Part shown: positions 1 through 56,001 of the stretch, piece by piece | Layout: each line of letters starts with the position of its first letter | How positions within the stretch are numbered: the first letter of the stretch is position 1 | Source: a virus | Lineage: Duplodnaviria > Caudoviricetes | Virus record (IMG/VR): IMGVR_UViG_3300020057_000388 | Coordinates: 1-56,001 of that record | Strand: one strand, 5' to 3' | Length of the DNA: 56,001 bases | Program-made: the position numbers and the translations under genes | Notes under the pieces: model-generated | Told to the model about the DNA's origin: nothing | Database searches by the model: none | The model's input: the letters and a program-made list of their open reading frames with translations, nothing else

Positions 1-130
1 CCGTACGCTCGCACCGTGGCGCTGCTGGACGCTTGCACCGTGGTGCTGTCGTACGCTTGCACCGTGGTGCTGCCGGACGCTCGCACCGTGGCGCTGCCGT
101 ACGCTCGCACCGTGGCGCTGTCGGACGCTT
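1..130. repeat. 24-bp coding tandem repeat (~5 copies)
   Basis: Unit approximately CGTACGCTCGCACCGTGGCGCTGC repeated with variation. Confidence 0.9.
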
Positions 131-236
131 CGAAGTACCCCGAGCCGATGCAGTCAGGCGTGACTCGCTCGCCGGCTCGTTGACGAATCAAAATCGCTTC
201 GAGTTCAGCTTGCGTTGCGACTTGAATGTAGTTCAT
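1..236 (-). CDS. Octapeptide-repeat protein (5' part; runs off window)
   Basis: ATG at 236 with G-rich SD; translates MNYIQVATQAELEAIL...ASDSATVRAYGSATVRASGSTTVQAYDSTTVQ; absent from ORF track because it has no stop in the window. Confidence 0.75.
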   Translation of the reverse strand, partial: MNYIQVATQAELEAILIRQRAGERVTPDCIGSGYFEASDSATVRAYGSATVRASGSTTVQAYDSTTVQASSSATVRAY

Positions 237-280
237 CCCCACGTCCCCCTTTTGCTGGTGCGCGCCGGTGTCCGACGTCG

Positions 281-1000
281 CTACGCCGCTGGCTGATACG
301 GCAAACCTAAGTCGACGCGCGCTTGCCGTTCGCGGAGCATCCCGTCGAGTCCGCGCTGCGTCACGTACGCAGCGAAGTCGCGCGCCAGGTCCGCGCAGTC
401 GCGATCCAATTCGGCGTACGGGTAGAGCGGCATCGTTTCGATGTCGCGTAGCTCCCCGACAACCACGCCCGCTTCGCTGCCCTTCCCCTCGCGTAACAGG
501 AACACGTGGTACGTGATGCGACGCGGTTGGAATGCCGAAGCCATGAATCGCCATTGCGAGCTGACCGCGTACTTCTCGGCGTCGAAGCTATTCAGTGTCG
601 TCTTGAATTCGTGCAGGTCGGCCCCGACCAGCATGTCCGCTTTCGACACAATCAGAACGTCGCCGTACTGCTTCTGCGCCTTCGCCTCGTAGACTCCGTG
701 ACGTACGGCAATCGCGAGCGGCCCCGCCATTGTCGCGTCGGAGAAATGAAATGCGAGCCACTTCTTTTCTCCGTCCTCGACAAGGGGCCAGTGCTTCGTG
801 CGGTAGCCTCCCGAGACTCGATACTTGTCGGGGTTTTCGAGAATCTTGCCGAACGCCTGACCGATCAAGATGCCGCGATTCGGCGTGAATTCCCCGCGGA
901 TCGTGGCAAGTAGATCAGCCTCGCTCATCCAGGCTTGTTCGGGATCGCGCCACAATCGAAATGACTCGATGGTTGTGGCGCTGGCGCGCATGATGGTCAT
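281..1000 (-). CDS. PD-(D/E)XK exonuclease-like recombination protein
   Basis: KAD...LHEFKTT and QWRFM motifs; same operon as Sak4-like ATPase; ATG at 1000 overlaps the upstream stop. Confidence 0.7.
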
Positions 1001-1506
1001 GCGACCCTCCGCGAATCGCGGCGAACGCGCCGATTGCTTGCCTGCTCTGTCGGTGTGGCCCACCGGCAATTATCGGGCGAATACGGCCCGTCATTATCTT
1101 TGCGGTCGATCGTGTGTTGCGGCGTCGGCTTCGGCCCCATGTCGTCCGCGAAGGCGACGAAATCATGTCGCCACCGATCGCACACGAAGATGCCGCGTCC
1201 CCCGTACTCGGAGTACTTCGGTTCATTTTGGTTGGTGCACCGATTGATCACCCCCGCCCATGTTGAGTAGAGCGGGTCGGTACCCGAGCGGCCATGAGTA
1301 CGGCGTAGCGCTCCGGTGATCTGGCGTCGGAGACAGCCGCACGAATTGGTTTTGCCCTGCCGGAGCGTCCCCGTGAGAGCGGCGATCTCCCGGCCGCATT
1401 GACAGCGACACCGCCAAAGGATCGGCCCAGGTAAGCCGTAGTCGACACGGTCGATCACAACGAGGCGCCCGAACTGCGCGCCCAGGATATTTATTGAGCG
1501 ACCCAC
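997..1506 (-). CDS. HNH homing-endonuclease-like protein
   Basis: [48 protein letters not shown] motifs; GTG start at 1506. Confidence 0.85.
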
Positions 1507-1508
1507 GG

Positions 1509-2426
1509 CTACGCCGCTGCTGCTGTCGCCGTGAAGGCTTTTGCGCCCTTGTCGTAAGCGAGTCCGAGTCCCTTCGCACGATCCGCCAGTAGCTTCTTGA
1601 CTTGCGTTTCGACGATGGCCGGTAGCTTCGCGTCTGCGATGGTATCGACCATTGTCGTACAGGTGTCGGGTTCGGTCAGCGCAGCGATACGCTCGCGCCA
1701 TTCCTCGACGACGGCGAGCACCTTCGCGGACTCCCCGCTGATCGCGCCGAGCGCGTCACGACCCTTGGCGTACAAATCGCCCATGAACGTCGTACACTTT
1801 CCGGTTGCTGGTACCTTAAACGGCGACCAGCTCGCGGGATTCTTCCCTACCCACCGATCCGTCGGCGAGAAGTCGAGCACGCGATCCTTGCCCGATAGAA
1901 AATAGTACCCGAGGAAGTCAGCGTTCTTGAGCACCTCCCCGTAGCTGCCGCCCGTAATGTCGGGGCGGACTACGCGCACGTCGCCGTCCTTGTCTTCCTT
2001 GTCATGCGCGATCAGCAGCAAGTCTTTGCCGAGCCCGCGCGCCTGGGCGACGAATTGCCGGAAGCGATTCTTCAGCACGCCCCAGCCTTGTTGGGACAGG
2101 TTGCCGCCCGGTGCTTTCTTGGGGTCGTTCTCGGCGATGTCTGCGGTGAGCGCGTCGAGGCAGCGGCCAACCGTGTCGACGCACAGCGACTTGTACCGCG
2201 CCAGGACGTCGCGGTTGCTGAGCAGTTCAGCGACGTCGGTCCACGCATTGATTTGCACCGTGTCCCGCCGATTCGCCGCGCGATGCGCGCCGAGGTCGAA
2301 GTCGAGACAGAGCACGTCGCCCATCGAGTAGCCGAGCGTGGACTTACCGATGCCTGGCTGTCCGAAGATCAAAAACACCGGATGCTCGACGGGGATGGCT
2401 TCCGTTCCTGAAATGATCTTGATCAT
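1509..2426 (-). CDS. Sak4-like / AAA_24 phage NTP-binding recombination protein
   Basis: Walker [23 protein letters not shown] motifs. Confidence 0.85.
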
Positions 2427-2428
2427 GA

Positions 2429-2782
2429 CTACCTCCGGCCCTTCTCGGGCGTTGCGGGTTTCGGTTTCGTGGCGAAAGCTCCGGCCACGCGCGTCTCGAT
2501 GCTCGCCTGCGCCAGCTCCTCACGACGTTGCTGGGCGCGTAGTGCTTCCTCTTGGCCCGCGGCTTCGCGCAGGTAGACGAGCGACACCATGCCGTCAGTC
2601 TCGATCTCGGTGCCGGCGTTCTTGAGCCGGTGCCCGACGTACAGGCACGCGTTGCCGAGCGTGTCGCCGAAGTGAAACACGGCCAGCACCGACACCGGGG
2701 CGACGCACCCGAGCAGGATGAACGCAACGACCGTGCGGTTGATCCGACGTCGCAACGTCTCGAAGGCGACTGCCTCTTTCAC
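2429..2782 (-). CDS. Hypothetical membrane protein
   Basis: Hydrophobic stretch; tightly packed in the operon. Confidence 0.55.
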   Translation of the reverse strand: MKEAVAFETLRRRINRTVVAFILLGCVAPVSVLAVFHFGDTLGNACLYVGHRLKNAGTEIETDGMVSLVYLREAAGQEEALRAQQRREELAQASIETRVAGAFATKPKPATPEKGRR

Positions 2783-3021
2783 GCGTGCACCGCGGCGGAC
2801 TCGGCGTACCCGCGCACGAAGGCCACCGCTTCACCCGGCGTCGCCGTCTGGTGAATGCGCTGCCCGTTGCGGCGGATCTCATAGGCGCGACACGGCTGCG
2901 CGGGCACCGTTTCCGTGCTGTCGTCGAGCCGACGAATCGTGACGGCCGGCTCCGTGTACTCGATTTCGTGCACCGTCAATTCCGGTGCGGCCAGTGCGGT
3001 GTTGCCGTTCCCGTTCTCCAT
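2779..3021 (-). CDS. Hypothetical protein
   Basis: GGAGG SD before ATG at 3021; 4-nt overlap with next gene. Confidence 0.55.
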   Translation of the reverse strand: MENGNGNTALAAPELTVHEIEYTEPAVTIRRLDDSTETVPAQPCRAYEIRRNGQRIHQTATPGEAVAFVRGYAESAAVHA

Positions 3022-3254
3022 CGCTCCCACCTCCGTGTACGCGCCGCATCTAAGGCAGCGTCGTCGATAGCCGCGCCCTGATGCACGCGGCGGCATGATC
3101 ACGTCGTCCGACAGGTTCCCGACTGAGCACCACGCGCACCGCATTGACGCTGAACGATTTACGTCAACGCCAGAAACGCAGCGAGAAGTTTGCTGCGGCG
3201 CCGTGATGACATGCAGCAGTCGGGTGCGGGTCGTGTCCATTCGAGGTACAGGGT

Positions 3255-3283
3255 ATTTGCCATACACGGTACCGGGATGTCAA
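3255..3283 (-). promoter_or_regulatory. Putative leftward early promoter with GGTACC palindrome in the spacer
   Basis: TTGACA at 3283-3278, CGGTACCG in spacer, weak -10. Confidence 0.4.
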
Positions 3284-3298
3284 GCACCCTAGTCTTGA

Positions 3299-3541
3299 TT
3301 GACTGTGCGGCCCGGCTCGACTACTGCTCGCGACACGTATGCCGAGAGTCGGAAAACCCAAGAGCAGCGCGCCGCGGCCAAGCCAGCAGGCCGGCGCGAG
3401 CCCTCGATTCGCGTCATGCTGTTCCCCGCGGAAAAGAAATCGCTAGAGGACTACGCCCGCAAGCAGGGGCTCGAAACGTCGACGTGGCTGCGCCAGCTTG
3501 GACTACGCAAAACCGGGTATCTTCCGGACGAGAATGGCTAG
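3299..3541 (+). CDS. Small ribbon-helix-helix-like regulator
   Basis: IRVMLFPAEKKSLEDYARKQGLETSTWLRQLGL fits an RHH/CopG pattern; sits at the strand-divergence point. Confidence 0.55.
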   Translation: MTVRPGSTTARDTYAESRKTQEQRAAAKPAGRREPSIRVMLFPAEKKSLEDYARKQGLETSTWLRQLGLRKTGYLPDENG

Positions 3542-4059
3542 ACGTGACGACGGTTGACACCTGCCGGGTTTTGCCTTGCTAGCGCTTTCTGGGCCGTGCT
3601 AACCCCGAGCGATCACGTCTTGGGGGTGCCCGGTGCCTGGTATTTCACGTCATCTCGGTGTGTAGGGGCGCTCGGCCCCGCACGTCTCGTTGTCGATTCA
3701 ACGGTTACGTCCTTGTTTTCGATAGTCAATCGCGTACGATGGTAGGTTTTGAAAAAACCCTTGACTTCTCAGATTCCATGGTAGTAGTGAGTGCTGCGCG
3801 CACAAAGCGCGCACAGTGGCGGGGTGGTGAGGGTAATACGGACGGCGCAGCAAGGGGTTAGCGGAGCAATCGCTCAGGTCAAGCTCTACTTCGACTGCAA
3901 AGAGCAGTAACGCACTCGATCGAGCCTGATCCTAGGTGATCGTTCTGATTCGCGGCACGGGTGACCCGTGCTCACGAATCACCCCTGAATCCAGCACACC
4001 GAGCGCACACGCGCTCAGGCGTCAGGGGGTCGGGGAATGGTTGAGGTCAAGGGGCGCCA

Positions 4060-4491
4060 GTGCGCTCGGTGCGCTCGGTGTGTTTCTTGAGCGACTGCCG
4101 GGGGCGTTCGTTCCGCGAGCGTCAAGCGCTCGTGTGGGCCAAGACAGACTACCACTGCTGGTACTGCGGTGTCAATCTGCGGGAGCTTACTGGTCGGTGG
4201 ACGTCCGATCATCAGGTGCCAGTTTCGCGGGGCGGTTCGGACGAGAGCAGCAACCTCGTCCCGGCGTGCGATCGCTGTAACGTCAGCAAGCGCGACCGAA
4301 CGCCAGACGAGCACCGCAGGGCGATGGTTGATCGCTGGCGCCGCGATCTCTCTCGAATTCTAGGCGAGCTGCGCCGAGTAGCTTCCTGGCTCCCGGATGC
4401 GCCGGTCACCCCTGAGAAATTACAGGAGCTCGCCGATATCGACGCGTACCTTCAGACCGCAAGCGTGACGTTCGCCGGAGAGCGTCAGTGA
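4060..4491 (+). CDS. HNH endonuclease
   Basis: CWYCG...DHQVPVSRGGSDESSNLVPACDRCNVSK. Confidence 0.9.
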   Translation: MRSVRSVCFLSDCRGRSFRERQALVWAKTDYHCWYCGVNLRELTGRWTSDHQVPVSRGGSDESSNLVPACDRCNVSKRDRTPDEHRRAMVDRWRRDLSRILGELRRVASWLPDAPVTPEKLQELADIDAYLQTASVTFAGERQ

Positions 4492-5342
4492 GCGCGGAGC
4501 TGATGGCGCGCGTCATGTACACCGAGTTACCGACGCACCAGAAGCTGTGCCTGGTCGCGCTCGCCGATCACGCCAACGACGACGGTTGCGGCATTTGGGC
4601 CGGTCAGCGCCTGATCGCGCACAAGGTCAGTGCCGGCGATCGAGCTGCCCGAGCGACCCTGAAGCAGCTTCGAGATGACGGCTGGATCATGCGCGAGGCG
4701 CGAGAAGGCGCGCACGGGACGGATCGCTACCGCATCCTCATCGAGCGACTGCCGACTTCGACTGAGTGTCAGGCCATTCGCCAGCGCCTGCGCGACTCCG
4801 CGTCGACCGGACGTGGGCTGCCACCTGGACGTGCACGACCGCCCGGAAGTCTACGGCACGTCGACCGGACGTCCACGTCCGGTGTCGACCGGACGTCCAC
4901 GTCCGGTAAACCATCAGTAGAAACATCAGAAGAACCAAAAGAGATCACCGGCGCCCGTCGGCGCCGTCCTACCAACCCGGAAGCTGACGCCCGAGTCCGC
5001 CCGGTGCTCGATCACTTCTGCCAGGCGCACCAGGTAGCGCTCGGTGAAGCCTACCCCGTCGTGGGTGGACGTGACGGCACAGTGATCAAGCGGCTGCCGC
5101 AGTCCTACGACGTCGCAAAGCTCTGTGCCTTGATCGACAGGTTTTTCGCGTCGCTCGGGGCGGACGACTTCGTGCGCGAGAAGATCGGCGCGACCGTGCC
5201 GGCGTTCGTTGGGAAAATCTCGGCGCTACTCGGTCAGGGCAAGGGGTCGATCGCCGTCAGCGCTTCGCGGCCGACGCAGAGCCGGCTGCCCGACTTCGAG
5301 ATCACTGAGGAAATGATTCAGGGAGGTCGCAAGTATTCCTAG
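4488..5342 (+). CDS. Phage replication initiator (N-terminal winged HTH)
   Basis: KLCLVALADHANDDG HTH_36-like N-terminus, internal repeats, directly upstream of dnaB. Confidence 0.8.
   Translation: MSAELMARVMYTELPTHQKLCLVALADHANDDGCGIWAGQRLIAHKVSAGDRAARATLKQLRDDGWIMREAREGAHGTDRYRILIERLPTSTECQAIRQRLRDSASTGRGLPPGRARPPGSLRHVDRTSTSGVDRTSTSGKPSVETSEEPKEITGARRRRPTNPEADARVRPVLDHFCQAHQVALGEAYPVVGGRDGTVIKRLPQSYDVAKLCALIDRFFASLGADDFVREKIGATVPAFVGKISALLGQGKGSIAVSASRPTQSRLPDFEITEEMIQGGRKYS
4802..4907. repeat. Iteron-like repeats, probable phage origin
   Basis: GTCGACCGGACGTCCACGTCCGGT twice in tandem (4860-4907) plus a partial copy at 4802-4814, inside the initiator gene. Confidence 0.65.
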
Positions 5343-6750
5343 TCCCGACGACACGTTCCTGCGGCGCGTGCCGCCGAGCAGCTCAGACGCGGAGCAGTCG
5401 GTGATCGGCGCCATTCTGATTGAGCCCGTCGCGCTCGATCGGATCATCGGCATCGTCGCGGCGGGCGACTTCTACGCGAAGGCCAACCGCGTGATTTTCG
5501 CCGTCGCGCTCGAAATGTACGACCGCAGGGAACCGATCGACAGCGTCACGCTGACGGCAATTCTGCGATCGCGCGGCCAGCTCGCTGACGTCGGTGGCGC
5601 GTCCTACATCAGCGAGCTGATGAACCACACGCCGAGCGCGGCGAACGTGGCGTCATATGCGCGGATCGTCGCGGACAAGGCGACGCAGCGGCGGCTGATC
5701 GAGGCGTCGATCAAGAATCTACAGGACGCGTACGACCCGCCGGATGGTTCGGTGCGCGAGATGATGACGCGCGCCGAGGATCGCGTCAGCGAAGTGAGCG
5801 ACGACGCCGAGCCCGTCAGCACGGGTGAGATCGGCGACGCGATCACGCAAGCAACGCTGATCATCACGGCCAAGGACGCGCGCCGCATCCCGACCGGCTA
5901 CCCCGTCGTCGACGAGAGTATCGGCGGGTTCAAGCTCGGATCGCAGTGGATCGTCGCCGGTCGTCCGGGCTCGTTCAAGTCGGTGTGTGCGTCCGACATC
6001 ATGTTCGCGGCTGCGTTCAACGGCGTCGGCTCGGTGCTGCTCTCGTTGGAGAACACCGCGGGGCAGGTGCTGCTGCGCCGCGCCGCGAAGGATCTCGGCA
6101 TACCGAACATGAATCTGCAGATGGGGTTCACGCACTCGGGTCGCTCGTTGCTCACGAACGACGAGCGCGCCGCGGCCCTCGCGAAGCTGGAGGAATACCG
6201 CCGGCTGCCGCTCTGGATCTTCGACGATCACCTACCGTGGCCGCAGCAGGTGCGCCGGCTCCGCGCGATGAAGCGGCAAAATCCGAAGATCGGACAAATC
6301 ATCATCGACCACGTCCGGCTGGTGAGCGGCGTTCCGGGCCTGCGTGACGATCAGGAGCGCGAACGCATCGCGGTCGTCAGCGGCTGGGGCATGCGCTTCT
6401 GCAAAGAGGCGAAGGTTAACACGCTGCTCGTCTCGCAGCTCAATCGCGAGAGCGAGAAGCAAAACCGCGAGCCGCTGATGGCGGATCTCGCGCTGTGCGG
6501 GAACCTCGAACAAGACGCGCACGGGATCATGTTCGCGCACTTCGCCGACAAGGAATCAGCCGGCGAGCATGACGAGGAATTTCTGCTGGCGCTCGCGAAG
6601 AACCGCGACGGGCCGAAGGGGCGTTACAAAATGCGCGCGGTGCGGAAGTTCTGCCGCGTCATCGACCCGGTGGAGGAAGCGCGCGCAGAGCGCCACGGCA
6701 ACGACTACGGCAACGGCTACGGCAACGACAACCACGAAGGGATGGCCTGA
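5335..6750 (+). CDS. dnaB: Replicative DNA helicase, DnaB family
   Basis: PPxxxDAEQSVIGAIL N-domain, AGRPGSFKS, SLE, IIIDH, SQLNR, LEQDA, AKNRDGP; start either ATT 5335 or GTG 5368. Confidence 0.93.
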   Translation: MPSPDDTFLRRVPPSSSDAEQSVIGAILIEPVALDRIIGIVAAGDFYAKANRVIFAVALEMYDRREPIDSVTLTAILRSRGQLADVGGASYISELMNHTPSAANVASYARIVADKATQRRLIEASIKNLQDAYDPPDGSVREMMTRAEDRVSEVSDDAEPVSTGEIGDAITQATLIITAKDARRIPTGYPVVDESIGGFKLGSQWIVAGRPGSFKSVCASDIMFAAAFNGVGSVLLSLENTAGQVLLRRAAKDLGIPNMNLQMGFTHSGRSLLTNDERAAALAKLEEYRRLPLWIFDDHLPWPQQVRRLRAMKRQNPKIGQIIIDHVRLVSGVPGLRDDQERERIAVVSGWGMRFCKEAKVNTLLVSQLNRESEKQNREPLMADLALCGNLEQDAHGIMFAHFADKESAGEHDEEFLLALAKNRDGPKGRYKMRAVRKFCRVIDPVEEARAERHGNDYGNGYGNDNHEGMA

Positions 6751-6753
6751 AGG

Positions 6754-7383
6754 ATGCGATACCACAACGCCGACGAGATTTTTCTGGGGGATCGCGCGAC
6801 GCGACAACCCGTCAACCAACGCCGGAACCTCTACCCGGTCGAGTCCGTTCCCCGGCACATGCAGATGGCGTACGCGCTGGTGAAGAACGCGTACGAATCG
6901 CTAGGCAAGTGCACACGCGAACGCCTCGCGGCCATCCGCTGGTTTCTGTACGACCCGCGACCTGAGCGAGAGTTCGGCTCGTTCCTCTGGGCCGCGGCGG
7001 TGATGGAGCTCGACGCCGACCAGTTCCGCCGCCGCATCGTCGACCTGCTGAAGCGCAAACGCATCACGTACACGCGCGACACCTGCACCAAGGCGCACGA
7101 GCTGGAATTTCTGGAGCTGTGGCCGAAAGAGCGGATGAAGTACTGTACGGCCGGCGAGTGCGATGCGCCCCGCGCGTTCCAGTGTGCCCGTTGCACGCGG
7201 CACTGTGATCGGCACGACCATTCGCGAGCGATCGCCCTGGAGAGGATTTTGCCGAAAACGTGTTTCGAGGACGGCTGCGAGACAGCCAGACAGGGGTACT
7301 ACACGCGCTGCCTTGAGCATCAGCGCGAACGGTGGAAAGCGAACGTCGGCCGCTACCGCACGCGCAAGGCTGACGCGGCGTGA
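6754..7383 (+). CDS. Hypothetical Cys-rich protein
   Basis: ORF in operon, C-terminal Cys/His clusters. Confidence 0.6.
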   Translation: MRYHNADEIFLGDRATRQPVNQRRNLYPVESVPRHMQMAYALVKNAYESLGKCTRERLAAIRWFLYDPRPEREFGSFLWAAAVMELDADQFRRRIVDLLKRKRITYTRDTCTKAHELEFLELWPKERMKYCTAGECDAPRAFQCARCTRHCDRHDHSRAIALERILPKTCFEDGCETARQGYYTRCLEHQRERWKANVGRYRTRKADAA

Positions 7384-7994
7384 ATCCGCCAAAGCTCACC
7401 GGGGCCGCGCGTCGCGTGGTCGAGCAGGCGATTCGCGACATCGTGGACGAACGGTACGACGATGCAGCCGAGGCGCTGCGGGCGTTGATCGCGCGGCCGA
7501 AGCGGGGTGTCGCCGTCGAGCCGCGCGAGTTCGGCGTCAAGGTGGTGCCGATCGTGCGCGAGCCGCTGCCGCCGCTGGCACCGATTGAGGTGGACCGCAG
7601 CGCCGAAGTCGTGACGTCGCTGTCGAAGCCTGACGGACGCATCGAAGATCCGGCCGCGATCCTCGCCTATCGCGCGCGGCACCCGGTCTGCGAAGCCGCG
7701 GGGCCGGACTGCTGGTATGCGGTGCACTACCCCGAAGGGCATCCGCGGGCCGGTTGTCCGTTCGTCGAGGTGCATCACGTCGTCAAGAAGTCGAAGGGCG
7801 GTGACGACGTGCCGCAGAATTTCCTCGCGCTCTGCACCGCGCACCACACGGGCCGCGTCGGGTGGCACTCGCTCACCCCGCCGGTGTGGTTCGCACGATT
7901 CAACGATCGGCTGGACGTGGTCGCCTACGCCAAGGCGAATCACTTCCTGCGCACGAAGGGGTGGAACCCCGAGCTGATCGAGGTCGCCGCGTGA
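7380..7994 (+). CDS. HNH endonuclease-domain protein
   Basis: EVHHVVKKSKGGDDVPQNFLALCTAHH. Confidence 0.75.
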   Translation: MNPPKLTGAARRVVEQAIRDIVDERYDDAAEALRALIARPKRGVAVEPREFGVKVVPIVREPLPPLAPIEVDRSAEVVTSLSKPDGRIEDPAAILAYRARHPVCEAAGPDCWYAVHYPEGHPRAGCPFVEVHHVVKKSKGGDDVPQNFLALCTAHHTGRVGWHSLTPPVWFARFNDRLDVVAYAKANHFLRTKGWNPELIEVAA

Positions 7995-8173
7995 AGCCAC
8001 CACGCGAGACGATGGACGCGAGGTGCGCGCAGTGCGGGCGCACGTCTGCGGTCGAAGTCTCGTCGGTGCTGGTCGAGGTGCCGTGCCCGCGGTGCGGCAG
8101 CCAGTATCCGCAGCCGGTGAAAGCAGTAGCACGGGAAAAACTGCTGGCGTCGATGCGCCGACAGCGTGTGTAA
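7991..8173 (+). CDS. Small zinc-ribbon protein
   Basis: CAQC...CPRC; GTGA overlap with upstream gene. Confidence 0.55.
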   Translation: MKPPRETMDARCAQCGRTSAVEVSSVLVEVPCPRCGSQYPQPVKAVAREKLLASMRRQRV

Positions 8174-8657
8174 CGGGAGGGGGTGCAAGGTGGGGCATCA
8201 TAGCGAGCATCGCCCGCAGTATTCGCACTTGGCTGCCGCGCTGACGGCGTACTTCTCGGCGAAGGTTGGCAGCGCGGGGCGCTGCACGCTGGCGGACCCT
8301 GGCCGCATTCGGGGTGACGTCGACCCGAGCGCAAACAGCGACCGCATCGCCGAGATCGCGGTGGCACTCGCGCAGGTCGCCATCGAGGGGCGGGTGGCGC
8401 TGGAGCTGGAGACGTTGCACGCGCACCTGCCGGTGCGGTTCGACCCGGACGCCAAGCCGGCGAAGAACATGAGTCCAGTCACGTACGGCAAGCTCGACGT
8501 GATGACCCGCGAGTTTGGCGGCACTTGGTACGAAAGAAAATACGGGAGCGTGGTGAAGCAGGCGCGCGACGAGGCAGCCTTCCAGCTCGCGCGCCGTGGG
8601 CTGATTCCAGAACCGTCGTGGTTCAACGACGAGAAGCAAGCACGGGGGATGGCGTGA
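8166..8657 (+). CDS. Hypothetical protein
   Basis: Fills the operon with overlaps on both sides. Confidence 0.55.
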   Translation: MCNGRGCKVGHHSEHRPQYSHLAAALTAYFSAKVGSAGRCTLADPGRIRGDVDPSANSDRIAEIAVALAQVAIEGRVALELETLHAHLPVRFDPDAKPAKNMSPVTYGKLDVMTREFGGTWYERKYGSVVKQARDEAAFQLARRGLIPEPSWFNDEKQARGMA

Positions 8658-9265
8658 TGGTGGACGAGATGAACGAGGACGGGCAGGACAACGAGCTGAC
8701 CTATGTGGCAGTCGAGGGTGCGGAGGGGCCGACGGTCGACCGCGCAAGCTACGACGCCTGGAAGCAAAGCGTCATCCAGGTGGGGAAGTACGGCACTGGC
8801 GTGCCGTGGGCGCTGGGTGATCTACTCGTCGAGGGTGAGCGGAAGTTCGGTGAGGACTACGCGGCCGTCATCCCCGACCTGGAAGCCTACAGCTACAAGC
8901 CGGCGACCCTCACGCAGTTTCTGTTCGTCGCGAAGAACGTACCCGGCGGTGAGAACGGGCGCCGCAGAGTCGGCGTCGTCGACTGGTCGCACCACAAGGA
9001 AGTGGCGTCGCTCACGGCCGAACAGCAGGTCGAATGGCTCGAAGCCTGCGAGCGCGACCAGCTCTCGGTCAAGACGCTGCGCGAGAAGCTGAAGGCTGCC
9101 GGCCTGCGGAAGTCGCGCGCCAGCACGCCGCGCACCTGCGAGGGCTGCACGCAGTACGCCGAGCAGGTCGCGGCCATGCAGGCCATCATCAACGACCAGC
9201 AGGACGAGATCGAAGGGGCGCGCGCCGCGGTGCAGATGGAGTCGGCCGAGGCTGCCGGTGCGTAG
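8657..9265 (+). CDS. LmbU-like DNA-binding protein
   Basis: PWALGDLL...WSHHKEVASL...QVEWLEAC...SVKTLRE pattern of LmbU-type regulators. Confidence 0.6.
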   Translation: MVDEMNEDGQDNELTYVAVEGAEGPTVDRASYDAWKQSVIQVGKYGTGVPWALGDLLVEGERKFGEDYAAVIPDLEAYSYKPATLTQFLFVAKNVPGGENGRRRVGVVDWSHHKEVASLTAEQQVEWLEACERDQLSVKTLREKLKAAGLRKSRASTPRTCEGCTQYAEQVAAMQAIINDQQDEIEGARAAVQMESAEAAGA

Positions 9266-9584
9266 AATCCCCCGCGACGCGGTGCTGATGGGCTGGAAGG
9301 AAATTGCCGGGGCGCTCGGCTACTCCGAGGATCGCATGCGCGACATCGCGGCGACCGAGGATCTGCCGGTGTTCCGCATGGGGGTCGATGTCGGCGAGGA
9401 CCGTGGCCCCGGCGCACAGGTCGTGCTCACGGGGGCCGCGCTGCATGAGTGGGCGCGGGCTCGGTCGCTCGGCTACTCGCGCCGATCGTGGCGCCTGGCG
9501 ATCGCTGATCGCATGCGAAATGCGTTCGATCGTGTGTTCACGGGCGGCAATTCCGCACCCGTTCGGATGGCGAAAAGCGCCTGA
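9258..9584 (+). CDS. HTH/excisionase-like DNA-binding protein
   Basis: LMGWKEIAGALGYSEDRMR...LPV motif. Confidence 0.6.
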   Translation: MRRIPRDAVLMGWKEIAGALGYSEDRMRDIAATEDLPVFRMGVDVGEDRGPGAQVVLTGAALHEWARARSLGYSRRSWRLAIADRMRNAFDRVFTGGNSAPVRMAKSA

Positions 9585-9642
9585 CGAATGATCGGCCCGC
9601 GATTGCCCCGCGTATGGCCGGAGTCGGGCCAGGGATGACACC

Positions 9643-9672
9643 TTGACTTGACACGACGGGTACCCGTATAAG
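9643..9672 (+). promoter_or_regulatory. Sigma70-like promoter with palindromic operator
   Basis: TTGACT-N18-TATAAG; perfect palindrome ACGGGTACCCGT at 9656-9667. Confidence 0.55.
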
Positions 9673-9686
9673 CCACCATCGCAATT

Positions 9687-10140
9687 GTTCCCGAGGGGAA
9701 CGAACGGTAAACGCGAGCAGGAGTGCGCCATGCACTGCAACTAGATCGCAAACCATCTGAGATGAACCCGCGGGGCGCCAGGCTGCGAAGCCGGCGCCCC
9801 GCTTGCGTTTCCGACGTCACAAGATGAAGCGACCAAAGGTCAAACGACCGACCCCGACTTCGGTTGAGGTGTCGATCGAGCCAGCCGAACCGGCCAAGCC
9901 GGTGAACGGCGGCAACAGGTCGCTTCTGTCCAGAAATGGGCATGGCAGTAAATCGAAGGGCAATATTCAAGAGCCGCACTAGCGGCCATCGAGCAGGCGG
10001 GACGACCCCGCCGACTACGAAGCGGCCTCGGGCTGCACCCCTTCCGGGGTGCGGTACCGGGGCCGTCGTACTTTTGGCCGGTTGCGCTTCGCGCGCGCGG
10101 CAACGGCGTCGTCACTGGCGCCGCATCTTCAAGTGCGCCC
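9687..10140 (+). ncRNA. Candidate large structured RNA (unclassified)
   Basis: Nested long-range helices and GNRA/cUUCGg-capped hairpins between the promoter and the SD of the GT2 gene. Confidence 0.55.
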
Positions 10141-10151
10141 GAGGAGCCTTC

Positions 10152-10769
10152 GTGGACCTGCTGCCTACCCTAACGATCGTCACGCCGGTGACGCGCGTCG
10201 CGAACCTGCCCGAAATCGGGCGGTCGATCGCGACTGCGCTGCGCAATGCCGGCGAGGACATGCCGATAGTGTGGTGGCGGTCGCTCGCATCGTTCCTCAT
10301 CGTCGATGATGTCACGCAGACTGATCGCGCCTTGCCGTTCCTCTGCCGCATGACGCGCTGCCATGTAACGGGCCGCGTCGGCTCGGCAGAGCGTAGCGAC
10401 GTGCTCGACCGCCTTGCCGGCGGATACGTCTGCTTCCTCGACGACGACACCACGATGCACCCCGAGTATCTGGCGACCGTCGCGCACTACATGCGCACGA
10501 AGCCAGGGCACGCCATCGTTGTCGATCAAGTCGACGCCGCGGGGAACCTGCGGTGCATCGCTGCGCCGGATCGTGTGCAGCCCTGCATGATCGACACGGG
10601 ACAGTGCTGCGTGCCGTTCGACTTGATCGGCGAGCTGCGGTGGAACCGCGATCGCTACGAATGCGACGGGGAGTTTTACCAAGCGGTGTACCAACGCCAT
10701 CCGGCGCGGTTCGTGTTCGTCAATCGCACGCTCTCGATCTACAACGGCATTCCGGCGTGCGACTCGTAG
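10152..10769 (+). CDS. Glycosyltransferase family 2 (GT-A)
   Basis: LTIVTP N-terminus, VCFLDDD motif, CDGEF; GAGGAG SD before GTG at 10152. Confidence 0.8.
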   Translation: MDLLPTLTIVTPVTRVANLPEIGRSIATALRNAGEDMPIVWWRSLASFLIVDDVTQTDRALPFLCRMTRCHVTGRVGSAERSDVLDRLAGGYVCFLDDDTTMHPEYLATVAHYMRTKPGHAIVVDQVDAAGNLRCIAAPDRVQPCMIDTGQCCVPFDLIGELRWNRDRYECDGEFYQAVYQRHPARFVFVNRTLSIYNGIPACDS

Positions 10770-11563
10770 CCGGTGGTCCGGGCCTTGGCGATGCCATGGT
10801 CCTTTCCGCGGTGGCGCACGAGATCCGCCGCCAGCGTCCATCGGAACCGATCACCCTCGCTGTCGCCTACCCTGAGCTGTACGTCGGCAATCTCGACGTG
10901 ATGACTGAGCCATGGTCGCCGAGCTCGCCGCGCACGTTCGCGGCGCTCGACGACATGAACACCACGGGCGGTGAGCATCAGGTCACGTTCATGTGTCGGC
11001 AGCTCGGGCTTGAGCCGCCGACGACGATTCAGCAACGCGCATATTTCATGGTGGGTGAGGGTGGCGAATCGCCCCCCTTCCCGCGGTACGTGACGGTCCA
11101 GTCGAGCGCAGGGCCGTGGGCAGGAAACACGAAGCGATGGCCGGCGCAGGACTGGCGCGAGCTGGTCGCCCGCCTCGCGAGCGATGGGCGCGTCAAGGTG
11201 GTGCAGGTCGGGTCGACTGACGACCCGGACGTCGGCGCCGACATCGACGCGCGCGGCTGGCCGGTTCGGCTCAGCATGCGCCTGCTGGCCGATGCGCGCT
11301 GTCACGTCGGACCGATCTCTGGGCCGATGCACCTCGCGAACGCCGTGCGGACGCGATCGGTGATCGTAGCCGGGGGCCGCGAGCAGCGCGAGGTAGTCGG
11401 ATACGTCGGTGACGTGTGGGTCGAGAAACGCGTGGCCTGCTCGCCGTGCTGGCTGACCAGCTGTCCCGTCGAGAACGGCAACAAGATCGCCCCGTGCTTC
11501 TCGGCGATCTCGGTTTTTGAGGTCTTGGAAGCGGTCAACATGGTCCTGGAAGGGGCAGCGTGA
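10757..11563 (+). CDS. Glycosyltransferase family 9 (heptosyltransferase-like)
   Basis: GLGDAM, KRWP, GPISGPMHLANAV, CSPC motifs. Confidence 0.85.
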   Translation: MRLVAGGPGLGDAMVLSAVAHEIRRQRPSEPITLAVAYPELYVGNLDVMTEPWSPSSPRTFAALDDMNTTGGEHQVTFMCRQLGLEPPTTIQQRAYFMVGEGGESPPFPRYVTVQSSAGPWAGNTKRWPAQDWRELVARLASDGRVKVVQVGSTDDPDVGADIDARGWPVRLSMRLLADARCHVGPISGPMHLANAVRTRSVIVAGGREQREVVGYVGDVWVEKRVACSPCWLTSCPVENGNKIAPCFSAISVFEVLEAVNMVLEGAA

Positions 11564-12255
11564 GCGAGACGGTTCAGTCAACCGAGATCATCGACGGCGT
11601 GTCGCTCGTCGTGCATGACAGCGCGGGCGCTGGCTCGACGCTCGGCGTCGTCAAGGAGCTGCGCGAAGATTGCTACGGCGTCCGCGAGCTGAACCTGCAG
11701 CCCGGTGACGTCGTCGTCGACATCGGCGCGCACACTGGCGCGTTCGCCTGCTTCCTCGCGCTCCGCTACGGCGTGCGTGCCTATAGCTACGAGCCCGCCG
11801 CCGACAATTTCCGCCACCTGCAGCTGACCATCGCGGCCAACGGTGTCGCCGATCTCGTCGAGCCGCATCATGCTGGCGTGAGCAGTGACGGCCGCGCGGT
11901 CCGGGTCGTAACGCCGAGCTATAACACCGGCGGCGGAAGTAGTTTCTACGTCGGCGACCCGAGCGGACACCTCGTCAGCGAAGCACCATCAACCACGCTA
12001 GACGCCATCTTCGAGCGGTACGCGATCGAGCGCTGTGCGCTGCTCAAGGTCGATTGCGAGGGGATGGAATTCGAGGTGCTGCGGACGTTCGCCGCATGGG
12101 CGAGCGTCGCCAACCTCGGCATGGAAGTGCACGACTTCGGCGACATTCCTGACCGAGACGTGCCGGGCCCGCTGAAGCTGTGTGCGTCACGTGTCAGCGG
12201 TCAGGTGCGCACGGTCGTGATCGCGTCACCGCATAACGGTTTCGAGTGGACGTGA
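11560..12255 (+). CDS. FkbM-family methyltransferase
   Basis: VVDIGAHTG, YEP, LLKVDCEGMEFEVL. Confidence 0.9.
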   Translation: MSETVQSTEIIDGVSLVVHDSAGAGSTLGVVKELREDCYGVRELNLQPGDVVVDIGAHTGAFACFLALRYGVRAYSYEPAADNFRHLQLTIAANGVADLVEPHHAGVSSDGRAVRVVTPSYNTGGGSSFYVGDPSGHLVSEAPSTTLDAIFERYAIERCALLKVDCEGMEFEVLRTFAAWASVANLGMEVHDFGDIPDRDVPGPLKLCASRVSGQVRTVVIASPHNGFEWT

Positions 12256-12265
12256 GGGGGTCGGG

Positions 12266-12883
12266 ATGCTGAAGCGGTTCGGACTCATTACGGCGGTCGA
12301 TGCAACCGCGATCGCGCACTCGTTGCTCGCGGTTGCGAAACAGTTCGCGGGTACGACGCTGAACCTCTGCGAAATCGGTATTTGCCACGGCGAAACCTCG
12401 CGCGGCATGGCCGAGTTCCTGACCGACCGCGGCATCGCATTTGACTACGTCGGCGTCGACAACGGCCGCGATGGTGCAGGCGGTGCTGTGTGCGCTGACG
12501 TGCCGCCGTTCGCTGGCGCGCGCGTGGTGCAGGGCGAGTCGAGTCACGTCTACATCGAAGTTTCCAACGGGCTGCATTTCCTGTTCGTCGACGGCGGACA
12601 CGACATCAATCACGTGATGCTCGATGCGTTGCACTACGGCGACAAGGTTCTGCCGGGCGGACGCATGATCCTGCATGACGCGTCGCCGCTGGCACAGAAC
12701 AAATGCGACTGGCAGGGCACGGGTCCGAAGCACCACCCCGATTTCGGCACGGCCACGCTCGAAGCCATTCGCAAACTCGGAATGCTGCCGATGCTGCGGC
12801 CCGACTGGCGCATCGTGGAACATACGTACGACCCGGCCCTCGACTACGGCGGTGTCATCGTGTTCGAGCGCGTGGCGATCTAA
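12266..12883 (+). CDS. Class I SAM methyltransferase (Methyltransf_24-like)
   Basis: EIGICHGET, LFVDGGH, PGGRMILHD. Confidence 0.85.
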   Translation: MLKRFGLITAVDATAIAHSLLAVAKQFAGTTLNLCEIGICHGETSRGMAEFLTDRGIAFDYVGVDNGRDGAGGAVCADVPPFAGARVVQGESSHVYIEVSNGLHFLFVDGGHDINHVMLDALHYGDKVLPGGRMILHDASPLAQNKCDWQGTGPKHHPDFGTATLEAIRKLGMLPMLRPDWRIVEHTYDPALDYGGVIVFERVAI

Positions 12884-12886
12884 GCC

Positions 12887-13693
12887 GTGCGCCTATTTCT
12901 GCGCGGTTCGCTCGGCGACGAGGTCGCCATGACGGCCACGGTGCGCGCGCTGCGGGCCTTCCGCCCGAGCGAGCGTGTGACGGTGGACGTCCGACGGCCC
13001 GAGCTGTTCGAGAGCAATCCTCACCTCGAAGGCGGATGGGAAGATGACGGCACCGTCGTTGTTCTGCCGCTCGGTGGGTACGCCGGCCAGCACATGGCCG
13101 ACTCGTACGCCCACGCCTGCGGCATCGACCACGCCTCGCCAATGTACGAGCAGCTGCAGTGCCGTGAGCCTCAGATATTCCTGACCACCGCCGAGCGCGC
13201 GACAGCCAAGGCGCTCGACAATCCTCACGGCGCGGTTGCCGTCGACGCATGGGCCGGATGGCCGAGCCGGCGCTGGCCGCGCGCTTCGTGGGAACGGCTC
13301 GTCGCTGCGTTGTCGGATGAGCTCGTGCCAGTCATCGAAGTCGGCGCGACGGTGCCTGACTGCAACGGTGGTCGCCGCAATAGCCCGCTGCCGCAAACGG
13401 ACGCGAGCTACCTCGACCAGCTGACGATCCGCGAAACCGCGGCCGTGCTCGAACGCTGCGCGCTGTACGTCGGCAACGACTCGGGCCTGATGCACGTCGC
13501 TGCTGCAGTTGACTGCCCGCAAGTCATCGTGTTCGGCGCCATGCCGTCGGCCGTCCGAGCGTACGCCAGCACGACGGCCGCGAATCCGGGCGACCCGTGT
13601 GGCTGCGCTGAGCACTGCATGGCGCAGCCGCAGTGCCCGCTGCGCGTCACGGTCAAGTCGGTTCTCGGAACCGTCCTGCAGCGGCTCTCGTAG
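12887..13693 (+). CDS. Glycosyltransferase family 9 (heptosyltransferase-like)
   Basis: SLGD, NPHL, RRWP, YVGNDSGLMHVAAAV. Confidence 0.9.
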   Translation: MRLFLRGSLGDEVAMTATVRALRAFRPSERVTVDVRRPELFESNPHLEGGWEDDGTVVVLPLGGYAGQHMADSYAHACGIDHASPMYEQLQCREPQIFLTTAERATAKALDNPHGAVAVDAWAGWPSRRWPRASWERLVAALSDELVPVIEVGATVPDCNGGRRNSPLPQTDASYLDQLTIRETAAVLERCALYVGNDSGLMHVAAAVDCPQVIVFGAMPSAVRAYASTTAANPGDPCGCAEHCMAQPQCPLRVTVKSVLGTVLQRLS

Positions 13694-13720
13694 TTCACTT
13701 CCACAAGATCGGAACCAGTC

Positions 13721-13945
13721 ATGTCCGTTATCACTCGCGACGGTGGCATCGAAGCAACCGAAGCGCACCTCATTCTCGAATCTGCGATGGCGCGACTCAC
13801 GTTCGACGAGCGCCGCGTGGTCGCGCTTCGCATGGAAAACGCATCGTTCTTCGAGATCGCGCAGGAGCTGAACGTGCGCCCGGATTCGGCACGCGCGCTG
13901 TACGAGACGGCGCGCACAAAGCTGGCGTCGATCATCGGCGAGTAA
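13721..13945 (+). CDS. Sigma-70 region 4-like HTH protein
   Basis: LTFDERRVVALR...SFFEIAQELNV...ARTKL. Confidence 0.7.
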   Translation: MSVITRDGGIEATEAHLILESAMARLTFDERRVVALRMENASFFEIAQELNVRPDSARALYETARTKLASIIGE

Positions 13946-13955
13946 GGGGGGTTCT

Positions 13956-14150
13956 ATGTTTGGGAAGCTGCGGAGGTGGTTCGGGGGAACCCCGACGGGT
14001 GAAGCTGCCCGTCGCGAGCTGGTGATCGACGCCCGTATTCGGGACAACCGCGCCCATGGCGTGCGGCGGAAGGCGTCGCGGAATGCGTTCCGCAAGGCCA
14101 AGCGCCAAGCGCAGCGACGCGCACGACGCGTCACGCGGCACGCGCGATGA
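13956..14150 (+). CDS. Small basic hypothetical protein
   Basis: G-rich SD, operon packing. Confidence 0.45.
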   Translation: MFGKLRRWFGGTPTGEAARRELVIDARIRDNRAHGVRRKASRNAFRKAKRQAQRRARRVTRHAR

Positions 14151-14332
14151 TCGAGCTGCGGCTGCAGGACGAGAACGGCAATGGCATCGCGCTGACCGAG
14201 GCAGACAAGGGCGGTGCGCAGCTGACCGTATTCGGCGGCAGCGACAGCGTCATCGTGCGCCTCACGCGCCGGCAAGTCGATGCGCTCGCGCAGGGCGCTG
14301 AGTCAATCGCGGACGGCTCACTGCTCGACTGA
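14147..14332 (+). CDS. Hypothetical protein
   Basis: ATGA overlap with upstream gene. Confidence 0.5.
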   Translation: MIELRLQDENGNGIALTEADKGGAQLTVFGGSDSVIVRLTRRQVDALAQGAESIADGSLLD

Positions 14333-14368
14333 GCAGTGACATCACAAAACAAAATCGAGGGGGCTGGT

Positions 14369-15094
14369 ATGGCAAAGCGGGCAGCGGGGAGCGAGGTTGT
14401 GGTGGTCGAGGCTGACATGGTGGACCCGGACGACATCGCCCCTGGTCTCGAGGACGTGGACCTGACCAAGATTCGCACGGTGTCGGGTCTGCGCGAGATC
14501 GGCACCGAGCTGCAGGCTGACGTCCGCGGCTTGCTCGACGAAGTCGACGACCTGACGGACACCGTCGAGTCGCGCGAGGCAACGCTGGCTGCGTACAAGA
14601 GCGTGGCCTGTGACTGGCAGACGACGGCCGAGCAGGCGCAGAGCAACGCCGAGCGTGCGAACCTGACGTCGGTGCAAGCGCTCTCGCTCCGCGACGAAGC
14701 GATGCGCGAGCTACGCGGTGCGCGCTCGCTGTTTATGTCGATCTTGCGCGCCAAGTCCGAGGTGGGTCCCCGGCTGCTTGCGGATCTTCGCGTCGCCAGG
14801 GCGAACGAAGCGGCCTGCGCGGCCTACGCGAAAACGGCCGAATCTGTCAACCACGGCCTTGCGGCCCGCGTGCTGGAGATGGAAGCGGAAGTCGGTGCGA
14901 AGGCCGACGAATTGGCCGAGTGCCAGCATAAGGTCAACGCCGCGCTCGAATCGCGTGACGTCGCTCGCGCGCTACGCGACGACTTGCGCCAGGACGTCGC
15001 GAACCTGAAGTATCGTCTGGTGCCGCTCGTAGCCATCATCGGCGCAGCCATCGGCGGTTCGATCGCGGGCACCATCGCGTCGCTGCTGCGGTAG
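14369..15094 (+). CDS. Coiled-coil protein with C-terminal transmembrane helix
   Basis: Ala/Leu/Glu heptads, hydrophobic C-terminus, GAGGGG SD. Confidence 0.7.
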   Translation: MAKRAAGSEVVVVEADMVDPDDIAPGLEDVDLTKIRTVSGLREIGTELQADVRGLLDEVDDLTDTVESREATLAAYKSVACDWQTTAEQAQSNAERANLTSVQALSLRDEAMRELRGARSLFMSILRAKSEVGPRLLADLRVARANEAACAAYAKTAESVNHGLAARVLEMEAEVGAKADELAECQHKVNAALESRDVARALRDDLRQDVANLKYRLVPLVAIIGAAIGGSIAGTIASLLR

Positions 15095-15098
15095 GTCA

Positions 15099-17849
15099 TT
15101 GACGCCCGACCTGATCACGCGCATCAAGGCGCTGCTGGACGACCCCAAGAGCAAACACGCCAAAGCCTTCGCCGAATTTCTGGCCGGTTTGCAGCACAAC
15201 CTCAACCCCGCCGTCAGCCGTGACGACGCGATCGAGATGCTCGCGCAGCACCTCATCACCGGGCCGGTGTTCAACGCGCTGTTCGGCAACTACCAGTTCA
15301 CGCAACACAACCCCGTCTCGCAGGCCATGGGGAAGATGCTGCAATTGCTCGACGAGCAAGCCATCGGGAAGGAAGCCGAAACCCTCGACAAGTTCTACGA
15401 AGCCGTAAAAAGAAAAGTCGAAGGCGTCGACGACGCCGAAGGCCGCCAGACCGTCATCAAAACGCTCTACGATGAGTTCTTCAACAAGGCCTTTCCCCGC
15501 ATGGCCGAGCGGCTGGGCATCGTCTACACGCCCGTCGAAGTCGTCGACTTCATCATCCACAGCGTTCAGGACGTTTTACGCGACGAGTTCAACAGCGGAC
15601 TGGGCGAAAAAGACGTCCACATTATCGACCCCTTCACCGGCACCGGCACGTTCCTCGTCCGTCTGCTCCAGTCCGGCCTCATCCCGCCCGACAAGCTGCT
15701 GCACAAATACAAACACGAGATGCACGCCAACGAAATCGTCCTGCTCGCCTACTACATCGCCGCCATCAACATCGAAGAAACCTTCCACGGCCTGCGAAGC
15801 CAAGGCGCGAGCCTGGCCGAAGGCAAGGGCAAGGACGACTACATCCCCTTCGACGGCATCTGCCTGACCGACACGTTCCAACTCTACGAATCCGGCCAAC
15901 AACAATTCGAAGGCACCTTCCCCGAAAACTCCGCCCGCGTGAAACGCCAGAAAGCCAGCCCGATTCGCGTGGTCATCGCGAACCCGCCGTACTCCGCGCT
16001 ACAGAACAGTGAGAACGACGGAAACAAGAACCTCAAATACGAATCGTTGGACGACCGCATCCGTGCGACGTACGCGGAAAGGTCAAATGCGACGTTGCTG
16101 AACAGTGTCTACGACAGCTATGTCCGCGCCATTCGCTGGGCCAGCGATCGGATCAAGGACCGCGGCGTAATTGGATTTGTCACCAACGGCTCGTACATCG
16201 ACGGTAACGCATTCGATGGCTTGCGTGCTTGCCTGAAAGACGAATTTACATCGATTCTGGTCTTTAACTTGCGCGGAAACCAGCGGACGTCAGGTGAGCT
16301 ATCAAGGCAAGAAGGCGGAAAAATCTTCGGCTCCGGTAGTCGCGCGCCTATCGCCATCACGTTGTTTGTAAAGAACCCCGCTAAGAAGGACGGTTGCACA
16401 GTCCGGTACCACGACATCGGCGACTACCTCAGCCGCGAAAAAAAGCTCGCGCTCGTTAAGAGTTTCGCGAGCGTTTCGGGAATCGAAAACGCAGGGAAGT
16501 GGAGAGAGATTGAGCCCAATAGCGACAATGACTGGATCAACCAGAGAGACGAAGCCTTTTCGACTTTCGATGAATTGGGCCAGACCGACGCGATTTCAAA
16601 GGTTGTATTCTTTGAAGACTACTCAAGCGGCGTAATCACCAACCGCGACGCATGGTGCTACAACTTCTCGCAGAAAGTATTGCGGTCGAACATGTCCGAC
16701 ATGATCGACTTCTTCAATTCTGAAGTGAAACGATTCAAAAACTCCAACGTTCCCACTACCCCGAAGGAGCGGTTAGAGGCCGTTGACGATTTCATTGAGA
16801 TCGACCTCAAGAAGATCAGTTGGACGCGAGAGGTAAAACAGGATTTGGCGAGAGGAAAAGCGGGCAAATTCCATTCGGACGCTGTTCGCCAGTCGATGTA
16901 TCGTCCGTATTCAAAGCAGTGGATGTACTTCGACCGCCAATTCAATAACTGCGTCTACCAAATTCCGAAGATCTACCCGACTGCGAACTCCAAAAACCTC
17001 TCAATCATGGTGTCCGGCATCGGCGCTTCGAAAGAATTCTCCGCGTTGATAACCAATTGCACGCCCAACCGGCATTTGCACGATACAGGACAGTGTTACC
17101 CGCTCTATCTCTATGAACCCGCCGAAGATTCCGGCAATCTCAACCTCGGTAAAAGCGAAGGTGAGGTCATCGACGGCTATCGCCGTCGGGACGCGATCAC
17201 GGATGCGATCCTGAAGACGTTCCGGGCCGCGTACGGGAAGGACGTGGGCAAGCAGGACATCTTCTATTACGTCTACGGCGTGCTGCATTCCCCCGAGTAC
17301 CGCACCCGCTTCGCGGCGGACTTGAAGAAGATGCTGCCGCGCATCCCGCTGACGAAAGAAACCAAGGATTTCAAAACCTTCTCCGACTCCGGCCGGAAGC
17401 TGGCGGAATGGCACTTGAACTATGAGACGGTGCCGACCTGGCCGGTGGAGGAGATTCACGACAAGCTCGATCTGGGGTTGCCCGAGACCTATAAGGTCGA
17501 CAAGATGCGATTCGAACGCCCGAGCGCCGAGCAGAAGGCCGCGGGGGCGAAGTGGGACAAGACCCGCATCATCTATAACAGCCACCTGACGATCTCGAAG
17601 ATTCCGCTGGAGGCGTACGACTACATCGTGAACGGCAAGCCTGCGATCGAATGGATTATCGAACGCTATCAATTCACGCGGGACAAGGACAGCGGGATTG
17701 TGAATGACCCGAACGACTGGTGTAAGGAACACAACCAGCCGAGGTATATTGTGGATTTGATCGGGCGGGTGGTGCGGGTGAGTGTGGAGACGATGAAGAT
17801 CGTGAACCGATTGCCGATGTTGAATGAGAGAAAAGAGCGGGCGGGTTAA
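15099..17849 (+). CDS. Type ISP restriction-modification enzyme, N-terminally truncated (N6-adenine MTase + TRD only)
   Basis: RLGIVYTPVEVVDFI, DPFTGTGTF, NPPY, NLRGNQRTSGE, YVYGVLHSPEYR, VNGKPAIEWI; nuclease and SF2 helicase domains missing. Confidence 0.9.
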   Translation: MTPDLITRIKALLDDPKSKHAKAFAEFLAGLQHNLNPAVSRDDAIEMLAQHLITGPVFNALFGNYQFTQHNPVSQAMGKMLQLLDEQAIGKEAETLDKFYEAVKRKVEGVDDAEGRQTVIKTLYDEFFNKAFPRMAERLGIVYTPVEVVDFIIHSVQDVLRDEFNSGLGEKDVHIIDPFTGTGTFLVRLLQSGLIPPDKLLHKYKHEMHANEIVLLAYYIAAINIEETFHGLRSQGASLAEGKGKDDYIPFDGICLTDTFQLYESGQQQFEGTFPENSARVKRQKASPIRVVIANPPYSALQNSENDGNKNLKYESLDDRIRATYAERSNATLLNSVYDSYVRAIRWASDRIKDRGVIGFVTNGSYIDGNAFDGLRACLKDEFTSILVFNLRGNQRTSGELSRQEGGKIFGSGSRAPIAITLFVKNPAKKDGCTVRYHDIGDYLSREKKLALVKSFASVSGIENAGKWREIEPNSDNDWINQRDEAFSTFDELGQTDAISKVVFFEDYSSGVITNRDAWCYNFSQKVLRSNMSDMIDFFNSEVKRFKNSNVPTTPKERLEAVDDFIEIDLKKISWTREVKQDLARGKAGKFHSDAVRQSMYRPYSKQWMYFDRQFNNCVYQIPKIYPTANSKNLSIMVSGIGASKEFSALITNCTPNRHLHDTGQCYPLYLYEPAEDSGNLNLGKSEGEVIDGYRRRDAITDAILKTFRAAYGKDVGKQDIFYYVYGVLHSPEYRTRFAADLKKMLPRIPLTKETKDFKTFSDSGRKLAEWHLNYETVPTWPVEEIHDKLDLGLPETYKVDKMRFERPSAEQKAAGAKWDKTRIIYNSHLTISKIPLEAYDYIVNGKPAIEWIIERYQFTRDKDSGIVNDPNDWCKEHNQPRYIVDLIGRVVRVSVETMKIVNRLPMLNERKERAG

Positions 17850-17951
17850 GTGGGGGGTGTTGGAATCCGATGCTGGTGTGGCAACGGCCGTAGCCGTACA
17901 ACCGTGAACGTCCGAGTTTGGCGATTATGTCGACGCAGCGGATAGCGACCT

Positions 17952-18071
17952 CTTTGGAATTGCTGGCTGTATCCAGCGATTGGCTTCTGGTGTAGTTTCG
18001 CGGGTGGCTGTTCGATCGCCACGGCGAACCTCGCCTGGCTGTGGCTCATGTTCTTGTACCGGCGCAACTAG
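17952..18071 (+). pseudogene. 3' remnant of a small membrane-protein gene displaced by the Type ISP insert
   Basis: Startless frame LWNCWLYPAIGFWCSFAGGCSIATANLAWLWLMFLYRRN*. Confidence 0.55.
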
Positions 18072-18101
18072 GCGGCGGATCTTCTCGGTAGGTGGTGGAC
18101 A

Positions 18102-19163
18102 GTGGCGAATCAAGAGGCAGCGCAGGGATTCAAACCGGGGATGTTCTCGCGGCCCGACCGCGTCCACGCGCCTTTGCATGTGGTGTGCACCCTGTTCAAT
18201 TCAGCGCGCTACCGTTCTCGCTGGGATCTCTACGAGCCTTTTGCGAAGATGGTTCACGACGCGGGCGCCGTCCTGCATACGGTCGAGGTCGCGTTCGGGG
18301 ATCGTGACCATGCGGTGCCGGAGTATGCGCCCGCGATGGATTCGGCGACGCCGTCATGGGTGCCGACTCCGCAGCACCAATATACGCGCCTGCGCACCAA
18401 GTCCGAAATCTGGCACAAGGAGTCGTCACAGAATGTCGGCGTGACCCGGCTTCCCCATGACGCCGAGTACATCCTTTTTCTCGACGCCGACGTTCGTTTC
18501 GTTCGGCCGGATTGGGCAGGTGCCATCGTTCAGGCACTGCAACACTACGCGGTGCTGCAGCCGTGGAGTGAAGCACTCGACCTGACGCACGACTTCAGGC
18601 CGCACCAGACACACAAGTCATTCGCGGCGTGTTTTCGCGAGGGCGATCAACGCAACCCCACTGGTCACCGTCCGTACTACGGCGGTCCGGTGCAGCCAGG
18701 CAAAACGCACCTGTGGCATCCGGGTTTCGCGTGGGCGTGGCGCCGGGATGCGCTCGACGCGGTTGGCGGGCAGATTGATTTCGCCATCGCTGGCGCCGGT
18801 GACCATCACCAAGCGCAAGCGCTGATCGGTGAGGTAGACCGATCGTTCCATCCGAAGGCGCACCCCGGCTATGTTCGTCGGTTGCATGAGTGGCAGGCGC
18901 TGGCCGAGCGCGAGATCCGACGCAACATCGGGTTCATCCCTGGCCTCATCACGCATGCTCATCATGGGCCGAAGCGGTCGCGGCAATACTGGCAGCGCTG
19001 GCGCATCCTGGTCGACAACGGATTCAACCCTGACGTTGATCTCAAGCGTGACTGGCAGGGGCTCTATCAGCTCGTCGATGACGGCTCTGCGCGGTCGAGG
19101 AATCTGCGCGACCAGCTGCGGACGTACTTTGCTTCGCGGAACGAAGACGATCCAAACACTTGA
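18102..19163 (+). CDS. GT-A fold glycosyltransferase-like protein
   Basis: IWHKE, FLDAD (DxD), HPGFAWAWRR, GAGDH, HHG motifs. Confidence 0.65.
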   Translation: MANQEAAQGFKPGMFSRPDRVHAPLHVVCTLFNSARYRSRWDLYEPFAKMVHDAGAVLHTVEVAFGDRDHAVPEYAPAMDSATPSWVPTPQHQYTRLRTKSEIWHKESSQNVGVTRLPHDAEYILFLDADVRFVRPDWAGAIVQALQHYAVLQPWSEALDLTHDFRPHQTHKSFAACFREGDQRNPTGHRPYYGGPVQPGKTHLWHPGFAWAWRRDALDAVGGQIDFAIAGAGDHHQAQALIGEVDRSFHPKAHPGYVRRLHEWQALAEREIRRNIGFIPGLITHAHHGPKRSRQYWQRWRILVDNGFNPDVDLKRDWQGLYQLVDDGSARSRNLRDQLRTYFASRNEDDPNT

Positions 19164-19176
19164 CCGCGATGGCCCC

Positions 19177-19418
19177 GACGCTTCAAAAAAGTTGCGTGCC
19201 GGCCGGGGCACGGTGGGAAAAATTCCGGTGATGGGGATGCGCGAGCGCGGCAAGGGCGGCCGGACGAAAGCACACCCCGTCGCCAGCACTGAGGCGAACA
19301 CACTCCAAGCGGCCATCCACAAGAGCGTTGAGAGTGGGTCAACCCTCCACACTGACGAGCACGGCGGCTATCATGGTATCGGCGGCCTCTTCTACGATCA
19401 CCACACCGTCAGCCATGA
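19177..19418 (+). pseudogene. IS1595/ISXO2-family transposase internal fragment
   Basis: KKLRAGRGTVGKIPVMGMRER...GSTLHTDEHGGY...HHTVSH, with no start or C-terminus. Confidence 0.8.
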
Positions 19419-19462
19419 GCCCCCTTCCTTCTGTTTCTTTGTGACGTCGCAATGGCCCCCCT

Positions 19463-19990
19463 ATGCCGACAATCGAAAAACTATACGCCGGCATGCTAGA
19501 CGCCACTGCAAATGGCAAGAGCCACGGTATTGGGCGGGAAGACTGCGAATTCGCAGAGTATGCCCTTACGCAGGTGGATCGACTTCGTGCCGGCCTCCTT
19601 TCTCTCGGGGGGAGAGAAAAAGACGTTCAGGGTGTTTTACGAAAGCTGCGCCAGGGGGCGGCTTCGTATCGGCGTCGAGCGCGTCATGCGAAGGCGAGGA
19701 ACGCCTCCGTACAAAAGTACGGCGTTAGCTTTCGCCAACGGGTCGCCGAGCGCGATGGACTGAAGTGTAAAGTCTGCGGGTTCGACGTGACCGTTCACGC
19801 ACATCACATCGTTCCGATATCGGAAGATGGACCGGATGAATCAGAGAACGGCATCATGCTCTGCCCTCATTGCCATTCATTGGCGCACGCCGGAAGGCTC
19901 ACGGCCCAAAGTCTCTATGCCTTGATCAGCGTCACATCAGCCCATGGCGCTAGTTCTGTCATCGGGAATGAAGCTAGTTGTGGCGTCTGA
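19463..19990 (+). CDS. HNH endonuclease
   Basis: RDGLKCKVCG...HAHHIVP...NGIMLCPHCH. Confidence 0.85.
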   Translation: MPTIEKLYAGMLDATANGKSHGIGREDCEFAEYALTQVDRLRAGLLSLGGREKDVQGVLRKLRQGAASYRRRARHAKARNASVQKYGVSFRQRVAERDGLKCKVCGFDVTVHAHHIVPISEDGPDESENGIMLCPHCHSLAHAGRLTAQSLYALISVTSAHGASSVIGNEASCGV

Positions 19991-20768
19991 CACTGGGGGT
20001 CAGGTCCGCGAGTCCGTTGGTGGTCGACCTGAAGTGGCACTCGACCTAACCCAGCTCTACAAGTTGGCGCTTCGCGCATCGACGGTCGCTGACGTGGCGC
20101 AATGGTTCTGCGTCTCCGAGCGAACGGTCTACCGACGACTGCTGGAGGAGCCCTACGCTTCTATCTGGGCGCGAGGGCAGGCAGAGGCGAAGGTCAGCGT
20201 GCGCGCGGCCCTCTTTGGGATGAAGGATACCAACGCGACCGCGGCGATCTTCCTCGCGAAGAATCTCTGCGGGATGACGGATAAGGTCGCCCACGAGCAC
20301 GCCGGCCCCGGTGGCGGGCCGATCGCAATGGTGACGACGTACGCCGACCTAGCTCGCGAAGCCGAGGCGCTGATTCGCAAGGGGGTGCGAATCGAAGGCT
20401 ACGACTACATTGACGGGGAGCTAGTGCCGAATGACGAGGGCGAGGACACCCGAGGATCAGAAGATCATCAACCACCTGACCAACAAGCAACGCCCGGAAT
20501 GGTGGGTCGAGACGCACCTATCGGGGAAGCTCTGGCCGAAGCAGGTAGAGATCCTGCGCTCGATCAAGAAGAATCGACGCACGGCGGTGCGCTCGTGCCA
20601 TGGCGCGGGCAAGACGCACTTGGCAGCGAGAGCGGCCCTGCAGTTCGGGTGCTGTCACCCGTACAGCATCGTGATCACGACAGCGCCGACGGGGCGCCAG
20701 GTGCGGAAGCTGCTGTGGCAGGAGCTGCGGAAGGCGCACTCGACAGCGCTTCGGCCGTTGGGTGGTAA
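19968..20768 (+). CDS. terS: Terminase small subunit
   Basis: HTH-like N-terminus, AAIFLAKNLCG, EHAGPGGGPI; directly upstream of terL; start uncertain. Confidence 0.75.
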   Translation: MKLVVASDTGGQVRESVGGRPEVALDLTQLYKLALRASTVADVAQWFCVSERTVYRRLLEEPYASIWARGQAEAKVSVRAALFGMKDTNATAAIFLAKNLCGMTDKVAHEHAGPGGGPIAMVTTYADLAREAEALIRKGVRIEGYDYIDGELVPNDEGEDTRGSEDHQPPDQQATPGMVGRDAPIGEALAEAGRDPALDQEESTHGGALVPWRGQDALGSESGPAVRVLSPVQHRDHDSADGAPGAEAAVAGAAEGALDSASAVGW

Positions 20769-21825
20769 GCTCAACCTCACCGACCTGACGTTCGAGGATG
20801 GGTGGTACCTGTTCGGGTTCGCGACTGACGACCCGACGAGCTTTCAGGGCGTCCACCCGTCGAGCGGTCACATTCTGATCATCGTCGACGAGGCAAGCGG
20901 CGTCGCGGATGAAATCTGGGAAGCCATCGACGCGGTCATGTCGTCGGGTGGCGCCCGGCTGCTGAGCATCGGCAACCCAACCGATCCTAACAGCCGCTTC
21001 GCTCAAGAGTTCAAAACCCCCGGCGTCGAGAAAATCAAAATCACGGCGTTCGATACGCCGAACCTGCAGGGCAACGGTATCGTCATCCCTGGCCTGGTCA
21101 CACAGGAATGGGTCGACGACATCGCCGCACGCTACGGCGAGGAGTCATCGTTTTACATCAGCCGCGTGCTGGCTGACTTCCCCGAGCTGGGCGACGACAC
21201 GTTGTTCCCGCTCTCGTGGATCGAGCGCGCCATGGCCCGAGAGATCGAGCCCAAGGCGACCGACCCGAAGGGGCTCGGCGTCGACGTCGCACTGTACGGG
21301 GGCGACGAAACCGTCATCGCGACCCGGCATGGACCGCGGGTGCGCCTGGTCGAGTGCTACCGGAACCAGGATACGATGGCGACCGCCGGTCGGGCGAAGA
21401 TATGGCGCCGCGACTTCGGAGCCGAGGTGATCGGCGTGGACGCCAACGGCATCGGCGCCGGGGTGCACGATAAGCTGATCGAGGAAGGGGAACCGTCCGA
21501 GCCGATCAACGTCGGCACACGCGCCCACGACCCCGAGCGGTACTTCAACCGCCGCAGCGAATTGTATTGGGCGGTGCGCGAGCGTCTGAAGTCGGGCGAC
21601 TGCGATCTGCCGCAGGATGATCTGCTGTGCGCGCAAATGTCGGCGATCCGCTACCGCGTGAACGGGAAGGGTCAGATTCAAGTCGAGAGCAAGGACGACA
21701 TGCGCAAGCGCCTGAAGCACCGCGCCGGGGTGAACAGCCCTGACCGTGCGGATGCCGTGGTGCTGGCCTACGCAGCGCGGTCGTCGTCGCTCATCAGCAT
21801 CGACAACGCGATTTCGTTTGGGTGA
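20431..21825 (+). CDS. terL: Terminase large subunit
   Basis: Walker A SCHGAGKT, Walker B IIVDEA, GNP, nuclease GVDVA and SPDRADA. Confidence 0.95.
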   Translation: MTRARTPEDQKIINHLTNKQRPEWWVETHLSGKLWPKQVEILRSIKKNRRTAVRSCHGAGKTHLAARAALQFGCCHPYSIVITTAPTGRQVRKLLWQELRKAHSTALRPLGGKLNLTDLTFEDGWYLFGFATDDPTSFQGVHPSSGHILIIVDEASGVADEIWEAIDAVMSSGGARLLSIGNPTDPNSRFAQEFKTPGVEKIKITAFDTPNLQGNGIVIPGLVTQEWVDDIAARYGEESSFYISRVLADFPELGDDTLFPLSWIERAMAREIEPKATDPKGLGVDVALYGGDETVIATRHGPRVRLVECYRNQDTMATAGRAKIWRRDFGAEVIGVDANGIGAGVHDKLIEEGEPSEPINVGTRAHDPERYFNRRSELYWAVRERLKSGDCDLPQDDLLCAQMSAIRYRVNGKGQIQVESKDDMRKRLKHRAGVNSPDRADAVVLAYAARSSSLISIDNAISFG

Positions 21826-21840
21826 CAAGGGGGTGAGGGG

Positions 21841-22044
21841 ATGGGACGCAACGCACGCAAGCAGTACCGCACGGGCAAGCTGCCCTGTGGGCACGCGTAC
21901 CGGATCAACACCAAGTCGACGCCGATCGGAACGCTGATTCAGCGCTGCAACGGCTGCGTCCGCGACCTGAAGGCAGCGACCGGCGAGGGCACCACGATCG
22001 CCGAGCGCGAGCTATACTTCATCGAGAACCGAGCCGCGGCGTAA
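21841..22044 (+). CDS. Hypothetical protein
   Basis: GAGGGG SD; stop overlaps next start. Confidence 0.5.
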   Translation: MGRNARKQYRTGKLPCGHAYRINTKSTPIGTLIQRCNGCVRDLKAATGEGTTIAERELYFIENRAAA

Positions 22045-22520
22045 TGGGGGCGACAACCTACGCCGCACGCATCGCCAACGTGACGCAGCTGCGTACGCGG
22101 CAAGGGCCGCGCGTGTCGGTGGTGCTGAACCTCGACGCCGAAGCGACACCTGGCCTGGTCAGCGAGCTGAACAGCCTCTGGATGGAGCGGGACGTACAGG
22201 TCGCGCTCGTGGCCCCGCACGAGGGCCACAACCTCGGCAACATCCAAGCGGCTGTCATGCGCATGGACGAGCCGGCACCCGCGCCCGTGCCGTCAGTGTG
22301 TACCGATCAGGTCACGCTCGGGGGCTATGGAGCTCGCGCCGGGGAGCTGGCAGCGACGCAGCCTGACCGCCTCGCCCTGGTGGTCGATCTCGTCGGCCGC
22401 ATGCTGGGCACCCACGCGCACGTGACCGACATCGCCAAGACGACAGGCACCGCGGCGGTCGACATCGCCTGCGAGCTGATCGAGCACGCCGAGAAACGTC
22501 TGGCTGAGCGGGCTAGCTAA
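22044..22520 (+). CDS. Hypothetical protein
   Basis: TAATG coupling, phage-like codon usage. Confidence 0.6.
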   Translation: MGATTYAARIANVTQLRTRQGPRVSVVLNLDAEATPGLVSELNSLWMERDVQVALVAPHEGHNLGNIQAAVMRMDEPAPAPVPSVCTDQVTLGGYGARAGELAATQPDRLALVVDLVGRMLGTHAHVTDIAKTTGTAAVDIACELIEHAEKRLAERAS

Positions 22521-22627
22521 AGTGTCGCTCTACATCCTGAAGGTCCGCACCACCGGCACGGTGGACGGCTACACCACAGCCATCGTCGAAGCACTGACCG
22601 CGGTCGAGGCAGCGCTAGAGCTAGGCT

Positions 22628-22867
22628 GTGAGACCCATGACGGCCAAGCGGCATTGGATCATCGCCACCTTCGAGCGCCTGCCAGAGCTTGAGGTGTTCG
22701 AGCTGGAGCACTGGGCGTGCAAGAACTGCGATGACACCCACGTCGACGACTGGCAACTGGACCGCAATCAGACGCGGATACAGGTCGCCGGGGAAAGGCA
22801 TGTGGCAGAGCACGCGCCAGAGGACCGACACCCGATGCACTTTCCCGCACCGCACGTCACGCATTAA
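22628..22867 (+). CDS. Hypothetical protein, possibly cut short by the MTase insert
   Basis: CKNC motif; stop falls at the composition shift near 22865. Confidence 0.45.
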   Translation: MRPMTAKRHWIIATFERLPELEVFELEHWACKNCDDTHVDDWQLDRNQTRIQVAGERHVAEHAPEDRHPMHFPAPHVTH

Positions 22868-22896
22868 CAAACATGCTGGAAACGGATAGAGAACGA

Positions 22897-23949
22897 ATGA
22901 CCTATGCGCTACACCACGGCGACTGCATGGAGGTTATGCGGACGCTACCGGACAACTCCATCGATCTTGTGCTGACTGACCCGCCCTACTTCAAGGTCAA
23001 GGGCGACGATTGGGACAGGCAATGGGATAAGCCGGACGCCTTTCTCTCGTGGCTGGATGGTGTGGTGGAACAGTTCGTGCGCGTGTTGAAGCCGAATGGG
23101 AGCCTGTACCTGTTCGCCAGCCCGCAGATGGGTAGCCGCGTAGAAATGCAGATTGCCGTGCGCTTGAGCGTGCTGTGCAACATTCGATGGCGCAAGGAGC
23201 AGGGGTGGCATAATGGGGCATGTAAGGATGATTTACGCGGTTACTTCCCCGCCTCCGAAACAATCATCTTTGCCGAGCACTACGGCGCGGACAACATCGC
23301 CAAGGGTGGGGCGGGCTATGCGGCCAAGTGCGACGAGCTGCGGGGGTTCATCTTTGAGCCGTTGCGGGCTTATATCGCGGGCGAGTGGCAGCGCGCTGGC
23401 CTGACTTCGCGAGACGCCAACATCGCAACATCCAGCCAGATGGCGGGCCACTACCTGAGCCGCGTTCAGTGGAGGCTGCCTACGCGCGAGAAGTACGAAC
23501 AGCTTCGCGCCTATGCCAACCGCCAAGGCGGCGAGTATTTGCGCAAGGACTACCATTATTTGCGCAAGGACTACCATGAATTGCGCAAGGATTACGAGGA
23601 CTTGCGCAAGGACTACCATGAATTGCGCAAGGATTACGAGGACTTGCGGCGACCGTTCGCAGTCACCGCTGATGTCCCCTATACCGACGTTTGGGACTTC
23701 CCCACGGTGCAGGCATACAGGGGCAAGCACCCATGCGAGAAGCCGCAGGCGCTGTTGCGGCACATCATCGCGGCCAGTTCCAAGCCTGGCGCTGTAGTGC
23801 TTGACGCATTCGCGGGATCGGCCAGCACTGGTATCGCATGTCAGGCGATGGGCCGCTCGTTTATCGGGATCGAGAAGGATGCGGGCTATTACGCCAGTGC
23901 AACCGAACGGCTGTTTGATCGCCAAGAATCACTACTGGCAGCGGCATGA
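22897..23949 (+). CDS. Beta-class N4/N6 DNA methyltransferase
   Basis: HHGDC, TDPPY, HPCEKP, LDAFAGSAST. Confidence 0.93.
   Translation: MTYALHHGDCMEVMRTLPDNSIDLVLTDPPYFKVKGDDWDRQWDKPDAFLSWLDGVVEQFVRVLKPNGSLYLFASPQMGSRVEMQIAVRLSVLCNIRWRKEQGWHNGACKDDLRGYFPASETIIFAEHYGADNIAKGGAGYAAKCDELRGFIFEPLRAYIAGEWQRAGLTSRDANIATSSQMAGHYLSRVQWRLPTREKYEQLRAYANRQGGEYLRKDYHYLRKDYHELRKDYEDLRKDYHELRKDYEDLRRPFAVTADVPYTDVWDFPTVQAYRGKHPCEKPQALLRHIIAASSKPGAVVLDAFAGSASTGIACQAMGRSFIGIEKDAGYYASATERLFDRQESLLAAA
23539..23648. repeat. 21-bp in-frame tandem repeat (LRKDYxx x5) within the MTase
   Basis: TTGCGCAAGGA(C/T)TAC... unit at 23539, 23560, 23581, 23602, 23623. Confidence 0.9.
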
Positions 23950-23959
23950 GGCTAACGGC

Positions 23960-24109
23960 ATGACTTACGCGCTACACCACGGCGACTGCCTAGAGGTAAT
24001 GGCGGGGCTGCCGGATGCGAGCGTGGACTTAACCGTCACCAGTCCGCCATACGACAACCTGCGCACGTATAACGGGTTCACCTTTGACTTTGAGGGCATC
24101 GCCCGCGAG
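23960..24109 (+). pseudogene. Truncated second DNA methyltransferase (5' ~50 codons)
   Basis: MTYALHHGDC...TSPPYDNLRTYNGFTFDFEGIARE, then unrelated sequence; no SAM-binding motif. Confidence 0.8.
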
Positions 24110-24216
24110 GAAGTGCGCCGGCTGCAGGCAAGCCGCCTCAGTCACACGTCGGCGTCGTTCTGGTCGGGTGGCTCACGCGACAACGGCCGAGAGATTCAAG
24201 CAGCGAAGGAAGCAGA

Positions 24217-24573
24217 ATGGAGGGCGTACGGGTGCTGAAGGGGCAAGGCTCATTGTTCGGGCAGAACCCGATCGCGCACACGAACGACCCTGTGACGTCG
24301 CACCTGGCAGCCGACTACGTGACCCGCACCGGGAAGCGGGGCACGCACGTGACGCTCGTCGTCAACCTCGTGCGCGCCTATCCGGGCATGACCGCCTGCG
24401 AGCTGTGGCAGCTCGGGAGCGACCCCGACCGCCGCGAGCTGGGCGAGCTGCAAGAGATCCGCCGCCGGCTGACTGATGCAGACGCGGCCCTACTCGTGAA
24501 GCAGGGGCCAGCGCGGAAGTGCCGTGTTCGGGGATCAACGCAAGTGACGTGGTGGAGGGGTGATGCTGAGTAG
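24217..24573 (+). CDS. Phage winged-helix-like protein
   Basis: AHTNDPVTSHLAA...PGMTACEL...RRRLTD pattern. Confidence 0.7.
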   Translation: MEGVRVLKGQGSLFGQNPIAHTNDPVTSHLAADYVTRTGKRGTHVTLVVNLVRAYPGMTACELWQLGSDPDRRELGELQEIRRRLTDADAALLVKQGPARKCRVRGSTQVTWWRGDAE

Positions 24574-24627
24574 GTGCGGCTGTTCGGTGGCCGGCCATGC
24601 ACCGCGGTCCGCTTGGAGGATGCCTAA

Positions 24628-24804
24628 GTGCGCTGGCCTTGCTGTCACCGGCGCGCCATGGCCTGGATGCCAGACGCCGGGCAATTTGCGTGCCCCGTCT
24701 GTAGGCGCAGGCTGCGCGTGTTCCGCGGTTATTTGCCGCTCGCTAAATCGGCTGCGCCCCGCCCCCTACCCCACACGTGCCCACACGTGGAGCCGCTGAC
24801 ATGA
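24628..24804 (+). CDS. Small zinc-finger protein
   Basis: GGAGGA SD, GTG start, CC...CPVC; below the ORF-track cutoff. Confidence 0.45.
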   Translation: MRWPCCHRRAMAWMPDAGQFACPVCRRRLRVFRGYLPLAKSAAPRPLPHTCPHVEPLT

Positions 24805-25355
24805 ACCCAAGTCCAAGAAAGTACCCCATGGCGCATGCCGATGTCATTGCCACGGCGGTGGCAAGGCACATCTTCCCCTGGCGTCAATTCATTGTCGTGC
24901 CGAACGTCAGCTGGGGGCTGGTAAGCTGGGAAATGGACCTCGCGGTGCTGTCGGAAAGCGGAGTGCTGTACGAGGTCGAGATCAAGACCAGTAAGGCAGA
25001 CCTAAAGGCTGACGCCAGCAAGCGGAAGTGGAAATGCCCTGATTTTGGCCGTCGTATCGGCCATCATTACGTCGCCTTGCCTGTCGAGAAATACCATGAC
25101 ATGGGGCCGCTGGTCCCCGCCACGAGCGGCATCATCGCGGTGCCGCAATTCGGCAAGCCAGAGCTGCGCCGCAAGGCCGTGGCGAACCGCAGCGCCGAGA
25201 AGGTCAGCGATGCCGATCGTCAGCAATTGATGCGACTAGGGTGCATGCGCTACTGGGCGCGCCAAGACGCCTGCCACGCCATGCTTGAGGCGCTGCACGG
25301 CTTGGCGCTGCACTGCCCGCTGACTGCTACCCCACACTTGGAGCCGCTGACATGA
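24780..25355. repeat. 25-bp direct repeats flanking a one-gene cassette
   Basis: CCCACAC(G/T)TGGAGCCGCTGACATGA at 24780-24804 and 25331-25355 (24/25 identical). Confidence 0.85.
24801..25355 (+). CDS. MmcB-like PD-(D/E)XK nuclease-fold protein
   Basis: VPNVSWG...EMDL...YEVEIKTSKADLKAD. Confidence 0.75.
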   Translation: MNPSPRKYPMAHADVIATAVARHIFPWRQFIVVPNVSWGLVSWEMDLAVLSESGVLYEVEIKTSKADLKADASKRKWKCPDFGRRIGHHYVALPVEKYHDMGPLVPATSGIIAVPQFGKPELRRKAVANRSAEKVSDADRQQLMRLGCMRYWARQDACHAMLEALHGLALHCPLTATPHLEPLT

Positions 25356-25399
25356 GCAGTATTATTCACACGGGCGATGCGCTTGAGATCCTGCGCACA
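25352..25399 (+). pseudogene. N-terminal stub of another DNA methyltransferase
   Basis: MSSIIHTGDALEILRT, then loss of similarity. Confidence 0.55.
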
Positions 25400-25485
25400 A
25401 CACGTCGCACGAGAAGCGCTTCGGCCTGTCGTCCGACATCTACGAAGCCTGGTGTCAACCGCGCAAGGGTGGCGGCGTCACGCTG

Positions 25486-26319
25486 ATGGTGCTGCTCACG
25501 CGCAAGTCGTATTTGATCGACCGCAACCTGAGCGAGCAGGACGCCAACGACACCGCACGTTGGCTGACCTACTGGCTCGGCTTCCGGGGGATGCCGGCCA
25601 AGGTCGAGACGGCAAGCATGGATCTCGGCAACGGGCGCAGTCTGTCCCGTGCGTCGATCGCGCTGCCGCCGCAGCACTCGCAGTCGACCCCGAAGGGGGC
25701 ACGCCTGCCGGTCGCCTACATGGTCGAGAAGGTCGTGGCGATGGCGCGTGCGGGGCTGCGTGACTATGTGTCGGGCAGCTGGGTGCCGATGAACGACCCG
25801 ACGCCGCGGCACGGCCTGACGTTCAAGCATGACCCTGCCACGGCGCCTGTCGTGCGCCCGTTTACGATGCCGCTGAAGCCATCGCCGATGCCCAACCTGC
25901 TCCGCGATGCGCTCGCGCGATGCGCGGACGAGATGGTCGCCGAGGTCAAGGCAACCGTCGGTCGCGCGATCAAGGTCATGGCACCACGCACCGACCCGTT
26001 CAGTGACTACCTGTCGCGCGCGATGGCGAACGCTGGCCCCGTGCCTGGTCCGGCTGCCCGCACGCCGCTGACGCCCGCCCCGCCGACGGTCACCACCGGC
26101 GAACGCTGGGCGCAGCTGACAGCCACCTTCAAGGACGCACGCCACGCGACCGAGGATGCAATCACGATCATCCGAGGGCAGTGCGTGCAGGCTGGCTACC
26201 GCCTCGACTGGTCGCGGCTGGAAATCATGTCGCACACCAAGGGCGATGACGGCGTGACGCTCAGACTGCGAGCGCCGCTGCTGTCGGGTGGTGTGACGTC
26301 GCGCAAGGTCGGGCTGTGA
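25486..26319 (+). CDS. Hypothetical protein
   Basis: Long ORF with phage codon bias. Confidence 0.65.
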   Translation: MVLLTRKSYLIDRNLSEQDANDTARWLTYWLGFRGMPAKVETASMDLGNGRSLSRASIALPPQHSQSTPKGARLPVAYMVEKVVAMARAGLRDYVSGSWVPMNDPTPRHGLTFKHDPATAPVVRPFTMPLKPSPMPNLLRDALARCADEMVAEVKATVGRAIKVMAPRTDPFSDYLSRAMANAGPVPGPAARTPLTPAPPTVTTGERWAQLTATFKDARHATEDAITIIRGQCVQAGYRLDWSRLEIMSHTKGDDGVTLRLRAPLLSGGVTSRKVGL

Positions 26320-26444
26320 CGCCGGGGGTGTTTCTGATGCTCGTCGGTATCACGCTACTATCGCCACGCGCGGGCGTGATTATGCTTGCGGTGATCGTGT
26401 GGCGGTGCTGACGCAGGCGAGGTCGTGAACGCGCTACAGGTTCC

Positions 26445-26726
26445 CTAGCTAGCTTTTCGCTCGCGGGGCGCTGCGGCGTACTGCACCAACAGCGGCACAC
26501 CGCCGCGGTGTTCGGGATCACCGAGGACGGCATCAAGCGCGCTCGGGTCAGGGATTGGCTCGCCGTCCTCTCGCATGCCTTCGATATGGAACGCCAGCGC
26601 CTCGACGGCGCGTTCGTGGGCCTGCTGTAGCGTCTCGCCGACGGTGATGCACCCTGGAAAGTCGGGGAACATTACTCCGAAGTCGGAGTCAGGCTCTTTC
26701 CGTAGAATCGCAATGTAGGTCGTCAT
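26445..26726 (-). CDS. hicB: HicB-family antitoxin (short form)
   Basis: FGVMFPDFPGCITVGET...EALAFHIEGMREDGEPIPDPS. Confidence 0.92.
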   Translation of the reverse strand: MTTYIAILRKEPDSDFGVMFPDFPGCITVGETLQQAHERAVEALAFHIEGMREDGEPIPDPSALDAVLGDPEHRGGVPLLVQYAAAPRERKAS

Positions 26727-26744
26727 AGTAGCGGCTCCCTTCGC

Positions 26745-28295
26745 CTAGCGTATCTGTATCCCCGCCTGGCGTTCAATGCTGCGGTGCGTGCCTGGCGTCA
26801 CGTCCTTGACGGGGTGCGGCACCGTCACGCGGCCCGGCTTGGTCGGGTGCCGCAGGGAAGAAGAAATGACGAACCGACTCAAACGACTGGAGCTGACCTG
26901 GATCGGCAAGGATGAGCGGCCCCGGCTGGAGCCCCGCATTCTGCTCCCTGAGGCTTCGCTCGCGCACGTGTCGGCGACCAACGTTGGCCGACGCAGTGAT
27001 CACCTCGTCATCGAAGGTGACAACCTGCTCGCCCTGAAGGCCTTGGAGCAGGAGTTCGCTGGCAAGGTCAAGTGCATTTACATCGACCCCCCGTACAACA
27101 CCGGAAGCGCCTTCTTTACCTACGACGATGGTTTGGAACACAGCCTCTGGCTGTCCCTTATGCGCGCCCGCCTTGAGCTTCTTTGGAAACTGCTCACGCC
27201 GCGCAATGGGACCTTGCTCATCAGCATTAACGACGACGAATGCCACTACCTGAAAGTTCTTTGCGACGAGCTTTTCGGGCGCGACGCATTCTACTGCAGC
27301 TTCGTATGGAACTACGAAGGGAACACCGACAACCAGGCCAAGGTAATCAACTACCACGAATACGTACTCGCCTATTCCAAGTCTGGCGACATCGATGAGC
27401 CGAACGTCGTCGACCCCAATGTCGGCGCGGACAGCAAGCTCTTCCGCGCCGAAATCCGCAATACGGTCGTGAAGAACGGTCCGAAGAACCCGCCTGTAGC
27501 GGTTCGACTTCCTGCGGGATTTCCGGCGTCGTTTGACTCCGGGAGGGTAGCCCGAGAAGACGTCCAGTGGCCCAGATACGACCGAGATCTCCACGTCTCC
27601 GCGGGTAAACTGTCGAAGCCTGTTACGGCCACGTCCGGCTGGAGCTCTCGCAAGATCCTGGAGTCCTTTGTCGCCGCCGGCTTCAGCCCCGTGCTCGACA
27701 GCAAAGGGCAGGAGACGGTGTTCGAGATCACGCGAACGGGCGCTATCGAGGCTGTCAAAAAGCGGGAGCAACGCAAGGGTCATGTCGTCAGCGTTCTCCG
27801 TGGTTTCGGCACGACTAATCAGATGCGTCTAATGCTGGAGAGACTCGGGATCAGGTTCTCCTACCCGAAGCCGGTGGATCTCGTTGCGTACCTCATCGAG
27901 GTATTCAGCGGACCCGATGACATCATTCTCGACTCCTTCGCAGGCAGCGGAACCACTGGTCATGCAGTGCTGAAGATCAATGCCGAGCGGGGGAGCAATC
28001 GACGCTTCGTCCTTGTCGAACTTGACTCCGACACCGCACGGAGTGTCGTCGTACCCCGCCTGCGTGCGGCCGCCGACGGGCACGAAGGTGCTGGACTGTC
28101 AGGCTACGGAGGCGGCTTCCGCTTCTTCAAGCTCGCCCCCATCGCTGCTCGAGAAGGATAAGTGGGGCAACTGGATCGTCAGCAAGCAGTACCACCCCGA
28201 GATGCTCGCCGAGGCGATGTGCAAGCTCGAGGGCGCTGCGACACGACCTGCCAGCCATCCGCGTTCAGGTGCTTGAGCAGTTCCCGACTCGACAT
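26745..28295 (-). pseudogene. hicA: HicA toxin gene split by the mod insert
   Basis: 5' part 28295-28233 MSSRELLKHLNADGWQVVSQR; 3' part 26855-26745 LRHPTKPGRVTVPHPVKD...; GSH motif absent. Confidence 0.88.
26866..28161 (+). CDS. mod: Type III R-M methyltransferase (Mod), C-terminally truncated
   Basis: LELTWIGK, GDNLLALKAL, IYIDPPYNTG, PKP, LDSFAGSGTT; native tail continues in another frame after a C5 run at 28136-28140. Confidence 0.9.
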   Translation: MTNRLKRLELTWIGKDERPRLEPRILLPEASLAHVSATNVGRRSDHLVIEGDNLLALKALEQEFAGKVKCIYIDPPYNTGSAFFTYDDGLEHSLWLSLMRARLELLWKLLTPRNGTLLISINDDECHYLKVLCDELFGRDAFYCSFVWNYEGNTDNQAKVINYHEYVLAYSKSGDIDEPNVVDPNVGADSKLFRAEIRNTVVKNGPKNPPVAVRLPAGFPASFDSGRVAREDVQWPRYDRDLHVSAGKLSKPVTATSGWSSRKILESFVAAGFSPVLDSKGQETVFEITRTGAIEAVKKREQRKGHVVSVLRGFGTTNQMRLMLERLGIRFSYPKPVDLVAYLIEVFSGPDDIILDSFAGSGTTGHAVLKINAERGSNRRFVLVELDSDTARSVVVPRLRAAADGHEGAGLSGYGGGFRFFKLAPIAAREG

Positions 28296-28330
28296 GCAGA
28301 AAGAATAGCGTGGCGCGCGACATCTGTCAA
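28296..28330 (-). promoter_or_regulatory. hicAB promoter, probably giving a leaderless mRNA
   Basis: TTGACA-N17-TATTCT-N6-ATG. Confidence 0.7.
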
Positions 28331-28537
28331 GCAAAAAAGACGTCGCTGGTCTACGATCGTGGGCTCGTCGGCGGCATGCCGTCGGTGGTGATCACGCCAC
28401 CAGGCAAGCGCGTGTACTTCGGCATGAACCTCGGCCGTGAAGGTCGACCAGCGGAACCCTACGTTAAGGTCGCCGAGTCCGAGCTGCTGGGGCTGATTAA
28501 GGCGCTGACGGGCTGCGAGATCGAGGTGCGAACATGA
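28310..28537 (+). CDS. Hypothetical protein
   Basis: ATGA overlap with next gene; start uncertain. Confidence 0.4.
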   Translation: MARDICQAKKTSLVYDRGLVGGMPSVVITPPGKRVYFGMNLGREGRPAEPYVKVAESELLGLIKALTGCEIEVRT

Positions 28538-28743
28538 GTGTTTACATTAAGCGCGACTGGCGCTGGTGGCCGATCTGGTGCCGCCTGTTCGGCCATGGCG
28601 ACTATCTCGGCGTCGCTACCGAGGAATGGATCGCGGGCCGCTGGGTGACGCAACGGCGCTGCCTGCGCTGCAGCAAGATCAAGCTGTACGTCGAGCGTCG
28701 CGTGATCCGCGGGGCGCGCACGCACCTGAAGGGGGAACGGTAA
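28534..28743 (+). CDS. DUF1660-like small protein
   Basis: WCRLFGH...CLRC motif. Confidence 0.6.
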   Translation: MSVYIKRDWRWWPIWCRLFGHGDYLGVATEEWIAGRWVTQRRCLRCSKIKLYVERRVIRGARTHLKGER

Positions 28744-28745
28744 AG

Positions 28746-28940
28746 ATGGCGAATCCTATCATGCGACATTTCGCGTACGAGCACCTGCCTGCGCACCTGC
28801 AGGAAGTCAGCAAGCCTATCGGCGACCTGGCACGCACGATGGACGAGACGCTGCCTGACTGTGCCGAGAAGTCGGCGGGCCTGCGCAAGATCCTCGAAGC
28901 GAAAGACTGCCTCGTTCGCGCGAAGCTCGAAGGCAAGTAG
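28746..28940 (+). CDS. Conserved small helical-hairpin phage protein (Acb2/Tad1-like candidate)
   Basis: FAYEHLPAHLQEVSKP...EKSAGLRKILEAKDCLVRA. Confidence 0.7.
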   Translation: MANPIMRHFAYEHLPAHLQEVSKPIGDLARTMDETLPDCAEKSAGLRKILEAKDCLVRAKLEGK

Positions 28941-28942
28941 CC

Positions 28943-29323
28943 GTGCCCGTCGATCGCAAGGGCCTACGCGTCATCGAAGGCGGCAAGGATAAACCCAAGC
29001 CGCTGCCCGTCAAGCAACGCCTGCACACCACCATGGCGTGCGTGATCAGCATGATCGAGGACGGGTCATTGCAGGGCATGGCAATCTCGGGCGTCACGGA
29101 TGAAGGCAACCCGGTGGCGTTCGTGAACCTCGGGGACGCGAATGCCTGCACACTCCGCGGGGCGCTGGCACTGACCGAGGATGTCATGCGCGAGATGCTG
29201 ACCGAGTACGAGACAGCGGACGTCGAGCTCGACGCTGACGAGCTGATCGACGCGTGCTCGGCGGGATGCACCGTGACGGGTAACGCGGAGCCTGACGAGC
29301 CTGACGGCAACCGGACAGCGTGA
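28943..29323 (+). CDS. Hypothetical protein
   Basis: LRVIEGGK motif, operon packing. Confidence 0.6.
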   Translation: MPVDRKGLRVIEGGKDKPKPLPVKQRLHTTMACVISMIEDGSLQGMAISGVTDEGNPVAFVNLGDANACTLRGALALTEDVMREMLTEYETADVELDADELIDACSAGCTVTGNAEPDEPDGNRTA

Positions 29324-29574
29324 TGATGGGGATTCCTGGCGCGATCCTGGCCGATGGTCGGATCGAGCGACAGCACGAAAGCCCGGAGTGCGCAGCGACG
29401 CGTGCCCGTGCCGAAGCCGCAGGGCACAGACGTCGTGGCATCGTTCGAGCGTCGCGACGACGCTGCAAGCGTGGCCGGTGACGTTCTTCTGTACGCTCGC
29501 GGCCGACTACGCCTGGGCGCGCTACACCGCCGGCATCGCCGGACGCGACGCGCGTCCGGCTGGTAACAGATCAC

Positions 29575-29603
29575 TTGACTAGTAGTCGATCATTGCCTAT
29601 TAT
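29575..29603 (+). promoter_or_regulatory. IS607 tnpA promoter
   Basis: TTGACT-N17-TATTAT, 6 nt before the ATG. Confidence 0.65.
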
Positions 29604-29609
29604 AGTCGC

Positions 29610-30173
29610 ATGAAACTATCTCACTGGGCGAAACAGAACGGAATTGCGTACATCACCGCTTGGCGATGGTTCAAAACAGGCAAGCTGCCGGTTGTGGCGT
29701 ACAGAGCGCCAAGCGGTGCAATATTAGTTGAACCGAAGTCGCAAAGGAAAGAGTCTCTGTCAGCGTCGGTGTATTGCCGAGTGTCTTCGCATGACAAGAA
29801 GGCTGATTTGGATCGACAGGTTGAGCGGTGTTTAGAGTTTTGCAGGGGCAGAGGGTTTGTTGTTGACAAGGTTGTGAAGGAAATCGCTTCTGGAATGAAC
29901 GACCGGCGAAAGAAGCTAACCGCCCTACTTCGCTCCAATCCAGATCGGATAGTCGTGGAACACAAGGACCGCCTGACTCGATTTGGATTCGCGTATTTTG
30001 AAGAACTTCTGCCGAAGTGTGGTTGCGAACTCATCGTCATCAACAGAGACTCAGAAGCAAAAGATGATTTAGTAAAGGATTTAATTGCGGTTGTAACCAG
30101 CTTCTGTTGCCGATTGTATGGGATGCGTCGCGGCAGCAAGAAGGCCGCTGTCATTGCGAAGGAACTCGAATGA
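29610..30173 (+). CDS. tnpA: IS607 transposase (serine recombinase)
   Basis: MKLSHWAK HTH, YCRVSS, EIASG, VEHKDRLTRFGF. Confidence 0.95.
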   Translation: MKLSHWAKQNGIAYITAWRWFKTGKLPVVAYRAPSGAILVEPKSQRKESLSASVYCRVSSHDKKADLDRQVERCLEFCRGRGFVVDKVVKEIASGMNDRRKKLTALLRSNPDRIVVEHKDRLTRFGFAYFEELLPKCGCELIVINRDSEAKDDLVKDLIAVVTSFCCRLYGMRRGSKKAAVIAKELE

Positions 30174-31243
30174 GGCGAGCCTGTGAGGTAACTCTGAAGT
30201 TTGCGACCGACCACAAGCGACAAGCCATTGCCGCTTTGCTGGAATCCTATCGTGGTGCGGTCAACTTCTACCTCCGTTCGGTATGGAATGATCGCGGTTC
30301 GCTCGACAAGCCAACGCTGGCCCGGCTGACGTGTACGCGATTGTCCGAACGGTACAAGAGTCAAGCCTTGAAGCAAGCGTTGGAAATGGTCGTGGCAACA
30401 AAGAAATCAGCCAAGGCATTGGGAAAACAGGCGAGTTGCCCAGTATTTCGCGGCTCCGCCGTGCTGGACTCTAAGTTTGTCGGCGTAGAAGTCGGTCGCG
30501 GTTCGTTCGATCTGATCGTTCGGTTGTCCACGCTGCACGCCGGGCATCGTATCACGATCCCAACGAAGCGAACTACCATCGTCAACAAGTGGCTAGACGT
30601 CTCCGGAGCGAAATTCATTCAAGGTTGTGCCCTGAGTGAAGATGCTTTGATCGTGTGGATCGACGCACCCACTAAAACAACCAAGACAGGCGGCATCACA
30701 CTGGGATTGGACCTTGGCTTGAATAAGCTGATTTCCGACTCGGACGGCAACCACTATGGCCGCGAGTTTATCGCCATTCGAGACAAGATTCGTCGCCGTA
30801 AGCCTGGCTCGAAGTCGCGGCAACGAGCCTTTCGCGAACGCGAGAACTACATTAACCGGACCATCAATCTTTTGCCGTGGAGTACGCTGGCAACGCTTGG
30901 AGTCGAGAAGTTGCATGACATGAAGCGTGGCAAACAAAAGAAAAGAGGTAAGGCATTTAGAAAAGCAATCGCACCTTGGACCTGTCGCCGAGTTCTTACG
31001 CGGATTGGACATAAGGCCGAAGAGCACCGTGTGCAGCTTCACGCCGTTCCTCCCGCGTACACTTCGCAGACGTGCCCCGAGTGTGGAAGGTGCGATCGTG
31101 ACAACAGAAAGGGAGAGCATTTTGCGTGCGTTGGCTGTGGCCACACGTCCGACTCCGATCATATTGGGGCACGCAACGTGTTCGCTCGTACCTTGGAAAC
31201 TTTGCGGAGCGTAGAGTCCCGCAAGCTCATAAAGGCAATGTAA
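30170..31243 (+). CDS. tnpB: TnpB RNA-guided endonuclease
   Basis: RuvC GLDLG, VEKL, DSDHIGARN; zinc finger TSQTCPECG...CVGCG. Confidence 0.93.
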   Translation: MRRACEVTLKFATDHKRQAIAALLESYRGAVNFYLRSVWNDRGSLDKPTLARLTCTRLSERYKSQALKQALEMVVATKKSAKALGKQASCPVFRGSAVLDSKFVGVEVGRGSFDLIVRLSTLHAGHRITIPTKRTTIVNKWLDVSGAKFIQGCALSEDALIVWIDAPTKTTKTGGITLGLDLGLNKLISDSDGNHYGREFIAIRDKIRRRKPGSKSRQRAFRERENYINRTINLLPWSTLATLGVEKLHDMKRGKQKKRGKAFRKAIAPWTCRRVLTRIGHKAEEHRVQLHAVPPAYTSQTCPECGRCDRDNRKGEHFACVGCGHTSDSDHIGARNVFARTLETLRSVESRKLIKAM

Positions 31244-31483
31244 TAGGCGACTATTCATTTCCTAACTCTGGTCCGCTGTGATCATCCTGCTGTCAGCGTG
31301 CACCGTCGTCGCCTACACCACCAACCGCTGGATGGTGGTGCCCGCTGCCCTCGGCGCGTACGTCGGCACGTTTGTCGCGGTCCGCAGTGAGGTGACCGCC
31401 TCGTAGCTGAGCTGCAAGCCGCCAAGCGCGGAACCTAGCGCCCCGCTCCGCGCACCAAAATCAAACCAAGGGGAACATCGAAA

Positions 31484-33040
31484 ATGGGTGGAAACATCAA
31501 GGCGGCGCTTTGCGCTGCGACGCTGGCGTGCGCGCTGTTGCTGGGGGGCAGTGGCAATGCGTCCGCTGCGCCGACGCTCTCGGATTCGACGGTGCGGTTC
31601 GGTACCGACTACTCGAAGGTGACGTGTCAGACGATCACCGTGACGGGTGAGCCAGTCTCGTTTATCCAGTCCGACAAGCAAGCGCTGTGGCTCAACGGCG
31701 CGATGGACGTTGACAGCGGCGTGCTCACGCTCTGCGTCAACGTCTGCCTGGTCCCGACGAGTGGTGATCGCGTGCTCCTCGACATCAATGGCGCGATCCT
31801 GACCGTTGCCGCCAAGACGTCGACGAGCACTGATCGCAGTGCCTGCGGTCCGGCCACTGATCCGACTTCGACCGTGCCGCGTTCCACCGGGACGCCGCGC
31901 CCAACGTCGACCACGGCTCGCACACAAGGGGCAGTTACCGCTACGCCCGAGCCGGCGTCGACACCAGTGGTCGACTGTAACGCCAACCCGACCGACCCTG
32001 TCCGCCCGTCGCGCCGTGACGTCTCGGTCAAGATCGAGAACAGCGGACGCACCGGCGATCCGTATGGATTCGACGCGGACGGCTGCACGGCCACGCAAGT
32101 CTGGATGGACGCGGCGCAGGAGTCGCGATGGAATTTCGCAGCCGAGGCGGTGCGCATGATGCGCGACACGCTGCCGGGTTCCGCGCATCGGGTGCAGCGC
32201 GATGTCGAGCTGCTGGGTGACATCACCAAGCGTCTCGGCGTCATCTACGAGATCGCCCGTGCGCTGAAAGACACGCTCGGCGGCAGCTGGCAGACCGACG
32301 AGGACGGCAAGCACTACGACAAGGAAGCGCAGGTACTCTACGACGTCGCAGGCATCTGCCTCGCGTACCCGGTCGAGTGTGCGCAGTCGCCGAAGATGAA
32401 TGACAGCCTTGCCGACGTGATGGATGTCCGCATTGTGCGGGACGCCAGCGGCACGCCGCTCGTCGTCGAGGCGGGCGCGCTGTTCGACCTCCCGTCGAAC
32501 GAGCTGCGGAACCGTCCGCGCATGACGCTCGGCACTGTGCAGGCTAGGACGCAGATGCCGGCGCTGACCGAAGCGCAGCTGATCGCGGTCGACGCAGCGC
32601 ACGAGGCGCACCATGCGGTCGACGACTTCGCGTGCGGCGTCGGTCCGGCGCAACCGGCCGGCATCGTCCGCGCCAAGCACGTCGCACTCGAAGCGCTCGC
32701 GCGGAACGAGGACGAGCATCACTTCCTCCGCATGAAGGACTTCGAGGGTTACGCGGACTCGATCAAGAACGGCAACCCGAACGGGTGGACGTCGACGCAG
32801 GTCTGTCAGTGGCACCGCATTATCGGTCGGTTTCACCACGACTGGCGTGACGCCGTGCTCGCCGGCAAGTGGGGCCGCTCGCGACTCGCCGAGAACGATC
32901 ACCAGACGGGGCATCGGTGCCTGAACCTCAAGGCCGGTCTGCTTGTCAAGTTTTCATGCGGCAAGGGCGTCGACGGTGGCGAGGTGCGCGAGTGTCCGCT
33001 TGAAACGTGCGAGCAGTACCTGGCGAGGGTGTCGCCGTGA
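31484..33040 (+). CDS. Secreted protein with Pro/Thr-rich linker, function unknown
   Basis: N-terminal signal peptide ending ASA, TP-rich linker, several Cys. Confidence 0.75.
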   Translation: MGGNIKAALCAATLACALLLGGSGNASAAPTLSDSTVRFGTDYSKVTCQTITVTGEPVSFIQSDKQALWLNGAMDVDSGVLTLCVNVCLVPTSGDRVLLDINGAILTVAAKTSTSTDRSACGPATDPTSTVPRSTGTPRPTSTTARTQGAVTATPEPASTPVVDCNANPTDPVRPSRRDVSVKIENSGRTGDPYGFDADGCTATQVWMDAAQESRWNFAAEAVRMMRDTLPGSAHRVQRDVELLGDITKRLGVIYEIARALKDTLGGSWQTDEDGKHYDKEAQVLYDVAGICLAYPVECAQSPKMNDSLADVMDVRIVRDASGTPLVVEAGALFDLPSNELRNRPRMTLGTVQARTQMPALTEAQLIAVDAAHEAHHAVDDFACGVGPAQPAGIVRAKHVALEALARNEDEHHFLRMKDFEGYADSIKNGNPNGWTSTQVCQWHRIIGRFHHDWRDAVLAGKWGRSRLAENDHQTGHRCLNLKAGLLVKFSCGKGVDGGEVRECPLETCEQYLARVSP

Positions 33041-33249
33041 CGAACGTCGGAAAGCACGCACCAGCGCACCACTGGCCGCTCACGCCGAGCGCGCCCTGGG
33101 CAGGTGACATGCCGCTGACGTATCCGGGGATTCAGCCGCCGGGGCCATGGCCGGTTCCCGAGCCGCATCGTCACACCTGCCCGAATTGCGGCGCGTGCCC
33201 GAGCTGCGGATGGCCGATGGTGCCGCGTCGAGGCGTCAGCTTCAACTAA
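33037..33249 (+). CDS. Small Pro-rich zinc-ribbon protein
   Basis: CPNCGACPSCG; GTGA overlap. Confidence 0.5.
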   Translation: MTNVGKHAPAHHWPLTPSAPWAGDMPLTYPGIQPPGPWPVPEPHRHTCPNCGACPSCGWPMVPRRGVSFN

Positions 33250-33266
33250 AAGACGAAGGGGGAGCA

Positions 33267-33455
33267 ATGAGGATCGAGGGGCAAATTACATCGGTGGTGC
33301 AGTCGAGGGGCTGGAAGGGGGAACGCTTGGCGATCGTCAACGTACAGACTGAGGGTTCGGCGGTGGCGGACATGCACATTTACGTGCCGCGCGTTCATCC
33401 ACTGGCGAAGGTCATGCGCGAGGGTGTGACGATCCAGGTGGGGCCAGCGAAATGA
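33267..33455 (+). CDS. Hypothetical protein
   Basis: GGGGAG SD, ATGA overlap with next gene. Confidence 0.5.
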   Translation: MRIEGQITSVVQSRGWKGERLAIVNVQTEGSAVADMHIYVPRVHPLAKVMREGVTIQVGPAK

Positions 33456-33808
33456 CGTCGCAGGCGCCGAACGCCGTACCGCAGCCGAGTCTCGGCGAAC
33501 AGGTCATCGACTGGTGTGGCCGCTTCGAGGCGCAGCAAGGAAAGCTCGCACACGGTGCCGCGATCCTCTGTAACGCTGCCGGGGATAGCTGGCACGCACT
33601 CGCCGTCACGGCCAACCAGTCGCGCGCAGCCGCGCAACGCATCGCGAAGGATATGGCGATCGTGATGCGCTACCGCGGTGACGAGTCGATTGCCGCAGTC
33701 GACAACGACGACGTGGCGGTGACGTTCCTCCGCAAGCTCGGCGACGAGTACGAGGACGAAGCCGGCCACCTGATGCGCGAAGTGCTGCGCCTGAAGGGGA
33801 TTCATTGA
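33452..33808 (+). CDS. Hypothetical protein
   Basis: Operon packing, codon bias. Confidence 0.55.
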   Translation: MTSQAPNAVPQPSLGEQVIDWCGRFEAQQGKLAHGAAILCNAAGDSWHALAVTANQSRAAAQRIAKDMAIVMRYRGDESIAAVDNDDVAVTFLRKLGDEYEDEAGHLMREVLRLKGIH

Positions 33809-34110
33809 GCACGGGCGTCAATCGCTCGATCACCACGCGGCCAGTGCGCAAGCCTGACGGCGCGGTCGAGCGACCTGCCCCGGTGAGCAAGACGAAGGAA
33901 AAGAAAAAGTAGCGACGCGATCGGGGGTCGCGTCGCACGAGCTAGGGCGGCGGCTTCAGCGCTTGAGTGGGTCGCCTCGCGCGCCTGTTCCCCCGCAGGT
34001 TGGATCGGCTTAGGCCGGTCGGCCGTCGCCCTTCTTTCTGTCATCGCTGATGCAATTCAGGCAGCGACGTCGAGCCCGGAAACGCTACGGCGTTCGTCCG
34101 GCTTAATCCA

Positions 34111-34149
34111 CGGCTCCGTACGCCTAACCGCGTGCGGGGCCGTCTTTTC
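34111..34149 (+). terminator. Intrinsic terminator-like hairpin upstream of portal
   Basis: CGGCTCCGTACGC/GCGTGCGGGGCCG stem followed by TCTTTT. Confidence 0.5.
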
Positions 34150-34204
34150 GTGCGTCCCGGTTTCGCCACCTGTTCGCCCCTGCCGAAAGCCACGAGCCCT
34201 GCCT

Positions 34205-36415
34205 ATGCCGAAGCGCAAACACATGAACCGCCCCGATCGTGCCGGCAATGCTGCAGGCGCGGTGACCCGCGGCGAGGTCGACGCGCATGTACGTTCGAGC
34301 GTCGACGCGATGGCGAGAGCCTTCTATTCCGGCGTTGTCGACGGGAACGGCCGCGCTTATGGAGGTCGCGGCGCCGAGGCATCGTTCTCAACGCATGACC
34401 TGCTGTTCTCGGCGATGTCGCTGCTCATGCAGGACGTCGCCGCGATTCCCCGCAAGCTGATCAAGGGCAAGGGCCCCGAAGCCATCGACACCGATCCGGT
34501 GCTCGACTTCGTGAACGACAACCCGAACCCCGGTCGCTACCCGGACGGCGACTACGTCGTGCAGCTCCTGTGCGGCTACCTGCTCGAAACGGGTAACGCC
34601 TGGATCTGGACCAGCTCGATGCTGGACAGCCGGACCGGCCTGCCCATCGAGATGCTGGTGCTCGGCCTGCAGCACGTGTCGCCGGTGATCGACTACGTGA
34701 CCGGCTCGCTGAAGGCGTGGCGCATCACGTGGGGCTCGCAACGGAAAGACTTCCCGCCCGAGTACCTGACGCACGTCAAGCTGCTGCCCGACCTGAACGA
34801 CAAGTATCAAATCTTAGGCTGCGGCCCGGTGCGCGCTGCCGCGTCGAAGGTCGATGGCAACTATGCGCGCCAGCTCTACGACAAGGCGTTTTTCGAGCGC
34901 GGCGCGGAGCCGAGCGCCGTGGTGCGCTACGGCGCTGACGGTGACACCCGGATTCCGCAGGTCGTCGACAAGGCCACGCTCGATGCGATGGTGCGCGGCT
35001 TCAAGGAACGACACGTCGGCGTCGAGAACATGCGCGGGGTCGTTGGCCTGAACGCCGGCTGGCACCTCGAACCGTTCGGCGGTGATCTCGGCGACCTGCA
35101 GCTCGTCGAGATGGCGGTGCAAGGCGTCAAGGACGTCGCCCGCATTTTTAAGATTCCGCCCCCGAAGCTCGGTGACTATTCCGACGTTGGACTGTCACGC
35201 GAGGGCATCGAAGCAACGGACATCATCTACGCGGTTCAGGCCGTCGTGCCGCTCGCGAAGATCGTCTTTTCTGGCCTGACACATGCGCTCGTTGCGCATC
35301 TGAACGGCCGCAAGTTCTACCTCGACCGCGACGAGATCGACGCCCTGCGCGGTCGCTTCGAGGACAAGGTCAAGAATTACGGCACGCTCGTCGACAAGTT
35401 CGTGTCGCCCCGTGTGGCCGCAGAGCTGGTCGACTTGGGTGCGAACCCGGATGACCTGACCGACGAGGTGCTGGTGCGCGGCGTGGTCACCACGCTGGAG
35501 CAGGCAACCGCCGAGCCCGAGGAGCAACCCGCCGCACTGGCAGGGGCACCGCCGCCGCTCGCCATCGACGAGGTCGACGACCTGACCGATGGCGCACCCG
35601 AGCCCGTCGCCACTGACGAGACGGCGCGCGGCTGTGGCTGCGGTCATGGACGCTTCGCCCGCAACTTCCAGCCGAAGCGCCTGCGCGAATGGCGGGCGTT
35701 CGTCGCGAAGTGGGCACCGCTCGAAACGACAACGCGGAATCGCCTGAAGCGGTACTTTCGCGGGCTCCGCACCGAGACGTTAGCGAACCTCGAACGCGTG
35801 GTCGGACGCAACGTCCGCAGCGTCGACGAGGACACCAAACGCATTCTGTTCGACGAGCGCGCGGCGGATCGCGAGCTGCGGAGCTTCATTGCCCCGTACC
35901 TCGAACAAGCCATCGGCATCGGCGTCGACGACGTCGCTGAGATCCTGGGCGCTGACCCGCTCGCCATTGAGTCGGGCGCCGCGGATGCGCTGCTGCGCGA
36001 CAAGACGATCCGCGTGGTGCGGATCAACGACACGCTGCGCGAGTCGCTGCGCGTCACGCTCCGCGAAGGGCTGAACAAGGGCGAGGCAATCAACGACCTA
36101 GCTGCCCGCGTCCGCCTTACGTTCCAAGATCGCGCCGAGAACGGTGCGAGCCGCACCCGCACCATCGCCCGCACCGAGATCGGCGGCGCCGTCAACGGCA
36201 GCAAGCGCGTCGAGATGAAGGCGCAGGGCGTGAAGAAACGCGAATGGATGACGTCGGGTGATGAATTCGTGCGCGACTCGCACGTCGCCGTCGACGGCGA
36301 AATTCGCGACATGGACGAAGTGTTCTCGAATGGCCTCGCCATCCCCGGTGATCCGAGCGGCGCTGCCGAGGAAGTCATCAACTGCCGCTGCACGACGACA
36401 CCTGTCGTCGCCTAA
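34205..36415 (+). CDS. Portal protein fused to MuF/SPP1-gp7-like minor head domain
   Basis: HK97-type portal (NPNP, LETGNAW, FFERGAEP, ARIFKIPP) plus C-terminal IARTE, KREW, VRDSH, EVINCRC. Confidence 0.9.
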   Translation: MPKRKHMNRPDRAGNAAGAVTRGEVDAHVRSSVDAMARAFYSGVVDGNGRAYGGRGAEASFSTHDLLFSAMSLLMQDVAAIPRKLIKGKGPEAIDTDPVLDFVNDNPNPGRYPDGDYVVQLLCGYLLETGNAWIWTSSMLDSRTGLPIEMLVLGLQHVSPVIDYVTGSLKAWRITWGSQRKDFPPEYLTHVKLLPDLNDKYQILGCGPVRAAASKVDGNYARQLYDKAFFERGAEPSAVVRYGADGDTRIPQVVDKATLDAMVRGFKERHVGVENMRGVVGLNAGWHLEPFGGDLGDLQLVEMAVQGVKDVARIFKIPPPKLGDYSDVGLSREGIEATDIIYAVQAVVPLAKIVFSGLTHALVAHLNGRKFYLDRDEIDALRGRFEDKVKNYGTLVDKFVSPRVAAELVDLGANPDDLTDEVLVRGVVTTLEQATAEPEEQPAALAGAPPPLAIDEVDDLTDGAPEPVATDETARGCGCGHGRFARNFQPKRLREWRAFVAKWAPLETTTRNRLKRYFRGLRTETLANLERVVGRNVRSVDEDTKRILFDERAADRELRSFIAPYLEQAIGIGVDDVAEILGADPLAIESGAADALLRDKTIRVVRINDTLRESLRVTLREGLNKGEAINDLAARVRLTFQDRAENGASRTRTIARTEIGGAVNGSKRVEMKAQGVKKREWMTSGDEFVRDSHVAVDGEIRDMDEVFSNGLAIPGDPSGAAEEVINCRCTTTPVVA

Positions 36416-36445
36416 CCCGCTTCCCTCACTGCTCAGGAGTTCACC

Positions 36446-37984
36446 ATGGCAACCGTCATCAATCGCATTCGTGCGCTCGCCGGACAGGCGATCCAGAACC
36501 TTCCCGCCCTCAAGTTCCGCGAGGGCACCGACAAGGCGACCCGCGCCCAAGCCGAGGGCATGCTGTCGACCCTTCAGCGCGGTGAGATGGTCACCGTTCG
36601 CACCGTCGCCTCATTCGGTGCGCGCGTGTTCACTGGCGCCGAGTTCGGTGGCTGGGAACGCACGGCCAACTTCGAGGCGTGGCAGCGCGCGACTGACGGC
36701 GGGGGCGATGGGCGCCTGCTCGAATTCGTCGCCGTGTCCGAGGGCGACAAGCGCGATGGCTCGCGCATTCGCGTCGACGGCATCGACACCACGAACCTGG
36801 CGAAAAACCCGGTGTTCTTGTGGAACCATAACAGCGGTGGCCCGCTGCCGCCGATTGGTCGCATTGTCGCGATCAAGAAGGCGGACCACGTCGGCCTCGG
36901 TCGCGTGCTGATGATCCGCGTCGCGCCGCTCGCGACGACCGACGGCACCGAACACCTCGACTTTGCGCGCATGATCTTCTCGATGTTCGAGAACGGCGAC
37001 ATGCACGCCGTCTCGTTCGGATGGGTGCCGACCGACTATGAGGTCATGTACTCGGATGACGGGTACTTCCTCGGGTTCGACTTCCTTAAGTCGGATGCCC
37101 TCGAAGTCTCGGCGGTGCCGACTCCGGCTGACCCGGACGCGCTGAAACAGCACGCCGGCAGCGCCTGCGCGTACCGCTCAGCTGCGAGCAAGTTCCCTGA
37201 CCTGTTCACGACCCGGCGCGATTCCGGCGTGTTCATGCTGCGGGACGGCGTCGAGCTGGGACCGCTGTTCCGACTCGCCGACGAAGGCGCCACGACGAGC
37301 AGCGTCGAGGGCCAGCCGCCGATTCCCGCGCCCGCGCGCGAGGAGGGTGGCAGCCAGAATGCCGCCGCTGAGCCTTGCAGTGTTCCGTTACCAACGGAAC
37401 AGGCCGAGAAGCTGCGCGGCATCTTCGCCGGCCCGGTCCGCGAGGCGCTGGCTGCGAACGATACGAAAGAGCTGCTGACGCTCGTGCGCGAGCTGATCGC
37501 CGCAGGCACCGCGGCCGACGAAGTCTATGCGGCCGTCGAGTCCGAGCGTGATGCTGCGCACGAGGAAGCGGCCCTTGCGATCGAGACGGCTGAGCGTGTC
37601 GCTGGTCTGTTCGGCGACAAGTCCATCGTCGGCCAGCGTGCCGGCAAGTCCCTGTCGCGCAAGAACCGCGAGAAGGTCGAGGCTGCGCACGCAGCGTGCT
37701 CGGCTGCGACCACGGCGTTGCGCGACCTGCTCGATTCGACGTCGGAAAGCACGACCGACGACACGAGCGACGACGATGCGCGCTCGGTGTCTGATGCACT
37801 GACCCGTCTGCAGGCGTCGGCTGAAACCCTGGCCCGCGCGAACGGTACCGACACCGTGTCGGTGCTCGCCGCGGCTCAACGGTCAGTCGAGCGCTTGGCG
37901 GCGCTGGTGTCGCCCCCTGCGCCCGACATCGGTGGTGACATTTACGCCGGTATCTTCGCCCGCGCTGCCGTCGTCGGCGCGTAA
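36446..37984 (+). CDS. Prohead protease (HK97 family) with long C-terminal extension
   Basis: KNPVFLWNH, AVSFGW, LEVSAVPTPADPDAL. Confidence 0.88.
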   Translation: MATVINRIRALAGQAIQNLPALKFREGTDKATRAQAEGMLSTLQRGEMVTVRTVASFGARVFTGAEFGGWERTANFEAWQRATDGGGDGRLLEFVAVSEGDKRDGSRIRVDGIDTTNLAKNPVFLWNHNSGGPLPPIGRIVAIKKADHVGLGRVLMIRVAPLATTDGTEHLDFARMIFSMFENGDMHAVSFGWVPTDYEVMYSDDGYFLGFDFLKSDALEVSAVPTPADPDALKQHAGSACAYRSAASKFPDLFTTRRDSGVFMLRDGVELGPLFRLADEGATTSSVEGQPPIPAPAREEGGSQNAAAEPCSVPLPTEQAEKLRGIFAGPVREALAANDTKELLTLVRELIAAGTAADEVYAAVESERDAAHEEAALAIETAERVAGLFGDKSIVGQRAGKSLSRKNREKVEAAHAACSAATTALRDLLDSTSESTTDDTSDDDARSVSDALTRLQASAETLARANGTDTVSVLAAAQRSVERLAALVSPPAPDIGGDIYAGIFARAAVVGA

Positions 37985-38091
37985 CCTTCACCCTCACACC
38001 CCGCAACCACAACCCACAACCGAACCCTATCCGGGCCGCACCGGCGCGACGAGCGCCGAGCTGCGCCCGGTTTCTTTTTGAGGAGCCACAC

Positions 38092-39474
38092 ATGAGTGCA
38101 ACCGATGCCAAGAATCACCCCGTAGCGCCCGACACGGGCTCGCTTCACACCGCGATCGCGACCCTGGAGCGCAACAGCGACCAGATCGCGCGCGACGCAG
38201 CCAGCATCAAGGAGGATGCAAAGGCGGCTCGCGAGGCAGCTGAAGCCGGCAAGATCACTGCCGAGCAGTACGCGCGCACCGCGGCCGAGCTGGTCGAGGC
38301 AAACGCTAAGCTCGACTCGCAGCGTGCGGTCGTCGAGAAGCTGAGCGCCCGGTGCGACGTGCTGGAGAAGAACCAGACGCGTTCCAGCATCATCGACGAA
38401 AAGGAATACGTCGCCGAGTTCTCGCAGCGGAACGGCGGGCTGTCGCGGAAGCAGCGCGAGAGCATCACTCAGTTCGGCCGCTGGGTCGAGGACCGCACGC
38501 GCGTCGAGATGGAAGCGAAGCCGCGCAACTTCGGTCCCGAGATGTTCAAGCGCGGGTCCGGCCAGGATGAAGGCGCACCCTCGGGCGGCGTGTCCAAGGG
38601 CGGCAACCTCATCATGCAGCAGATTTTCGACGAGGTGCAGTGGCTGCAAGACGAGTACGGCACGGTCCTGCGTGACGCACGCGTCGTGCGGATGACGAGC
38701 CCGACGCTCGACATCCCGACCGCGGCCAACGCCTGGACGCTGGAGTACCCCGGCGAGACGAACGGCCCGGCGGCTTTCGCCGGCTCCGAGATCATCGACC
38801 CCAAGCCTCGCCTCGATGCCAAGACGGCGATCGCCAAGTCGAAGATCAGCTTCGAGCTGAATCAGGACATGCCGATCGGCTTCCTCGATTTTATGATGGA
38901 GCAGGCGTTCGAGACGTTCGGCCTAGAATACGACCGCGTCGGCCTCGCGACCAATAACAGCCCGACCGGCTGGTACGGCGCGCTGTACGCTGCGGGCGCA
39001 TTCGCGCACAGCCTCGGTGGCAGCTCGACCAGCGGCAAGACGTCGATGTCCAACATCGCCTATGACGATTTCGTCGACGCGATGTCCAAGGTCGACAAGC
39101 GCGTGCACCTGACGGGCAAGTTTTACTTCAGCTCGTACGTTGCGGATCTCACCCGCAAGATCAAGGACAGCGCACTGCAGCCGCTGTTCTCGCCGATGAT
39201 GGCCGGCGCCCCTGCCACCATCCTCGGTCGCCCGTGGGAAGTCTGCAGCGTGCTGCCGGACATCACCACGAACGCAACTGCGGGCATGCCGTTCGCCCTG
39301 TACGCGAACCTGCGTCGGGCGCTGTTCTTCGGCCTGCGCCATGATCTCGAAATCGCGTTCAGCGATCACGCGGAGTTCTACTCCGGCGGCATGGGCATCC
39401 GGCTCATTTCGCGGTTCGCGCCCAAGGTCGTGCTGCCGAAAGCAATCGTGATCATCAAAAATGCGGCTTCGTAA
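38092..39474 (+). CDS. Major capsid protein, HK97 fold
   Basis: Coiled-coil delta domain, GGNLI, ISFEL, KIKDS..QPLF, TILGRP; strong SD. Confidence 0.92.
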   Translation: MSATDAKNHPVAPDTGSLHTAIATLERNSDQIARDAASIKEDAKAAREAAEAGKITAEQYARTAAELVEANAKLDSQRAVVEKLSARCDVLEKNQTRSSIIDEKEYVAEFSQRNGGLSRKQRESITQFGRWVEDRTRVEMEAKPRNFGPEMFKRGSGQDEGAPSGGVSKGGNLIMQQIFDEVQWLQDEYGTVLRDARVVRMTSPTLDIPTAANAWTLEYPGETNGPAAFAGSEIIDPKPRLDAKTAIAKSKISFELNQDMPIGFLDFMMEQAFETFGLEYDRVGLATNNSPTGWYGALYAAGAFAHSLGGSSTSGKTSMSNIAYDDFVDAMSKVDKRVHLTGKFYFSSYVADLTRKIKDSALQPLFSPMMAGAPATILGRPWEVCSVLPDITTNATAGMPFALYANLRRALFFGLRHDLEIAFSDHAEFYSGGMGIRLISRFAPKVVLPKAIVIIKNAAS

Positions 39475-39496
39475 ATCGCAGCCGTAACCTAGTCCT

Positions 39497-39542
39497 CCGC
39501 ACCTCCTGGTGGCTCACGCCGTCAGGAGGTGCGGCTGTTTTC
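39497..39542 (+). terminator. Intrinsic terminator after capsid gene
   Basis: CCGCACCTCCTG...CAGGAGGTGCGG followed by TGTTTT. Confidence 0.65.
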
Positions 39543-39568
39543 GTGTTTCTGCGGTGTGGAGGGGTGGA

Positions 39569-40570
39569 ATGCTCAAAGTCGCGTGGATCGGTGACGACTA
39601 TCTGGCAACGGGGCGCGGCTACGGCTACGCCGTCGCGGCCGAAGGAATCAAGCAGGCGCTCGCGCCGTACGTCGATTGGGATGACGCCGCGCCGCTCGCG
39701 TTCACCGTCGCACCGCCGACCGACTTGCCCGAGAAGATCGAAGGCAAGCGGCTCGTCGCTTACACGATGTTTGAGTCGCCCGACCTACCGCGAGGCGCCC
39801 GCGATGCGCTCGCGCGCATGGACCTGCTCGTTGTGCCGTCGAAGTTCTGTCGCTCGATCTTCTTGAACGTCCGCGAGGATCTACCCGTGCTGCTCGCGCC
39901 GCTTGGCGTCGATCCGATGCCGCTCGTGGAACGCACCTACGGTGTGCCGTTCCGCTTCTTGTGGGTCGGCGCCGCGAGCTTACGCAAGGGGCAGGTGATC
40001 GCCGCGCAGGCGTACGTCCTCGGCCAGCTGAAAGACTGCGGTGCGCACCTGTACCTCAAGACGACCACGCAAGATCCGAACGACCCCGGCAAGATCGAGA
40101 CGAACGACAGCGGAACCATTCACTACGACACCCGCAACCTGACGCGTGCCGAGCTGGGCGAGCTGTACGCCAGCGCGCACGCGTTCGTGTACCCGACGAT
40201 TGGCGAAGGCTTCGGCATGACGCTCGCGGAAGCGATGACGTCGGGCCTGCCGTGTATCGCTCCCGAGTGGGGCGGACACCTGGAATTCGCCAGCGAGCGC
40301 AACTGCCTGCTGCTGCCGGCGCAGCCGATTCGCGTCGGCGTTACGCACGGGGAGCATGCCGCCGAGACTGATGACGGGAAGTACCGGCAAGCGATGACCG
40401 GGCCGAACGACTTCGCCGAAGCGATGCTCGTCACCATGCTGAAGTACGACCAGACGCTAGAGCTTGGCGCCGAGGGCGCGCGCTACATCCGGCGCGAATT
40501 CACATGGGCGAAATGCGGAGCGCGCATCGCCGAAATTCTCACCGACGCGCAGAAGCGTTTCCAGCTCTGA
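39569..40570 (+). CDS. Glycosyltransferase family 4 (GT-B)
   Basis: RKG, EGFGMTLAEAMTSGLPCI. Confidence 0.92.
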   Translation: MLKVAWIGDDYLATGRGYGYAVAAEGIKQALAPYVDWDDAAPLAFTVAPPTDLPEKIEGKRLVAYTMFESPDLPRGARDALARMDLLVVPSKFCRSIFLNVREDLPVLLAPLGVDPMPLVERTYGVPFRFLWVGAASLRKGQVIAAQAYVLGQLKDCGAHLYLKTTTQDPNDPGKIETNDSGTIHYDTRNLTRAELGELYASAHAFVYPTIGEGFGMTLAEAMTSGLPCIAPEWGGHLEFASERNCLLLPAQPIRVGVTHGEHAAETDDGKYRQAMTGPNDFAEAMLVTMLKYDQTLELGAEGARYIRREFTWAKCGARIAEILTDAQKRFQL

Positions 40571-40591
40571 CTGCGCCCTTCGCCCCCACTG

Positions 40592-40819
40592 GTGCCGATG
40601 AAGATTGCAACGTGTGTCGTTCGACCCGGCAAGGTCGCCCATACCCCTGACAAGGTCTACCGCGAGGGCAGCGAGTTTCCGCTGCAGCTCTCGCTTGCGA
40701 CGCCGCTGAAGCTAAGCGGCGTCATTGACATTACCAGCGTGCGCGACCGCGCCGACGGTACCGGCGAAGCACGCATCACGACCGCCGGAACCCGAAGCAT
40801 GATGGCCGCGGATTGGTAA
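40592..40819 (+). CDS. Small head-associated hypothetical protein
   Basis: Position after capsid; short ORF. Confidence 0.55.
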   Translation: MPMKIATCVVRPGKVAHTPDKVYREGSEFPLQLSLATPLKLSGVIDITSVRDRADGTGEARITTAGTRSMMAADW

Positions 40820-40834
40820 CCACCGGAGCCGCCT

Positions 40835-41251
40835 ATGGCAACTGAAAGCGTACAGAAGGGCACCGTTCCATCAGGCGGCGCCGAGATCGCGACCGAAACA
40901 AACACCGAGGACAGCAAAACCAAACACTGGCAGCGTATCACCGTCGATGGCCGCAACGGCAAGTCGGTCACCGATGCGCTGAGCGCGAGCACGCCGGACG
41001 GCACCGTGACGGTGACGACATCGTCCACACTGCTGCTCGCCGCAAACGCCAACCGCGTAGGATTCTCAATCAACAATATCGGCGGCGCAAATATCTTCGT
41101 GCGTCTCGCATCGACCGGCGCCACGACGACAGCCGGCCACAGGATCACGCCCGGCGGCTTCTGGGACATGCAGGGCATTGGCCTATTCCGCGGCGCGCTA
41201 TGCGCCATCACCTCGTCAGGCACTGCTGATGTGCGCGTATGCGAGTGGTAA
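40835..41251 (+). CDS. Putative virion structural (beta-sandwich) protein
   Basis: LLLAANANRVGFSINN pattern; structural region. Confidence 0.6.
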   Translation: MATESVQKGTVPSGGAEIATETNTEDSKTKHWQRITVDGRNGKSVTDALSASTPDGTVTVTTSSTLLLAANANRVGFSINNIGGANIFVRLASTGATTTAGHRITPGGFWDMQGIGLFRGALCAITSSGTADVRVCEW

Positions 41252-41695
41252 TTAGGGCCGATCGAGGCTCGGCCAGTTCTGGCCGTTCATGCAGGCGCTG
41301 ACGGTCTGCTGCGCAACCCCGTACTCCCTCGCCAAGCTCGCTTGACTGATGCCGCCAGACGCGTAGCGGGCGCGGATAGCGACGACCTGAGCAGCCGTCA
41401 GTTTAGCATTGTAGTTCGTTTCGCCGTGGCTGTTGACGATGCCTGGATGTCGGTCCCGTAGGACCATATCGCGAGCGTTGGTTTTCATCGTGCCCGCATA
41501 AATGTGGGACGGTCTGACGCACGGTCGATTATCGCAGTGATGGCAAGCGATAGGCCGGTCCAGGGTGCGGCCCTCGCCGAAATGATCGAGCGAGAAAATG
41601 TGCGCCCCTTCCGGCCGGTCGGGCACTTGTTTCCAGAATCGTTGCTCAGGAGTGAGCGGCCAGCGCGCCCGGCGCTGCTTGTCAGTGAACGCCAT
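41252..41695 (-). CDS. HNH endonuclease with C-terminal HTH (possible internal deletion)
   Basis: CHHCDNRPCVRPSH...GT..N, AKLT...LAREYGV. Confidence 0.8.
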   Translation of the reverse strand: MAFTDKQRRARWPLTPEQRFWKQVPDRPEGAHIFSLDHFGEGRTLDRPIACHHCDNRPCVRPSHIYAGTMKTNARDMVLRDRHPGIVNSHGETNYNAKLTAAQVVAIRARYASGGISQASLAREYGVAQQTVSACMNGQNWPSLDRP

Positions 41696-41753
41696 AGCTC
41701 CCCACTAAAGCCTACACTCGTAGAGCGCAGTAATAACTTTCCATGGAGTCACA

Positions 41754-42509
41754 ATGACGCAATTTCGATCACTTCTTGTCGCACTGCTGCTCCTCGTGGC
41801 TACGTCTGCGTCCGCTGGCCCGTCCGCCGGTCCGCCCGCGATCCAGTATACCCAGTATAACACCGGCGCAACGGTCGAAACGTACGTGACGAACGTCTTG
41901 TCGCCGCTTGGCGGCACCTGCAACGGCAGCGTATGCACCATCACGCTGCCTTCTAATTCTATCCTGCCCGAGGATCTGGATGCATCCAGCGGCGGCTCGC
42001 CTGGCGCATCGACCTACTACCGAGGCGACGGCGGGTGGGGCAATCCCTCCGGCATCACCAAAGTCCGCACGTCAGACAGTACGGCGAAGAATAGCAACGT
42101 CACGCTTGCCATCGATCAAGGCACCGGCCCCGACTTGACGGGGTGGGCCGTCACGAACGGACTCACCTACCGCATCGAAGCCGATCTCGCCGTCACCACC
42201 GGCACGACAGCGGACTTCAAACTTGCCTTCGCCGGGCCGGCTGGCTCCACGTGCCGCATCGCAGTAACCGCAATAGGCACGGCCTCCGGAGCAGACACGC
42301 CCGCCTTTCTCACGGTCTGCACCAACACACCGACGGGGGTCAAGGTTGGCGACCTGGGAAGCTCCGCCGACAACACCATTCGCGTCTCGGGTTACTTCAC
42401 CGCCGGGGCCACCGGCACCCTTGACGTCCAGTGGACACAGAACATCTCCCAGTCCACCAACACAACCCTTGACGCCGGCTCAGCGATGAGCGTCACCTTG
42501 ACGCAGTAA
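41754..42509 (+). CDS. Signal-peptide protein with tail-fibre-like C-terminal domain
   Basis: MTQFRSLLVALLLLVATSASA; TYYRGDGGW; beta-rich C-terminus ending TLDVQWTQN...LDAGS. Confidence 0.65.
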   Translation: MTQFRSLLVALLLLVATSASAGPSAGPPAIQYTQYNTGATVETYVTNVLSPLGGTCNGSVCTITLPSNSILPEDLDASSGGSPGASTYYRGDGGWGNPSGITKVRTSDSTAKNSNVTLAIDQGTGPDLTGWAVTNGLTYRIEADLAVTTGTTADFKLAFAGPAGSTCRIAVTAIGTASGADTPAFLTVCTNTPTGVKVGDLGSSADNTIRVSGYFTAGATGTLDVQWTQNISQSTNTTLDAGSAMSVTLTQ

Positions 42510-42523
42510 CGAAAGGGCCGTCC

Positions 42524-42826
42524 ATGTTAAAGCTGCTTTCCACCGCGCTGCTCCTAGCGTTCGTCACTCCAGCCTTCGCCGCCGACCCGATCTGCCGCTT
42601 TGCGGTCGAGCGGGAGTGTGTCTCCGTCGCGGCGCAGTGCCAGCGTGACGTCAATCTCACGAGCGAGTCGGACGCGGTCAAAAGCGCCGAGCTTGCCGCG
42701 TGTGACGCGAAATCCGTGGCATGCGCGGAGCGGATGCGTCGGCCAGCCGAGGACTGCGCCACGCTTCAGCGGACGCTCGATGCGACGTTGCGCGGGACGC
42801 GCCTTACGCCGGCTCAGACGACGTAA
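42524..42826 (+). CDS. Small secreted Cys-rich protein
   Basis: Signal peptide ending AFA; 6 Cys. Confidence 0.65.
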   Translation: MLKLLSTALLLAFVTPAFAADPICRFAVERECVSVAAQCQRDVNLTSESDAVKSAELAACDAKSVACAERMRRPAEDCATLQRTLDATLRGTRLTPAQTT

Positions 42827-42830
42827 CCCC

Positions 42831-44711
42831 GTGCTCCTCGCCCTCGATGACAATGATCTAGCCACCTCACTGGCCTATGCCATTGGAGCGGTCGCCGGAG
42901 TCTCGGCGACGAAGGCTGCACGGGTCGAGAACGTGGCCGGAGTCTCGACCACCTCGACCGAACGAGTCGAAGCGCTTGCCGCGACTTCGACCACGTCTGC
43001 CGAGCGGATGGAAGCGCTGCACGGGATCGCCGCATCCGCCGCCGACCCGATGGAGTCCAAGGGCGAGATCGTGGGCATCGTGCTCGCGAACCTACCCATT
43101 GACGCACTGGCTGGCGTGTCGGCGTCACCGAGCCTGCGGGTCGAGGGCGTTCATGGCCTGACCGCAACGATGGCCGCGATCGTCGAGGCACTGCATGCGA
43201 CGTCGCAGACGATCAGCGATCGGGTCGAGTCGCTGGCGATCGCCTCGACGACGAGTGCCGAACGCGTCGAGTCGGTGGCCGGCGTGTCCGCATTGAGCGG
43301 AGAGCGCATCGAAACGCTGGCAGCGCGATCCGCGTCACTGGCGTTGCTCATCGAGAGCTTGCGCACCTACGCTGCGACCCTTGTCACGCCAGCCGAGTCG
43401 ATGGCCGGAACCTCGGCCACGAGCGCAGAGCGCGTCGAGTCCATAGCGGCCGTCTCGGCAGCGAGTGCGGAACGGGTCGAGACGTTGGCGGCTCGTTCGG
43501 CATCCTCGGCGTTGATCGTCGAGGAGCTGCGCGGCCACGCGTCGACGCTGGCAACGCCAGTCGAGTGGCTGGCGTCCACCTCAAACGCCAGAACCGAGCG
43601 CGTCGAAGCTGCTGCCGGTGTCTCGGCGTCGAGCGGCGAACGGGTCGAGGCACTGGCCGCACGCTCCGCGTCCTCGGCGTTACTTGTCGAGGCGCTACGG
43701 ACCTACGCAGCGACGTTCGGGGCGCAGGTCGAATCGCTGGCGTCGACGTCCATCACGCGCGGCGCCCGCCTAGAAACGCTCGCGGGCGTGTCACGCCTGA
43801 TGGCGGACATAATCGAAGCGCTGCACAGCGTCGCAGGGCTCGCGGCTGAGCCGGTGGAAAACCTACGGAGTATCGCCGCGACGAGCGGCGCCACGGTCGA
43901 AGCGCTGGTCAGCGTCAGCACGCAGCTCGGGCTGCTCGCAGTCGAGACGCTGCACGGGATCGCCGCATCCGCCGCCGACCCGATGGAGTCCAAGGGCGAG
44001 ATCGTGGGCATCGTGCTCGCGAACCTACCCATTGACGCACTGGCCGCGGCATCGCGGATGCAGGCAGCACGGGTCGAATCACTGACGTCAGTATCAACGA
44101 CGGCGTCCGATCCGATCGCCACGCAACGCAGCGGGGCAGTGACCATTGCCGCGCTGATCGAGTCGCTGCGCGGGGTGAAGTACGCGCCGGTCGCGCCGGT
44201 CGAAAGCCTAACAGCCGTCTCGGCCCTCGCACCCAGCGTCCTCGAATCGCTGGCGACCGTCACGCAGCAGCAAGCACTCGCGCTTGAATGGCTCGCGGCC
44301 AGGTCCGTTTCGGCGGCGGCCGTCGTCGAGATCCTGCACACCGTCACGCGCCAGCTCGGCGCCGTGGTTGGATCGACCGCCGGCACAGGCGCGCAGGCGC
44401 AGGCTATCGTCGAGGCTCAGCACGGGATCGCGCAGGCACGCGCGCTCGTGATCGAAGCGCGGCAATCCGTCTTGTCTGTCCTAGCCTCGCTGCCGTTCGA
44501 GGTGCGCGGGTTCGTTTCCGCTCTCGGCATCGTGCACGCCAGCGGCAGCACCATCAGTGACGGCGAAGCCTCGGGCATGGCGCTCGTGGCGAGCCAGGCA
44601 CTCGACCAGACGCTGCGGGCCACGCTCGCCACGCTGCTCGCGATCGACAGCGTGCACGCGACCACCAAGCAGCTCGCTGGCGACATCGCTGGCGCGAAGT
44701 CTGTGCAGTAA
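42831..44711 (+). CDS. 14-residue repeat fibrous protein (Ala/Ser/Thr-rich)
   Basis: About 40 units such as VESLAIASTTSAER; GTG at 42831. Confidence 0.8.
   Translation: MLLALDDNDLATSLAYAIGAVAGVSATKAARVENVAGVSTTSTERVEALAATSTTSAERMEALHGIAASAADPMESKGEIVGIVLANLPIDALAGVSASPSLRVEGVHGLTATMAAIVEALHATSQTISDRVESLAIASTTSAERVESVAGVSALSGERIETLAARSASLALLIESLRTYAATLVTPAESMAGTSATSAERVESIAAVSAASAERVETLAARSASSALIVEELRGHASTLATPVEWLASTSNARTERVEAAAGVSASSGERVEALAARSASSALLVEALRTYAATFGAQVESLASTSITRGARLETLAGVSRLMADIIEALHSVAGLAAEPVENLRSIAATSGATVEALVSVSTQLGLLAVETLHGIAASAADPMESKGEIVGIVLANLPIDALAAASRMQAARVESLTSVSTTASDPIATQRSGAVTIAALIESLRGVKYAPVAPVESLTAVSALAPSVLESLATVTQQQALALEWLAARSVSAAAVVEILHTVTRQLGAVVGSTAGTGAQAQAIVEAQHGIAQARALVIEARQSVLSVLASLPFEVRGFVSALGIVHASGSTISDGEASGMALVASQALDQTLRATLATLLAIDSVHATTKQLAGDIAGAKSVQ
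43015..44044. repeat. Exact 97-bp direct repeat in the fibre gene
   Basis: 43015-43111 identical to 43948-44044; 933-nt spacing is in frame. Confidence 0.9.
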
Positions 44712-44741
44712 CCCCCAACCCTTCCACCCTAGGAGCTTCCT

Positions 44742-45530
44742 ATGCCGCCTCTTGCAACGACAGACTTTCGCCCGTGGTGCGTCAAGAATGCGCCCGAAGA
44801 TAACACCGCCACCAGCGGCGGCGTGATCGACGACACTGGCACCTCAAGCGTGCCGGGCGTCGAGCCCGTGTTCACCCAAATGGCTGCGGCCGACTCGGTG
44901 CAAATCGTCTCGGACGGCGCCGACACCCGGACGGTGGCCGTCACATGCCGCAAGGCTGACGGCACCATCGTCGCGCAAACCGGTACGCTGAACGGCGCGA
45001 CCGCCGTCACGCTCTCGACGATGGGCTCGGTGCTCTACGTCCTGAAGGCGATTGCCAGCGCGGTCGACGCCGCGCGCACGATCACCGTCCGCCGCCTGAC
45101 TGGCCCGGTCACGATCCGCACCATCGAGCCCACCCGGCGCGGCTTCCGACTCATGTTCTACGACACCACGTCGGACGAGTCGGTGACCAAGACGTATTAC
45201 GAAGGCTTCTATTGGGTGAACCATAATGCGTCGCTCGCCCTCACGCACGCGCAGGTCACGCTCACCGTCGATGGCGCCAATGCGGCCAGCGCGCTTGCGG
45301 ATATCTCGCAAGGCATCGCCGCTGCGAAGGGTGACGTTTCCACGATCACCAACCGCGTGACGACGCCCGGCGGCATCACGTTCGTGACCGATGGCACCGT
45401 GCAGGACGTGCCGACCACGAACCTCGCCAACGGCGAACGCATCTTCGTGTGGCAGCGACTCGCGCTGAGCGCCACCTGCCCAGCGATTAATGCGTCGTTC
45501 ACCTCGAAGATCAGCGGCAGTGGATTCTAA
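44742..45530 (+). CDS. Putative structural protein
   Basis: AGGAG SD; beta-rich; structural operon. Confidence 0.65.
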   Translation: MPPLATTDFRPWCVKNAPEDNTATSGGVIDDTGTSSVPGVEPVFTQMAAADSVQIVSDGADTRTVAVTCRKADGTIVAQTGTLNGATAVTLSTMGSVLYVLKAIASAVDAARTITVRRLTGPVTIRTIEPTRRGFRLMFYDTTSDESVTKTYYEGFYWVNHNASLALTHAQVTLTVDGANAASALADISQGIAAAKGDVSTITNRVTTPGGITFVTDGTVQDVPTTNLANGERIFVWQRLALSATCPAINASFTSKISGSGF

Positions 45531-45541
45531 GGAGCCATCAC

Positions 45542-46000
45542 ATGAGTGCAATCGAAACCGAAATCGAAACCGAAGCAGCCGAACCGACGCCGATTTCCGG
45601 CGTGCGTTACCGATGCGCCGGCCCGCGCGTCCTGACCGACGCGCTACGCGGAGCAAGCATCGCGAAGCGCGAAACGCTCGAAGCGGCGGGCGACCACCCG
45701 TCGCTCGTGCTGTTCGCCCGGAACCTCGCAAAGTCGATGGAGCGTGCCGACACGCTCAGCGCGGAGCCGTCGACGACCGAGGTCACCGAGGCGCTGGTGC
45801 AGCTGACCAACGCCCGTAAGGGCTGCGGCACCGACACCACCGAGATGATCGAGGCACTGTCATTCGATGGCATCGAGCACGCGATCAGCTGCCCGACGTG
45901 CGGCACGGTCACGAAGGTGACGCGCACCCCACGCAATGCCGAGGACGCGAAAGCGGCCGACGCCAAGAAGCTCGCCAAGATCGTCGACGTTCTCAAGTAA
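45542..46000 (+). CDS. Hypothetical protein with CPTC motif
   Basis: AAGGAG SD, operon packing. Confidence 0.6.
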   Translation: MSAIETEIETEAAEPTPISGVRYRCAGPRVLTDALRGASIAKRETLEAAGDHPSLVLFARNLAKSMERADTLSAEPSTTEVTEALVQLTNARKGCGTDTTEMIEALSFDGIEHAISCPTCGTVTKVTRTPRNAEDAKAADAKKLAKIVDVLK

Positions 46001-46015
46001 CGACCCGAGGTTCCC

Positions 46016-47008
46016 ATGTCTGACCTGCTCGAAATCTTTGCCGTCGACGAGAAACAGTCGCGCGAGTTCTCCACTGTCCTCGCCGACAAGAACGGCGTGC
46101 ACCCGACGCTGCTGACGGCAAAAATGCGGCTGTATAACGCCGACCTTGAAAGTGACGACTCCGCGTTCATCATCAACGCGCGGGACGGCGCGAGCGGGGC
46201 AAACGCCAACGTGCTGCAAGCGGGTGGCTGCACGTACGACAGCGGAACCGGCCTGTTCACCTGGAACATCACGGCCGCGGACACCACGATCGCGGATCAG
46301 AACACGACCACGGTGCTGTATATCGCCGAGGTCGAATACACCTATGGCGTCAAGAACGGCGGTTTTCGAGTCGGCCTGCGAGTCACCAACTGGCTCGCAG
46401 GCGGGCTCACCCTCTGCGATCGCAACGACGTGCTGCGGCACCCGTCGATGAAGGCGGAACGTGACTCGCTGGTCGAGGATACGGCGGTCACCGAGCACAT
46501 CGAAAACCTGATTGCGGCGGTGTCGGGTCACGTCGAGAAACGCACCGACCGCGTGCTGCGTCGCAAGACGTACACGCATACGCTGGACGTCGAGCCTGGC
46601 AGCCGGTCGATCCGACTGCGCGGGTACCCGATCGTCTCGATTGCGTCGATCAAGGAATCGTCGACCGGCGACTTTGCCGGCACGACCGCGAAGGACACGA
46701 GCGAATGGGCGATGCTCGACGAGGGCCGCTTCGGTGAGGTCGGGCTGCGCGCTGGCTGCTTCGTCGGTGGCATCGCGTCCGTACAGGTCGAGTACCGTGG
46801 CGGCATCGCGTCGCGCGTCGAGCTGGTGGACCCGACCACGCGCTATGCCGTCGCGGATCAGGTCGCGTTCATGTTCCGCCGCGGCACCAAGGTCGAGCTA
46901 GCGTCGGAAGGTCAGCCGCAGGGCTCGGCCTCGTTCCTGGTGGCAAAGGACTACACGCCGCTATTCGCGATGGCACTGGCAAGCCTGATGCCCCCCGGCA
47001 TCGCGTAG
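46016..47008 (+). CDS. Head-tail connector with extra N-terminal Ig-like domain
   Basis: C-half LIAAVSGHVEKRTDR...LRGYPIVSIASI...VQVEYRGG is typical of gp6/gp15-like adaptors. Confidence 0.7.
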   Translation: MSDLLEIFAVDEKQSREFSTVLADKNGVHPTLLTAKMRLYNADLESDDSAFIINARDGASGANANVLQAGGCTYDSGTGLFTWNITAADTTIADQNTTTVLYIAEVEYTYGVKNGGFRVGLRVTNWLAGGLTLCDRNDVLRHPSMKAERDSLVEDTAVTEHIENLIAAVSGHVEKRTDRVLRRKTYTHTLDVEPGSRSIRLRGYPIVSIASIKESSTGDFAGTTAKDTSEWAMLDEGRFGEVGLRAGCFVGGIASVQVEYRGGIASRVELVDPTTRYAVADQVAFMFRRGTKVELASEGQPQGSASFLVAKDYTPLFAMALASLMPPGIA

Positions 47009-47009
47009 G

Positions 47010-47696
47010 GTGGCGTCCGTATACGCGGGTGCGGCGTCGTTTCGCGTCGACACCGCAGAGCTGGAACAGCTCGTCGCGGATTTCCACGACGGCGCCGTCA
47101 TCCTGCGTCAAGCGGTGCTGACCGTCACGCAGAAGCGCATCCGCATCGCCGAGCGTGAAGCCGTACAGAAGGCGTCGGGTCGACTCGTTGACCTAGCGCA
47201 AGGTCGGGAAATCCATCGGCGCACGGGTCGACTCGCGGCGTCGATCTCGTCGCGCGTTGAGCAGGAAGCAGCGGCAGTGTTCGCCCGGCTCGGGCTGCTG
47301 ACGGGCGGTGACCTGCTGGCGTACGCGGCCATTCAGGAATTCGGCGGCACGGTCCGACCGAAGCGCGCGAAGGTGCTGACCATCCCGCTCGCGGCGGCGC
47401 TGACCCCGGCTGGTGTGCCGCGCTTCACGGCGCGCGAGGCGTCCGAGCAGTACCTGACGTTTTGGCACAAGCAGCAGGACGGCGACCTGATTCTGTACGG
47501 CTACAAGGGCGGCGGCAAGAACGTGAAGGAACGGCAGCTGGTGCCGCTGTTCCTCGGCGTCACGCAGGTGACGATCAAGCCGGCGTACTTCCTGACCAGC
47601 AGCATGAACAACGCAGCCGATGCCATTCAGGCCGAGCTGCAAGCGAACATCGCCGGGCAGCTGCTCGGTCAGCAACGTGGAGGGGTGCGCGGGTGA
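47010..47696 (+). CDS. Neck/tail-completion protein (HK97 gp10-like)
   Basis: RTGRLAASI, YAAIQEFGG, KPAYFL. Confidence 0.8.
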   Translation: MASVYAGAASFRVDTAELEQLVADFHDGAVILRQAVLTVTQKRIRIAEREAVQKASGRLVDLAQGREIHRRTGRLAASISSRVEQEAAAVFARLGLLTGGDLLAYAAIQEFGGTVRPKRAKVLTIPLAAALTPAGVPRFTAREASEQYLTFWHKQQDGDLILYGYKGGGKNVKERQLVPLFLGVTQVTIKPAYFLTSSMNNAADAIQAELQANIAGQLLGQQRGGVRG

Positions 47697-48163
47697 AACG
47701 AGCGATCAAGAATCTGATCCTAGACGCCGTGGTGGCGCAGCTGGCAGCGGGCACGTATCCAAAGCCGCTCGCGGTCTGCAAGCGGGGCAACCCGAACGCG
47801 GTGCAAGCCAAGGGTCGGCCGCAACCGGCCATCTACGTGTACGGCGCGGTGCGCACGTCCGATGTCGTCGCGAACCCGCTGCAGTTCAACGAAATGGAAA
47901 TCGTCGTTGTGTGCCTCGCGATGGCGACCGAGGACACGCAAGAGGATGTCGGCAACGAGTACGAGGCGAGCATCGAGGAGGCGCTGGCCGACGACAACGC
48001 GCTGATCATCGACCTAGGTGACGGCGTGAAGATCGGCGCGGATGTTCAGCTGCTCGGCGGTCGCGTGATTGCCGGCGGCGAGCAGCCCGCGCAGGCGTGC
48101 GTGACGGCCATCTACAAGGTCGCGTACTCGACCGGCCTCGGTACCCCGCGGGGCATGCGTTGA
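47693..48163 (+). CDS. Putative tail terminator protein
   Basis: Position and size; PAIYVY pattern. Confidence 0.6.
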   Translation: MKRAIKNLILDAVVAQLAAGTYPKPLAVCKRGNPNAVQAKGRPQPAIYVYGAVRTSDVVANPLQFNEMEIVVVCLAMATEDTQEDVGNEYEASIEEALADDNALIIDLGDGVKIGADVQLLGGRVIAGGEQPAQACVTAIYKVAYSTGLGTPRGMR

Positions 48164-48909
48164 GCGAGGAGCTGGTCAAGGGCCTGTCGGTCGTGACGCT
48201 CTCGTACAAGCGGCCCGACCTGTTCGCGCAGCTCGCGGACAATCTGCCGCAAGGCGACGACATCATCGTTGAGAGAATCGTTGTGAATAACGGTGGTGAC
48301 GAGGGCACCAACCGGGCGGCGGATCGCCGCGGCTGGACGGTGCTCGAACCGGGGTGCAACCTCAGTTTCTCCGAGGGCTGCAACTACGGCGTGGCCGAGT
48401 CGGTGTCGACGCACGTGCTGCTCGTCAGCAACGACGCCGTCGTGACGCCCGAGGCGGTGCGCACGCTCTGGTTGCACCGCTCGCGTCCGCTGATCGCGCC
48501 GATGATCCTGAACAGCGACGGGACGGTCAACTTTGCCGGCGGGGCGATCCAATCACCGAGCTGGGCGCCGGTGCATATCGACCGCGGCAAGAACCCGGAC
48601 ACGCTCGATCAGCGGCCCCGCTTCTGCCCGTGGCTGACGGGCGCCTGCATCATGGTTGCGCGCGACCTGTGGGACGACTTGGGCGGAATGTCTGAAGCGT
48701 TCCCGCGGTACGTCGGACACCAAGACACTGACTTTTCGCTGCGCGCCCTGGAGCGCGGAATCATGCCGATGGTCGTCATGGAAGCGCGAATCACGCATGA
48801 CGAGTTCGGCAGCCGCAGCCCGAACGACGAAGGCGAGGGCGGAAAGGTGTTCTCGGAACGCTGGTACACGAACCAGCGCCTACAGCGCGCGCTCGGCGTC
48901 TACGAGTGA
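48160..48909 (+). CDS. Glycosyltransferase family 2
   Basis: LSVVTLSY, VVNNG, NLSFSEGCNYG, TGACIMV, DTDFSLR. Confidence 0.9.
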   Translation: MSEELVKGLSVVTLSYKRPDLFAQLADNLPQGDDIIVERIVVNNGGDEGTNRAADRRGWTVLEPGCNLSFSEGCNYGVAESVSTHVLLVSNDAVVTPEAVRTLWLHRSRPLIAPMILNSDGTVNFAGGAIQSPSWAPVHIDRGKNPDTLDQRPRFCPWLTGACIMVARDLWDDLGGMSEAFPRYVGHQDTDFSLRALERGIMPMVVMEARITHDEFGSRSPNDEGEGGKVFSERWYTNQRLQRALGVYE

Positions 48910-49949
48910 TCGCCGTCGATTGGAAGTCCGAGCCGGTCCAGCCGCAAGGCGGCAATGACACTGGGTACCTGACCGCGAACCGCTGCATGCGAGACGCGGT
49001 GCAAGCAGCCGGCGTTGTCATCGACCCGATGGCGCAACTGTCGGTGTCGTTTGAAACCCCGCTTACGTATCGCCGCGCGCGTTCCGGCTCGAAGCTCGAA
49101 GTGCTCTACACCATGTGGGAATCACCCGACTTCCCGCTGAGCGTGCGCCCGGAGCTCGACCAGGCGGACGTCGTCCTGGTGCCGTCTACGTTCTGCCGCG
49201 ACCTGCTGGCGCCGTACACGAAGCGTCGCCCGCTCATTGTGCCGCTCGGCTTCGACCCCGCGACGTTCTCACCCCCCGCAACGGATCGTGAGTGGAAGCG
49301 GGGCGAGTCCTTCCAGTGGCTGATGGTCGGCGCCCCGAATGCTCGCAAAGGCTGGGATGTCGTCGAAGACATCTGGGATCAGACGCCCTACGGTCACCGC
49401 GAGGATTCACACCTGTACGCCAAAACGGTGATGACGCGCTCCGCGATCACCGCGGCCGTGAACGACGGTTGGGAAATGCAGGAATCCGGCGTGCTCACCA
49501 AGCGGCGCATCGTGCTCGATCCGCGCCGGCTGCCGGTCGCGCTGCTGGCCGAGACGTATCGTAGGTCACACGCGTTCCTATTCCCGACGGCGGGCGAGGG
49601 CTGGGGCCTGACGCTGCTCGAAGCAATGGCAACCGGCTTGCCCTGTATCGCGACGCGGTACAGCGGGCTGCTCGACTTCACGAACCCTGACACCGTTCGC
49701 TATGTCGACTGGAAGCCGGTAGCCACCGGCATGGGCGTCGATGGCGACATCGTCAACAGTGCGCTGGCCGACTTAAACCAGGTCGTCGAGCACATGGCGA
49801 GCATTCAGCATCAGTATCGCGCAGCGGTCCGCATGGGGAAGCGGGCCGCACGCGACGTGCGACAGCGGTTCACCTGGCAGCATGCGGGTGCAGCGCTCGC
49901 CCGCACACTCTCCGACATCGCCGCAAGACGCTCTACGTTCACATTGTAG
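48906..49949 (+). CDS. Glycosyltransferase family 4 (GT-B)
   Basis: RKG, EGWGLTLLEAMATGLPCI. Confidence 0.92.
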   Translation: MIAVDWKSEPVQPQGGNDTGYLTANRCMRDAVQAAGVVIDPMAQLSVSFETPLTYRRARSGSKLEVLYTMWESPDFPLSVRPELDQADVVLVPSTFCRDLLAPYTKRRPLIVPLGFDPATFSPPATDREWKRGESFQWLMVGAPNARKGWDVVEDIWDQTPYGHREDSHLYAKTVMTRSAITAAVNDGWEMQESGVLTKRRIVLDPRRLPVALLAETYRRSHAFLFPTAGEGWGLTLLEAMATGLPCIATRYSGLLDFTNPDTVRYVDWKPVATGMGVDGDIVNSALADLNQVVEHMASIQHQYRAAVRMGKRAARDVRQRFTWQHAGAALARTLSDIAARRSTFTL

Positions 49950-50275
49950 CTTGGGAAGAAAAGCACGGCCCGGTTCCAGACGGTCAGCAACTGAACCACG
50001 GATGCAACGTGGCGAATTGCGTACGCGATGGCGCTGGTCACCTCTACCTAGGCACCCAGCAACAAAATTGCGCTGACCGTGAAGCAGCGGGACGAACAAA
50101 CCCGCCGCGTGGCGAGGCGCACTACCGCAGCACACTCGTCGAATCTCAGGTGCTGGAGATTCGCCGCCGGGCTCTGACGGAAACACACCAGGGCCTCGCA
50201 ACCGAGTTCGGCGTGAGCCGCGCGCACGTGACGACGATTTTGTCGAGGCGTGTCTGGAAGCACCTTCCTCTCTGA
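49921..50275 (+). pseudogene. 5'-truncated HNH endonuclease
   Basis: Frame YVHIVAWEEKHGPVPDG...HLYLGTQQQN...LATEFGVS overlaps the GT4 3' end and lacks its own N-terminus. Confidence 0.65.
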
Positions 50276-50361
50276 ACCAACCTCGCCCGCAGCACTAACC
50301 ACAACCGAATACGAATAATCGTCGGACTCGTATAGTCCGGGAGGATAGCATCATCGCAGAC

Positions 50362-51351
50362 ATGCTCGTCAATACTGTAGCGTTCAACTCGCTACTGGAA
50401 GGGACATACGCAGGCGGCACCCCTGAAACGACTGCGTTCAGTTCCCCGTCTTACCTGTTCCGCAATTCGCAGATCGTGCAGGTGCAGACGGATTTCATCG
50501 ACCCGCAGATCCTGAAGGCGTCGCAGACTCCGGTCGGCTTTGCCATCGGTCGGCAGCTGCAGATTTTCACGCCCGGCATGCTGCTCATGGGTCACAACAA
50601 CGCAGCCAGCACGTACCGTCTGGGCAAGCTGTTTCAAGTCTGCGGCGCGGCCGAAACGCTCGTGCATGCGTCCTCGGTAATCTACAAGCCGCGGTCGAGC
50701 GGCTGGGCATCGGGTGCGATCTCGGTGCACGAGCAGGCCGAGACGGGCAACGGCGTGCTGTACCGTGCGGTCGGCTGTCGCGGCAACATGGTGATTGCCG
50801 GCTCGGCCGGTCAGCTCGTCACCGTCGACCCGACCATCACGGGTCTGTACGCCGCGCCGATCGCGCAGGCGATTCCGACGTTCCCGGTCCCGCTGCAGCC
50901 TGGCGGCTACATCGCCGAGACGATGAAAAGCGCCAACCTGCTGATTGATCCGCTTGGCGCGGACGCAGCGGTGACGCCGTACCTCAAGTCCTTCTCGTTC
51001 GACTTCGGTCAGACCATTTCCGAGGTCAAGGACGCGAACGCGGCGGATGGCCTGTCCGCGCTCCGCTTCACGGCGCGGCAGTCCAAGCTGCAGCTCGTCG
51101 TCGGCCTCGACTCGGCGCAAGCCGTAACGTGGTTCAAGAACCTGAAGGCCGGCACTGACGAGTACCACACGGTCAGCTTTCAGCACGGCTCGTCCACGCC
51201 GGGTGGTCGCAAAATCAAGTTCGTATTCAACGGACAGCTGGAGGACGTGCCGAAGGCGGATGACGCTGGACTGCGTACCGCCACACTCACCTATCGACTG
51301 ATGCACCCGACGGTGGACGAGGGCGAGTGGGAAATCCACTGCCAGCCGTAA
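50362..51351 (+). CDS. Major tail tube protein
   Basis: Size and position before chaperones and tape measure; GCRGN, SFSFDFG motifs; strong SD. Confidence 0.8.
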   Translation: MLVNTVAFNSLLEGTYAGGTPETTAFSSPSYLFRNSQIVQVQTDFIDPQILKASQTPVGFAIGRQLQIFTPGMLLMGHNNAASTYRLGKLFQVCGAAETLVHASSVIYKPRSSGWASGAISVHEQAETGNGVLYRAVGCRGNMVIAGSAGQLVTVDPTITGLYAAPIAQAIPTFPVPLQPGGYIAETMKSANLLIDPLGADAAVTPYLKSFSFDFGQTISEVKDANAADGLSALRFTARQSKLQLVVGLDSAQAVTWFKNLKAGTDEYHTVSFQHGSSTPGGRKIKFVFNGQLEDVPKADDAGLRTATLTYRLMHPTVDEGEWEIHCQP

Positions 51352-51372
51352 CACGCTGACGATGATTGTTGC

Positions 51373-51414
51373 GCCGGGGCTCCCTTCGGGGGGCCTCGGC
51401 CTCTTTCGTCGTTT
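51373..51414 (+). terminator. Intrinsic terminator after tail tube gene
   Basis: GC stem with cTTCGg loop followed by T-rich tail. Confidence 0.6.
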
Positions 51415-51458
51415 CTACTCCAACGCAGCACAACCAAAGCAATAGAGGAGCTGACATC

Positions 51459-51950
51459 ATGGGTGGTTTTCTTTCTGGTGCGATCGACGAGAGTCCGAAG
51501 GTCGAGCGCGTGGTGGATTGCGGGGAGGGTTTCAAGGTCACGATCAACTGGCTGCCGGTCGCGACGCGCGACAAGCTCTCGGATGACGGCACCAAGGTCA
51601 AGCGCAGTAAGCTCGTGAGTGATCGCGAGGGCTACGCCAGGACGTGGTGCAAGGCCGTGGTGCGGGACTGGACCGGACTGACCCCTGACGTGTTCCTCAA
51701 CAAGCTGAAGCTCTACGTCAAGCCGTCGAAAAAGGCTGCCGTCGATCAGGTGTTCAAGGACAACGGCGGCGAGTATCCGTATTCGTTCGAGGACGCGCAG
51801 ATCATTTTCCTGAACGCGCTCCCCGACTACTTCGCGACGCCGATCCGCAACGCGATCGCCGAGATGGACGAGAACGACCGCGACGACGTCGAATCGGAGG
51901 ACTCGAAAAGCGCTCCGGCTGTTCGGGTATCTCAAGCGGGCGCTGCCTAA
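51459..51950 (+). CDS. Tail assembly chaperone (G-like)
   Basis: VRDWTGL motif; directly after tail tube. Confidence 0.75.
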   Translation: MGGFLSGAIDESPKVERVVDCGEGFKVTINWLPVATRDKLSDDGTKVKRSKLVSDREGYARTWCKAVVRDWTGLTPDVFLNKLKLYVKPSKKAAVDQVFKDNGGEYPYSFEDAQIIFLNALPDYFATPIRNAIAEMDENDRDDVESEDSKSAPAVRVSQAGAA

Positions 51951-51972
51951 ATCCTGCACCGAATGTGAGGAT

Positions 51973-52332
51973 ATGGCTGAACGCAAAGTCGGCCCGGTCC
52001 TCACAGGTCCGAACGGGGAGGAAGTGCCCTGCGTGCCCTGCTGTGAATCGCAGCACCCCGTCGGCACTGAATGCGACGAGTGCCCCTTCCAGCAGGCAGG
52101 CGAACCAGGCGACCGCCTACAGCGGTTGTTCTACGCCAGCGCAGAGGCACACCCCGTCGACCACAAGCACCCTGACGGGGCGAAAAAATGGCACCTCGAT
52201 CGCAACGGAATCGAGATGGCATTCAACGTCTACGAAATTACTGAGAAGCCACGCGCGTACGAGCTCCTGCAGCACGCGTGCGCCGTGATGAACGGTGACG
52301 AAGAACCACCCGAAGCGCCGGAGGAAACGTGA
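51973..52332 (+). CDS. Tail assembly chaperone T-like segment
   Basis: Cys-rich; frame is open upstream into the end of the G gene. Confidence 0.6.
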   Translation: MAERKVGPVLTGPNGEEVPCVPCCESQHPVGTECDECPFQQAGEPGDRLQRLFYASAEAHPVDHKHPDGAKKWHLDRNGIEMAFNVYEITEKPRAYELLQHACAVMNGDEEPPEAPEET

Positions 52333-52697
52333 GCCTGAAAGACGCCCTGTCCGAACCTCCTGCGTCAGCGCCTCGGGTGGTCCCTATCGTGAACGGTTTT
52401 GCGGTGACGGTAAGCTGTCCGTCACCGCAGACGTTCATCCGCATCGAATCACTGCCGCCGCTCGAAGCGCTGGCAGTCGAAGCGCAGAGTATCCTGCGCG
52501 GATGGGATGGCCTGACGCCGTCCGTACTGCTCGACGATCTCGGGCTGCCGATGGGTCGCGCCGGTCGTGAGCAGCTACACCGCGACGTCGCCAAAACCGG
52601 CGGTGTCGTCCCGTACGTTATGCGCACGGGTGTCATGGTGTGGCTCTACGCTGACGACGCCGCGTTCCGGTCGATCGTGTTAGCGGCGCTGCGCTAA
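52329..52697 (+). CDS. Chaperone-like paralogue
   Basis: GFAVTV...LRGWDGLTPSVLL resembles GFKVTI...VRDWTGLTPDVFL of 51459-51950. Confidence 0.55.
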   Translation: MSLKDALSEPPASAPRVVPIVNGFAVTVSCPSPQTFIRIESLPPLEALAVEAQSILRGWDGLTPSVLLDDLGLPMGRAGREQLHRDVAKTGGVVPYVMRTGVMVWLYADDAAFRSIVLAALR

Positions 52698-53099
52698 AAA
52701 CGAGTCAAATAGCTTCATCCAGTCTTCCTGTGTTCGCATCTGCCACAAGCAAGACTGAACACAGGCAAGGTCGCTAACCTTGCCGGCATCCTTCAGCGCC
52801 TCTCGAAAACTCCCCTTGGCGTACGCGGCAAGGGCCTGCGGCTGTTCACACTCGTACTCGTACTTGTGTCGACGGCACTCGAGGGCGTCCCTTAGCCGCG
52901 CCACTGCGATGTCGCATAGCTGCTCGGCGCTCCAGCAGGCGCGGTTCGCTGCTCGGGCGCGGGCTTCATCCGCCCGCTTGCCGTCAGCCCACATGCTTCG
53001 GCCGGTGAATATGACGGCAGCCACGATGAACGCAGCCGTGACGGCCTTAAACAGCTTCGCGTCGCGCAGCACCTGCTGACTCGGAGTTAGATCGGTCAT
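52680..53099 (-). CDS. Antisense moron membrane protein
   Basis: Single TM helix, Cys-rich; TTGACA and TATTAT boxes upstream. Confidence 0.6.
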   Translation of the reverse strand: MTDLTPSQQVLRDAKLFKAVTAAFIVAAVIFTGRSMWADGKRADEARARAANRACWSAEQLCDIAVARLRDALECRRHKYEYECEQPQALAAYAKGSFREALKDAGKVSDLACVQSCLWQMRTQEDWMKLFDSFLAQRR

Positions 53100-53190
53100 C
53101 GGGTCAACCCCATAATACAACGGTTGTCGTTTTGTCAAGACACCGCCCCGCTTCACCGCTGTTCCCTCTGCTGTCTACCGAGCGAGTGCC

Positions 53191-56001
53191 ATGGCTGAAC
53201 GTACTGTCGAAATTCGTCTGCGCGTTGCTGCGCCTGGAGCTGACGCGGTGTTTGCCGCGCTCTCGAAGGGTGGCAGCGACGTCGCAAATAATCTGCGCGG
53301 AGTCTCTATCGCGAGCGACGGCCTCACCGCCAGCTCCGGCAAAGCTACCCAAGCGCTCACGCTGAAGGCCAAAACGATGGAGGGGCTGCGCAACGTCGCG
53401 CGGCAGTACGCGGCGCAGCTCGGTCCGGTGGGTTCGTCTGTCGCCGCTCTCGGCCCAGCGGCGCTTGTGGCAGTCGCCGGGATTGGGGCGCTCGGGAAAA
53501 TCCTTTCCGACTCAATCCGATTCGGTCGCGAGTTTGAAAAGGGCCTCGCTAACCTTTCAGCGATCACTGGCGCGACGGGCAAGGATCTCAACTATCTGCG
53601 TGATCAGGCCATTGAGCTTGGCCGGAGCACCACCAGTGCCGCGATTCAGACCGTCGAGGCGTTCAAGCTCATCGCGAGCGCTAAGCCTGAGCTGCTAGAG
53701 GACGCGAAAGCGCTAGCGGCGGTGACGCGCGAAGCCATTGCGCTCGCCGAGGCGACGGGAACGGCAGTTCCCGAGTCGTCACGTCTGCTCGTCACCGCAC
53801 TGAATCAGTTTGGAGCTGGCGCCGGGGAGGCGTCGCGCTTTATCAACGTGCTCGCGGCCGGCGCCAAGTTTGGTGCAGCCGAGATTCCCGCCTTGGCGGT
53901 TGCGATCGTCAAGGCCGGTACCGAGGCGCGAGGCGCAGGTCTGTCGTTCGAGCAATTTAACGCCGTCCTGCAGAAGCTCGCGGCGTTCGGCACGCCGGCC
54001 GAGAAAATCGGCACGTCGCTGCGTAACATCTTCCTGGAATTGCAGAAGGGTAGCGACGCCACCAATCCCAAGATCGTTGGGATTACTAAGGCGCTTGAAA
54101 ACCTTGCGGCGCAGCAGCTCACCGTTACAGAGCTGACGGACCGCTTCGAAACCGAAAACGTCACGGTCGCCCAGCAGCTTCTGCAGGTGTCCTCGTCGTT
54201 AGGAACAATGACGGGGCAGATCACTGCGACGTCAGAGGCGTACGACCAGCAACGAATCAACACGGACACGCTTGAGGGGTCTATCGCGAAGCTGCGCAAC
54301 TCTTACGAGGAGCTGCTGGCCGCGATCTCGCAGGACCAGAGCCTCCTGCGCGACCTTGTTGTGATCTTCGGTGAGCTACTCCACGTAACAGCACTCGTCG
54401 CTAACTCCACGGACGGTTGGAAAATCGTCATTGGGGCAGCCTCGGTCGCCGCTGGGTTACTTACGGGCAATGTAGCCGTGGCCGCAGGGGCATACGTTAC
54501 CCTTTCGTCCGCCCTGGACGCGAATCGTGCACACCAAGAGAGCGTAGCCCAAACGCAGCGGGACGGCGCCGAAGCCGCTCGACTGGCCGCAGTGGCGCAG
54601 CGGGACACCGCCGAAGCCGCTCGACTGGCCGCAGGGTTCGTCAGCGGCCTCGACGCGGAAGTGCGGGGGCTCACCACCGGACTGGGCGGCATGAGTCCGC
54701 TCATCGCCGACACCGCGAGTTTTCTTGCGTCGCTCGGTGGCGCCGCAGCAGGGGCCGCCAAGGATCTCGAAGCGCTCAAGGCTGCACAAGAGGCCGCGAT
54801 CAAGGAAAACGACGACTCGAGCAAGCGCCTGCAGGTCGAGGTCAAAGTACGCGAGGAGTCGAAGCGACTCGGCCGCGATCAAGTTGAAACGAACCTGGCG
54901 GTCGCGGATGCGCTGCGGCAGTCCAACGGAGTAGAGCATGACGCGTCAGTCTCGCGCGGTGAATTGGAACGTAAGAACCAGGCGCTGATCACCTCCGGTA
55001 AGGATCACGCCAAGTCGATCAAAGCCGAAGCCGGAGAGTTTCAGCGGCTCCGCGAGGCGATGGCCGAGAAGATCGCCACCACGGAAGCGGAGGCGAACGC
55101 CATCGCGCAGTCTATCGCGCGAGGCGACTCCTACGTTCAGACGTTGGCGAACATTGCCGCAGCACAGCTGCACGCGAAGGGCGCCACCGACAAAGAGACG
55201 GAATCCTACCGGCAGCAAGCGCTGCATGCCGAGGAAGCCGCCGAGAAGCTGAGCAAGCTGAAAGAGTTCCAGTCGTTCACGACGAACGGTAACGAACGGC
55301 TGGCTCAGCTGGACCTAGAGCGCAAGGCCATTGACGAAGTCGGTGCCGCGCGCGGACGCTCAATCGACATCGAGCGTGCACAGGCTGTCGCTGCGGCTGA
55401 GTTCACGGCTCGCACTGCGCAGCAAAACGATGAGAAAATTGAAGGCGCGAGGCGACTTGCGGCCGAACTATTTGACCAGCAGCACGCCAACGACGCCCTG
55501 CGGGATTCGCAGGCAGCCCTCCAGGGCACCCGCGACTCTATCGGGGACATCCAAGCCCGCATCAACGTCCTGAACCAGCAAGCGTCCGGCACGCTCACGT
55601 TAGCGCAAGCCACCGAGGAGCTGGCCGTCATCGAAGCGCGGCGGCGCGCGATCAATCAGGGTGGCACCCTCAGTCCCGAAGCGGAAGCGGGCGTCAGGCA
55701 GCTGGTGCAGCTGCAAGAGGAGTACGCGCACGCCGAGCGCGCCGCTGCGCGGTTCGCTCGCACGACGCAGGACTCGCTCGACGACGCGTTTGATAGCGTC
55801 GTGGATCTTGGACGGGGTGCGTTCGAGGAGCTGTTCGCAACAGGTAGGATCGACGCCGGACGATTTGCCGACGGCCTGAAAAGTATCATTTTCAAGGCGC
55901 TCGCTGACATCGCCACGCAGAAGATCATCCTACCGATCGTCGCCAATATCGTTGGCGCCGTCGGCGGCGCCGTCGGCGGTGGTGGTGGCGGTGGTGGTGG
56001 C
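53191..56001 (+). CDS. Tape measure protein (TP901-type core), runs off window
   Basis: MAERTVEIRL...FEKGLANLSAITGATGKDL...LNQFGAGAGEASRFINVLAAGAKFGAAEI. Confidence 0.9.
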   Translation, partial: MAERTVEIRLRVAAPGADAVFAALSKGGSDVANNLRGVSIASDGLTASSGKATQALTLKAKTMEGLRNVARQYAAQLGPVGSSVAALGPAALVAVAGIGALGKILSDSIRFGREFEKGLANLSAITGATGKDLNYLRDQAIELGRSTTSAAIQTVEAFKLIASAKPELLEDAKALAAVTREAIALAEATGTAVPESSRLLVTALNQFGAGAGEASRFINVLAAGAKFGAAEIPALAVAIVKAGTEARGAGLSFEQFNAVLQKLAAFGTPAEKIGTSLRNIFLELQKGSDATNPKIVGITKALENLAAQQLTVTELTDRFETENVTVAQQLLQVSSSLGTMTGQITATSEAYDQQRINTDTLEGSIAKLRNSYEELLAAISQDQSLLRDLVVIFGELLHVTALVANSTDGWKIVIGAASVAAGLLTGNVAVAAGAYVTLSSALDANRAHQESVAQTQRDGAEAARLAAVAQRDTAEAARLAAGFVSGLDAEVRGLTTGLGGMSPLIADTASFLASLGGAAAGAAKDLEALKAAQEAAIKENDDSSKRLQVEVKVREESKRLGRDQVETNLAVADALRQSNGVEHDASVSRGELERKNQALITSGKDHAKSIKAEAGEFQRLREAMAEKIATTEAEANAIAQSIARGDSYVQTLANIAAAQLHAKGATDKETESYRQQALHAEEAAEKLSKLKEFQSFTTNGNERLAQLDLERKAIDEVGAARGRSIDIERAQAVAAAEFTARTAQQNDEKIEGARRLAAELFDQQHANDALRDSQAALQGTRDSIGDIQARINVLNQQASGTLTLAQATEELAVIEARRRAINQGGTLSPEAEAGVRQLVQLQEEYAHAERAAARFARTTQDSLDDAFDSVVDLGRGAFEELFATGRIDAGRFADGLKSIIFKALADIATQKIILPIVANIVGAVGGAVGGGGGGGGG
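54554..54634. repeat. 42-bp tandem duplication in tape measure
   Basis: CGCAGCGGGAC..CGCCGAAGCCGCTCGACTGGCCGCAG twice. Confidence 0.8.

Follow-up and report, generated by a model that had tools for sequence, protein, structure and literature searches.

The window, by which we mean the whole stretch of DNA that was analyzed (56,001 nucleotides), is a linear IMG/VR phage record of 56,001 bases with a G+C content of about 65% and a CheckV completeness estimate of 61%, and its sequence is also present in DNA sequencing runs of microbial-mat metagenomes; among 12 sequencing runs listed for it, none was of RNA. Its portal protein matched 35 records, each below 60% identity and from mixed hosts, i.e., weakly and in a scattered manner. 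The genes are arranged in the following blocks:

Minus strand: recombination block (Sak4-like, HNH)
Plus strand: replication block, with HNH at 4060, a replication-initiator-like gene at 4488, DnaB at 5368, and several unknowns
9258-9584, plus strand: orphan gene for a 108-aa protein, directly 5' of the interval studied here
10152 to about 15094: glycosyltransferase/methyltransferase cluster (GT2-like, GT9, FkbM, Methyltransf_24, GT9)
15099-17849: Type ISP-like methyltransferase
19944-21825: terminase small and large subunits
Beyond the terminase: DNA methyltransferases, a transposase, portal, capsid, two more glycosyltransferases, and tape measure

The interval between the 108-aa gene and the glycosyltransferase/methyltransferase cluster is the border between the early/replication genes and all later genes. 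In a frame plot, the flanking genes showed a clean periodicity with a GC3 of 0.8-0.96 (0.84-0.89 for the 108-aa gene), the periodicity collapsed over 9585-10150, and a clear coding signal was seen again from about 10150, where the first gene of the cluster begins. The upstream 108-aa protein looks like a helix-turn-helix (HTH) protein with a wing; its AF2 model was poor (pLDDT 49.5) and gave the element order H-H-E-E-H-H. It received no name from Pfam, PHROGs, NCBIfam, PDB sequences, or the ESM Atlas. A protein search found homologues in its own cluster only, a locus search with it yielded one chance-level locus, and an HTH profile search returned two known clusters and one 72-aa protein of 71% identity, and nothing else.

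The original prediction described the interval as a stretch of about 460 nt with no convincing open reading frame (ORF), lying between a promoter and the Shine-Dalgarno (SD) sequence of the GT2 gene, and proposed that it is a large multi-domain noncoding RNA or, alternatively, an antitermination leader. The features that we recognize in it are as follows:

9643-9672, plus strand: sigma-70-like promoter (TTGACT at 9643-9648, an 18-nt spacer, TATAAG at 9667-9672)
9679-9823, plus strand: structured 5' UTR of 145 nt (Domain 1 of the original prediction), with a hairpin at 9685-9703 and a multibranch domain
9770-9810, plus strand: terminator-like hairpin T1 (stem 9770-9802, 14 bp with one bulge, GCGA loop)
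9824-9982, plus strand: gene for a small protein, 52 codons long if it starts at ATG 9824 (59 codons if at TTG 9803)
9983-10151, plus strand: structured spacer of 169 nt between the small gene and the GT2 gene (MFE -100.7, z -4.93)
10022-10076, plus strand: long-stem terminator-like hairpin T2 (stem 10022-10066, 20 bp, pair probability 0.98-0.99)
10141-10154, plus strand: ribosome-binding site of the GT2 gene (GAGGAG at 10141-10146, GTG start at 10152, five nt apart)
10152-10769, plus strand: first gene of the glycosyltransferase/methyltransferase cluster, a weak GT2 match (Pfam Glycos_transf_2, E 0.0011, under the cut-off)

The promoter was found where it had been predicted, and it is the sole match in the 56-kb window to the pattern TTGAC-N16-20-TATAA, for which 0.04 matches would be expected, with the proviso that these rules may not be those of the host. 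A consensus scan omitted it because the scan rule requires T at the final -10 position. We infer that transcription starts near 9679. The GT2 SD sequence is likewise real, and lies on the plus strand at 10141-10146; the untranslated part, which had been taken to end there, runs on to 10151.

Folding of the plus strand from 9680 to 10145 gave an MFE of -238.3 kcal/mol versus a mean of -191.9 ± 6.2 kcal/mol for 100 dinucleotide shuffles (z -7.52), none of which was as stable, and in this respect the expectation of unusually strong folding was borne out; the z value of the minus strand was -3.57. Since shuffles flatter native GC-rich sequence, we also ranked the interval within its own record, using half-overlapping segments of 466 nt and regressing MFE on G+C. 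It came first among 239 segments of the plus strand (z -3.45), and the next two were an overlapping interval or another intergenic region. When segments of 200 nt were compared, 9901-10100 ranked first of 559 on the plus strand, while the minus strand of the same segments held ranks 35 to 296; for 84 other 200-nt segments, the shuffle z had a mean of -0.28 (sd 1.13) and a minimum of -2.98. Taken separately, the 5' UTR (9679-9823; MFE -66.7) had a z of -4.98 and the small-gene RNA (9824-9982) one of -3.99, and for these two parts as well as for the spacer (9983-10151) none of 200 shuffles was as stable. The interval contains three hairpins with stems of at least 4 bp capped by GNRA or UNCG loops (GCGA, UUCG, and GAAA); among the 239 segments, such hairpins were absent from 201, 32 had one, five had two, and the sole segment with three overlaps the interval.

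With one exception, every helix of the original prediction was recovered in the MFE structure, tetraloops included, and the pair probabilities were high. In the 5' UTR, these were the 10-bp helix closing the multibranch domain (9709-9718/9801-9810, P 0.94), the hairpin at 9722-9736 (P 0.98), and that at 9772-9800 with its GCGA loop (P 1.0). Further downstream, a helix of 9 bp (9826-9834/9918-9926, P 0.98) was accompanied by the cUUCGg hairpin 9855-9866, a nested stem at 9880-9913, the GAAA hairpin 9927-9942, and a hairpin at 9973-9986, and the hairpin given as 10032-10055 turned out to extend to the 20-bp stem of T2. The outer closure is the exception: 9821-9826 and 10124-10129 are complementary, yet their pair probability is 0.0. 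The long-range closing helices are weak as well (P 0.47-0.82).

A single large RNA of about 460 nt, noncoding or of dual function and acting in trans, would be in line with the exceptional predicted stability, the multibranch domains, and the stable tetraloops of the interval, and there is no rival known family for this stretch. None of 4227 Rfam models matched at gathering score anywhere in the window; the four best local matches had E values of 1-3.1 and 12.5-19 bits, compared with gathering scores of 34-80. ARAGORN found neither tRNA nor tmRNA genes in the window. Readings at the level of DNA (origin, attP, cos) were rejected, as there are no iterons or direct-repeat arrays, the plus strand folds far better, and the terminase lies 10 kb away.

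The search for homologous nucleotide sequences was empty in every collection covered. No relative of 9585-10155 was found among phage records, where a query of 4001-12000 gave three short DnaB matches only, and a nucleotide search with the interval had no match in 13 loci (E ≤ 10) or in 166 loci (E ≤ 1). Relatives of the GT2 protein are remote (22-56% identity over short segments) and came from 12 viral, 43 genome, and 61 metagenome contig loci, and the leader is absent from all of them. The large terminase subunit (TerL) led to 49 loci at 24-46% identity, none of them with the HTH gene, the small ORF, or the glycosyltransferase genes, the only other common protein being DnaB in one locus (L127); a search for relatives with DnaB likewise gave no match to the pattern.

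The picture changed at the protein level. When the ORF 9824-9982 was compared with 1.84 billion representative sequences using phmmer, a protein of 71 aa (P0003) was found with an E value of 7.3e-5. By BLASTP, the two proteins share 21 of 38 residues (55%) in an ungapped alignment around an LLSRNGH core. P0003 is carried by a 72-kb IMG/VR contig, L169, and over the corresponding 38-codon block the two genes differ in 56 of 114 bases, distributed as 16, 12, and 28 over the first, second, and third codon positions. The codons differ at 13 of the 21 identical positions and at all seven positions of the LLSRNGH core, including one serine taken from the other codon family. Random placement of 56 differences never reached 21 identities in 20,000 trials (mean 8.65, maximum 16), and the other two reading frames of the block had only 9/37 and 6/37 residues in common. 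The retention of 21 residues in spite of 56 base changes indicates that it is the protein that has been conserved, not the RNA. We conclude that the ORF 9824-9982 is very probably coding and under purifying selection at the protein level. Other indicators speak less clearly: the frame plot gave only a weak signal (0.69-0.76) for the frame of the ORF 9803/9824-9982, its GC3 is 0.68 compared with 0.79-0.88 in the neighbors, and the family consists of two sequences. No Shine-Dalgarno or purine-rich motif was found 5' of either ATG 9824 or TTG 9803. By comparison, the 5' UTR is free of codon periodicity.

The small gene speaks directly against the large RNA, since the original prediction itself had named a conserved protein at this place as grounds for rejecting it. 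Such a protein is encoded midway through the interval, contrary to the claim that no convincing ORF exists there, and Domain 2 of the original prediction (9826-9926) together with the hairpins 9927-9942 and 9973-9986 falls within its coding sequence. With the middle third of the proposed molecule coding and under purifying selection, a pair probability of 0 for its outer closure, no homologous RNA in the collections searched, and no counterpart of the fold in L169, we consider a trans-acting RNA of about 460 nt highly improbable, and the strain indels and pair-breaking single-nucleotide polymorphisms (SNPs) described below argue against it as well. Strong folding, multibranch domains, and GNRA or UUCG loops are, at this locus, not equivalent to a noncoding RNA, one third of it being a small gene, and gene-poor sequence of high G+C conceals such genes well.

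The encoded protein is 52 aa long and basic, with a net charge of about +6 and five Lys/Arg among its first eight residues; Pro, Gly, Lys, and Ser are abundant in it. It is probably disordered, with which the Atlas model of its homologue P0003 (pLDDT 0.44) is compatible. Neither Pfam, PHROG, nor NCBIfam, antiterminator families included, gave a match even at E values of up to 1-10; PDB sequences contained no relevant match (best E 1.4), and the ESM Atlas provided no name. Profile searches for further members found P0003 alone. A scan of viral contigs returned the contig L169 again and a second one (L171), which we discarded since it is AT-rich and the match runs antisense to a 138-aa ORF; an 817-aa repetitive protein (P0002; E 9.3e-6 with no matched stretches) was set aside as a low-complexity artefact. 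Two samples of 401 genomes each, drawn from the phyla to which two arbitrarily chosen MAGs belong, contained no match, an empty result that is uninformative. By its sequence, the small protein thus belongs to an orphan family of two members without homology to any known antiterminator.

The phage represented by L169 is a distant relative of that of the window, with identities of 35% for TerL, 35% for the portal protein, and 33% for the small terminase subunit. Its gene order is nonetheless shared: an HTH-like gene of 81 aa, an intergenic hairpin, and the small gene, followed by the terminase about 6.4 kb downstream, so that in both phages the arrangement stands upstream of the packaging genes. 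The HTH-like proteins of the two phages are 22% identical (pairwise E 3e-4) and have in common the pattern G-x-KEI ... P-x-F ... EW-x-R, and the 81-aa protein has a weak match to PHROG 66 (excisionase/transcriptional regulator, E 0.08). The RNA is another matter. The intergenic stretch before the small gene of L169 does contain a GC hairpin of 12-13 bp, but this contig shares neither leader sequence nor leader structure with the window, and no terminator follows its small gene. Its small-gene coding sequence had a z of -0.16 (84 of 200 shuffles as stable), the upstream intergenic region one of -2.10, and both together one of -1.60. The fold is not conserved in the only relative found. No homologous structured RNA was obtained: there is no nucleotide homologue in the collections searched, L169 keeps the protein and not the fold, and none of the strain SNPs is compensatory.

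Variation among strains was followed in contig data from four microbial-mat DNA runs, some with a depth below 5, and diversity was low overall (12 SNP sites in 2,601 bases). No SNP fell within 9824-9982 in the four runs. Domain 1 carries indels at 9716/9717, namely a 16-nt deletion in one run and insertions of 29-30 nt in two. A mini-ORF behind an AGGAG motif in this domain (9719-9745) was dismissed as dispensable, one strain variant having lost both its SD sequence and its start. The untranslated parts contain four SNPs (10009 C>A; 10073 T>C; 10137 G>A, present in all four runs; and 10146 G>A), each of which turns a predicted pair into a mismatch, and none is compensated. Three of them sit in low-probability long-range helices, and the strongest hairpins are without variation at this low level of diversity.

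These data bear on a further explanation, namely that the small gene alone is functional. The hairpins would then represent plain terminators or insulators, or would simply result from GC-rich intergenic sequence, with neither a regulatory switch nor a higher-order fold involved. The structure is not kept in L169, all four SNPs break pairs, the 5' UTR tolerates indels, the closing helices reach a P of only 0.47-0.82, and the excess of stability over the rest of the genome is moderate (z -3.45), all of which such an explanation would accommodate. It accounts less well for the z of -3.99 of the coding RNA, which lies below the minimum of -2.98 of the 84 other segments, for the trio of GNRA/UNCG hairpins that is unique among the 239 segments, and for the fact that both the start codon of the small gene and the GT2 SD are paired; furthermore, the bias toward the plus strand points to RNA rather than DNA. 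On balance, we regard it as unlikely.

The hairpins themselves resemble terminators in several respects. T1 contains an inverted repeat (I8) whose arms of 10 nt are perfect, and within 2 nt of its stem follows a tail (9803-9810) with five U in 8 nt. In the MFE fold this U-rich tail pairs with 9709-9718 (P 0.94), and the stem of T1 stays intact. T2 has four G-U pairs, a UUCC loop, and a U run at 10072-10075, its tail, likewise within 2 nt of the stem, having five U in 8 nt; of this hairpin, the terminator scan reported the inner portion (10051-10066) with the tail, and nothing else. Terminator-like sites are not commoner in the window than in shuffles, and the window makes little use of canonical terminators, although the terminator rules, too, may not be those of the host. 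An inverted-repeat list of the whole window was uninformative in this respect. Two further hairpins lie between T2 and the GT2 ribosome-binding site. The latter is mostly paired in the ensemble, the unpaired probability of GAGG being 0.16-0.28 with several alternative partners; when folded locally, the SD has 10087-10090 as its partner. At the small gene, the 5' arm of the helix 9826-9834/9918-9926 comprises the third base of the start codon and codons 2-4, and the unpaired probability of 9826-9832 is 0.00. No alternative fold abolishing T1 or T2 was found, the pairing of 10026-10033 with 10137-10144 having a P of 0.0.

These findings led us to hypothesize, with a probability of roughly 0.6, that the interval belongs to the 5' portion of an mRNA of the phage, combining cis-acting structure with a small conserved gene, and is not a stand-alone noncoding RNA. 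For the more specific notion that the predicted folds act in cis on their own transcript, we would give even odds. Transcription would start near 9679 and proceed through the 145-nt 5' UTR, the 52-codon gene, and the 169-nt spacer into GT2. T1 and/or T2 may stop or attenuate it, in which case the glycosyltransferase/methyltransferase and packaging genes would depend on read-through. Translation of the small gene would be limited, and its product kept scarce, by the helix that begins at its start codon, and the helices covering the GT2 ribosome-binding site would damp translation of GT2.

The second proposal of the original prediction, an antitermination leader, would fit the promoter-like site, the position at the border between replication and glycosyltransferase/packaging genes, and the two terminator-like hairpins. 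In its N-like form, the small basic protein would bind a leader hairpin and enable polymerase to pass T1, T2, and terminators further on. Expression of the glycosyltransferase and other later genes would in this way be gated, and the leader would also throttle translation of the protein itself. The order of the parts agrees with this scheme (promoter, leader with GNRA hairpins, small basic gene, long-stem terminator-like hairpin) and parallels the pL-nutL-N-tL1 layout of lambda; the position at the early/late border and the pLDDT of 0.44 of the P0003 model, compatible with disorder, also speak for it. However, no antiterminator family of Pfam, PHROGs, or NCBIfam matches the protein, no second copy of any leader hairpin was found in 56 kb (a self-search of the record gave a single 40-nt match of 80% identity at 55327-55366), and L169 lacks the leader sequence, the structure, and a terminator after the small gene. 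We regard N-like antitermination as improbable here.

What stands out is an orphan family of small proteins whose genes lie at the early/late border in two distantly related, uncultured phages and have an HTH-like gene as neighbor in both. In one of the two lineages, the small gene is enclosed by the RNA fold of highest predicted stability in the genome, directly in front of a glycosyltransferase/methyltransferase cluster. Should the structure gate the cluster, it would illustrate the timing of such accessory genes by phages; should the small protein act on RNA, it could represent a new type of antiterminator.

Several known systems invite comparison with this arrangement. GOLLD, ROOL, and EAR are large structured noncoding RNAs or cis-antiterminator RNAs represented in Rfam; the interval resembles them in size class and phage context and differs from them in matching no Rfam family at gathering score. 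In phage lambda, the pL-nutL-N-tL1 region consists of a promoter, a long structured leader, a gene whose small, basic product is disordered, and a terminator, with the structured RNA placed between the regulatory RNA site and the ribosome-binding site of the gene. A promoter, a folded leader, a small basic gene, and a terminator-like hairpin are found here too, but there is no homology to N, no recognizable nut-type site, and no second hairpin copy, and, unlike the immediate-early N leader, the interval lies at the early/late border. In lambda, nutL is reported to be situated some 200 bp 5' of N, with highly structured RNA between the two, and N together with Nus factors to repress N translation (PMC5725501).

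Resemblance to the late leader of lambdoid phages is of a different kind. A strong, constitutive-looking promoter stands before late genes and is followed by terminator-like hairpins, and a small DNA-binding-like gene lies directly upstream. The lambdoid arrangement is PR'-qut-6S RNA-tR' with Q, where a short promoter-proximal RNA is made unless polymerase reads through. In contrast to it, the 108-aa protein has no match to the Q family, the leader holds a gene, and what follows first downstream is a set of glycosyltransferase and methyltransferase genes.

Among published systems, the one most similar in size and position is the conjugation operon of plasmid pLS20, which has a leader of 456 nt containing a zipper-type attenuator, cATT, with a long stem and a terminator (PMC13401043). 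The comparison rests on the following points: (i) in both cases, a leader of about 450 nt heads a long operon of a mobile element; (ii) both contain a long-stem hairpin and a terminator, here a possible intrinsic one; and (iii) in pLS20 an upstream segment can pair with the terminator region, and in the window 9709-9718 pairs with the tail of T1, though with the stem of T1 left intact. The pLS20 leader is noncoding and belongs to a plasmid of low-GC Gram-positive bacteria, whereas the leader described here has a gene inside, no sequence similarity to cATT, and no alternative fold removing T1 or T2 that we could find. According to a second report on pLS20, stems of intrinsic terminators typically comprise 7-11 bp, those above 14 bp being extraordinarily long, and the long-stem terminators called TerR resist antitermination (PMC10325885). 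T2 with its short U tract of four consecutive U differs from TerR, and the stems of T2 (20 bp) and T1 (14 bp) are like it; if, by analogy, long-stem resistance applies here, T2 would be an insulator and not a regulated terminator.

Within the folded 5' UTR (9679-9823) that precedes the small gene, a 52-codon ORF on the plus strand, the metagenome runs revealed a strain-level indel hotspot at 9716-9733. One run carried a 16-nt deletion, by which the start of an AGGAG-ATG mini-ORF was lost, and two other runs had insertions of 29-30 nt at the same point; these indels may represent a unit of about 30 nt that is gained and lost. Just upstream of the ribosome site of GT2, the glycosyltransferase-like gene that follows, the record has G at position 10137 vs A in four of four metagenome runs and, since all four agree, the record carries the minority allele.

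Two other structured regions were found using G+C-adjusted folding energies ranked against the record's own windows. The first, 3729-4194, ranked second in stability among non-overlapping 466-nt windows of the plus strand (z -2.37); the left and right gene blocks diverge on either side of it. The second, 52193-52700, displayed strong structure on both strands, its minus-strand 200-nt window 52301-52500 ranking first of 559 (z -3.93; plus strand, z -2.76). The following elements were noted in them:

3762-3767, TTGACT, within the first region
3993-4014/4054-4075 and 3995-4008/4069-4082, nested inverted repeats straddling the start of an HNH gene at 4060
52305-52318/52368-52381, inverted repeat within the second region

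The first region could be an early-operon leader or operator region. The second is located just upstream of the tape-measure gene, which is the usual place of tail-chaperone frameshift signals.

In L169, the distantly related 72-kb phage contig that holds the sole homologue found for the small gene, several HNH endonuclease genes were present:

10217-10765, 12251-12976 and 14137-14868, three paralogous genes between the small gene and the terminase
7786-8739 and 16224-16823, two further genes near these paralogues

Weak matches to them were detected in the window at 41255-41704 (minus strand) and 49691-50272 (plus strand).

Two genes of the window coincide with local drops in G+C content:

30107-31243, transposase (PHROG 506, E 3e-23)
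15099-17849, 916-aa protein with Type ISP coupler, N6-methylase and C-terminal specificity domains (E 1.6e-115)

The former is situated where G+C falls to 0.53, with the DNA methyltransferases on one side and the portal gene on the other, and seems to represent an insertion sequence within the phage. The latter lies in a G+C dip (0.51-0.60), and no nuclease or helicase part was found in its ORF; the protein has the appearance of a Type ISP enzyme's methylase-specificity half that was captured and possibly serves in self-protection. Furthermore, glycosyltransferase-like genes, at least five in number, occur together with two SAM methyltransferase genes at 10152-15094, 39509-40570 and 48906-49949, two of these genes being embedded among those for capsid and tail. 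This set suggests that the virion might be glycosylated, an idea that derives from work on mycobacteriophages.

Follow-up and report, generated by a model that had tools for sequence, protein, structure and literature searches.

Gene content of the locus

The stretch of DNA analysed here (the window, IMGVR_UViG_3300020057_000388, 56,001 nt) is a contig of a tailed phage: it has an IMG/VR virus record, and a family search of its genes finds terminase, portal, capsid/major head and replication genes. The locus of interest lies on the + strand and comprises, in order, a gene for a 252-aa phage protein with a hydrophobic C-terminal tail (14336..15094), whose TAG stop precedes the TTG of the next frame by 4 nt; an ORF of 916 codons (15099..17849), hereafter the fusion ORF; the startless 3' remnant of a membrane-protein gene (17950..18071, including its TAG stop); and a phage gene for a 353-aa protein (18102..19163) that is outside the capture event described below. 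No cognate restriction nuclease stands alongside the fusion ORF, the neighbours of which are the unknown 252-aa protein, the dead remnant and the unknown 353-aa protein; the nearest nuclease-like gene encodes an HNH protein and adjoins the terminase genes. At least two further DNA methyltransferase genes are present elsewhere in the window.

The surroundings are sparsely represented in databases. The 252-aa protein belongs to no Pfam or PHROG family, and its gene gave an empty tblastn result against the phage collection and a single weak match of 25 residues in IMG/VR. Relatives of the 353-aa protein number 168 in IMG/VR, the best of them 50% identical. Megablast of positions 12000-22000 against 50,697 phage records gave no match, as did tblastn of the remnant against phage records; the exact junction and remnant patterns had 0 matches in IMG/VR, and no significant remnant-like peptide occurs in 80 of the 168 loci related to the 353-aa gene or in the other loci collected. 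The strings TPDLI or MTPDL occur twice, by chance, in 1.96 Mb of collected loci. The 252-nt gap after the fusion ORF contains no Rfam family at E <= 1, and no promoter-like or terminator-like site was found near it on the + strand.

A Type ISP enzyme without nuclease and motor

The fusion ORF begins TTG ACG CCC GAC CTG ATC (MTPDLI) and ends with a TAA stop at 17847-17849. These start codons had been read correctly from the sequence alone, but the feature had been placed from 15094; its real start is 15099, because 15094 is the final base of the TAG stop of the upstream gene. Translation, Pfam, matches to PDB sequences and alignment agree that five non-ISP residues are followed by a coupler domain (aa 5-115, 15111..15443; PF22240, ISP_coupler, E 7e-42, profile positions 16-126 of 126, with positions 1-15 missing); a methyltransferase (MTase) with the AdoMet-binding motif I DPFTGTG (aa 177-183, 15627..15647) and the catalytic motif IV NPPY (aa 295-298, 15981..15992), in which columns D177-G183 and residues N295, P296, P297 and Y298 are invariant in an alignment of 18 sequences; and the target-recognition region (TRD), represented by the Type ISP C-terminal specificity domain (aa 504-887, 16608..17759; PF18135, Type_ISP_C, E 1.6e-115, profile positions 2-342 of 342; phrog_4840). 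Pfam also reports N6_Mtase and Eco57I, and motif I of the FxGxG type together with NPPY identifies a gamma-class N6-adenine methyltransferase. Neither an Mrr-type nuclease domain nor any SF2 helicase-like ATPase family is detected by Pfam in the 916-aa ORF, and the DNA upstream encodes the unrelated 252-aa phage protein.

Comparison with the Type ISP enzymes LlaGI and LlaBIII (PDB 5FFJ, 4XQK) places the breakpoint. By phmmer against PDB sequences, residues 568-1219 of LlaGI align to aa 7-673 of the fusion ORF and residues 732-1574 of LlaBIII to aa 7-908 (E 2.6e-218 and 2.3e-189), so that coupler, gamma-class MTase and specificity domain are collinear over aa 7-908. In contrast to both enzymes, the fusion ORF is phage-encoded, is headed by five residues of a phage membrane protein, and is without the Mrr-type nuclease and SF2 ATPase, about 560-730 N-terminal residues. 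The sequence-only reading had described an ORF that enters the coupler and MTase region directly, without nuclease or helicase and with DPFTGTG, NPPY and the TRD intact, and these data bear it out. Type ISP enzymes are described as translocating along DNA by ATP hydrolysis and cleaving between head-to-head sites (PMC3553950, PMC4666363); because motor and nuclease are missing, the fusion protein is predicted to be unable to translocate or cut. The MTase-TRD unit (aa 27-906) also matches the Type IIL entry PDB 7LO5 (E 1.6e-137), titled 'Site-specific DNA-methyltransferase (adenine-specific)', which we take to be DrdV; unlike the fusion ORF, DrdV is a restriction enzyme whose N-terminal nuclease domain is retained.

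Similarity to ISP proteins sets in at residue 6, and residues 1-5 (MTPDL) stand where the ISP consensus is IAERH. Among 111 aligned ISP sequences the columns under residues 1, 2 and 5 hold I (110), A (110) and H (106), from which the M, T and L of the window deviate. These three residues aside, the fusion protein differs from the consensus in 6 of the 283 columns that are nearly invariant, always conservatively and never in motif I or IV; six is above the median of 4 among ISP relatives and within the observed range of 0-15. Natural stand-alone ISP MTases that start MTPDLIT, which might have accounted for the N-terminus, were not encountered: none of the natural short ISP forms (P0017, P0020, P0022, P0023, P0089, P0099, L106, L142, L144) starts MTPDL, and the other aligned ISP relatives all differ as well.

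Closer full-length ISP relatives, all uncharacterised, reach 70-77% identity in amino acid sequence, and the closest are planctomycetal. An ISP gene of 1,644 codons in a Planctomycetota MAG (L267) is 77% identical to the insert in amino acids and 82-84% in nucleotides, and a further locus (L244) is 91.7% identical in nucleotides over 15115-15980 and continues upstream as ISP sequence. The nearest full-length gene differs most in the centre of the specificity domain, where at about 16544-17087 it does not match at the DNA level, and the searches yielded no cognate full-length ISP enzyme that shares the specificity region. We infer that the donor lineage was planctomycete-like, and the host perhaps likewise.

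The remnant and its family of phage membrane proteins

Downstream of the TAA stop and of a second in-frame TAG (17943-17945), a hydrophobic frame, the same as that of the fusion ORF, is open from 17946 to a TAG at 18069-18071. Its translation is RPLWNCWLYPAIGFWCSFAGGCSIATANLAWLWLMFLYRRN, and ATG, GTG and TTG are absent until seven codons before its end. In a phmmer search of 1.84 billion representative proteins the 41-aa remnant has 8 matches at E <= 1e-3 (best E 5.1e-5), of which seven are proteins of 69-164 aa aligned to remnant residues 3-40 (3-41 in one, 4-40 in another); in these seven the similarity lies close to the C-terminus, and six carry a PDLING-type motif near the N-terminus. Against a profile of 122 family members the remnant scores 51.1 bits (E 1e-14, profile positions 52-89 of 128) and is the sole match when the window is divided, in six frames, into its 1,539 stop-to-stop segments; the C-terminal core of the family, WGxWNxxYYP...SFxGG...N..W, is recognizable over these positions. 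The motif xDx[IVLM]NG occurs within the first 70 residues of 109 of the 122 members, most commonly as PDLING (48); in 87 of these 109 its offset from the start is 2 or 3 residues. Three proteins have exactly MTPDLING or LTPDLING as their N-terminus. The M-T-P-D-L-I of the window is this family motif at offset 2, and the N and G that should follow come from the empty-site allele described below. The frame after the ORF, which had been taken for the end of a displaced phage membrane gene, matches the C-terminal half of such a family, and its full-length homologues, rather than having unrelated N-termini, typically start as had been expected from MTPDLI.

The family is large (2,899 proteins at E <= 1e-3; 262 related stretches in IMG/VR) and consists of phage proteins, typically of about 85-95 aa, with three helices. 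It has no Pfam model and nothing usable from PHROGs, and seven members gave no match at E <= 1 to the Pfam PQ-loop or MtN3_slv models. An AF2 model (pLDDT 90.4) consists of three long helices, a predicted bundle that may resemble the SemiSWEET transporters (PDB 4RNG, 4X5N, 4QNC): the top 11 Foldseek matches are all SemiSWEETs, with TM-scores of up to 0.87 by target length and weak E-values of only 0.1-1.6, the best superposition has an rmsd of 1.7 A over 82 columns, and an atlas search gives PQ-loop clusters only at scores of 0.87-0.88. Unlike SemiSWEETs, the family is viral, lies among nucleotide and DNA-modification genes and is without a Pfam PQ-loop/MtN3 match. A search of the literature on SemiSWEETs and bacteriophages found nothing relevant. 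Two candidate long fusions of family genes were rejected, one (L210, 894 aa) as an off-frame artefact and the other (L197) as a member of the family extended at its C-terminus. At 18014-18077, G or C occupies 22 successive third positions. This resembles a coding signal, and 35 of 42 such runs in the window coincide with the third position of a long ORF; the run is not relied on because a frame on the opposite strand has the same third position.

Intact and interrupted alleles

The two ends of the membrane gene can be placed on the window to the base. The retained 5' end (15099..15117: TTG, the T-P-D-L-I codons and one base) is identified by the family motif in register and by contigs of public metagenome runs; the inserted DNA (15118..17949, 2,832 nt) consists of ISP coding sequence from the coupler on and 100 nt of 3' flank (17850..17949) that includes the second in-frame stop. 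An unrelated contig (L265) with the same ISP 3' end matches over 262 nt at 98.9% identity, including the first 25 nt after the ORF. The empty site is found in a 1,278-nt contig from a public metagenome run (X5), which fits 14127-15117, continues with 117 other letters, and then fits 17950-18119; its joint of 15117 to 17950 skips the 2,832 nt. Loose contig ends from another run (X8), translated by hand, read N-G-A-F-E-F-V-G-S-L onward from 15117 and P-A-T-G-F-F-F-A-W-G into 17951, and both follow the family consensus. The intact gene therefore has 19 + 117 + 122 = 258 nt, or 85 codons and a stop, inside the family range; from the X5 contig and the X8 ends it follows that 39 of the 85 codons gave way to 2,832 nt, with start codon and frame kept. 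Insert and replaced segment are each a multiple of three in length. The proposal that an ISP fragment replaced the middle of a membrane gene and took over its start is thereby supported, both breakpoints falling within one 258-nt gene.

Full-length ISP genes are similar at the DNA level from 15115 onward and the phage flank fits to 15117, so that 15115-15117 can be assigned to either parent. The GC content is 0.48-0.60 in the insert and 0.61-0.69 in the flanks. No flanking direct repeat longer than expected by chance was found around the insert, two repeats of 14-15 nt (80-93% identity) being taken as chance.

Intact and interrupted phage variants both occur in public metagenome runs. Of 500 words sampled from 14336-19163, the per-run contigs contain a fraction of 1.00 in X1 and X2, 0.98 in X3 and 0.89 in X4, and the interrupted allele is present in several runs. 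In X4, a run not flagged as a possible source of the window, one contig continues the phage flank with 62 unlike letters and another reaches the ISP part after 109 unlike letters. Contig depth in X4 is about 30-34 in the flanks and about 8-16 in the insert; such depth cannot rank parts of the locus, and no conclusion on a commoner intact allele is drawn from it. Insert parts uncovered in X5, X6 and X8 and the small-share runs X9-X15 were not counted as evidence.

Capture of a restriction enzyme module by a phage

Illegitimate recombination struck an 85-aa, three-helix membrane gene of a widespread phage family and exchanged its central 39 codons (117 nt) for 2,832 nt from a Type ISP restriction-modification gene of bacterial origin. 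Its left breakpoint fell in frame at the start of the ISP coupler, so that the phage TTG and first five codons head a 916-aa protein, and the last 39 family-matching codons (of a 41-codon open frame) were left downstream as a dead, startless remnant. The captured protein may act alone as an AdoMet-dependent N6-adenine methylase and, in the manner of ISP enzymes, modify a single strand of a short asymmetric site in the phage DNA; because the site would be marked, progeny phage would escape recognition in the next host by ISP enzymes of matching specificity, and the gene would serve in counter-defence. We assign a probability of roughly 70% to this reading as a whole, that an ISP half captured into a phage membrane gene gives a stand-alone protective methylase; to judge from sequence conservation, the product is probably active and protects the phage DNA by methylating it. 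The available parts of two papers on LlaGI, in whose assays ATP was present, do not report that a fragment of coupler, MTase and TRD methylates DNA when the ATPase is missing.

The most serious alternative, though an unlikely one, accepts the insertion and regards the product as an inert passenger: an accessory membrane gene would have been lost to a recent accident, neutral or slightly deleterious, and the insert would not have been selected for methylation. Intact and interrupted alleles do coexist, and an insert coexisting with an intact allele could be recent and never selected; moreover, an in-frame join arises by chance one time in three, and conservation of the fusion protein is slightly below the median of ISP relatives. 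Against this, the 2.75-kb frame is wholly open with every catalytic motif intact, the breakpoint lies at a domain border used by three independent phage short forms and several bacterial ones, and the interrupted allele has been found in several runs. It is improbable that the fragment works by binding rather than by methylating, occupying ISP sites on phage DNA or interfering with the host enzyme so that translocating ISP enzymes of the host cannot load or collide: the MTase-TRD unit is described as the DNA clamp of ISP enzymes (PMC4872093) and the fragment keeps the coupler, the part that touches the motor in complete enzymes, but the AdoMet-binding and catalytic motifs, needless for binding alone, are all conserved, and a precedent was not found in the accessible portion of the literature on Type ISP enzymes. 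That the window, a metagenome assembly, joins a phage contig to a bacterial ISP gene artificially is very improbable, even though none of the X4 contigs listed bridges the left junction; a chimera would give one junction, whereas two are seen, 2,832 nt apart, in one 258-nt gene and both in frame, the independent X1 and X2 contigs contain all 500 sampled words, and the overlap at the left junction, about 3 nt, is too short for an assembler to join. An ordinary stand-alone methylase that always starts MTPDLI, followed by a hydrophobic frame that is an artefact of G+T-rich DNA (17850-18100 is G+T-rich, a composition that of its own accord favours W, C, G and L in translation), is refuted by the remnant homologues, the absence of MTPDL from all other aligned ISP relatives, the profile match (E 1e-14 against the six-frame window) and the existence of the empty-site allele.

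As a captured methylase, the fusion ORF resembles the orphan methyltransferases of phages, of which T4 Dam and P1 Dam are examples, in being a partnerless methylase in a phage genome with other methylase genes and in presumably deriving from a host restriction system. It differs from them in coming from a single-polypeptide ISP enzyme truncated at the coupler, in probably modifying one strand of an asymmetric site, and in having its capture documented by alleles from before and after the event. Phage orphan DNA methyltransferases are described as a general anti-restriction class (PMC12707154), and the parts of the literature on Type ISP and LlaGI methyltransferases that we could consult do not describe an orphan or phage-borne methylase of ISP origin. 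Three of 69 ISP loci in IMG/VR (L106, L142, L144) encode proteins of 890-941 aa without nuclease or helicase, in clear phage contexts and with starts within about 17 residues of the ISP border of the fusion ORF; these are independently truncated ISP methylases on other viral contigs.

Implications for phage counter-defence

Phages are already well known to capture host methylases and to carry them as orphans of restriction systems; the advance here is one of detail and documentation, not of kind. The locus provides a base-resolved natural case of the gain of a putative counter-defence gene, with recipient, donor-like gene, ancestral allele and the two breakpoints all identified; the stolen gene would tie an uncultured high-GC phage to planctomycete-like hosts, and the disrupted gene brings to light a large, unnamed family of phage membrane proteins, possibly SemiSWEET-like in fold, among DNA-modification genes. 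On this view the coupler, MTase and TRD of Type ISP enzymes should together suffice for methylation, which would be of use for the study and engineering of these enzymes. We advance tentatively, at somewhat short of even odds, the wider idea that phages repeatedly and independently excise the ISP coupler-methylase-specificity module, always near the border of motor and coupler, and fuse it in frame to the first codons of one of their genes, gaining a stand-alone hemimethylase and with it immunity to the ISP enzyme of the donor host. If this is true, such proteins would form a distinct, undescribed class of phage counter-defence genes and the ISP methylase module would be autonomous; the coexisting alleles would then show an arms race in progress, in which selection favours the interrupted allele only among hosts that have the matching ISP enzyme.

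Type ISP domains of the fusion ORF

The ORF at 15099-17849 (+ strand, TTG start) encodes 916 aa that correspond to a Type ISP restriction enzyme from the coupler onwards: Pfam assigns ISP_coupler to residues 5-115 (profile positions 16-126 of 126, E 7e-42) and Type_ISP_C to residues 504-887 (E 1.6e-115), also matches N6_Mtase and Eco57I, and returns no nuclease or helicase family, in agreement with the sequence-only reading of an ISP enzyme stripped of both. That reading placed the feature at 15094..18071; the ORF itself stands, but not the starting position, as 15094 is the last base of the TAG stop of the upstream gene (252 aa), which lies 4 bases before the TTG. Searched with phmmer against PDB sequences, residues 7-673 and 716-908 correspond to 568-1219 and 1231-1402 of LlaGI, and residues 7-908 to 732-1574 of LlaBIII, both solved Type ISP enzymes. 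Motif I DPFTGTG (177-183) and motif IV NPPY (295-298), which had been described as intact, fall in invariant columns. The nearest of 7,999 scored relatives (P0002, 980 aa) is 72% identical, P0003 (1,473 aa, including helicase domains) is 70% identical, and full-length enzymes of ~1,590 aa make up the majority of the 120 relatives listed. GC is 0.48-0.60 inside the ORF versus 0.61-0.69 in the flanks; its GC3 of 0.77 is similar to that of phage genes.

The remnant and its membrane-protein family

The fusion ORF ends in a TAA (17847-17849), and a second in-frame stop, a TAG, follows at 17943-17945. From there the frame runs through 41 codons, none of them a usable start, to a TAG at 18069-18071. 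The 41-residue remnant has eight phmmer matches at E <= 1e-3 among 1.84 billion representative proteins, the best with 58% identity (E 5.1e-5). Seven are proteins of 69-164 aa in which almost all of the remnant aligns close to the C-terminus, and six of these carry a PDLING-type motif near the N-terminus (P0128 begins MTLPDLING), the one without an N-terminal part being P0125 (69 aa). The eighth match, P0123, was discounted as a repetitive protein aligned only over residues 18-38.

Of 5,403 candidates from a profile search with the seven seeds, 2,899 proteins scored E <= 1e-3, and 262 related stretches occur in IMG/VR. The family has a median length of 94 aa (range 69-263; also put at roughly 85-95 aa). 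No Pfam or PHROG model was found for it; none of the 120 proteins listed has a precomputed Pfam domain, and where these are named at all, the name is 'hypothetical protein' or, in two cases, 'uncharacterized membrane protein YfcA'. The motif xDx[IVLM]NG lies within the first 70 residues of 109 of the 122 members examined, most frequently as PDLING (48 members), at an offset from the start of 2 residues in 17 members and 3 residues in 70. P0184 and P0199 begin MTPDLING and P0183 begins LTPDLING, so that the earlier reading was right to propose a family with such a start. Judged by such comparison, the start codon of the fusion ORF is validated by the membrane family's own N-terminus. When a 122-member profile was run against the window in all six frames (1,539 segments, 104,454 residues), the remnant was the sole match (51.1 bits, E 1e-14, over positions 52-89 of the 128 in the profile); therefore, the contig contains no intact second copy of the gene.

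An allele without the insert

Per-run contigs of public metagenomes contain window 14336-19163 wholly in runs X1 and X2 (share 1.00, from 500 sampled words), nearly so in X3 (0.98) and X4 (0.89), and in part in X5-X8 (0.25-0.43); X1-X3 were flagged as possible sources of the window, and contigs of X4, X5, X6 and X8 were compared with it over 13500-20000. A 1,278-nt contig of X5 fits 14127-15117, continues with 117 letters absent from the window, and then fits 17950-18119, skipping 2832 nt. In X8, from another study and year, a contig fitting up to 15117 continues in frame as N-G-A-F-E-F-V-G-S-L, and the letters preceding a contig that fits from 17951 read P-A-T-G-F-F-F-A-W-G; both readings match the family consensus (...PDLINGxFExxGG..., ...TxFFxxWGLWN...). 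The intact gene has 19 + 117 + 122 = 258 nt (85 codons and a stop), of which we infer the middle, the 117 letters, from its two ends. In the family profile this middle would correspond to positions ~12-51 (...NGxFExxGG...DKxVxGVS...FFxxWG). Because the insert (15118-17949, 2,832 nt) and the 117-nt stretch it replaced are each divisible by three, the remnant shares its reading frame with the methylase ORF. The bridging X5 contig and the X8 ends bear out the proposal that an ISP fragment replaced the middle of the gene and took over its start, and the capture event is close to certain; the earlier observation is confirmed and its interpretation supported, the MTPDLING-type family included. At least some of the phage population can evidently do without the membrane gene.

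Borders and origin of the insert

In an alignment of the 111 ISP sequences that cover query residues 10-900 (9 of 120 matches were dropped as not covering them), the columns under residues 1, 2 and 5 of the fusion ORF hold I (110/111), A (110/111) and H (106/111), its own M, T and L being the exceptions; relatives read ...WAKDVAxIAERH before the shared ITRIKALL..., whereas the fusion ORF reads MTPDL. DNA similarity to two related ISP genes begins at 15115. One of them, on metagenome contig L244, is considered donor-like because it is 91.7% identical over 15115-15980, the 5' part of the insert, and its frame reads on upstream as ISP sequence. This gene (L244:51-1172) stops exactly at the NPPY motif and is followed by unrelated DNA; one end of L244 resembles sequencing adapter, and for that reason the contig may be chimeric. 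The other, L267, is a full-length ISP gene (1,644 aa) from a Planctomycetota MAG; its identity to the fusion ORF is 77% in amino acids, and in nucleotides 84% over 15115-16543 and 82% over 17088-17806. Between these two stretches, the DNA at 16544-17087 (centre of the specificity domain) finds no match in L267; this points to a target-recognition segment that was swapped or evolves fast, so the target sequence of the product may differ from that of L267. In X4, a contig that enters the window sequence at 15115 is preceded by 109 unlike letters, which may be part of the full-length donor gene.

The middle of the phage gene would have been swapped for ISP DNA by one or two illegitimate recombinations, the left junction possibly being a microhomology-mediated join, which fits the ~3 bases (15115-15117) assignable to either parent. 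No flanking repeats and no signs of an integrase or transposase were seen at the insert. Of the 100 nt of 3' flank within the insert, the leading 25 nt recur on an unrelated contig, L265. They belong there to a block of 262 nt (L265:98-400, window 17613-17874) that shares 98.9% identity with the window and also includes the last ~85 ISP codons. There the ISP tail ends a 100-aa ORF with a different, unrelated N-terminus, so pieces of this ISP gene seem to have recombined more than once.

Nuclease and helicase coding sequence lies directly upstream in 66 of 69 ISP loci of IMG/VR, split by frameshifts or cut by contig ends in some of the 66. The remaining three, L106 (941 aa), L142 (919 aa) and L144 (890 aa), lack such sequence, have Erf, SSB, NinB, HNH, endolysin, helicase and terminase genes as neighbours and start at most ~17 residues from the ISP border of the window, L144 only one or two residues off the breakpoint. 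In L106 (4821-7646), residues 7-56 match the N-terminal part of phrog_1167, an unrelated phage family (E 1e-6), and the gene looks like a second ISP fragment fused behind a phage gene start. L144 (4992-7664) and L142 (3379-6138) are stand-alone coupler-MTase-TRD genes on low-GC phage contigs, near helicase, terminase, Erf-like annealing protein and endolysin genes. Bacterial short forms also exist (for example P0023, which starts MAV-IAERH).

The membrane family and the phage

Three long helices make up the AlphaFold model of the membrane family (pLDDT 90.4, from a 69-sequence alignment), and the top 11 Foldseek matches in the PDB are all SemiSWEET transporters, at E values of only 0.1-1.6; the best superposition gives TM 0.87 (by target) and rmsd 1.7 A over 82 columns, with E >= 0.1. 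The predicted three-helix fold may be SemiSWEET-like. The protein atlas places the family beside viral clusters, two of them partly PQ-loop/MtN3, at scores of 0.87-0.88 that serve as leads only, and Pfam gives no PQ-loop match. One member (L197:5031-6206) has a C-terminal extension of ~300 aa with no Pfam family.

Among 60 neighbouring proteins from 26 loci of the family, DNA methyltransferases occur at L182, L207 and L168 (there on each side). L174 has QueE and GTP cyclohydrolase, L225 a Mom-like protein, L207 also PAPS reductase, L217 a deoxyribosyltransferase, and L154 a deoxyribonucleotidase plus a dNMP kinase; the family often adjoins DNA-methylase, 7-deazaguanine, Mom-like or nucleotide-metabolism genes.

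PHROG matches show the window, a linear IMG/VR virus record of 56,001 bases with an estimated completeness of 61%, to be a tailed phage: a Sak4-like annealing protein, replication initiator and DnaB-like helicase in the left part, small and large terminase at 19944-21825, and portal and major head proteins to the right of the terminase. The phage has a whole set of DNA-modification genes; PHROG matches include DNA methyltransferases at 22873-23949 and 26776-28161 and another methyltransferase at 11560-12255, these three extra genes belonging to phrog_8156 and phrog_67. Glycosyltransferase genes occur among the structural genes at 12887-13693 (family-9, heptosyltransferase-like), 39509-40570 and 48906-49949. 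The 353-aa protein downstream of the remnant (18102-19163) has no Pfam or PHROG family; many of its 168 IMG/VR relatives come from giant-virus (GVMAG) contigs, and Xanthomonas phage XaC1 encodes a match at 40% identity.

Function of the captured enzyme

The frame is open across 916 codons with its catalytic motifs intact, and the truncation point also counts for function because the same border is tolerated in other short ISP forms. Six departures from 283 nearly invariant columns (N59, A102, D112, T122, Y667, T780; three non-ISP N-terminal positions excluded) are all conservative, but their number exceeds the median of four among relatives, which counts against function, as does the coexistence of the interrupted allele with an intact one. 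From these features of the sequence we infer that the product is probably functional.

The whole LlaGI enzyme methylates N6-adenine on one strand with ATP present (PMC2790903, PMC4872093); the passages of these two papers covered here show no activity for an isolated coupler-MTase-TRD fragment. The papers and passages searched yielded no description of an ISP-derived orphan or phage methylase, and PHROGs includes the specificity-domain tail as phrog_4840, 'unknown function'. The product descends from Type ISP enzymes and would work like them; a nuclease and a motor are defining features of that class, and since it has neither, it is not a member. It fits a known kind, the phage orphan methylase derived from a host restriction system, and its likely role in the phage is anti-restriction.

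Follow-up and report, generated by a model that had tools for sequence, protein, structure and literature searches.

Fragments of Type ISP and Type III methyltransferase genes and a replaceable beta-class cassette near the packaging module of an uncultivated tailed phage

The 56-kb viral contig analyzed here (hereafter the window) comes from an uncultivated tailed phage of microbial mats. It carries three DNA methyltransferase (MTase) genes: a Type ISP fragment (15099..17849), a beta-class MTase (22873..23949), and a fragment of a Type III Mod subunit, read in the window as an ORF at 26866..28161. An earlier, sequence-only reading had described them as all rightward and without cognate nuclease, and both statements hold: every MTase gene and MTase stub is on the plus strand, and none of the three is accompanied by a cognate nuclease. 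Their description as catalytically complete stands in part. The catalytic motifs are found in all three, but Mod is frameshifted in the window and some 140 residues short at its C-terminus. The packaging module (19463..21825, plus strand) consists of an HNH endonuclease (19463–19990; PF01844, E = 6e-11), a small terminase (from 19944; phrog_309, E = 1e-7), and a large terminase (20431–21825; phrog_2, E = 4e-45). The HNH endonuclease is not the nuclease partner of a restriction system. Junctions and depth were compared with the contigs and unitig joints of four other mat samples, including X3, X4, and X5.

The ISP ORF (plus strand, 916 aa) was identified by Pfam, alignment, and PADLOC as a nuclease-free fragment that joins on one chain a coupler (ISP_coupler, PF22240, E = 7e-42), a gamma-class N6-adenine MTase (N6_Mtase/Eco57I, PF02384/PF07669), and a Type ISP specificity domain, or TRD (Type_ISP_C, PF18135, E = 1.6e-115). 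Motif I (FTGTG) precedes motif IV (NPPY). The ORF aligns with residues 687–1584 of a 1590-aa Type ISP enzyme at 69% identity, and with positions 746–1640 of 1646 in the PADLOC fused-enzyme profile. Because the alignment starts only at residue 687, the nuclease and motor are absent from the fragment. Pfam found neither an Mrr-family nuclease (PF13156/PF04471) nor an SF2 helicase-like ATPase (PF00270/PF00271/PF04851) in the ORF, and the DNA 5′ of it is an unrelated complete gene. Among the 120 best matches, 72 are at least 1500 aa long, and those of them listed with their domains carry helicase Pfam domains. The coupler, MTase, and C-terminal TRD occur in the same order in LlaGI (E = 1e-218) and LlaBIII (E = 1e-189) (PDB IDs: 5ffj and 4xqk). 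Unlike these enzymes, the fragment has no Mrr nuclease and SF2 ATPase, corresponding to the first ~686 residues of the 1590-aa relative, and therefore would neither translocate nor cut; it would be at most a site-specific MTase. The reading frame is open across 2.75 kb (916 codons), and its start coincides with the domain boundary. The start codon is TTG, 4 nt past the upstream stop, with a weak Shine–Dalgarno (SD)-like sequence. The identical 916-aa protein is encoded on five contigs of the collection.

The ISP cassette as delimited by the population (15104..17976, plus strand) is recognized from the GC profile (low GC, 47–62%) and from contig breaks in other samples. Its left break lies at 15104–15117 (or up to 15136), and its right break between 17976 and 17977; X3 contigs diverge from the window past 15117 and ahead of 17977, and contig L057 terminates at 17977. 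Depth over the cassette in X3 is 13.1, compared with 29.9–33.8 for the backbone, and in X4 the cassette has full depth. The left junction is bridged by an X4 contig (14321–15775, depth 138.6); the right junction is bridged by none of the listed contigs of the other samples. The ISP gene had been supposed to lie probably inside a broken gene, which the flanks do not support: no resident gene is detectably split, and both neighbors look whole. On the left, a coiled-coil-like resident phage gene (14336..15094, plus strand) gave no family match in Pfam, PADLOC, and other profile searches; its translation ends in its own C-terminal hydrophobic tail and a stop codon at 15092–15094, and it is thus not broken. 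The resident ORF on the right (18102..19163, plus strand) is weakly glycosyltransferase-like (Glycos_transf_2, E = 0.037; phrog_13126, E = 0.0036), looks intact, and shows frame-specific GC3. Pfam scans of either strand found no split gene around the ISP cassette.

The beta-class N6/N4 DNA MTase (plus strand, 358 aa) is Type II-like (N6_N4_Mtase, E = 3e-42; PADLOC MTase_II, E = 3e-84), with near-full profile matches (PF01555 positions 1–220 of 221; PDLC03265 positions 27–327 of 333) and a match to phrog_67 (E = 1e-74). Motif IV (DPPY) precedes motif I (FAGSAST), and five tandem 21-nt repeats lie within the gene (23539–23648). Relatives were found at 36 viral loci (37–64% identity), six of which have tandem copies. 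This MTase is a member of an ordinary phage/Type II family. It resides in a replaceable 1465-bp cassette (22632..24096, plus strand) together with a 76-aa ORF (22637–22867) and the first 137 nt of an MTase stub at 23960, within which the right end of the replaced segment falls. In the alternative form, 22631 is joined to 24097 with 296 different letters between them, at a depth of 171 in X4 and 11.3 in X3; the cassette itself has a depth of 32–37 in X3 and 2.4–4.5 in X4. Its left junction is bridged in X3 (22602–23568) and its right junction in X5 (24037–24409).

Two MTase 5′ stubs had been reported, at 23960 and 25352; the first is clear and the second, of 16 residues, is weak. The 23960 stub (23960..24130, plus strand, ~57 aa) contains an SPPY motif and resembles the N-terminus of the beta MTase (66% identity over 35 aa; 82% over 56 nt) and phrog_67 (E = 3e-15). 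Its frame continues through unrelated sequence as far as 24238, and it appears to be what is left of a tandem MTase gene. The possible second stub (25352..25399, plus strand) is identical to the MTase N-terminus at 7 of 16 residues (E = 0.74 within the window) and matches one viral MTase with E = 0.002. Its start overlaps the upstream stop (ATGA), and an X3 contig terminates beside it at 25400, an end that we read as a branch point. An MmcB-like/phrog_2776 gene (24801..25355, plus strand; phrog_2776, E = 4e-14; PF06319, E = 9e-4, below the cut-off) is bounded by a 25–43-nt direct repeat (24762–24804 and 25313–25355) bearing an RBS, a stop, and an ATG. Phage–phage exchange accounts better than host capture for the beta MTase and both stubs.

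The Mod-like ORF (plus strand, 431 aa as read in the window; N6_N4_Mtase by Pfam; PADLOC MTase_III, E = 3e-80) begins at ATG 26866, its true start. It has the beta-class order of Type III Mod subunits, with DPPYNTG, then the TRD, then FAGSGTT (the FxGxG motif), and ~60 residues remain past motif I. A relative with 78% identity to the window's Mod matched the PDB Mod chains 6k0w and 4zcf. The window's Mod shares with EcoP15I Mod (4zcf) the beta-class motif order, the central TRD, and the N-terminal LELTWxGK start. A +1 frameshift near 28141 is present in the window and in a second, 57.7-kb assembly; other assemblies hold an open 469-aa form without the frameshift. The N-terminus is intact. The C-terminal domain of ~140 residues, which nearly all members of the family conserve, is absent, and the protein has 431 aa in the window and 469 aa in the other assemblies. 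Full-length proteins have ~530–608 aa; the 119 homologs listed have a median length of 561 aa, and two of them are shorter than 480 aa. Pfam scans found no res gene beside Mod and no helicase or nuclease gene downstream; relatives at 41% identity adjoin a Type III res or DEAD-box helicase gene. Unlike Type III Mod subunits in general, the window's Mod is a ~560–600-aa gene truncated by a cut in mid-gene and joined to an antisense hicA. The rV5-like coliphages conserve a Mod-like orphan MTase of 441 aa that covers the same stretch and likewise has no res neighbor, but the window's Mod is only 34% identical to these proteins.

The placement of Mod inside a broken resident gene, as previously claimed, was corroborated. 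The insert (26856..28232, plus strand, 1377 bp) consists of 10 nt with an SD-like GGAAGAAG followed by ~465 codons from the start of a Type III mod gene; mod homology stops at ~28234, and hicA follows. The two hicA parts flank the insert on the minus strand: the 5′ part (28233..28295, 21 codons by translation, with a promoter-like site at 28330→28302) and the 3′ part (26748..26855; PF07927 positions 25–58 of 58, E = 1.4e-8). The antitoxin gene hicB (26445..26726, minus strand, 93 aa; PF15919, E = 3e-20) is intact. The HicAB pair is therefore not intact in both members, as the insert splits hicA into 21 and 36 codons with a loss of ~5 codons. The insert is antisense to hicA and took the place of 15 nt, and no transposon-like signature was found at this insertion. 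An X4 contig links 26855 to 28233 via 15 letters coding for GSHVQ, the stretch of HicA lost in the window. In the inserted form of X4, 13 extra mod letters (F-R-Y-A, as in relatives) are followed by a second copy from 26782 onward, and this form is therefore taken as the older, fuller insertion, from which the window's form derives through a ~100-nt deletion. The hicA structure in X4 was inferred from unitig joints; a circular form or two sub-populations are less likely alternatives. The left Mod junction is bridged in X3, X4, and X5, and the right one in X3 (26279–29397).

The sequence-only reading had also reported that no transposase is present. This holds only with a qualification, as two transposon-derived features lie nearby. 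One is an internal remnant of an IS1595-family transposase (19186..19416, plus strand) with ~77 aa of the DDE domain (PF12762, E = 7.6e-17, positions 26–103 of 153; NF033547, positions 83–163 of 215). The other is a complete IS607-family element (29555..31264, plus strand; NF033518, E = 1.6e-58; TnpB, E = 2.7e-26), a discrete insertion 1.3 kb right of hicA with both TnpA (29610–30173, a serine recombinase) and TnpB (30107–31243), assigned by profile matches. Its empty site appears as a joint of 29554 to 31265 (depth 155 in X4 and 12.1 in X3), and depth in all four runs is zero over 29659–30275 and at most 0.17 over 30276–30892. The element is unique to the window's version; none of the four other samples has it.

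Contigs, joints, and depth in the other samples show that the ISP and beta cassettes are present in some and absent from others of a set of near-identical phages, and the cassettes assort independently from sample to sample. We judge it reasonably probable, taking the explanation as a whole, that the ~16 kb surrounding the packaging genes (15–31 kb) form a hypervariable accessory region whose cassettes are acquired, shortened, and interchanged among near-identical genomes, and that this region holds two trimmed restriction–modification (R-M) cassettes and one ordinary phage MTase cassette, serving anti-restriction. The ISP cassette is the C-terminal coupler–MTase–TRD unit, cut where the coupler starts, so that the Mrr nuclease is missing together with the translocating ATPase. 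The Mod cassette comprises the first ~465 Mod residues, without the C-terminal domain or res, landed antisense in the phage hicA. Both may have arisen via non-homologous joining of R-M gene fragments. The beta cassette is a phage/Type II MTase in a replaceable 1.47-kb unit adjoining the remains of a second, tandem MTase, and it and the MmcB-like cassette may have moved between phages by short-homology or homologous exchange. The retained modules probably methylate phage DNA against host restriction; methylation at the recognition sites of the parent enzymes would keep restriction systems of the corresponding specificity from cutting it. The points counted for function were the open ISP frame, the Mod residues past motif I, the rV5-like Mod, and the phage phi50 precedent described below.

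The earlier observation is accordingly largely real and confirmed in part, and its interpretation, the capture of host R-M fragments, is partly supported: ISP and Mod are R-M genes broken within the reading frame and without nuclease or motor, but the beta MTase departs from it, since phage-to-phage exchange and deletion scars fit that gene better. No donor host was found, the best full-length relatives being 69–70% (ISP) and 78% (Mod) identical. The points counted against the explanation as a whole were this lack of a donor, the missing conserved domain and frameshift of Mod, the TTG start with its weak SD-like sequence, the unbridged right ISP junction, the better fit of the beta MTase and both stubs to phage–phage exchange, and the derivation of the X4 hicA structure from unitig joints.

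A less probable reading, which nevertheless carries considerable weight, is phage-to-phage shuffling only, in which the truncations are old and were made elsewhere, and ready-made nuclease-free ISP and Mod-like MTases circulate and are exchanged here. Among the 119 best ISP relatives, 21 are shorter than 1100 aa and without helicase domains, four of these short relatives (P0023, P0029, P0026, and P0095) begin within 18 residues of the same boundary, and the closest relative (72% identity, 980 aa) is helicase-less too. The conservation of Mod-like genes without the C-terminal domain in rV5-like phages, the independent assortment of cassettes, and the common occurrence of tandem beta MTases among viral contigs point the same way. 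However, some of the short ISP relatives may be mere contig-end fragments, and the ISP fragment is matched by 2 of 50,697 phage records, of which H26, the one whose ORFs were read, is an unverified record with a gene of full length (1559 aa). The X4 intermediate, with its extra mod letters and target duplication in hicA, shows that at least Mod was inserted and trimmed within this lineage.

It is unlikely that the ISP and Mod pieces are non-functional, neutral by-products of illegitimate recombination in a dispensable region. Clearly dead pieces do occur in the region, namely the IS1595 remnant, both stubs, and the divided hicA; Mod is frameshifted in the window, and most X3 genomes are without the ISP cassette and most X4 genomes without the beta cassette. 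Against this, the ISP frame is open over its whole length, starts where a domain begins, and has the same sequence on the five contigs; neither ISP nor Mod has lost a catalytic motif or the specificity part, and both are oriented with the main transcription; and the 469-aa Mod is open in other assemblies. An assembly chimera, with host R-M reads misjoined to a phage contig, is highly improbable and in effect excluded by the contigs of independent samples that bridge the junctions: cassette GC is below backbone GC and contigs of another assembly break at 17977 and 22576, but five of the six cassette junctions were reproduced in independent samples by a different assembler, some at full phage depth, and the ISP and Mod proteins occur together on the 57.7-kb assembly.

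The capture of an MTase domain by a phage has a known precedent: in the account given in PMC4190342, phage phi50 gained the functional amino domain of the LlaI methylase from plasmid pTR2030 (Hill et al. 1991). The trimmed R-M cassettes proposed here resemble this case and the orphan MTases of 936-type lactococcal phages in that part of an R-M methylase is carried without its nuclease, the MTase genes lie at the packaging module, and protection from restriction is the likely role. In contrast to phi50 and LlaI, the pieces here come from a Type ISP enzyme made as a single polypeptide and from a Type III Mod rather than from a Type IIS/IIA methylase, and several cassettes occur in one genome. 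As in phage mosaicism by illegitimate or short-homology recombination, the cassette ends lie at or close to the starts and stops of genes, the cassettes assort independently, and a short repeated boundary sequence stands on either side of the MmcB-like gene. Unlike in usual mosaicism, two joints fall inside genes with retention of a putatively working domain subset, and intermediates are visible in one natural population.

Two fragments of restriction–modification (R-M) genes without nuclease parts are joined, at points within their reading frames, to phage DNA in several samples, and they differ between near-identical genomes. The stretch is present in 11 sequencing runs, two of which are flagged as possible sources; four others, from different mat samples (X3, X4, X5, and X8), were compared as assembled contigs, with depth taken per contig and summed over organisms. 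Uncovered bins in X8, where depth is low, were not taken as absence.

The first fragment is encoded by an ORF at 15099–17849 (916 aa) comprising the Type ISP coupler, an N6-adenine methyltransferase (MTase) with motif I (FTGTG) and NPPY, and the Type ISP C-terminal specificity domain. Domain searches detected neither a nuclease nor a helicase in this ORF. It aligns with residues 687–1584 of a 1590-aa enzyme at 69% identity, spans just positions 746–1640 of a 1646-position fused-enzyme profile, and matches LlaGI and LlaBIII at E values of 1e-218 and 1e-189, respectively. In the LlaGI structure paper, coupler, MTase, and TRD are handled as a single unit and modularity is emphasised (PMC4872093). 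Among the best 120 hits, its own protein counted, 72 are at least 1500 aa long, 26 fall at 1100–1499 aa, and 22 are shorter than 1100 aa; four short relatives among them begin within 18 residues of the start point of the fragment.

The TTG start codon lies 4 nt past the stop of an ORF at 14336–15094, which is uninterrupted and carries a C-terminal hydrophobic tail, and a 127-nt flank to the right of the gene is followed by an open ORF (18102–19163). Scanning both strands with Pfam and PHROG around 15000 and 17850–18100 revealed no gene split by the cassette (15104–17976). The proposal of the sequence-only reading that the ISP gene probably sits inside a broken gene was thus not borne out: no disrupted resident gene was detected, with the upstream ORF complete and the downstream ORF open. 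Two of 50,697 records in the phage collection match the fragment, both of them unverified Listeria records; in one of the two, H26, the ORFs were read and a full-length 1559-aa gene is present. No phage-borne nuclease-free Type ISP derivative was found among these records (one of the two matches being read at the ORF level), nor was one the subject of any of the papers listed by full-text search, as judged by titles and abstracts. An exact-pattern scan of viral contigs for the stretch across 17960–17995 gave no occurrence. At 3760–8709 of a 47.9-kb viral contig (L051) lies a Type ISP gene of full length (1649 aa) that shares 60% identity with the fragment. In X3, a loose end to the left of 15104 carries in-frame upstream ISP sequence, a hint that a longer form of the gene exists in this community. 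The longer form and the ISP-less allele have an apparent, putative 14-nt overlap at 15104–15117. This putative longer form was not counted as a donor.

The second fragment is a Mod-like gene, labeled MTase_III by PADLOC, which starts at ATG 26866, preceded by GGAAGAAG. Its first 427 residues are 77–78% identical to proteins of 591–608 aa. At ~28141 the homology moves to the +1 frame, runs for ~30 more residues, and ends at ~28234; by comparison with homologues, the window's gene lacks the conserved ~140-residue C-terminus. The median homologue length is 561 aa (<480 aa in two of 119 listed), and relatives at 41% identity adjoin a Type III endonuclease or DEAD-box helicase gene. The insert (26856–28232) is flanked on the minus strand by the last 34 HicA profile positions (26855→26757) and by the 21-codon HicA N-terminus, which starts at 28295 with a promoter-like site upstream; an intact minus-strand hicB (26726→26445, E 3e-20) lies alongside. 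Since HicA halves stand on either side of Mod, the broken resident gene in which the sequence-only reading had placed it is confirmed, and it is hicA. A conserved 441-aa Mod-like gene of rV5-like coliphages is of equal extent to the window's Mod and likewise lacks res; 109 of the 50,697 phage records covered at least 80% of the query.

Two Mod protein forms occur in the collection, one of 431 aa (the window and a 57.7-kb assembly) and an unshifted one of 469 aa, the last 13 residues of which are translated from antisense hicA. One X4 contig joins 26855 to 28233 via 15 letters encoding G-S-H-V-Q, a HicA segment absent from the window. A second X4 contig contains Mod with 13 extra mod letters (F-R-Y-A, as in relatives) before returning to window sequence at 26782. 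Full depth is reached in both contigs. We read them as a single genome in which 74 bp of the target is duplicated, a state that would predate the window form; they may instead represent a circular form or a mixture of two forms. On the reading as a single genome, the Mod fragment would be documented at two consecutive stages, first as a fuller insert with the duplicated target and later in trimmed form.

The sequence-only reading named a chimeric assembly, with no reads across the junctions, as a ground for refutation; contigs of other samples bridge all cassette ends but one. The ISP-left junction is bridged by an X4 contig (14321–15775, depth 138.6), and the Mod-left junction in X3, X4, and X5. 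The Mod-right junction is bridged by an X3 contig (26279–29397, depth 42.3), which has one C fewer than the window at 28136 and hence no Mod frameshift. The left and right ends of the beta-class MTase cassette (22632–24096) are bridged by an X3 contig (22602–23568) and an X5 contig (24037–24409), respectively. The ISP-right junction (17976/17977) is bridged by none of the listed contigs of the four runs. Joints with a short side of ~20 letters (e.g., 14069→17226 and 14642→17428) or within the ISP gene were discounted as probably belonging to other organisms. In X3, the ISP interior has a depth of 13.1, and the backbone (29.9–33.8) follows the window up to 15117 and again from 17977 onward. At the beta cassette, X4 has 296 other letters in place of 22632–24096 at a depth of 171, with the cassette at 2.4–4.5; in X3, a 296-letter replacement is at 11.3 and the cassette at ~32–37. 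Further contig breaks were found at 25400, at 25503, and before 26279. A gene of unknown function (25486–26319) lies in the variable segment 25504–26278, where X4 and X5 diverge after 25503 and X4 returns at 26279; its frame is open from 25387, yet no start codon precedes 25486.

The beta-class MTase ORF (22873–23949) matches Type II and phage MTase profiles over nearly their full length, and its relatives occupy 36 viral loci (37–64% identity). Between its catalytic halves, a 21-nt unit is present in 5.2 tandem copies (23539–23648), which repeat an LRKDY-type seven-residue motif. The first MTase stub begins at ATG 23960, 10 nt past the MTase stop, and spans ~57 codons from a second MTase; it contains an SPPY motif and is 82% identical to the start of the beta MTase gene over 56 nt, and unrelated sequence continues the frame afterwards. 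Because two MTase starts lie 1–2.9 kb apart in six of the 36 viral loci, a tandem MTase pair whose second copy was deleted would account for it most simply. The possible second stub at 25352, with its start codon in an ATGA overlap, has 16 residues (E 0.74 within the window and 0.002 against one viral MTase). It is preceded by an MmcB-like gene (551 bp) between direct repeats at 24762–24804 and 25313–25355. The repeat (25 nt at 96% identity, ~43 nt in all) is found at these two places only and contains an SD-like sequence, two stops, and an ATG, as if the MmcB-like cassette had been stacked via recombination at gene-boundary sequence. The MmcB-like gene was considered as a nuclease partner of this stub but set aside, its Pfam score being under the cut-off. 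For the beta MTase and both stubs, ordinary phage mosaicism fits better than the host R-M capture proposed in the sequence-only reading.

Orphan methylases of phages are already known. To our knowledge, domain capture has one laboratory case, and the natural origin of such phage methylase genes is rarely visible; here, a single wild population displays the breakpoints together with an intermediate form and with variants that have or lack a cassette. We infer that the fragments arose via non-homologous capture, then trimming, and then exchange among phages, and that their role may be methylation of phage DNA against restriction. Anti-restriction methylation has precedents in phi50/LlaI and 936-type phages (PMC4190342). 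A single non-homologous join at the edge of the coupler would convert a one-chain Type ISP enzyme into an MTase of matching specificity, and MTase cassettes assorting between co-circulating genomes would form a variable anti-restriction repertoire. That a natural phage population converts host restriction enzymes domain-wise into protective methylases assorting in this way is a tentative proposal, which we consider rather unlikely when taken as a whole. If the fragments are active, they would offer the phage a simple route to exactly the specificity needing mimicry, and would be naturally minimised, ready-made site-specific MTases.

A complete IS607-family element (29555–31264, TnpA and TnpB) is present only in the window's version of the phage; at the empty site, 29554 is joined to 31265 via nine other letters (depth 155 in X4 and 12.1 in X3). 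A short, internal IS1595 transposase remnant (19186–19416) lies between a glycosyltransferase-like gene and an HNH gene. X3 and X4 contigs break around 19237–19417 and at 19865, and the stretch around the remnant also looks variable. The HNH gene (19463–19990) was rejected as a restriction partner because it belongs to an HNH–TerS–TerL packaging arrangement.

The window, a linear viral record of 56,001 bp (estimated completeness 61%, GC ~65%), encodes a DnaB-like helicase, an HNH/small terminase/large terminase module (19.4–21.8 kb), a portal (33887–36415), a capsid protein, a tape-measure protein, and several glycosyltransferases. Its GC profile has low-GC islands at ~15.0–18.0, 19.3–20.0, 22.7–24.0, 27.0–28.0, and 29.5–31.3 kb. 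Megablast of window 13000–31500 against phages gave zero matches, and no close relative was found in the collections searched except L057, a 4597-bp metagenome contig with 99.8% identity to 17977–22576, both ends of which are these coordinates. The best large-terminase relatives are at 46% (viral), 32% (genomes), and 46% identity (metagenomes, near-identical L057 left out), with no neighboring genes in common. The comparison of related phages for empty sites envisaged in the sequence-only reading failed, as relatives at 32–46% terminase identity lose synteny past the terminase. Relative to L057 and X4, the window has a substitution cluster with 1-nt and 2-nt indels (net 3 nt) at 22093–22109. 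The small-terminase-like ORF (19944–20768) overlaps the large-terminase ORF by 337 nt in a different frame, and ~12 kb of accessory genes (21826–33886) lie between large terminase and portal, an uncommon arrangement in head-packaging modules. FkbM-type and other methyltransferases are located at 11521–13693, 39488–40570, and 48801–49949 with several glycosyltransferases, a combination that suggests putative virion or DNA glycosylation functions; two of these glycosyltransferases match "GT4 in conflict systems".
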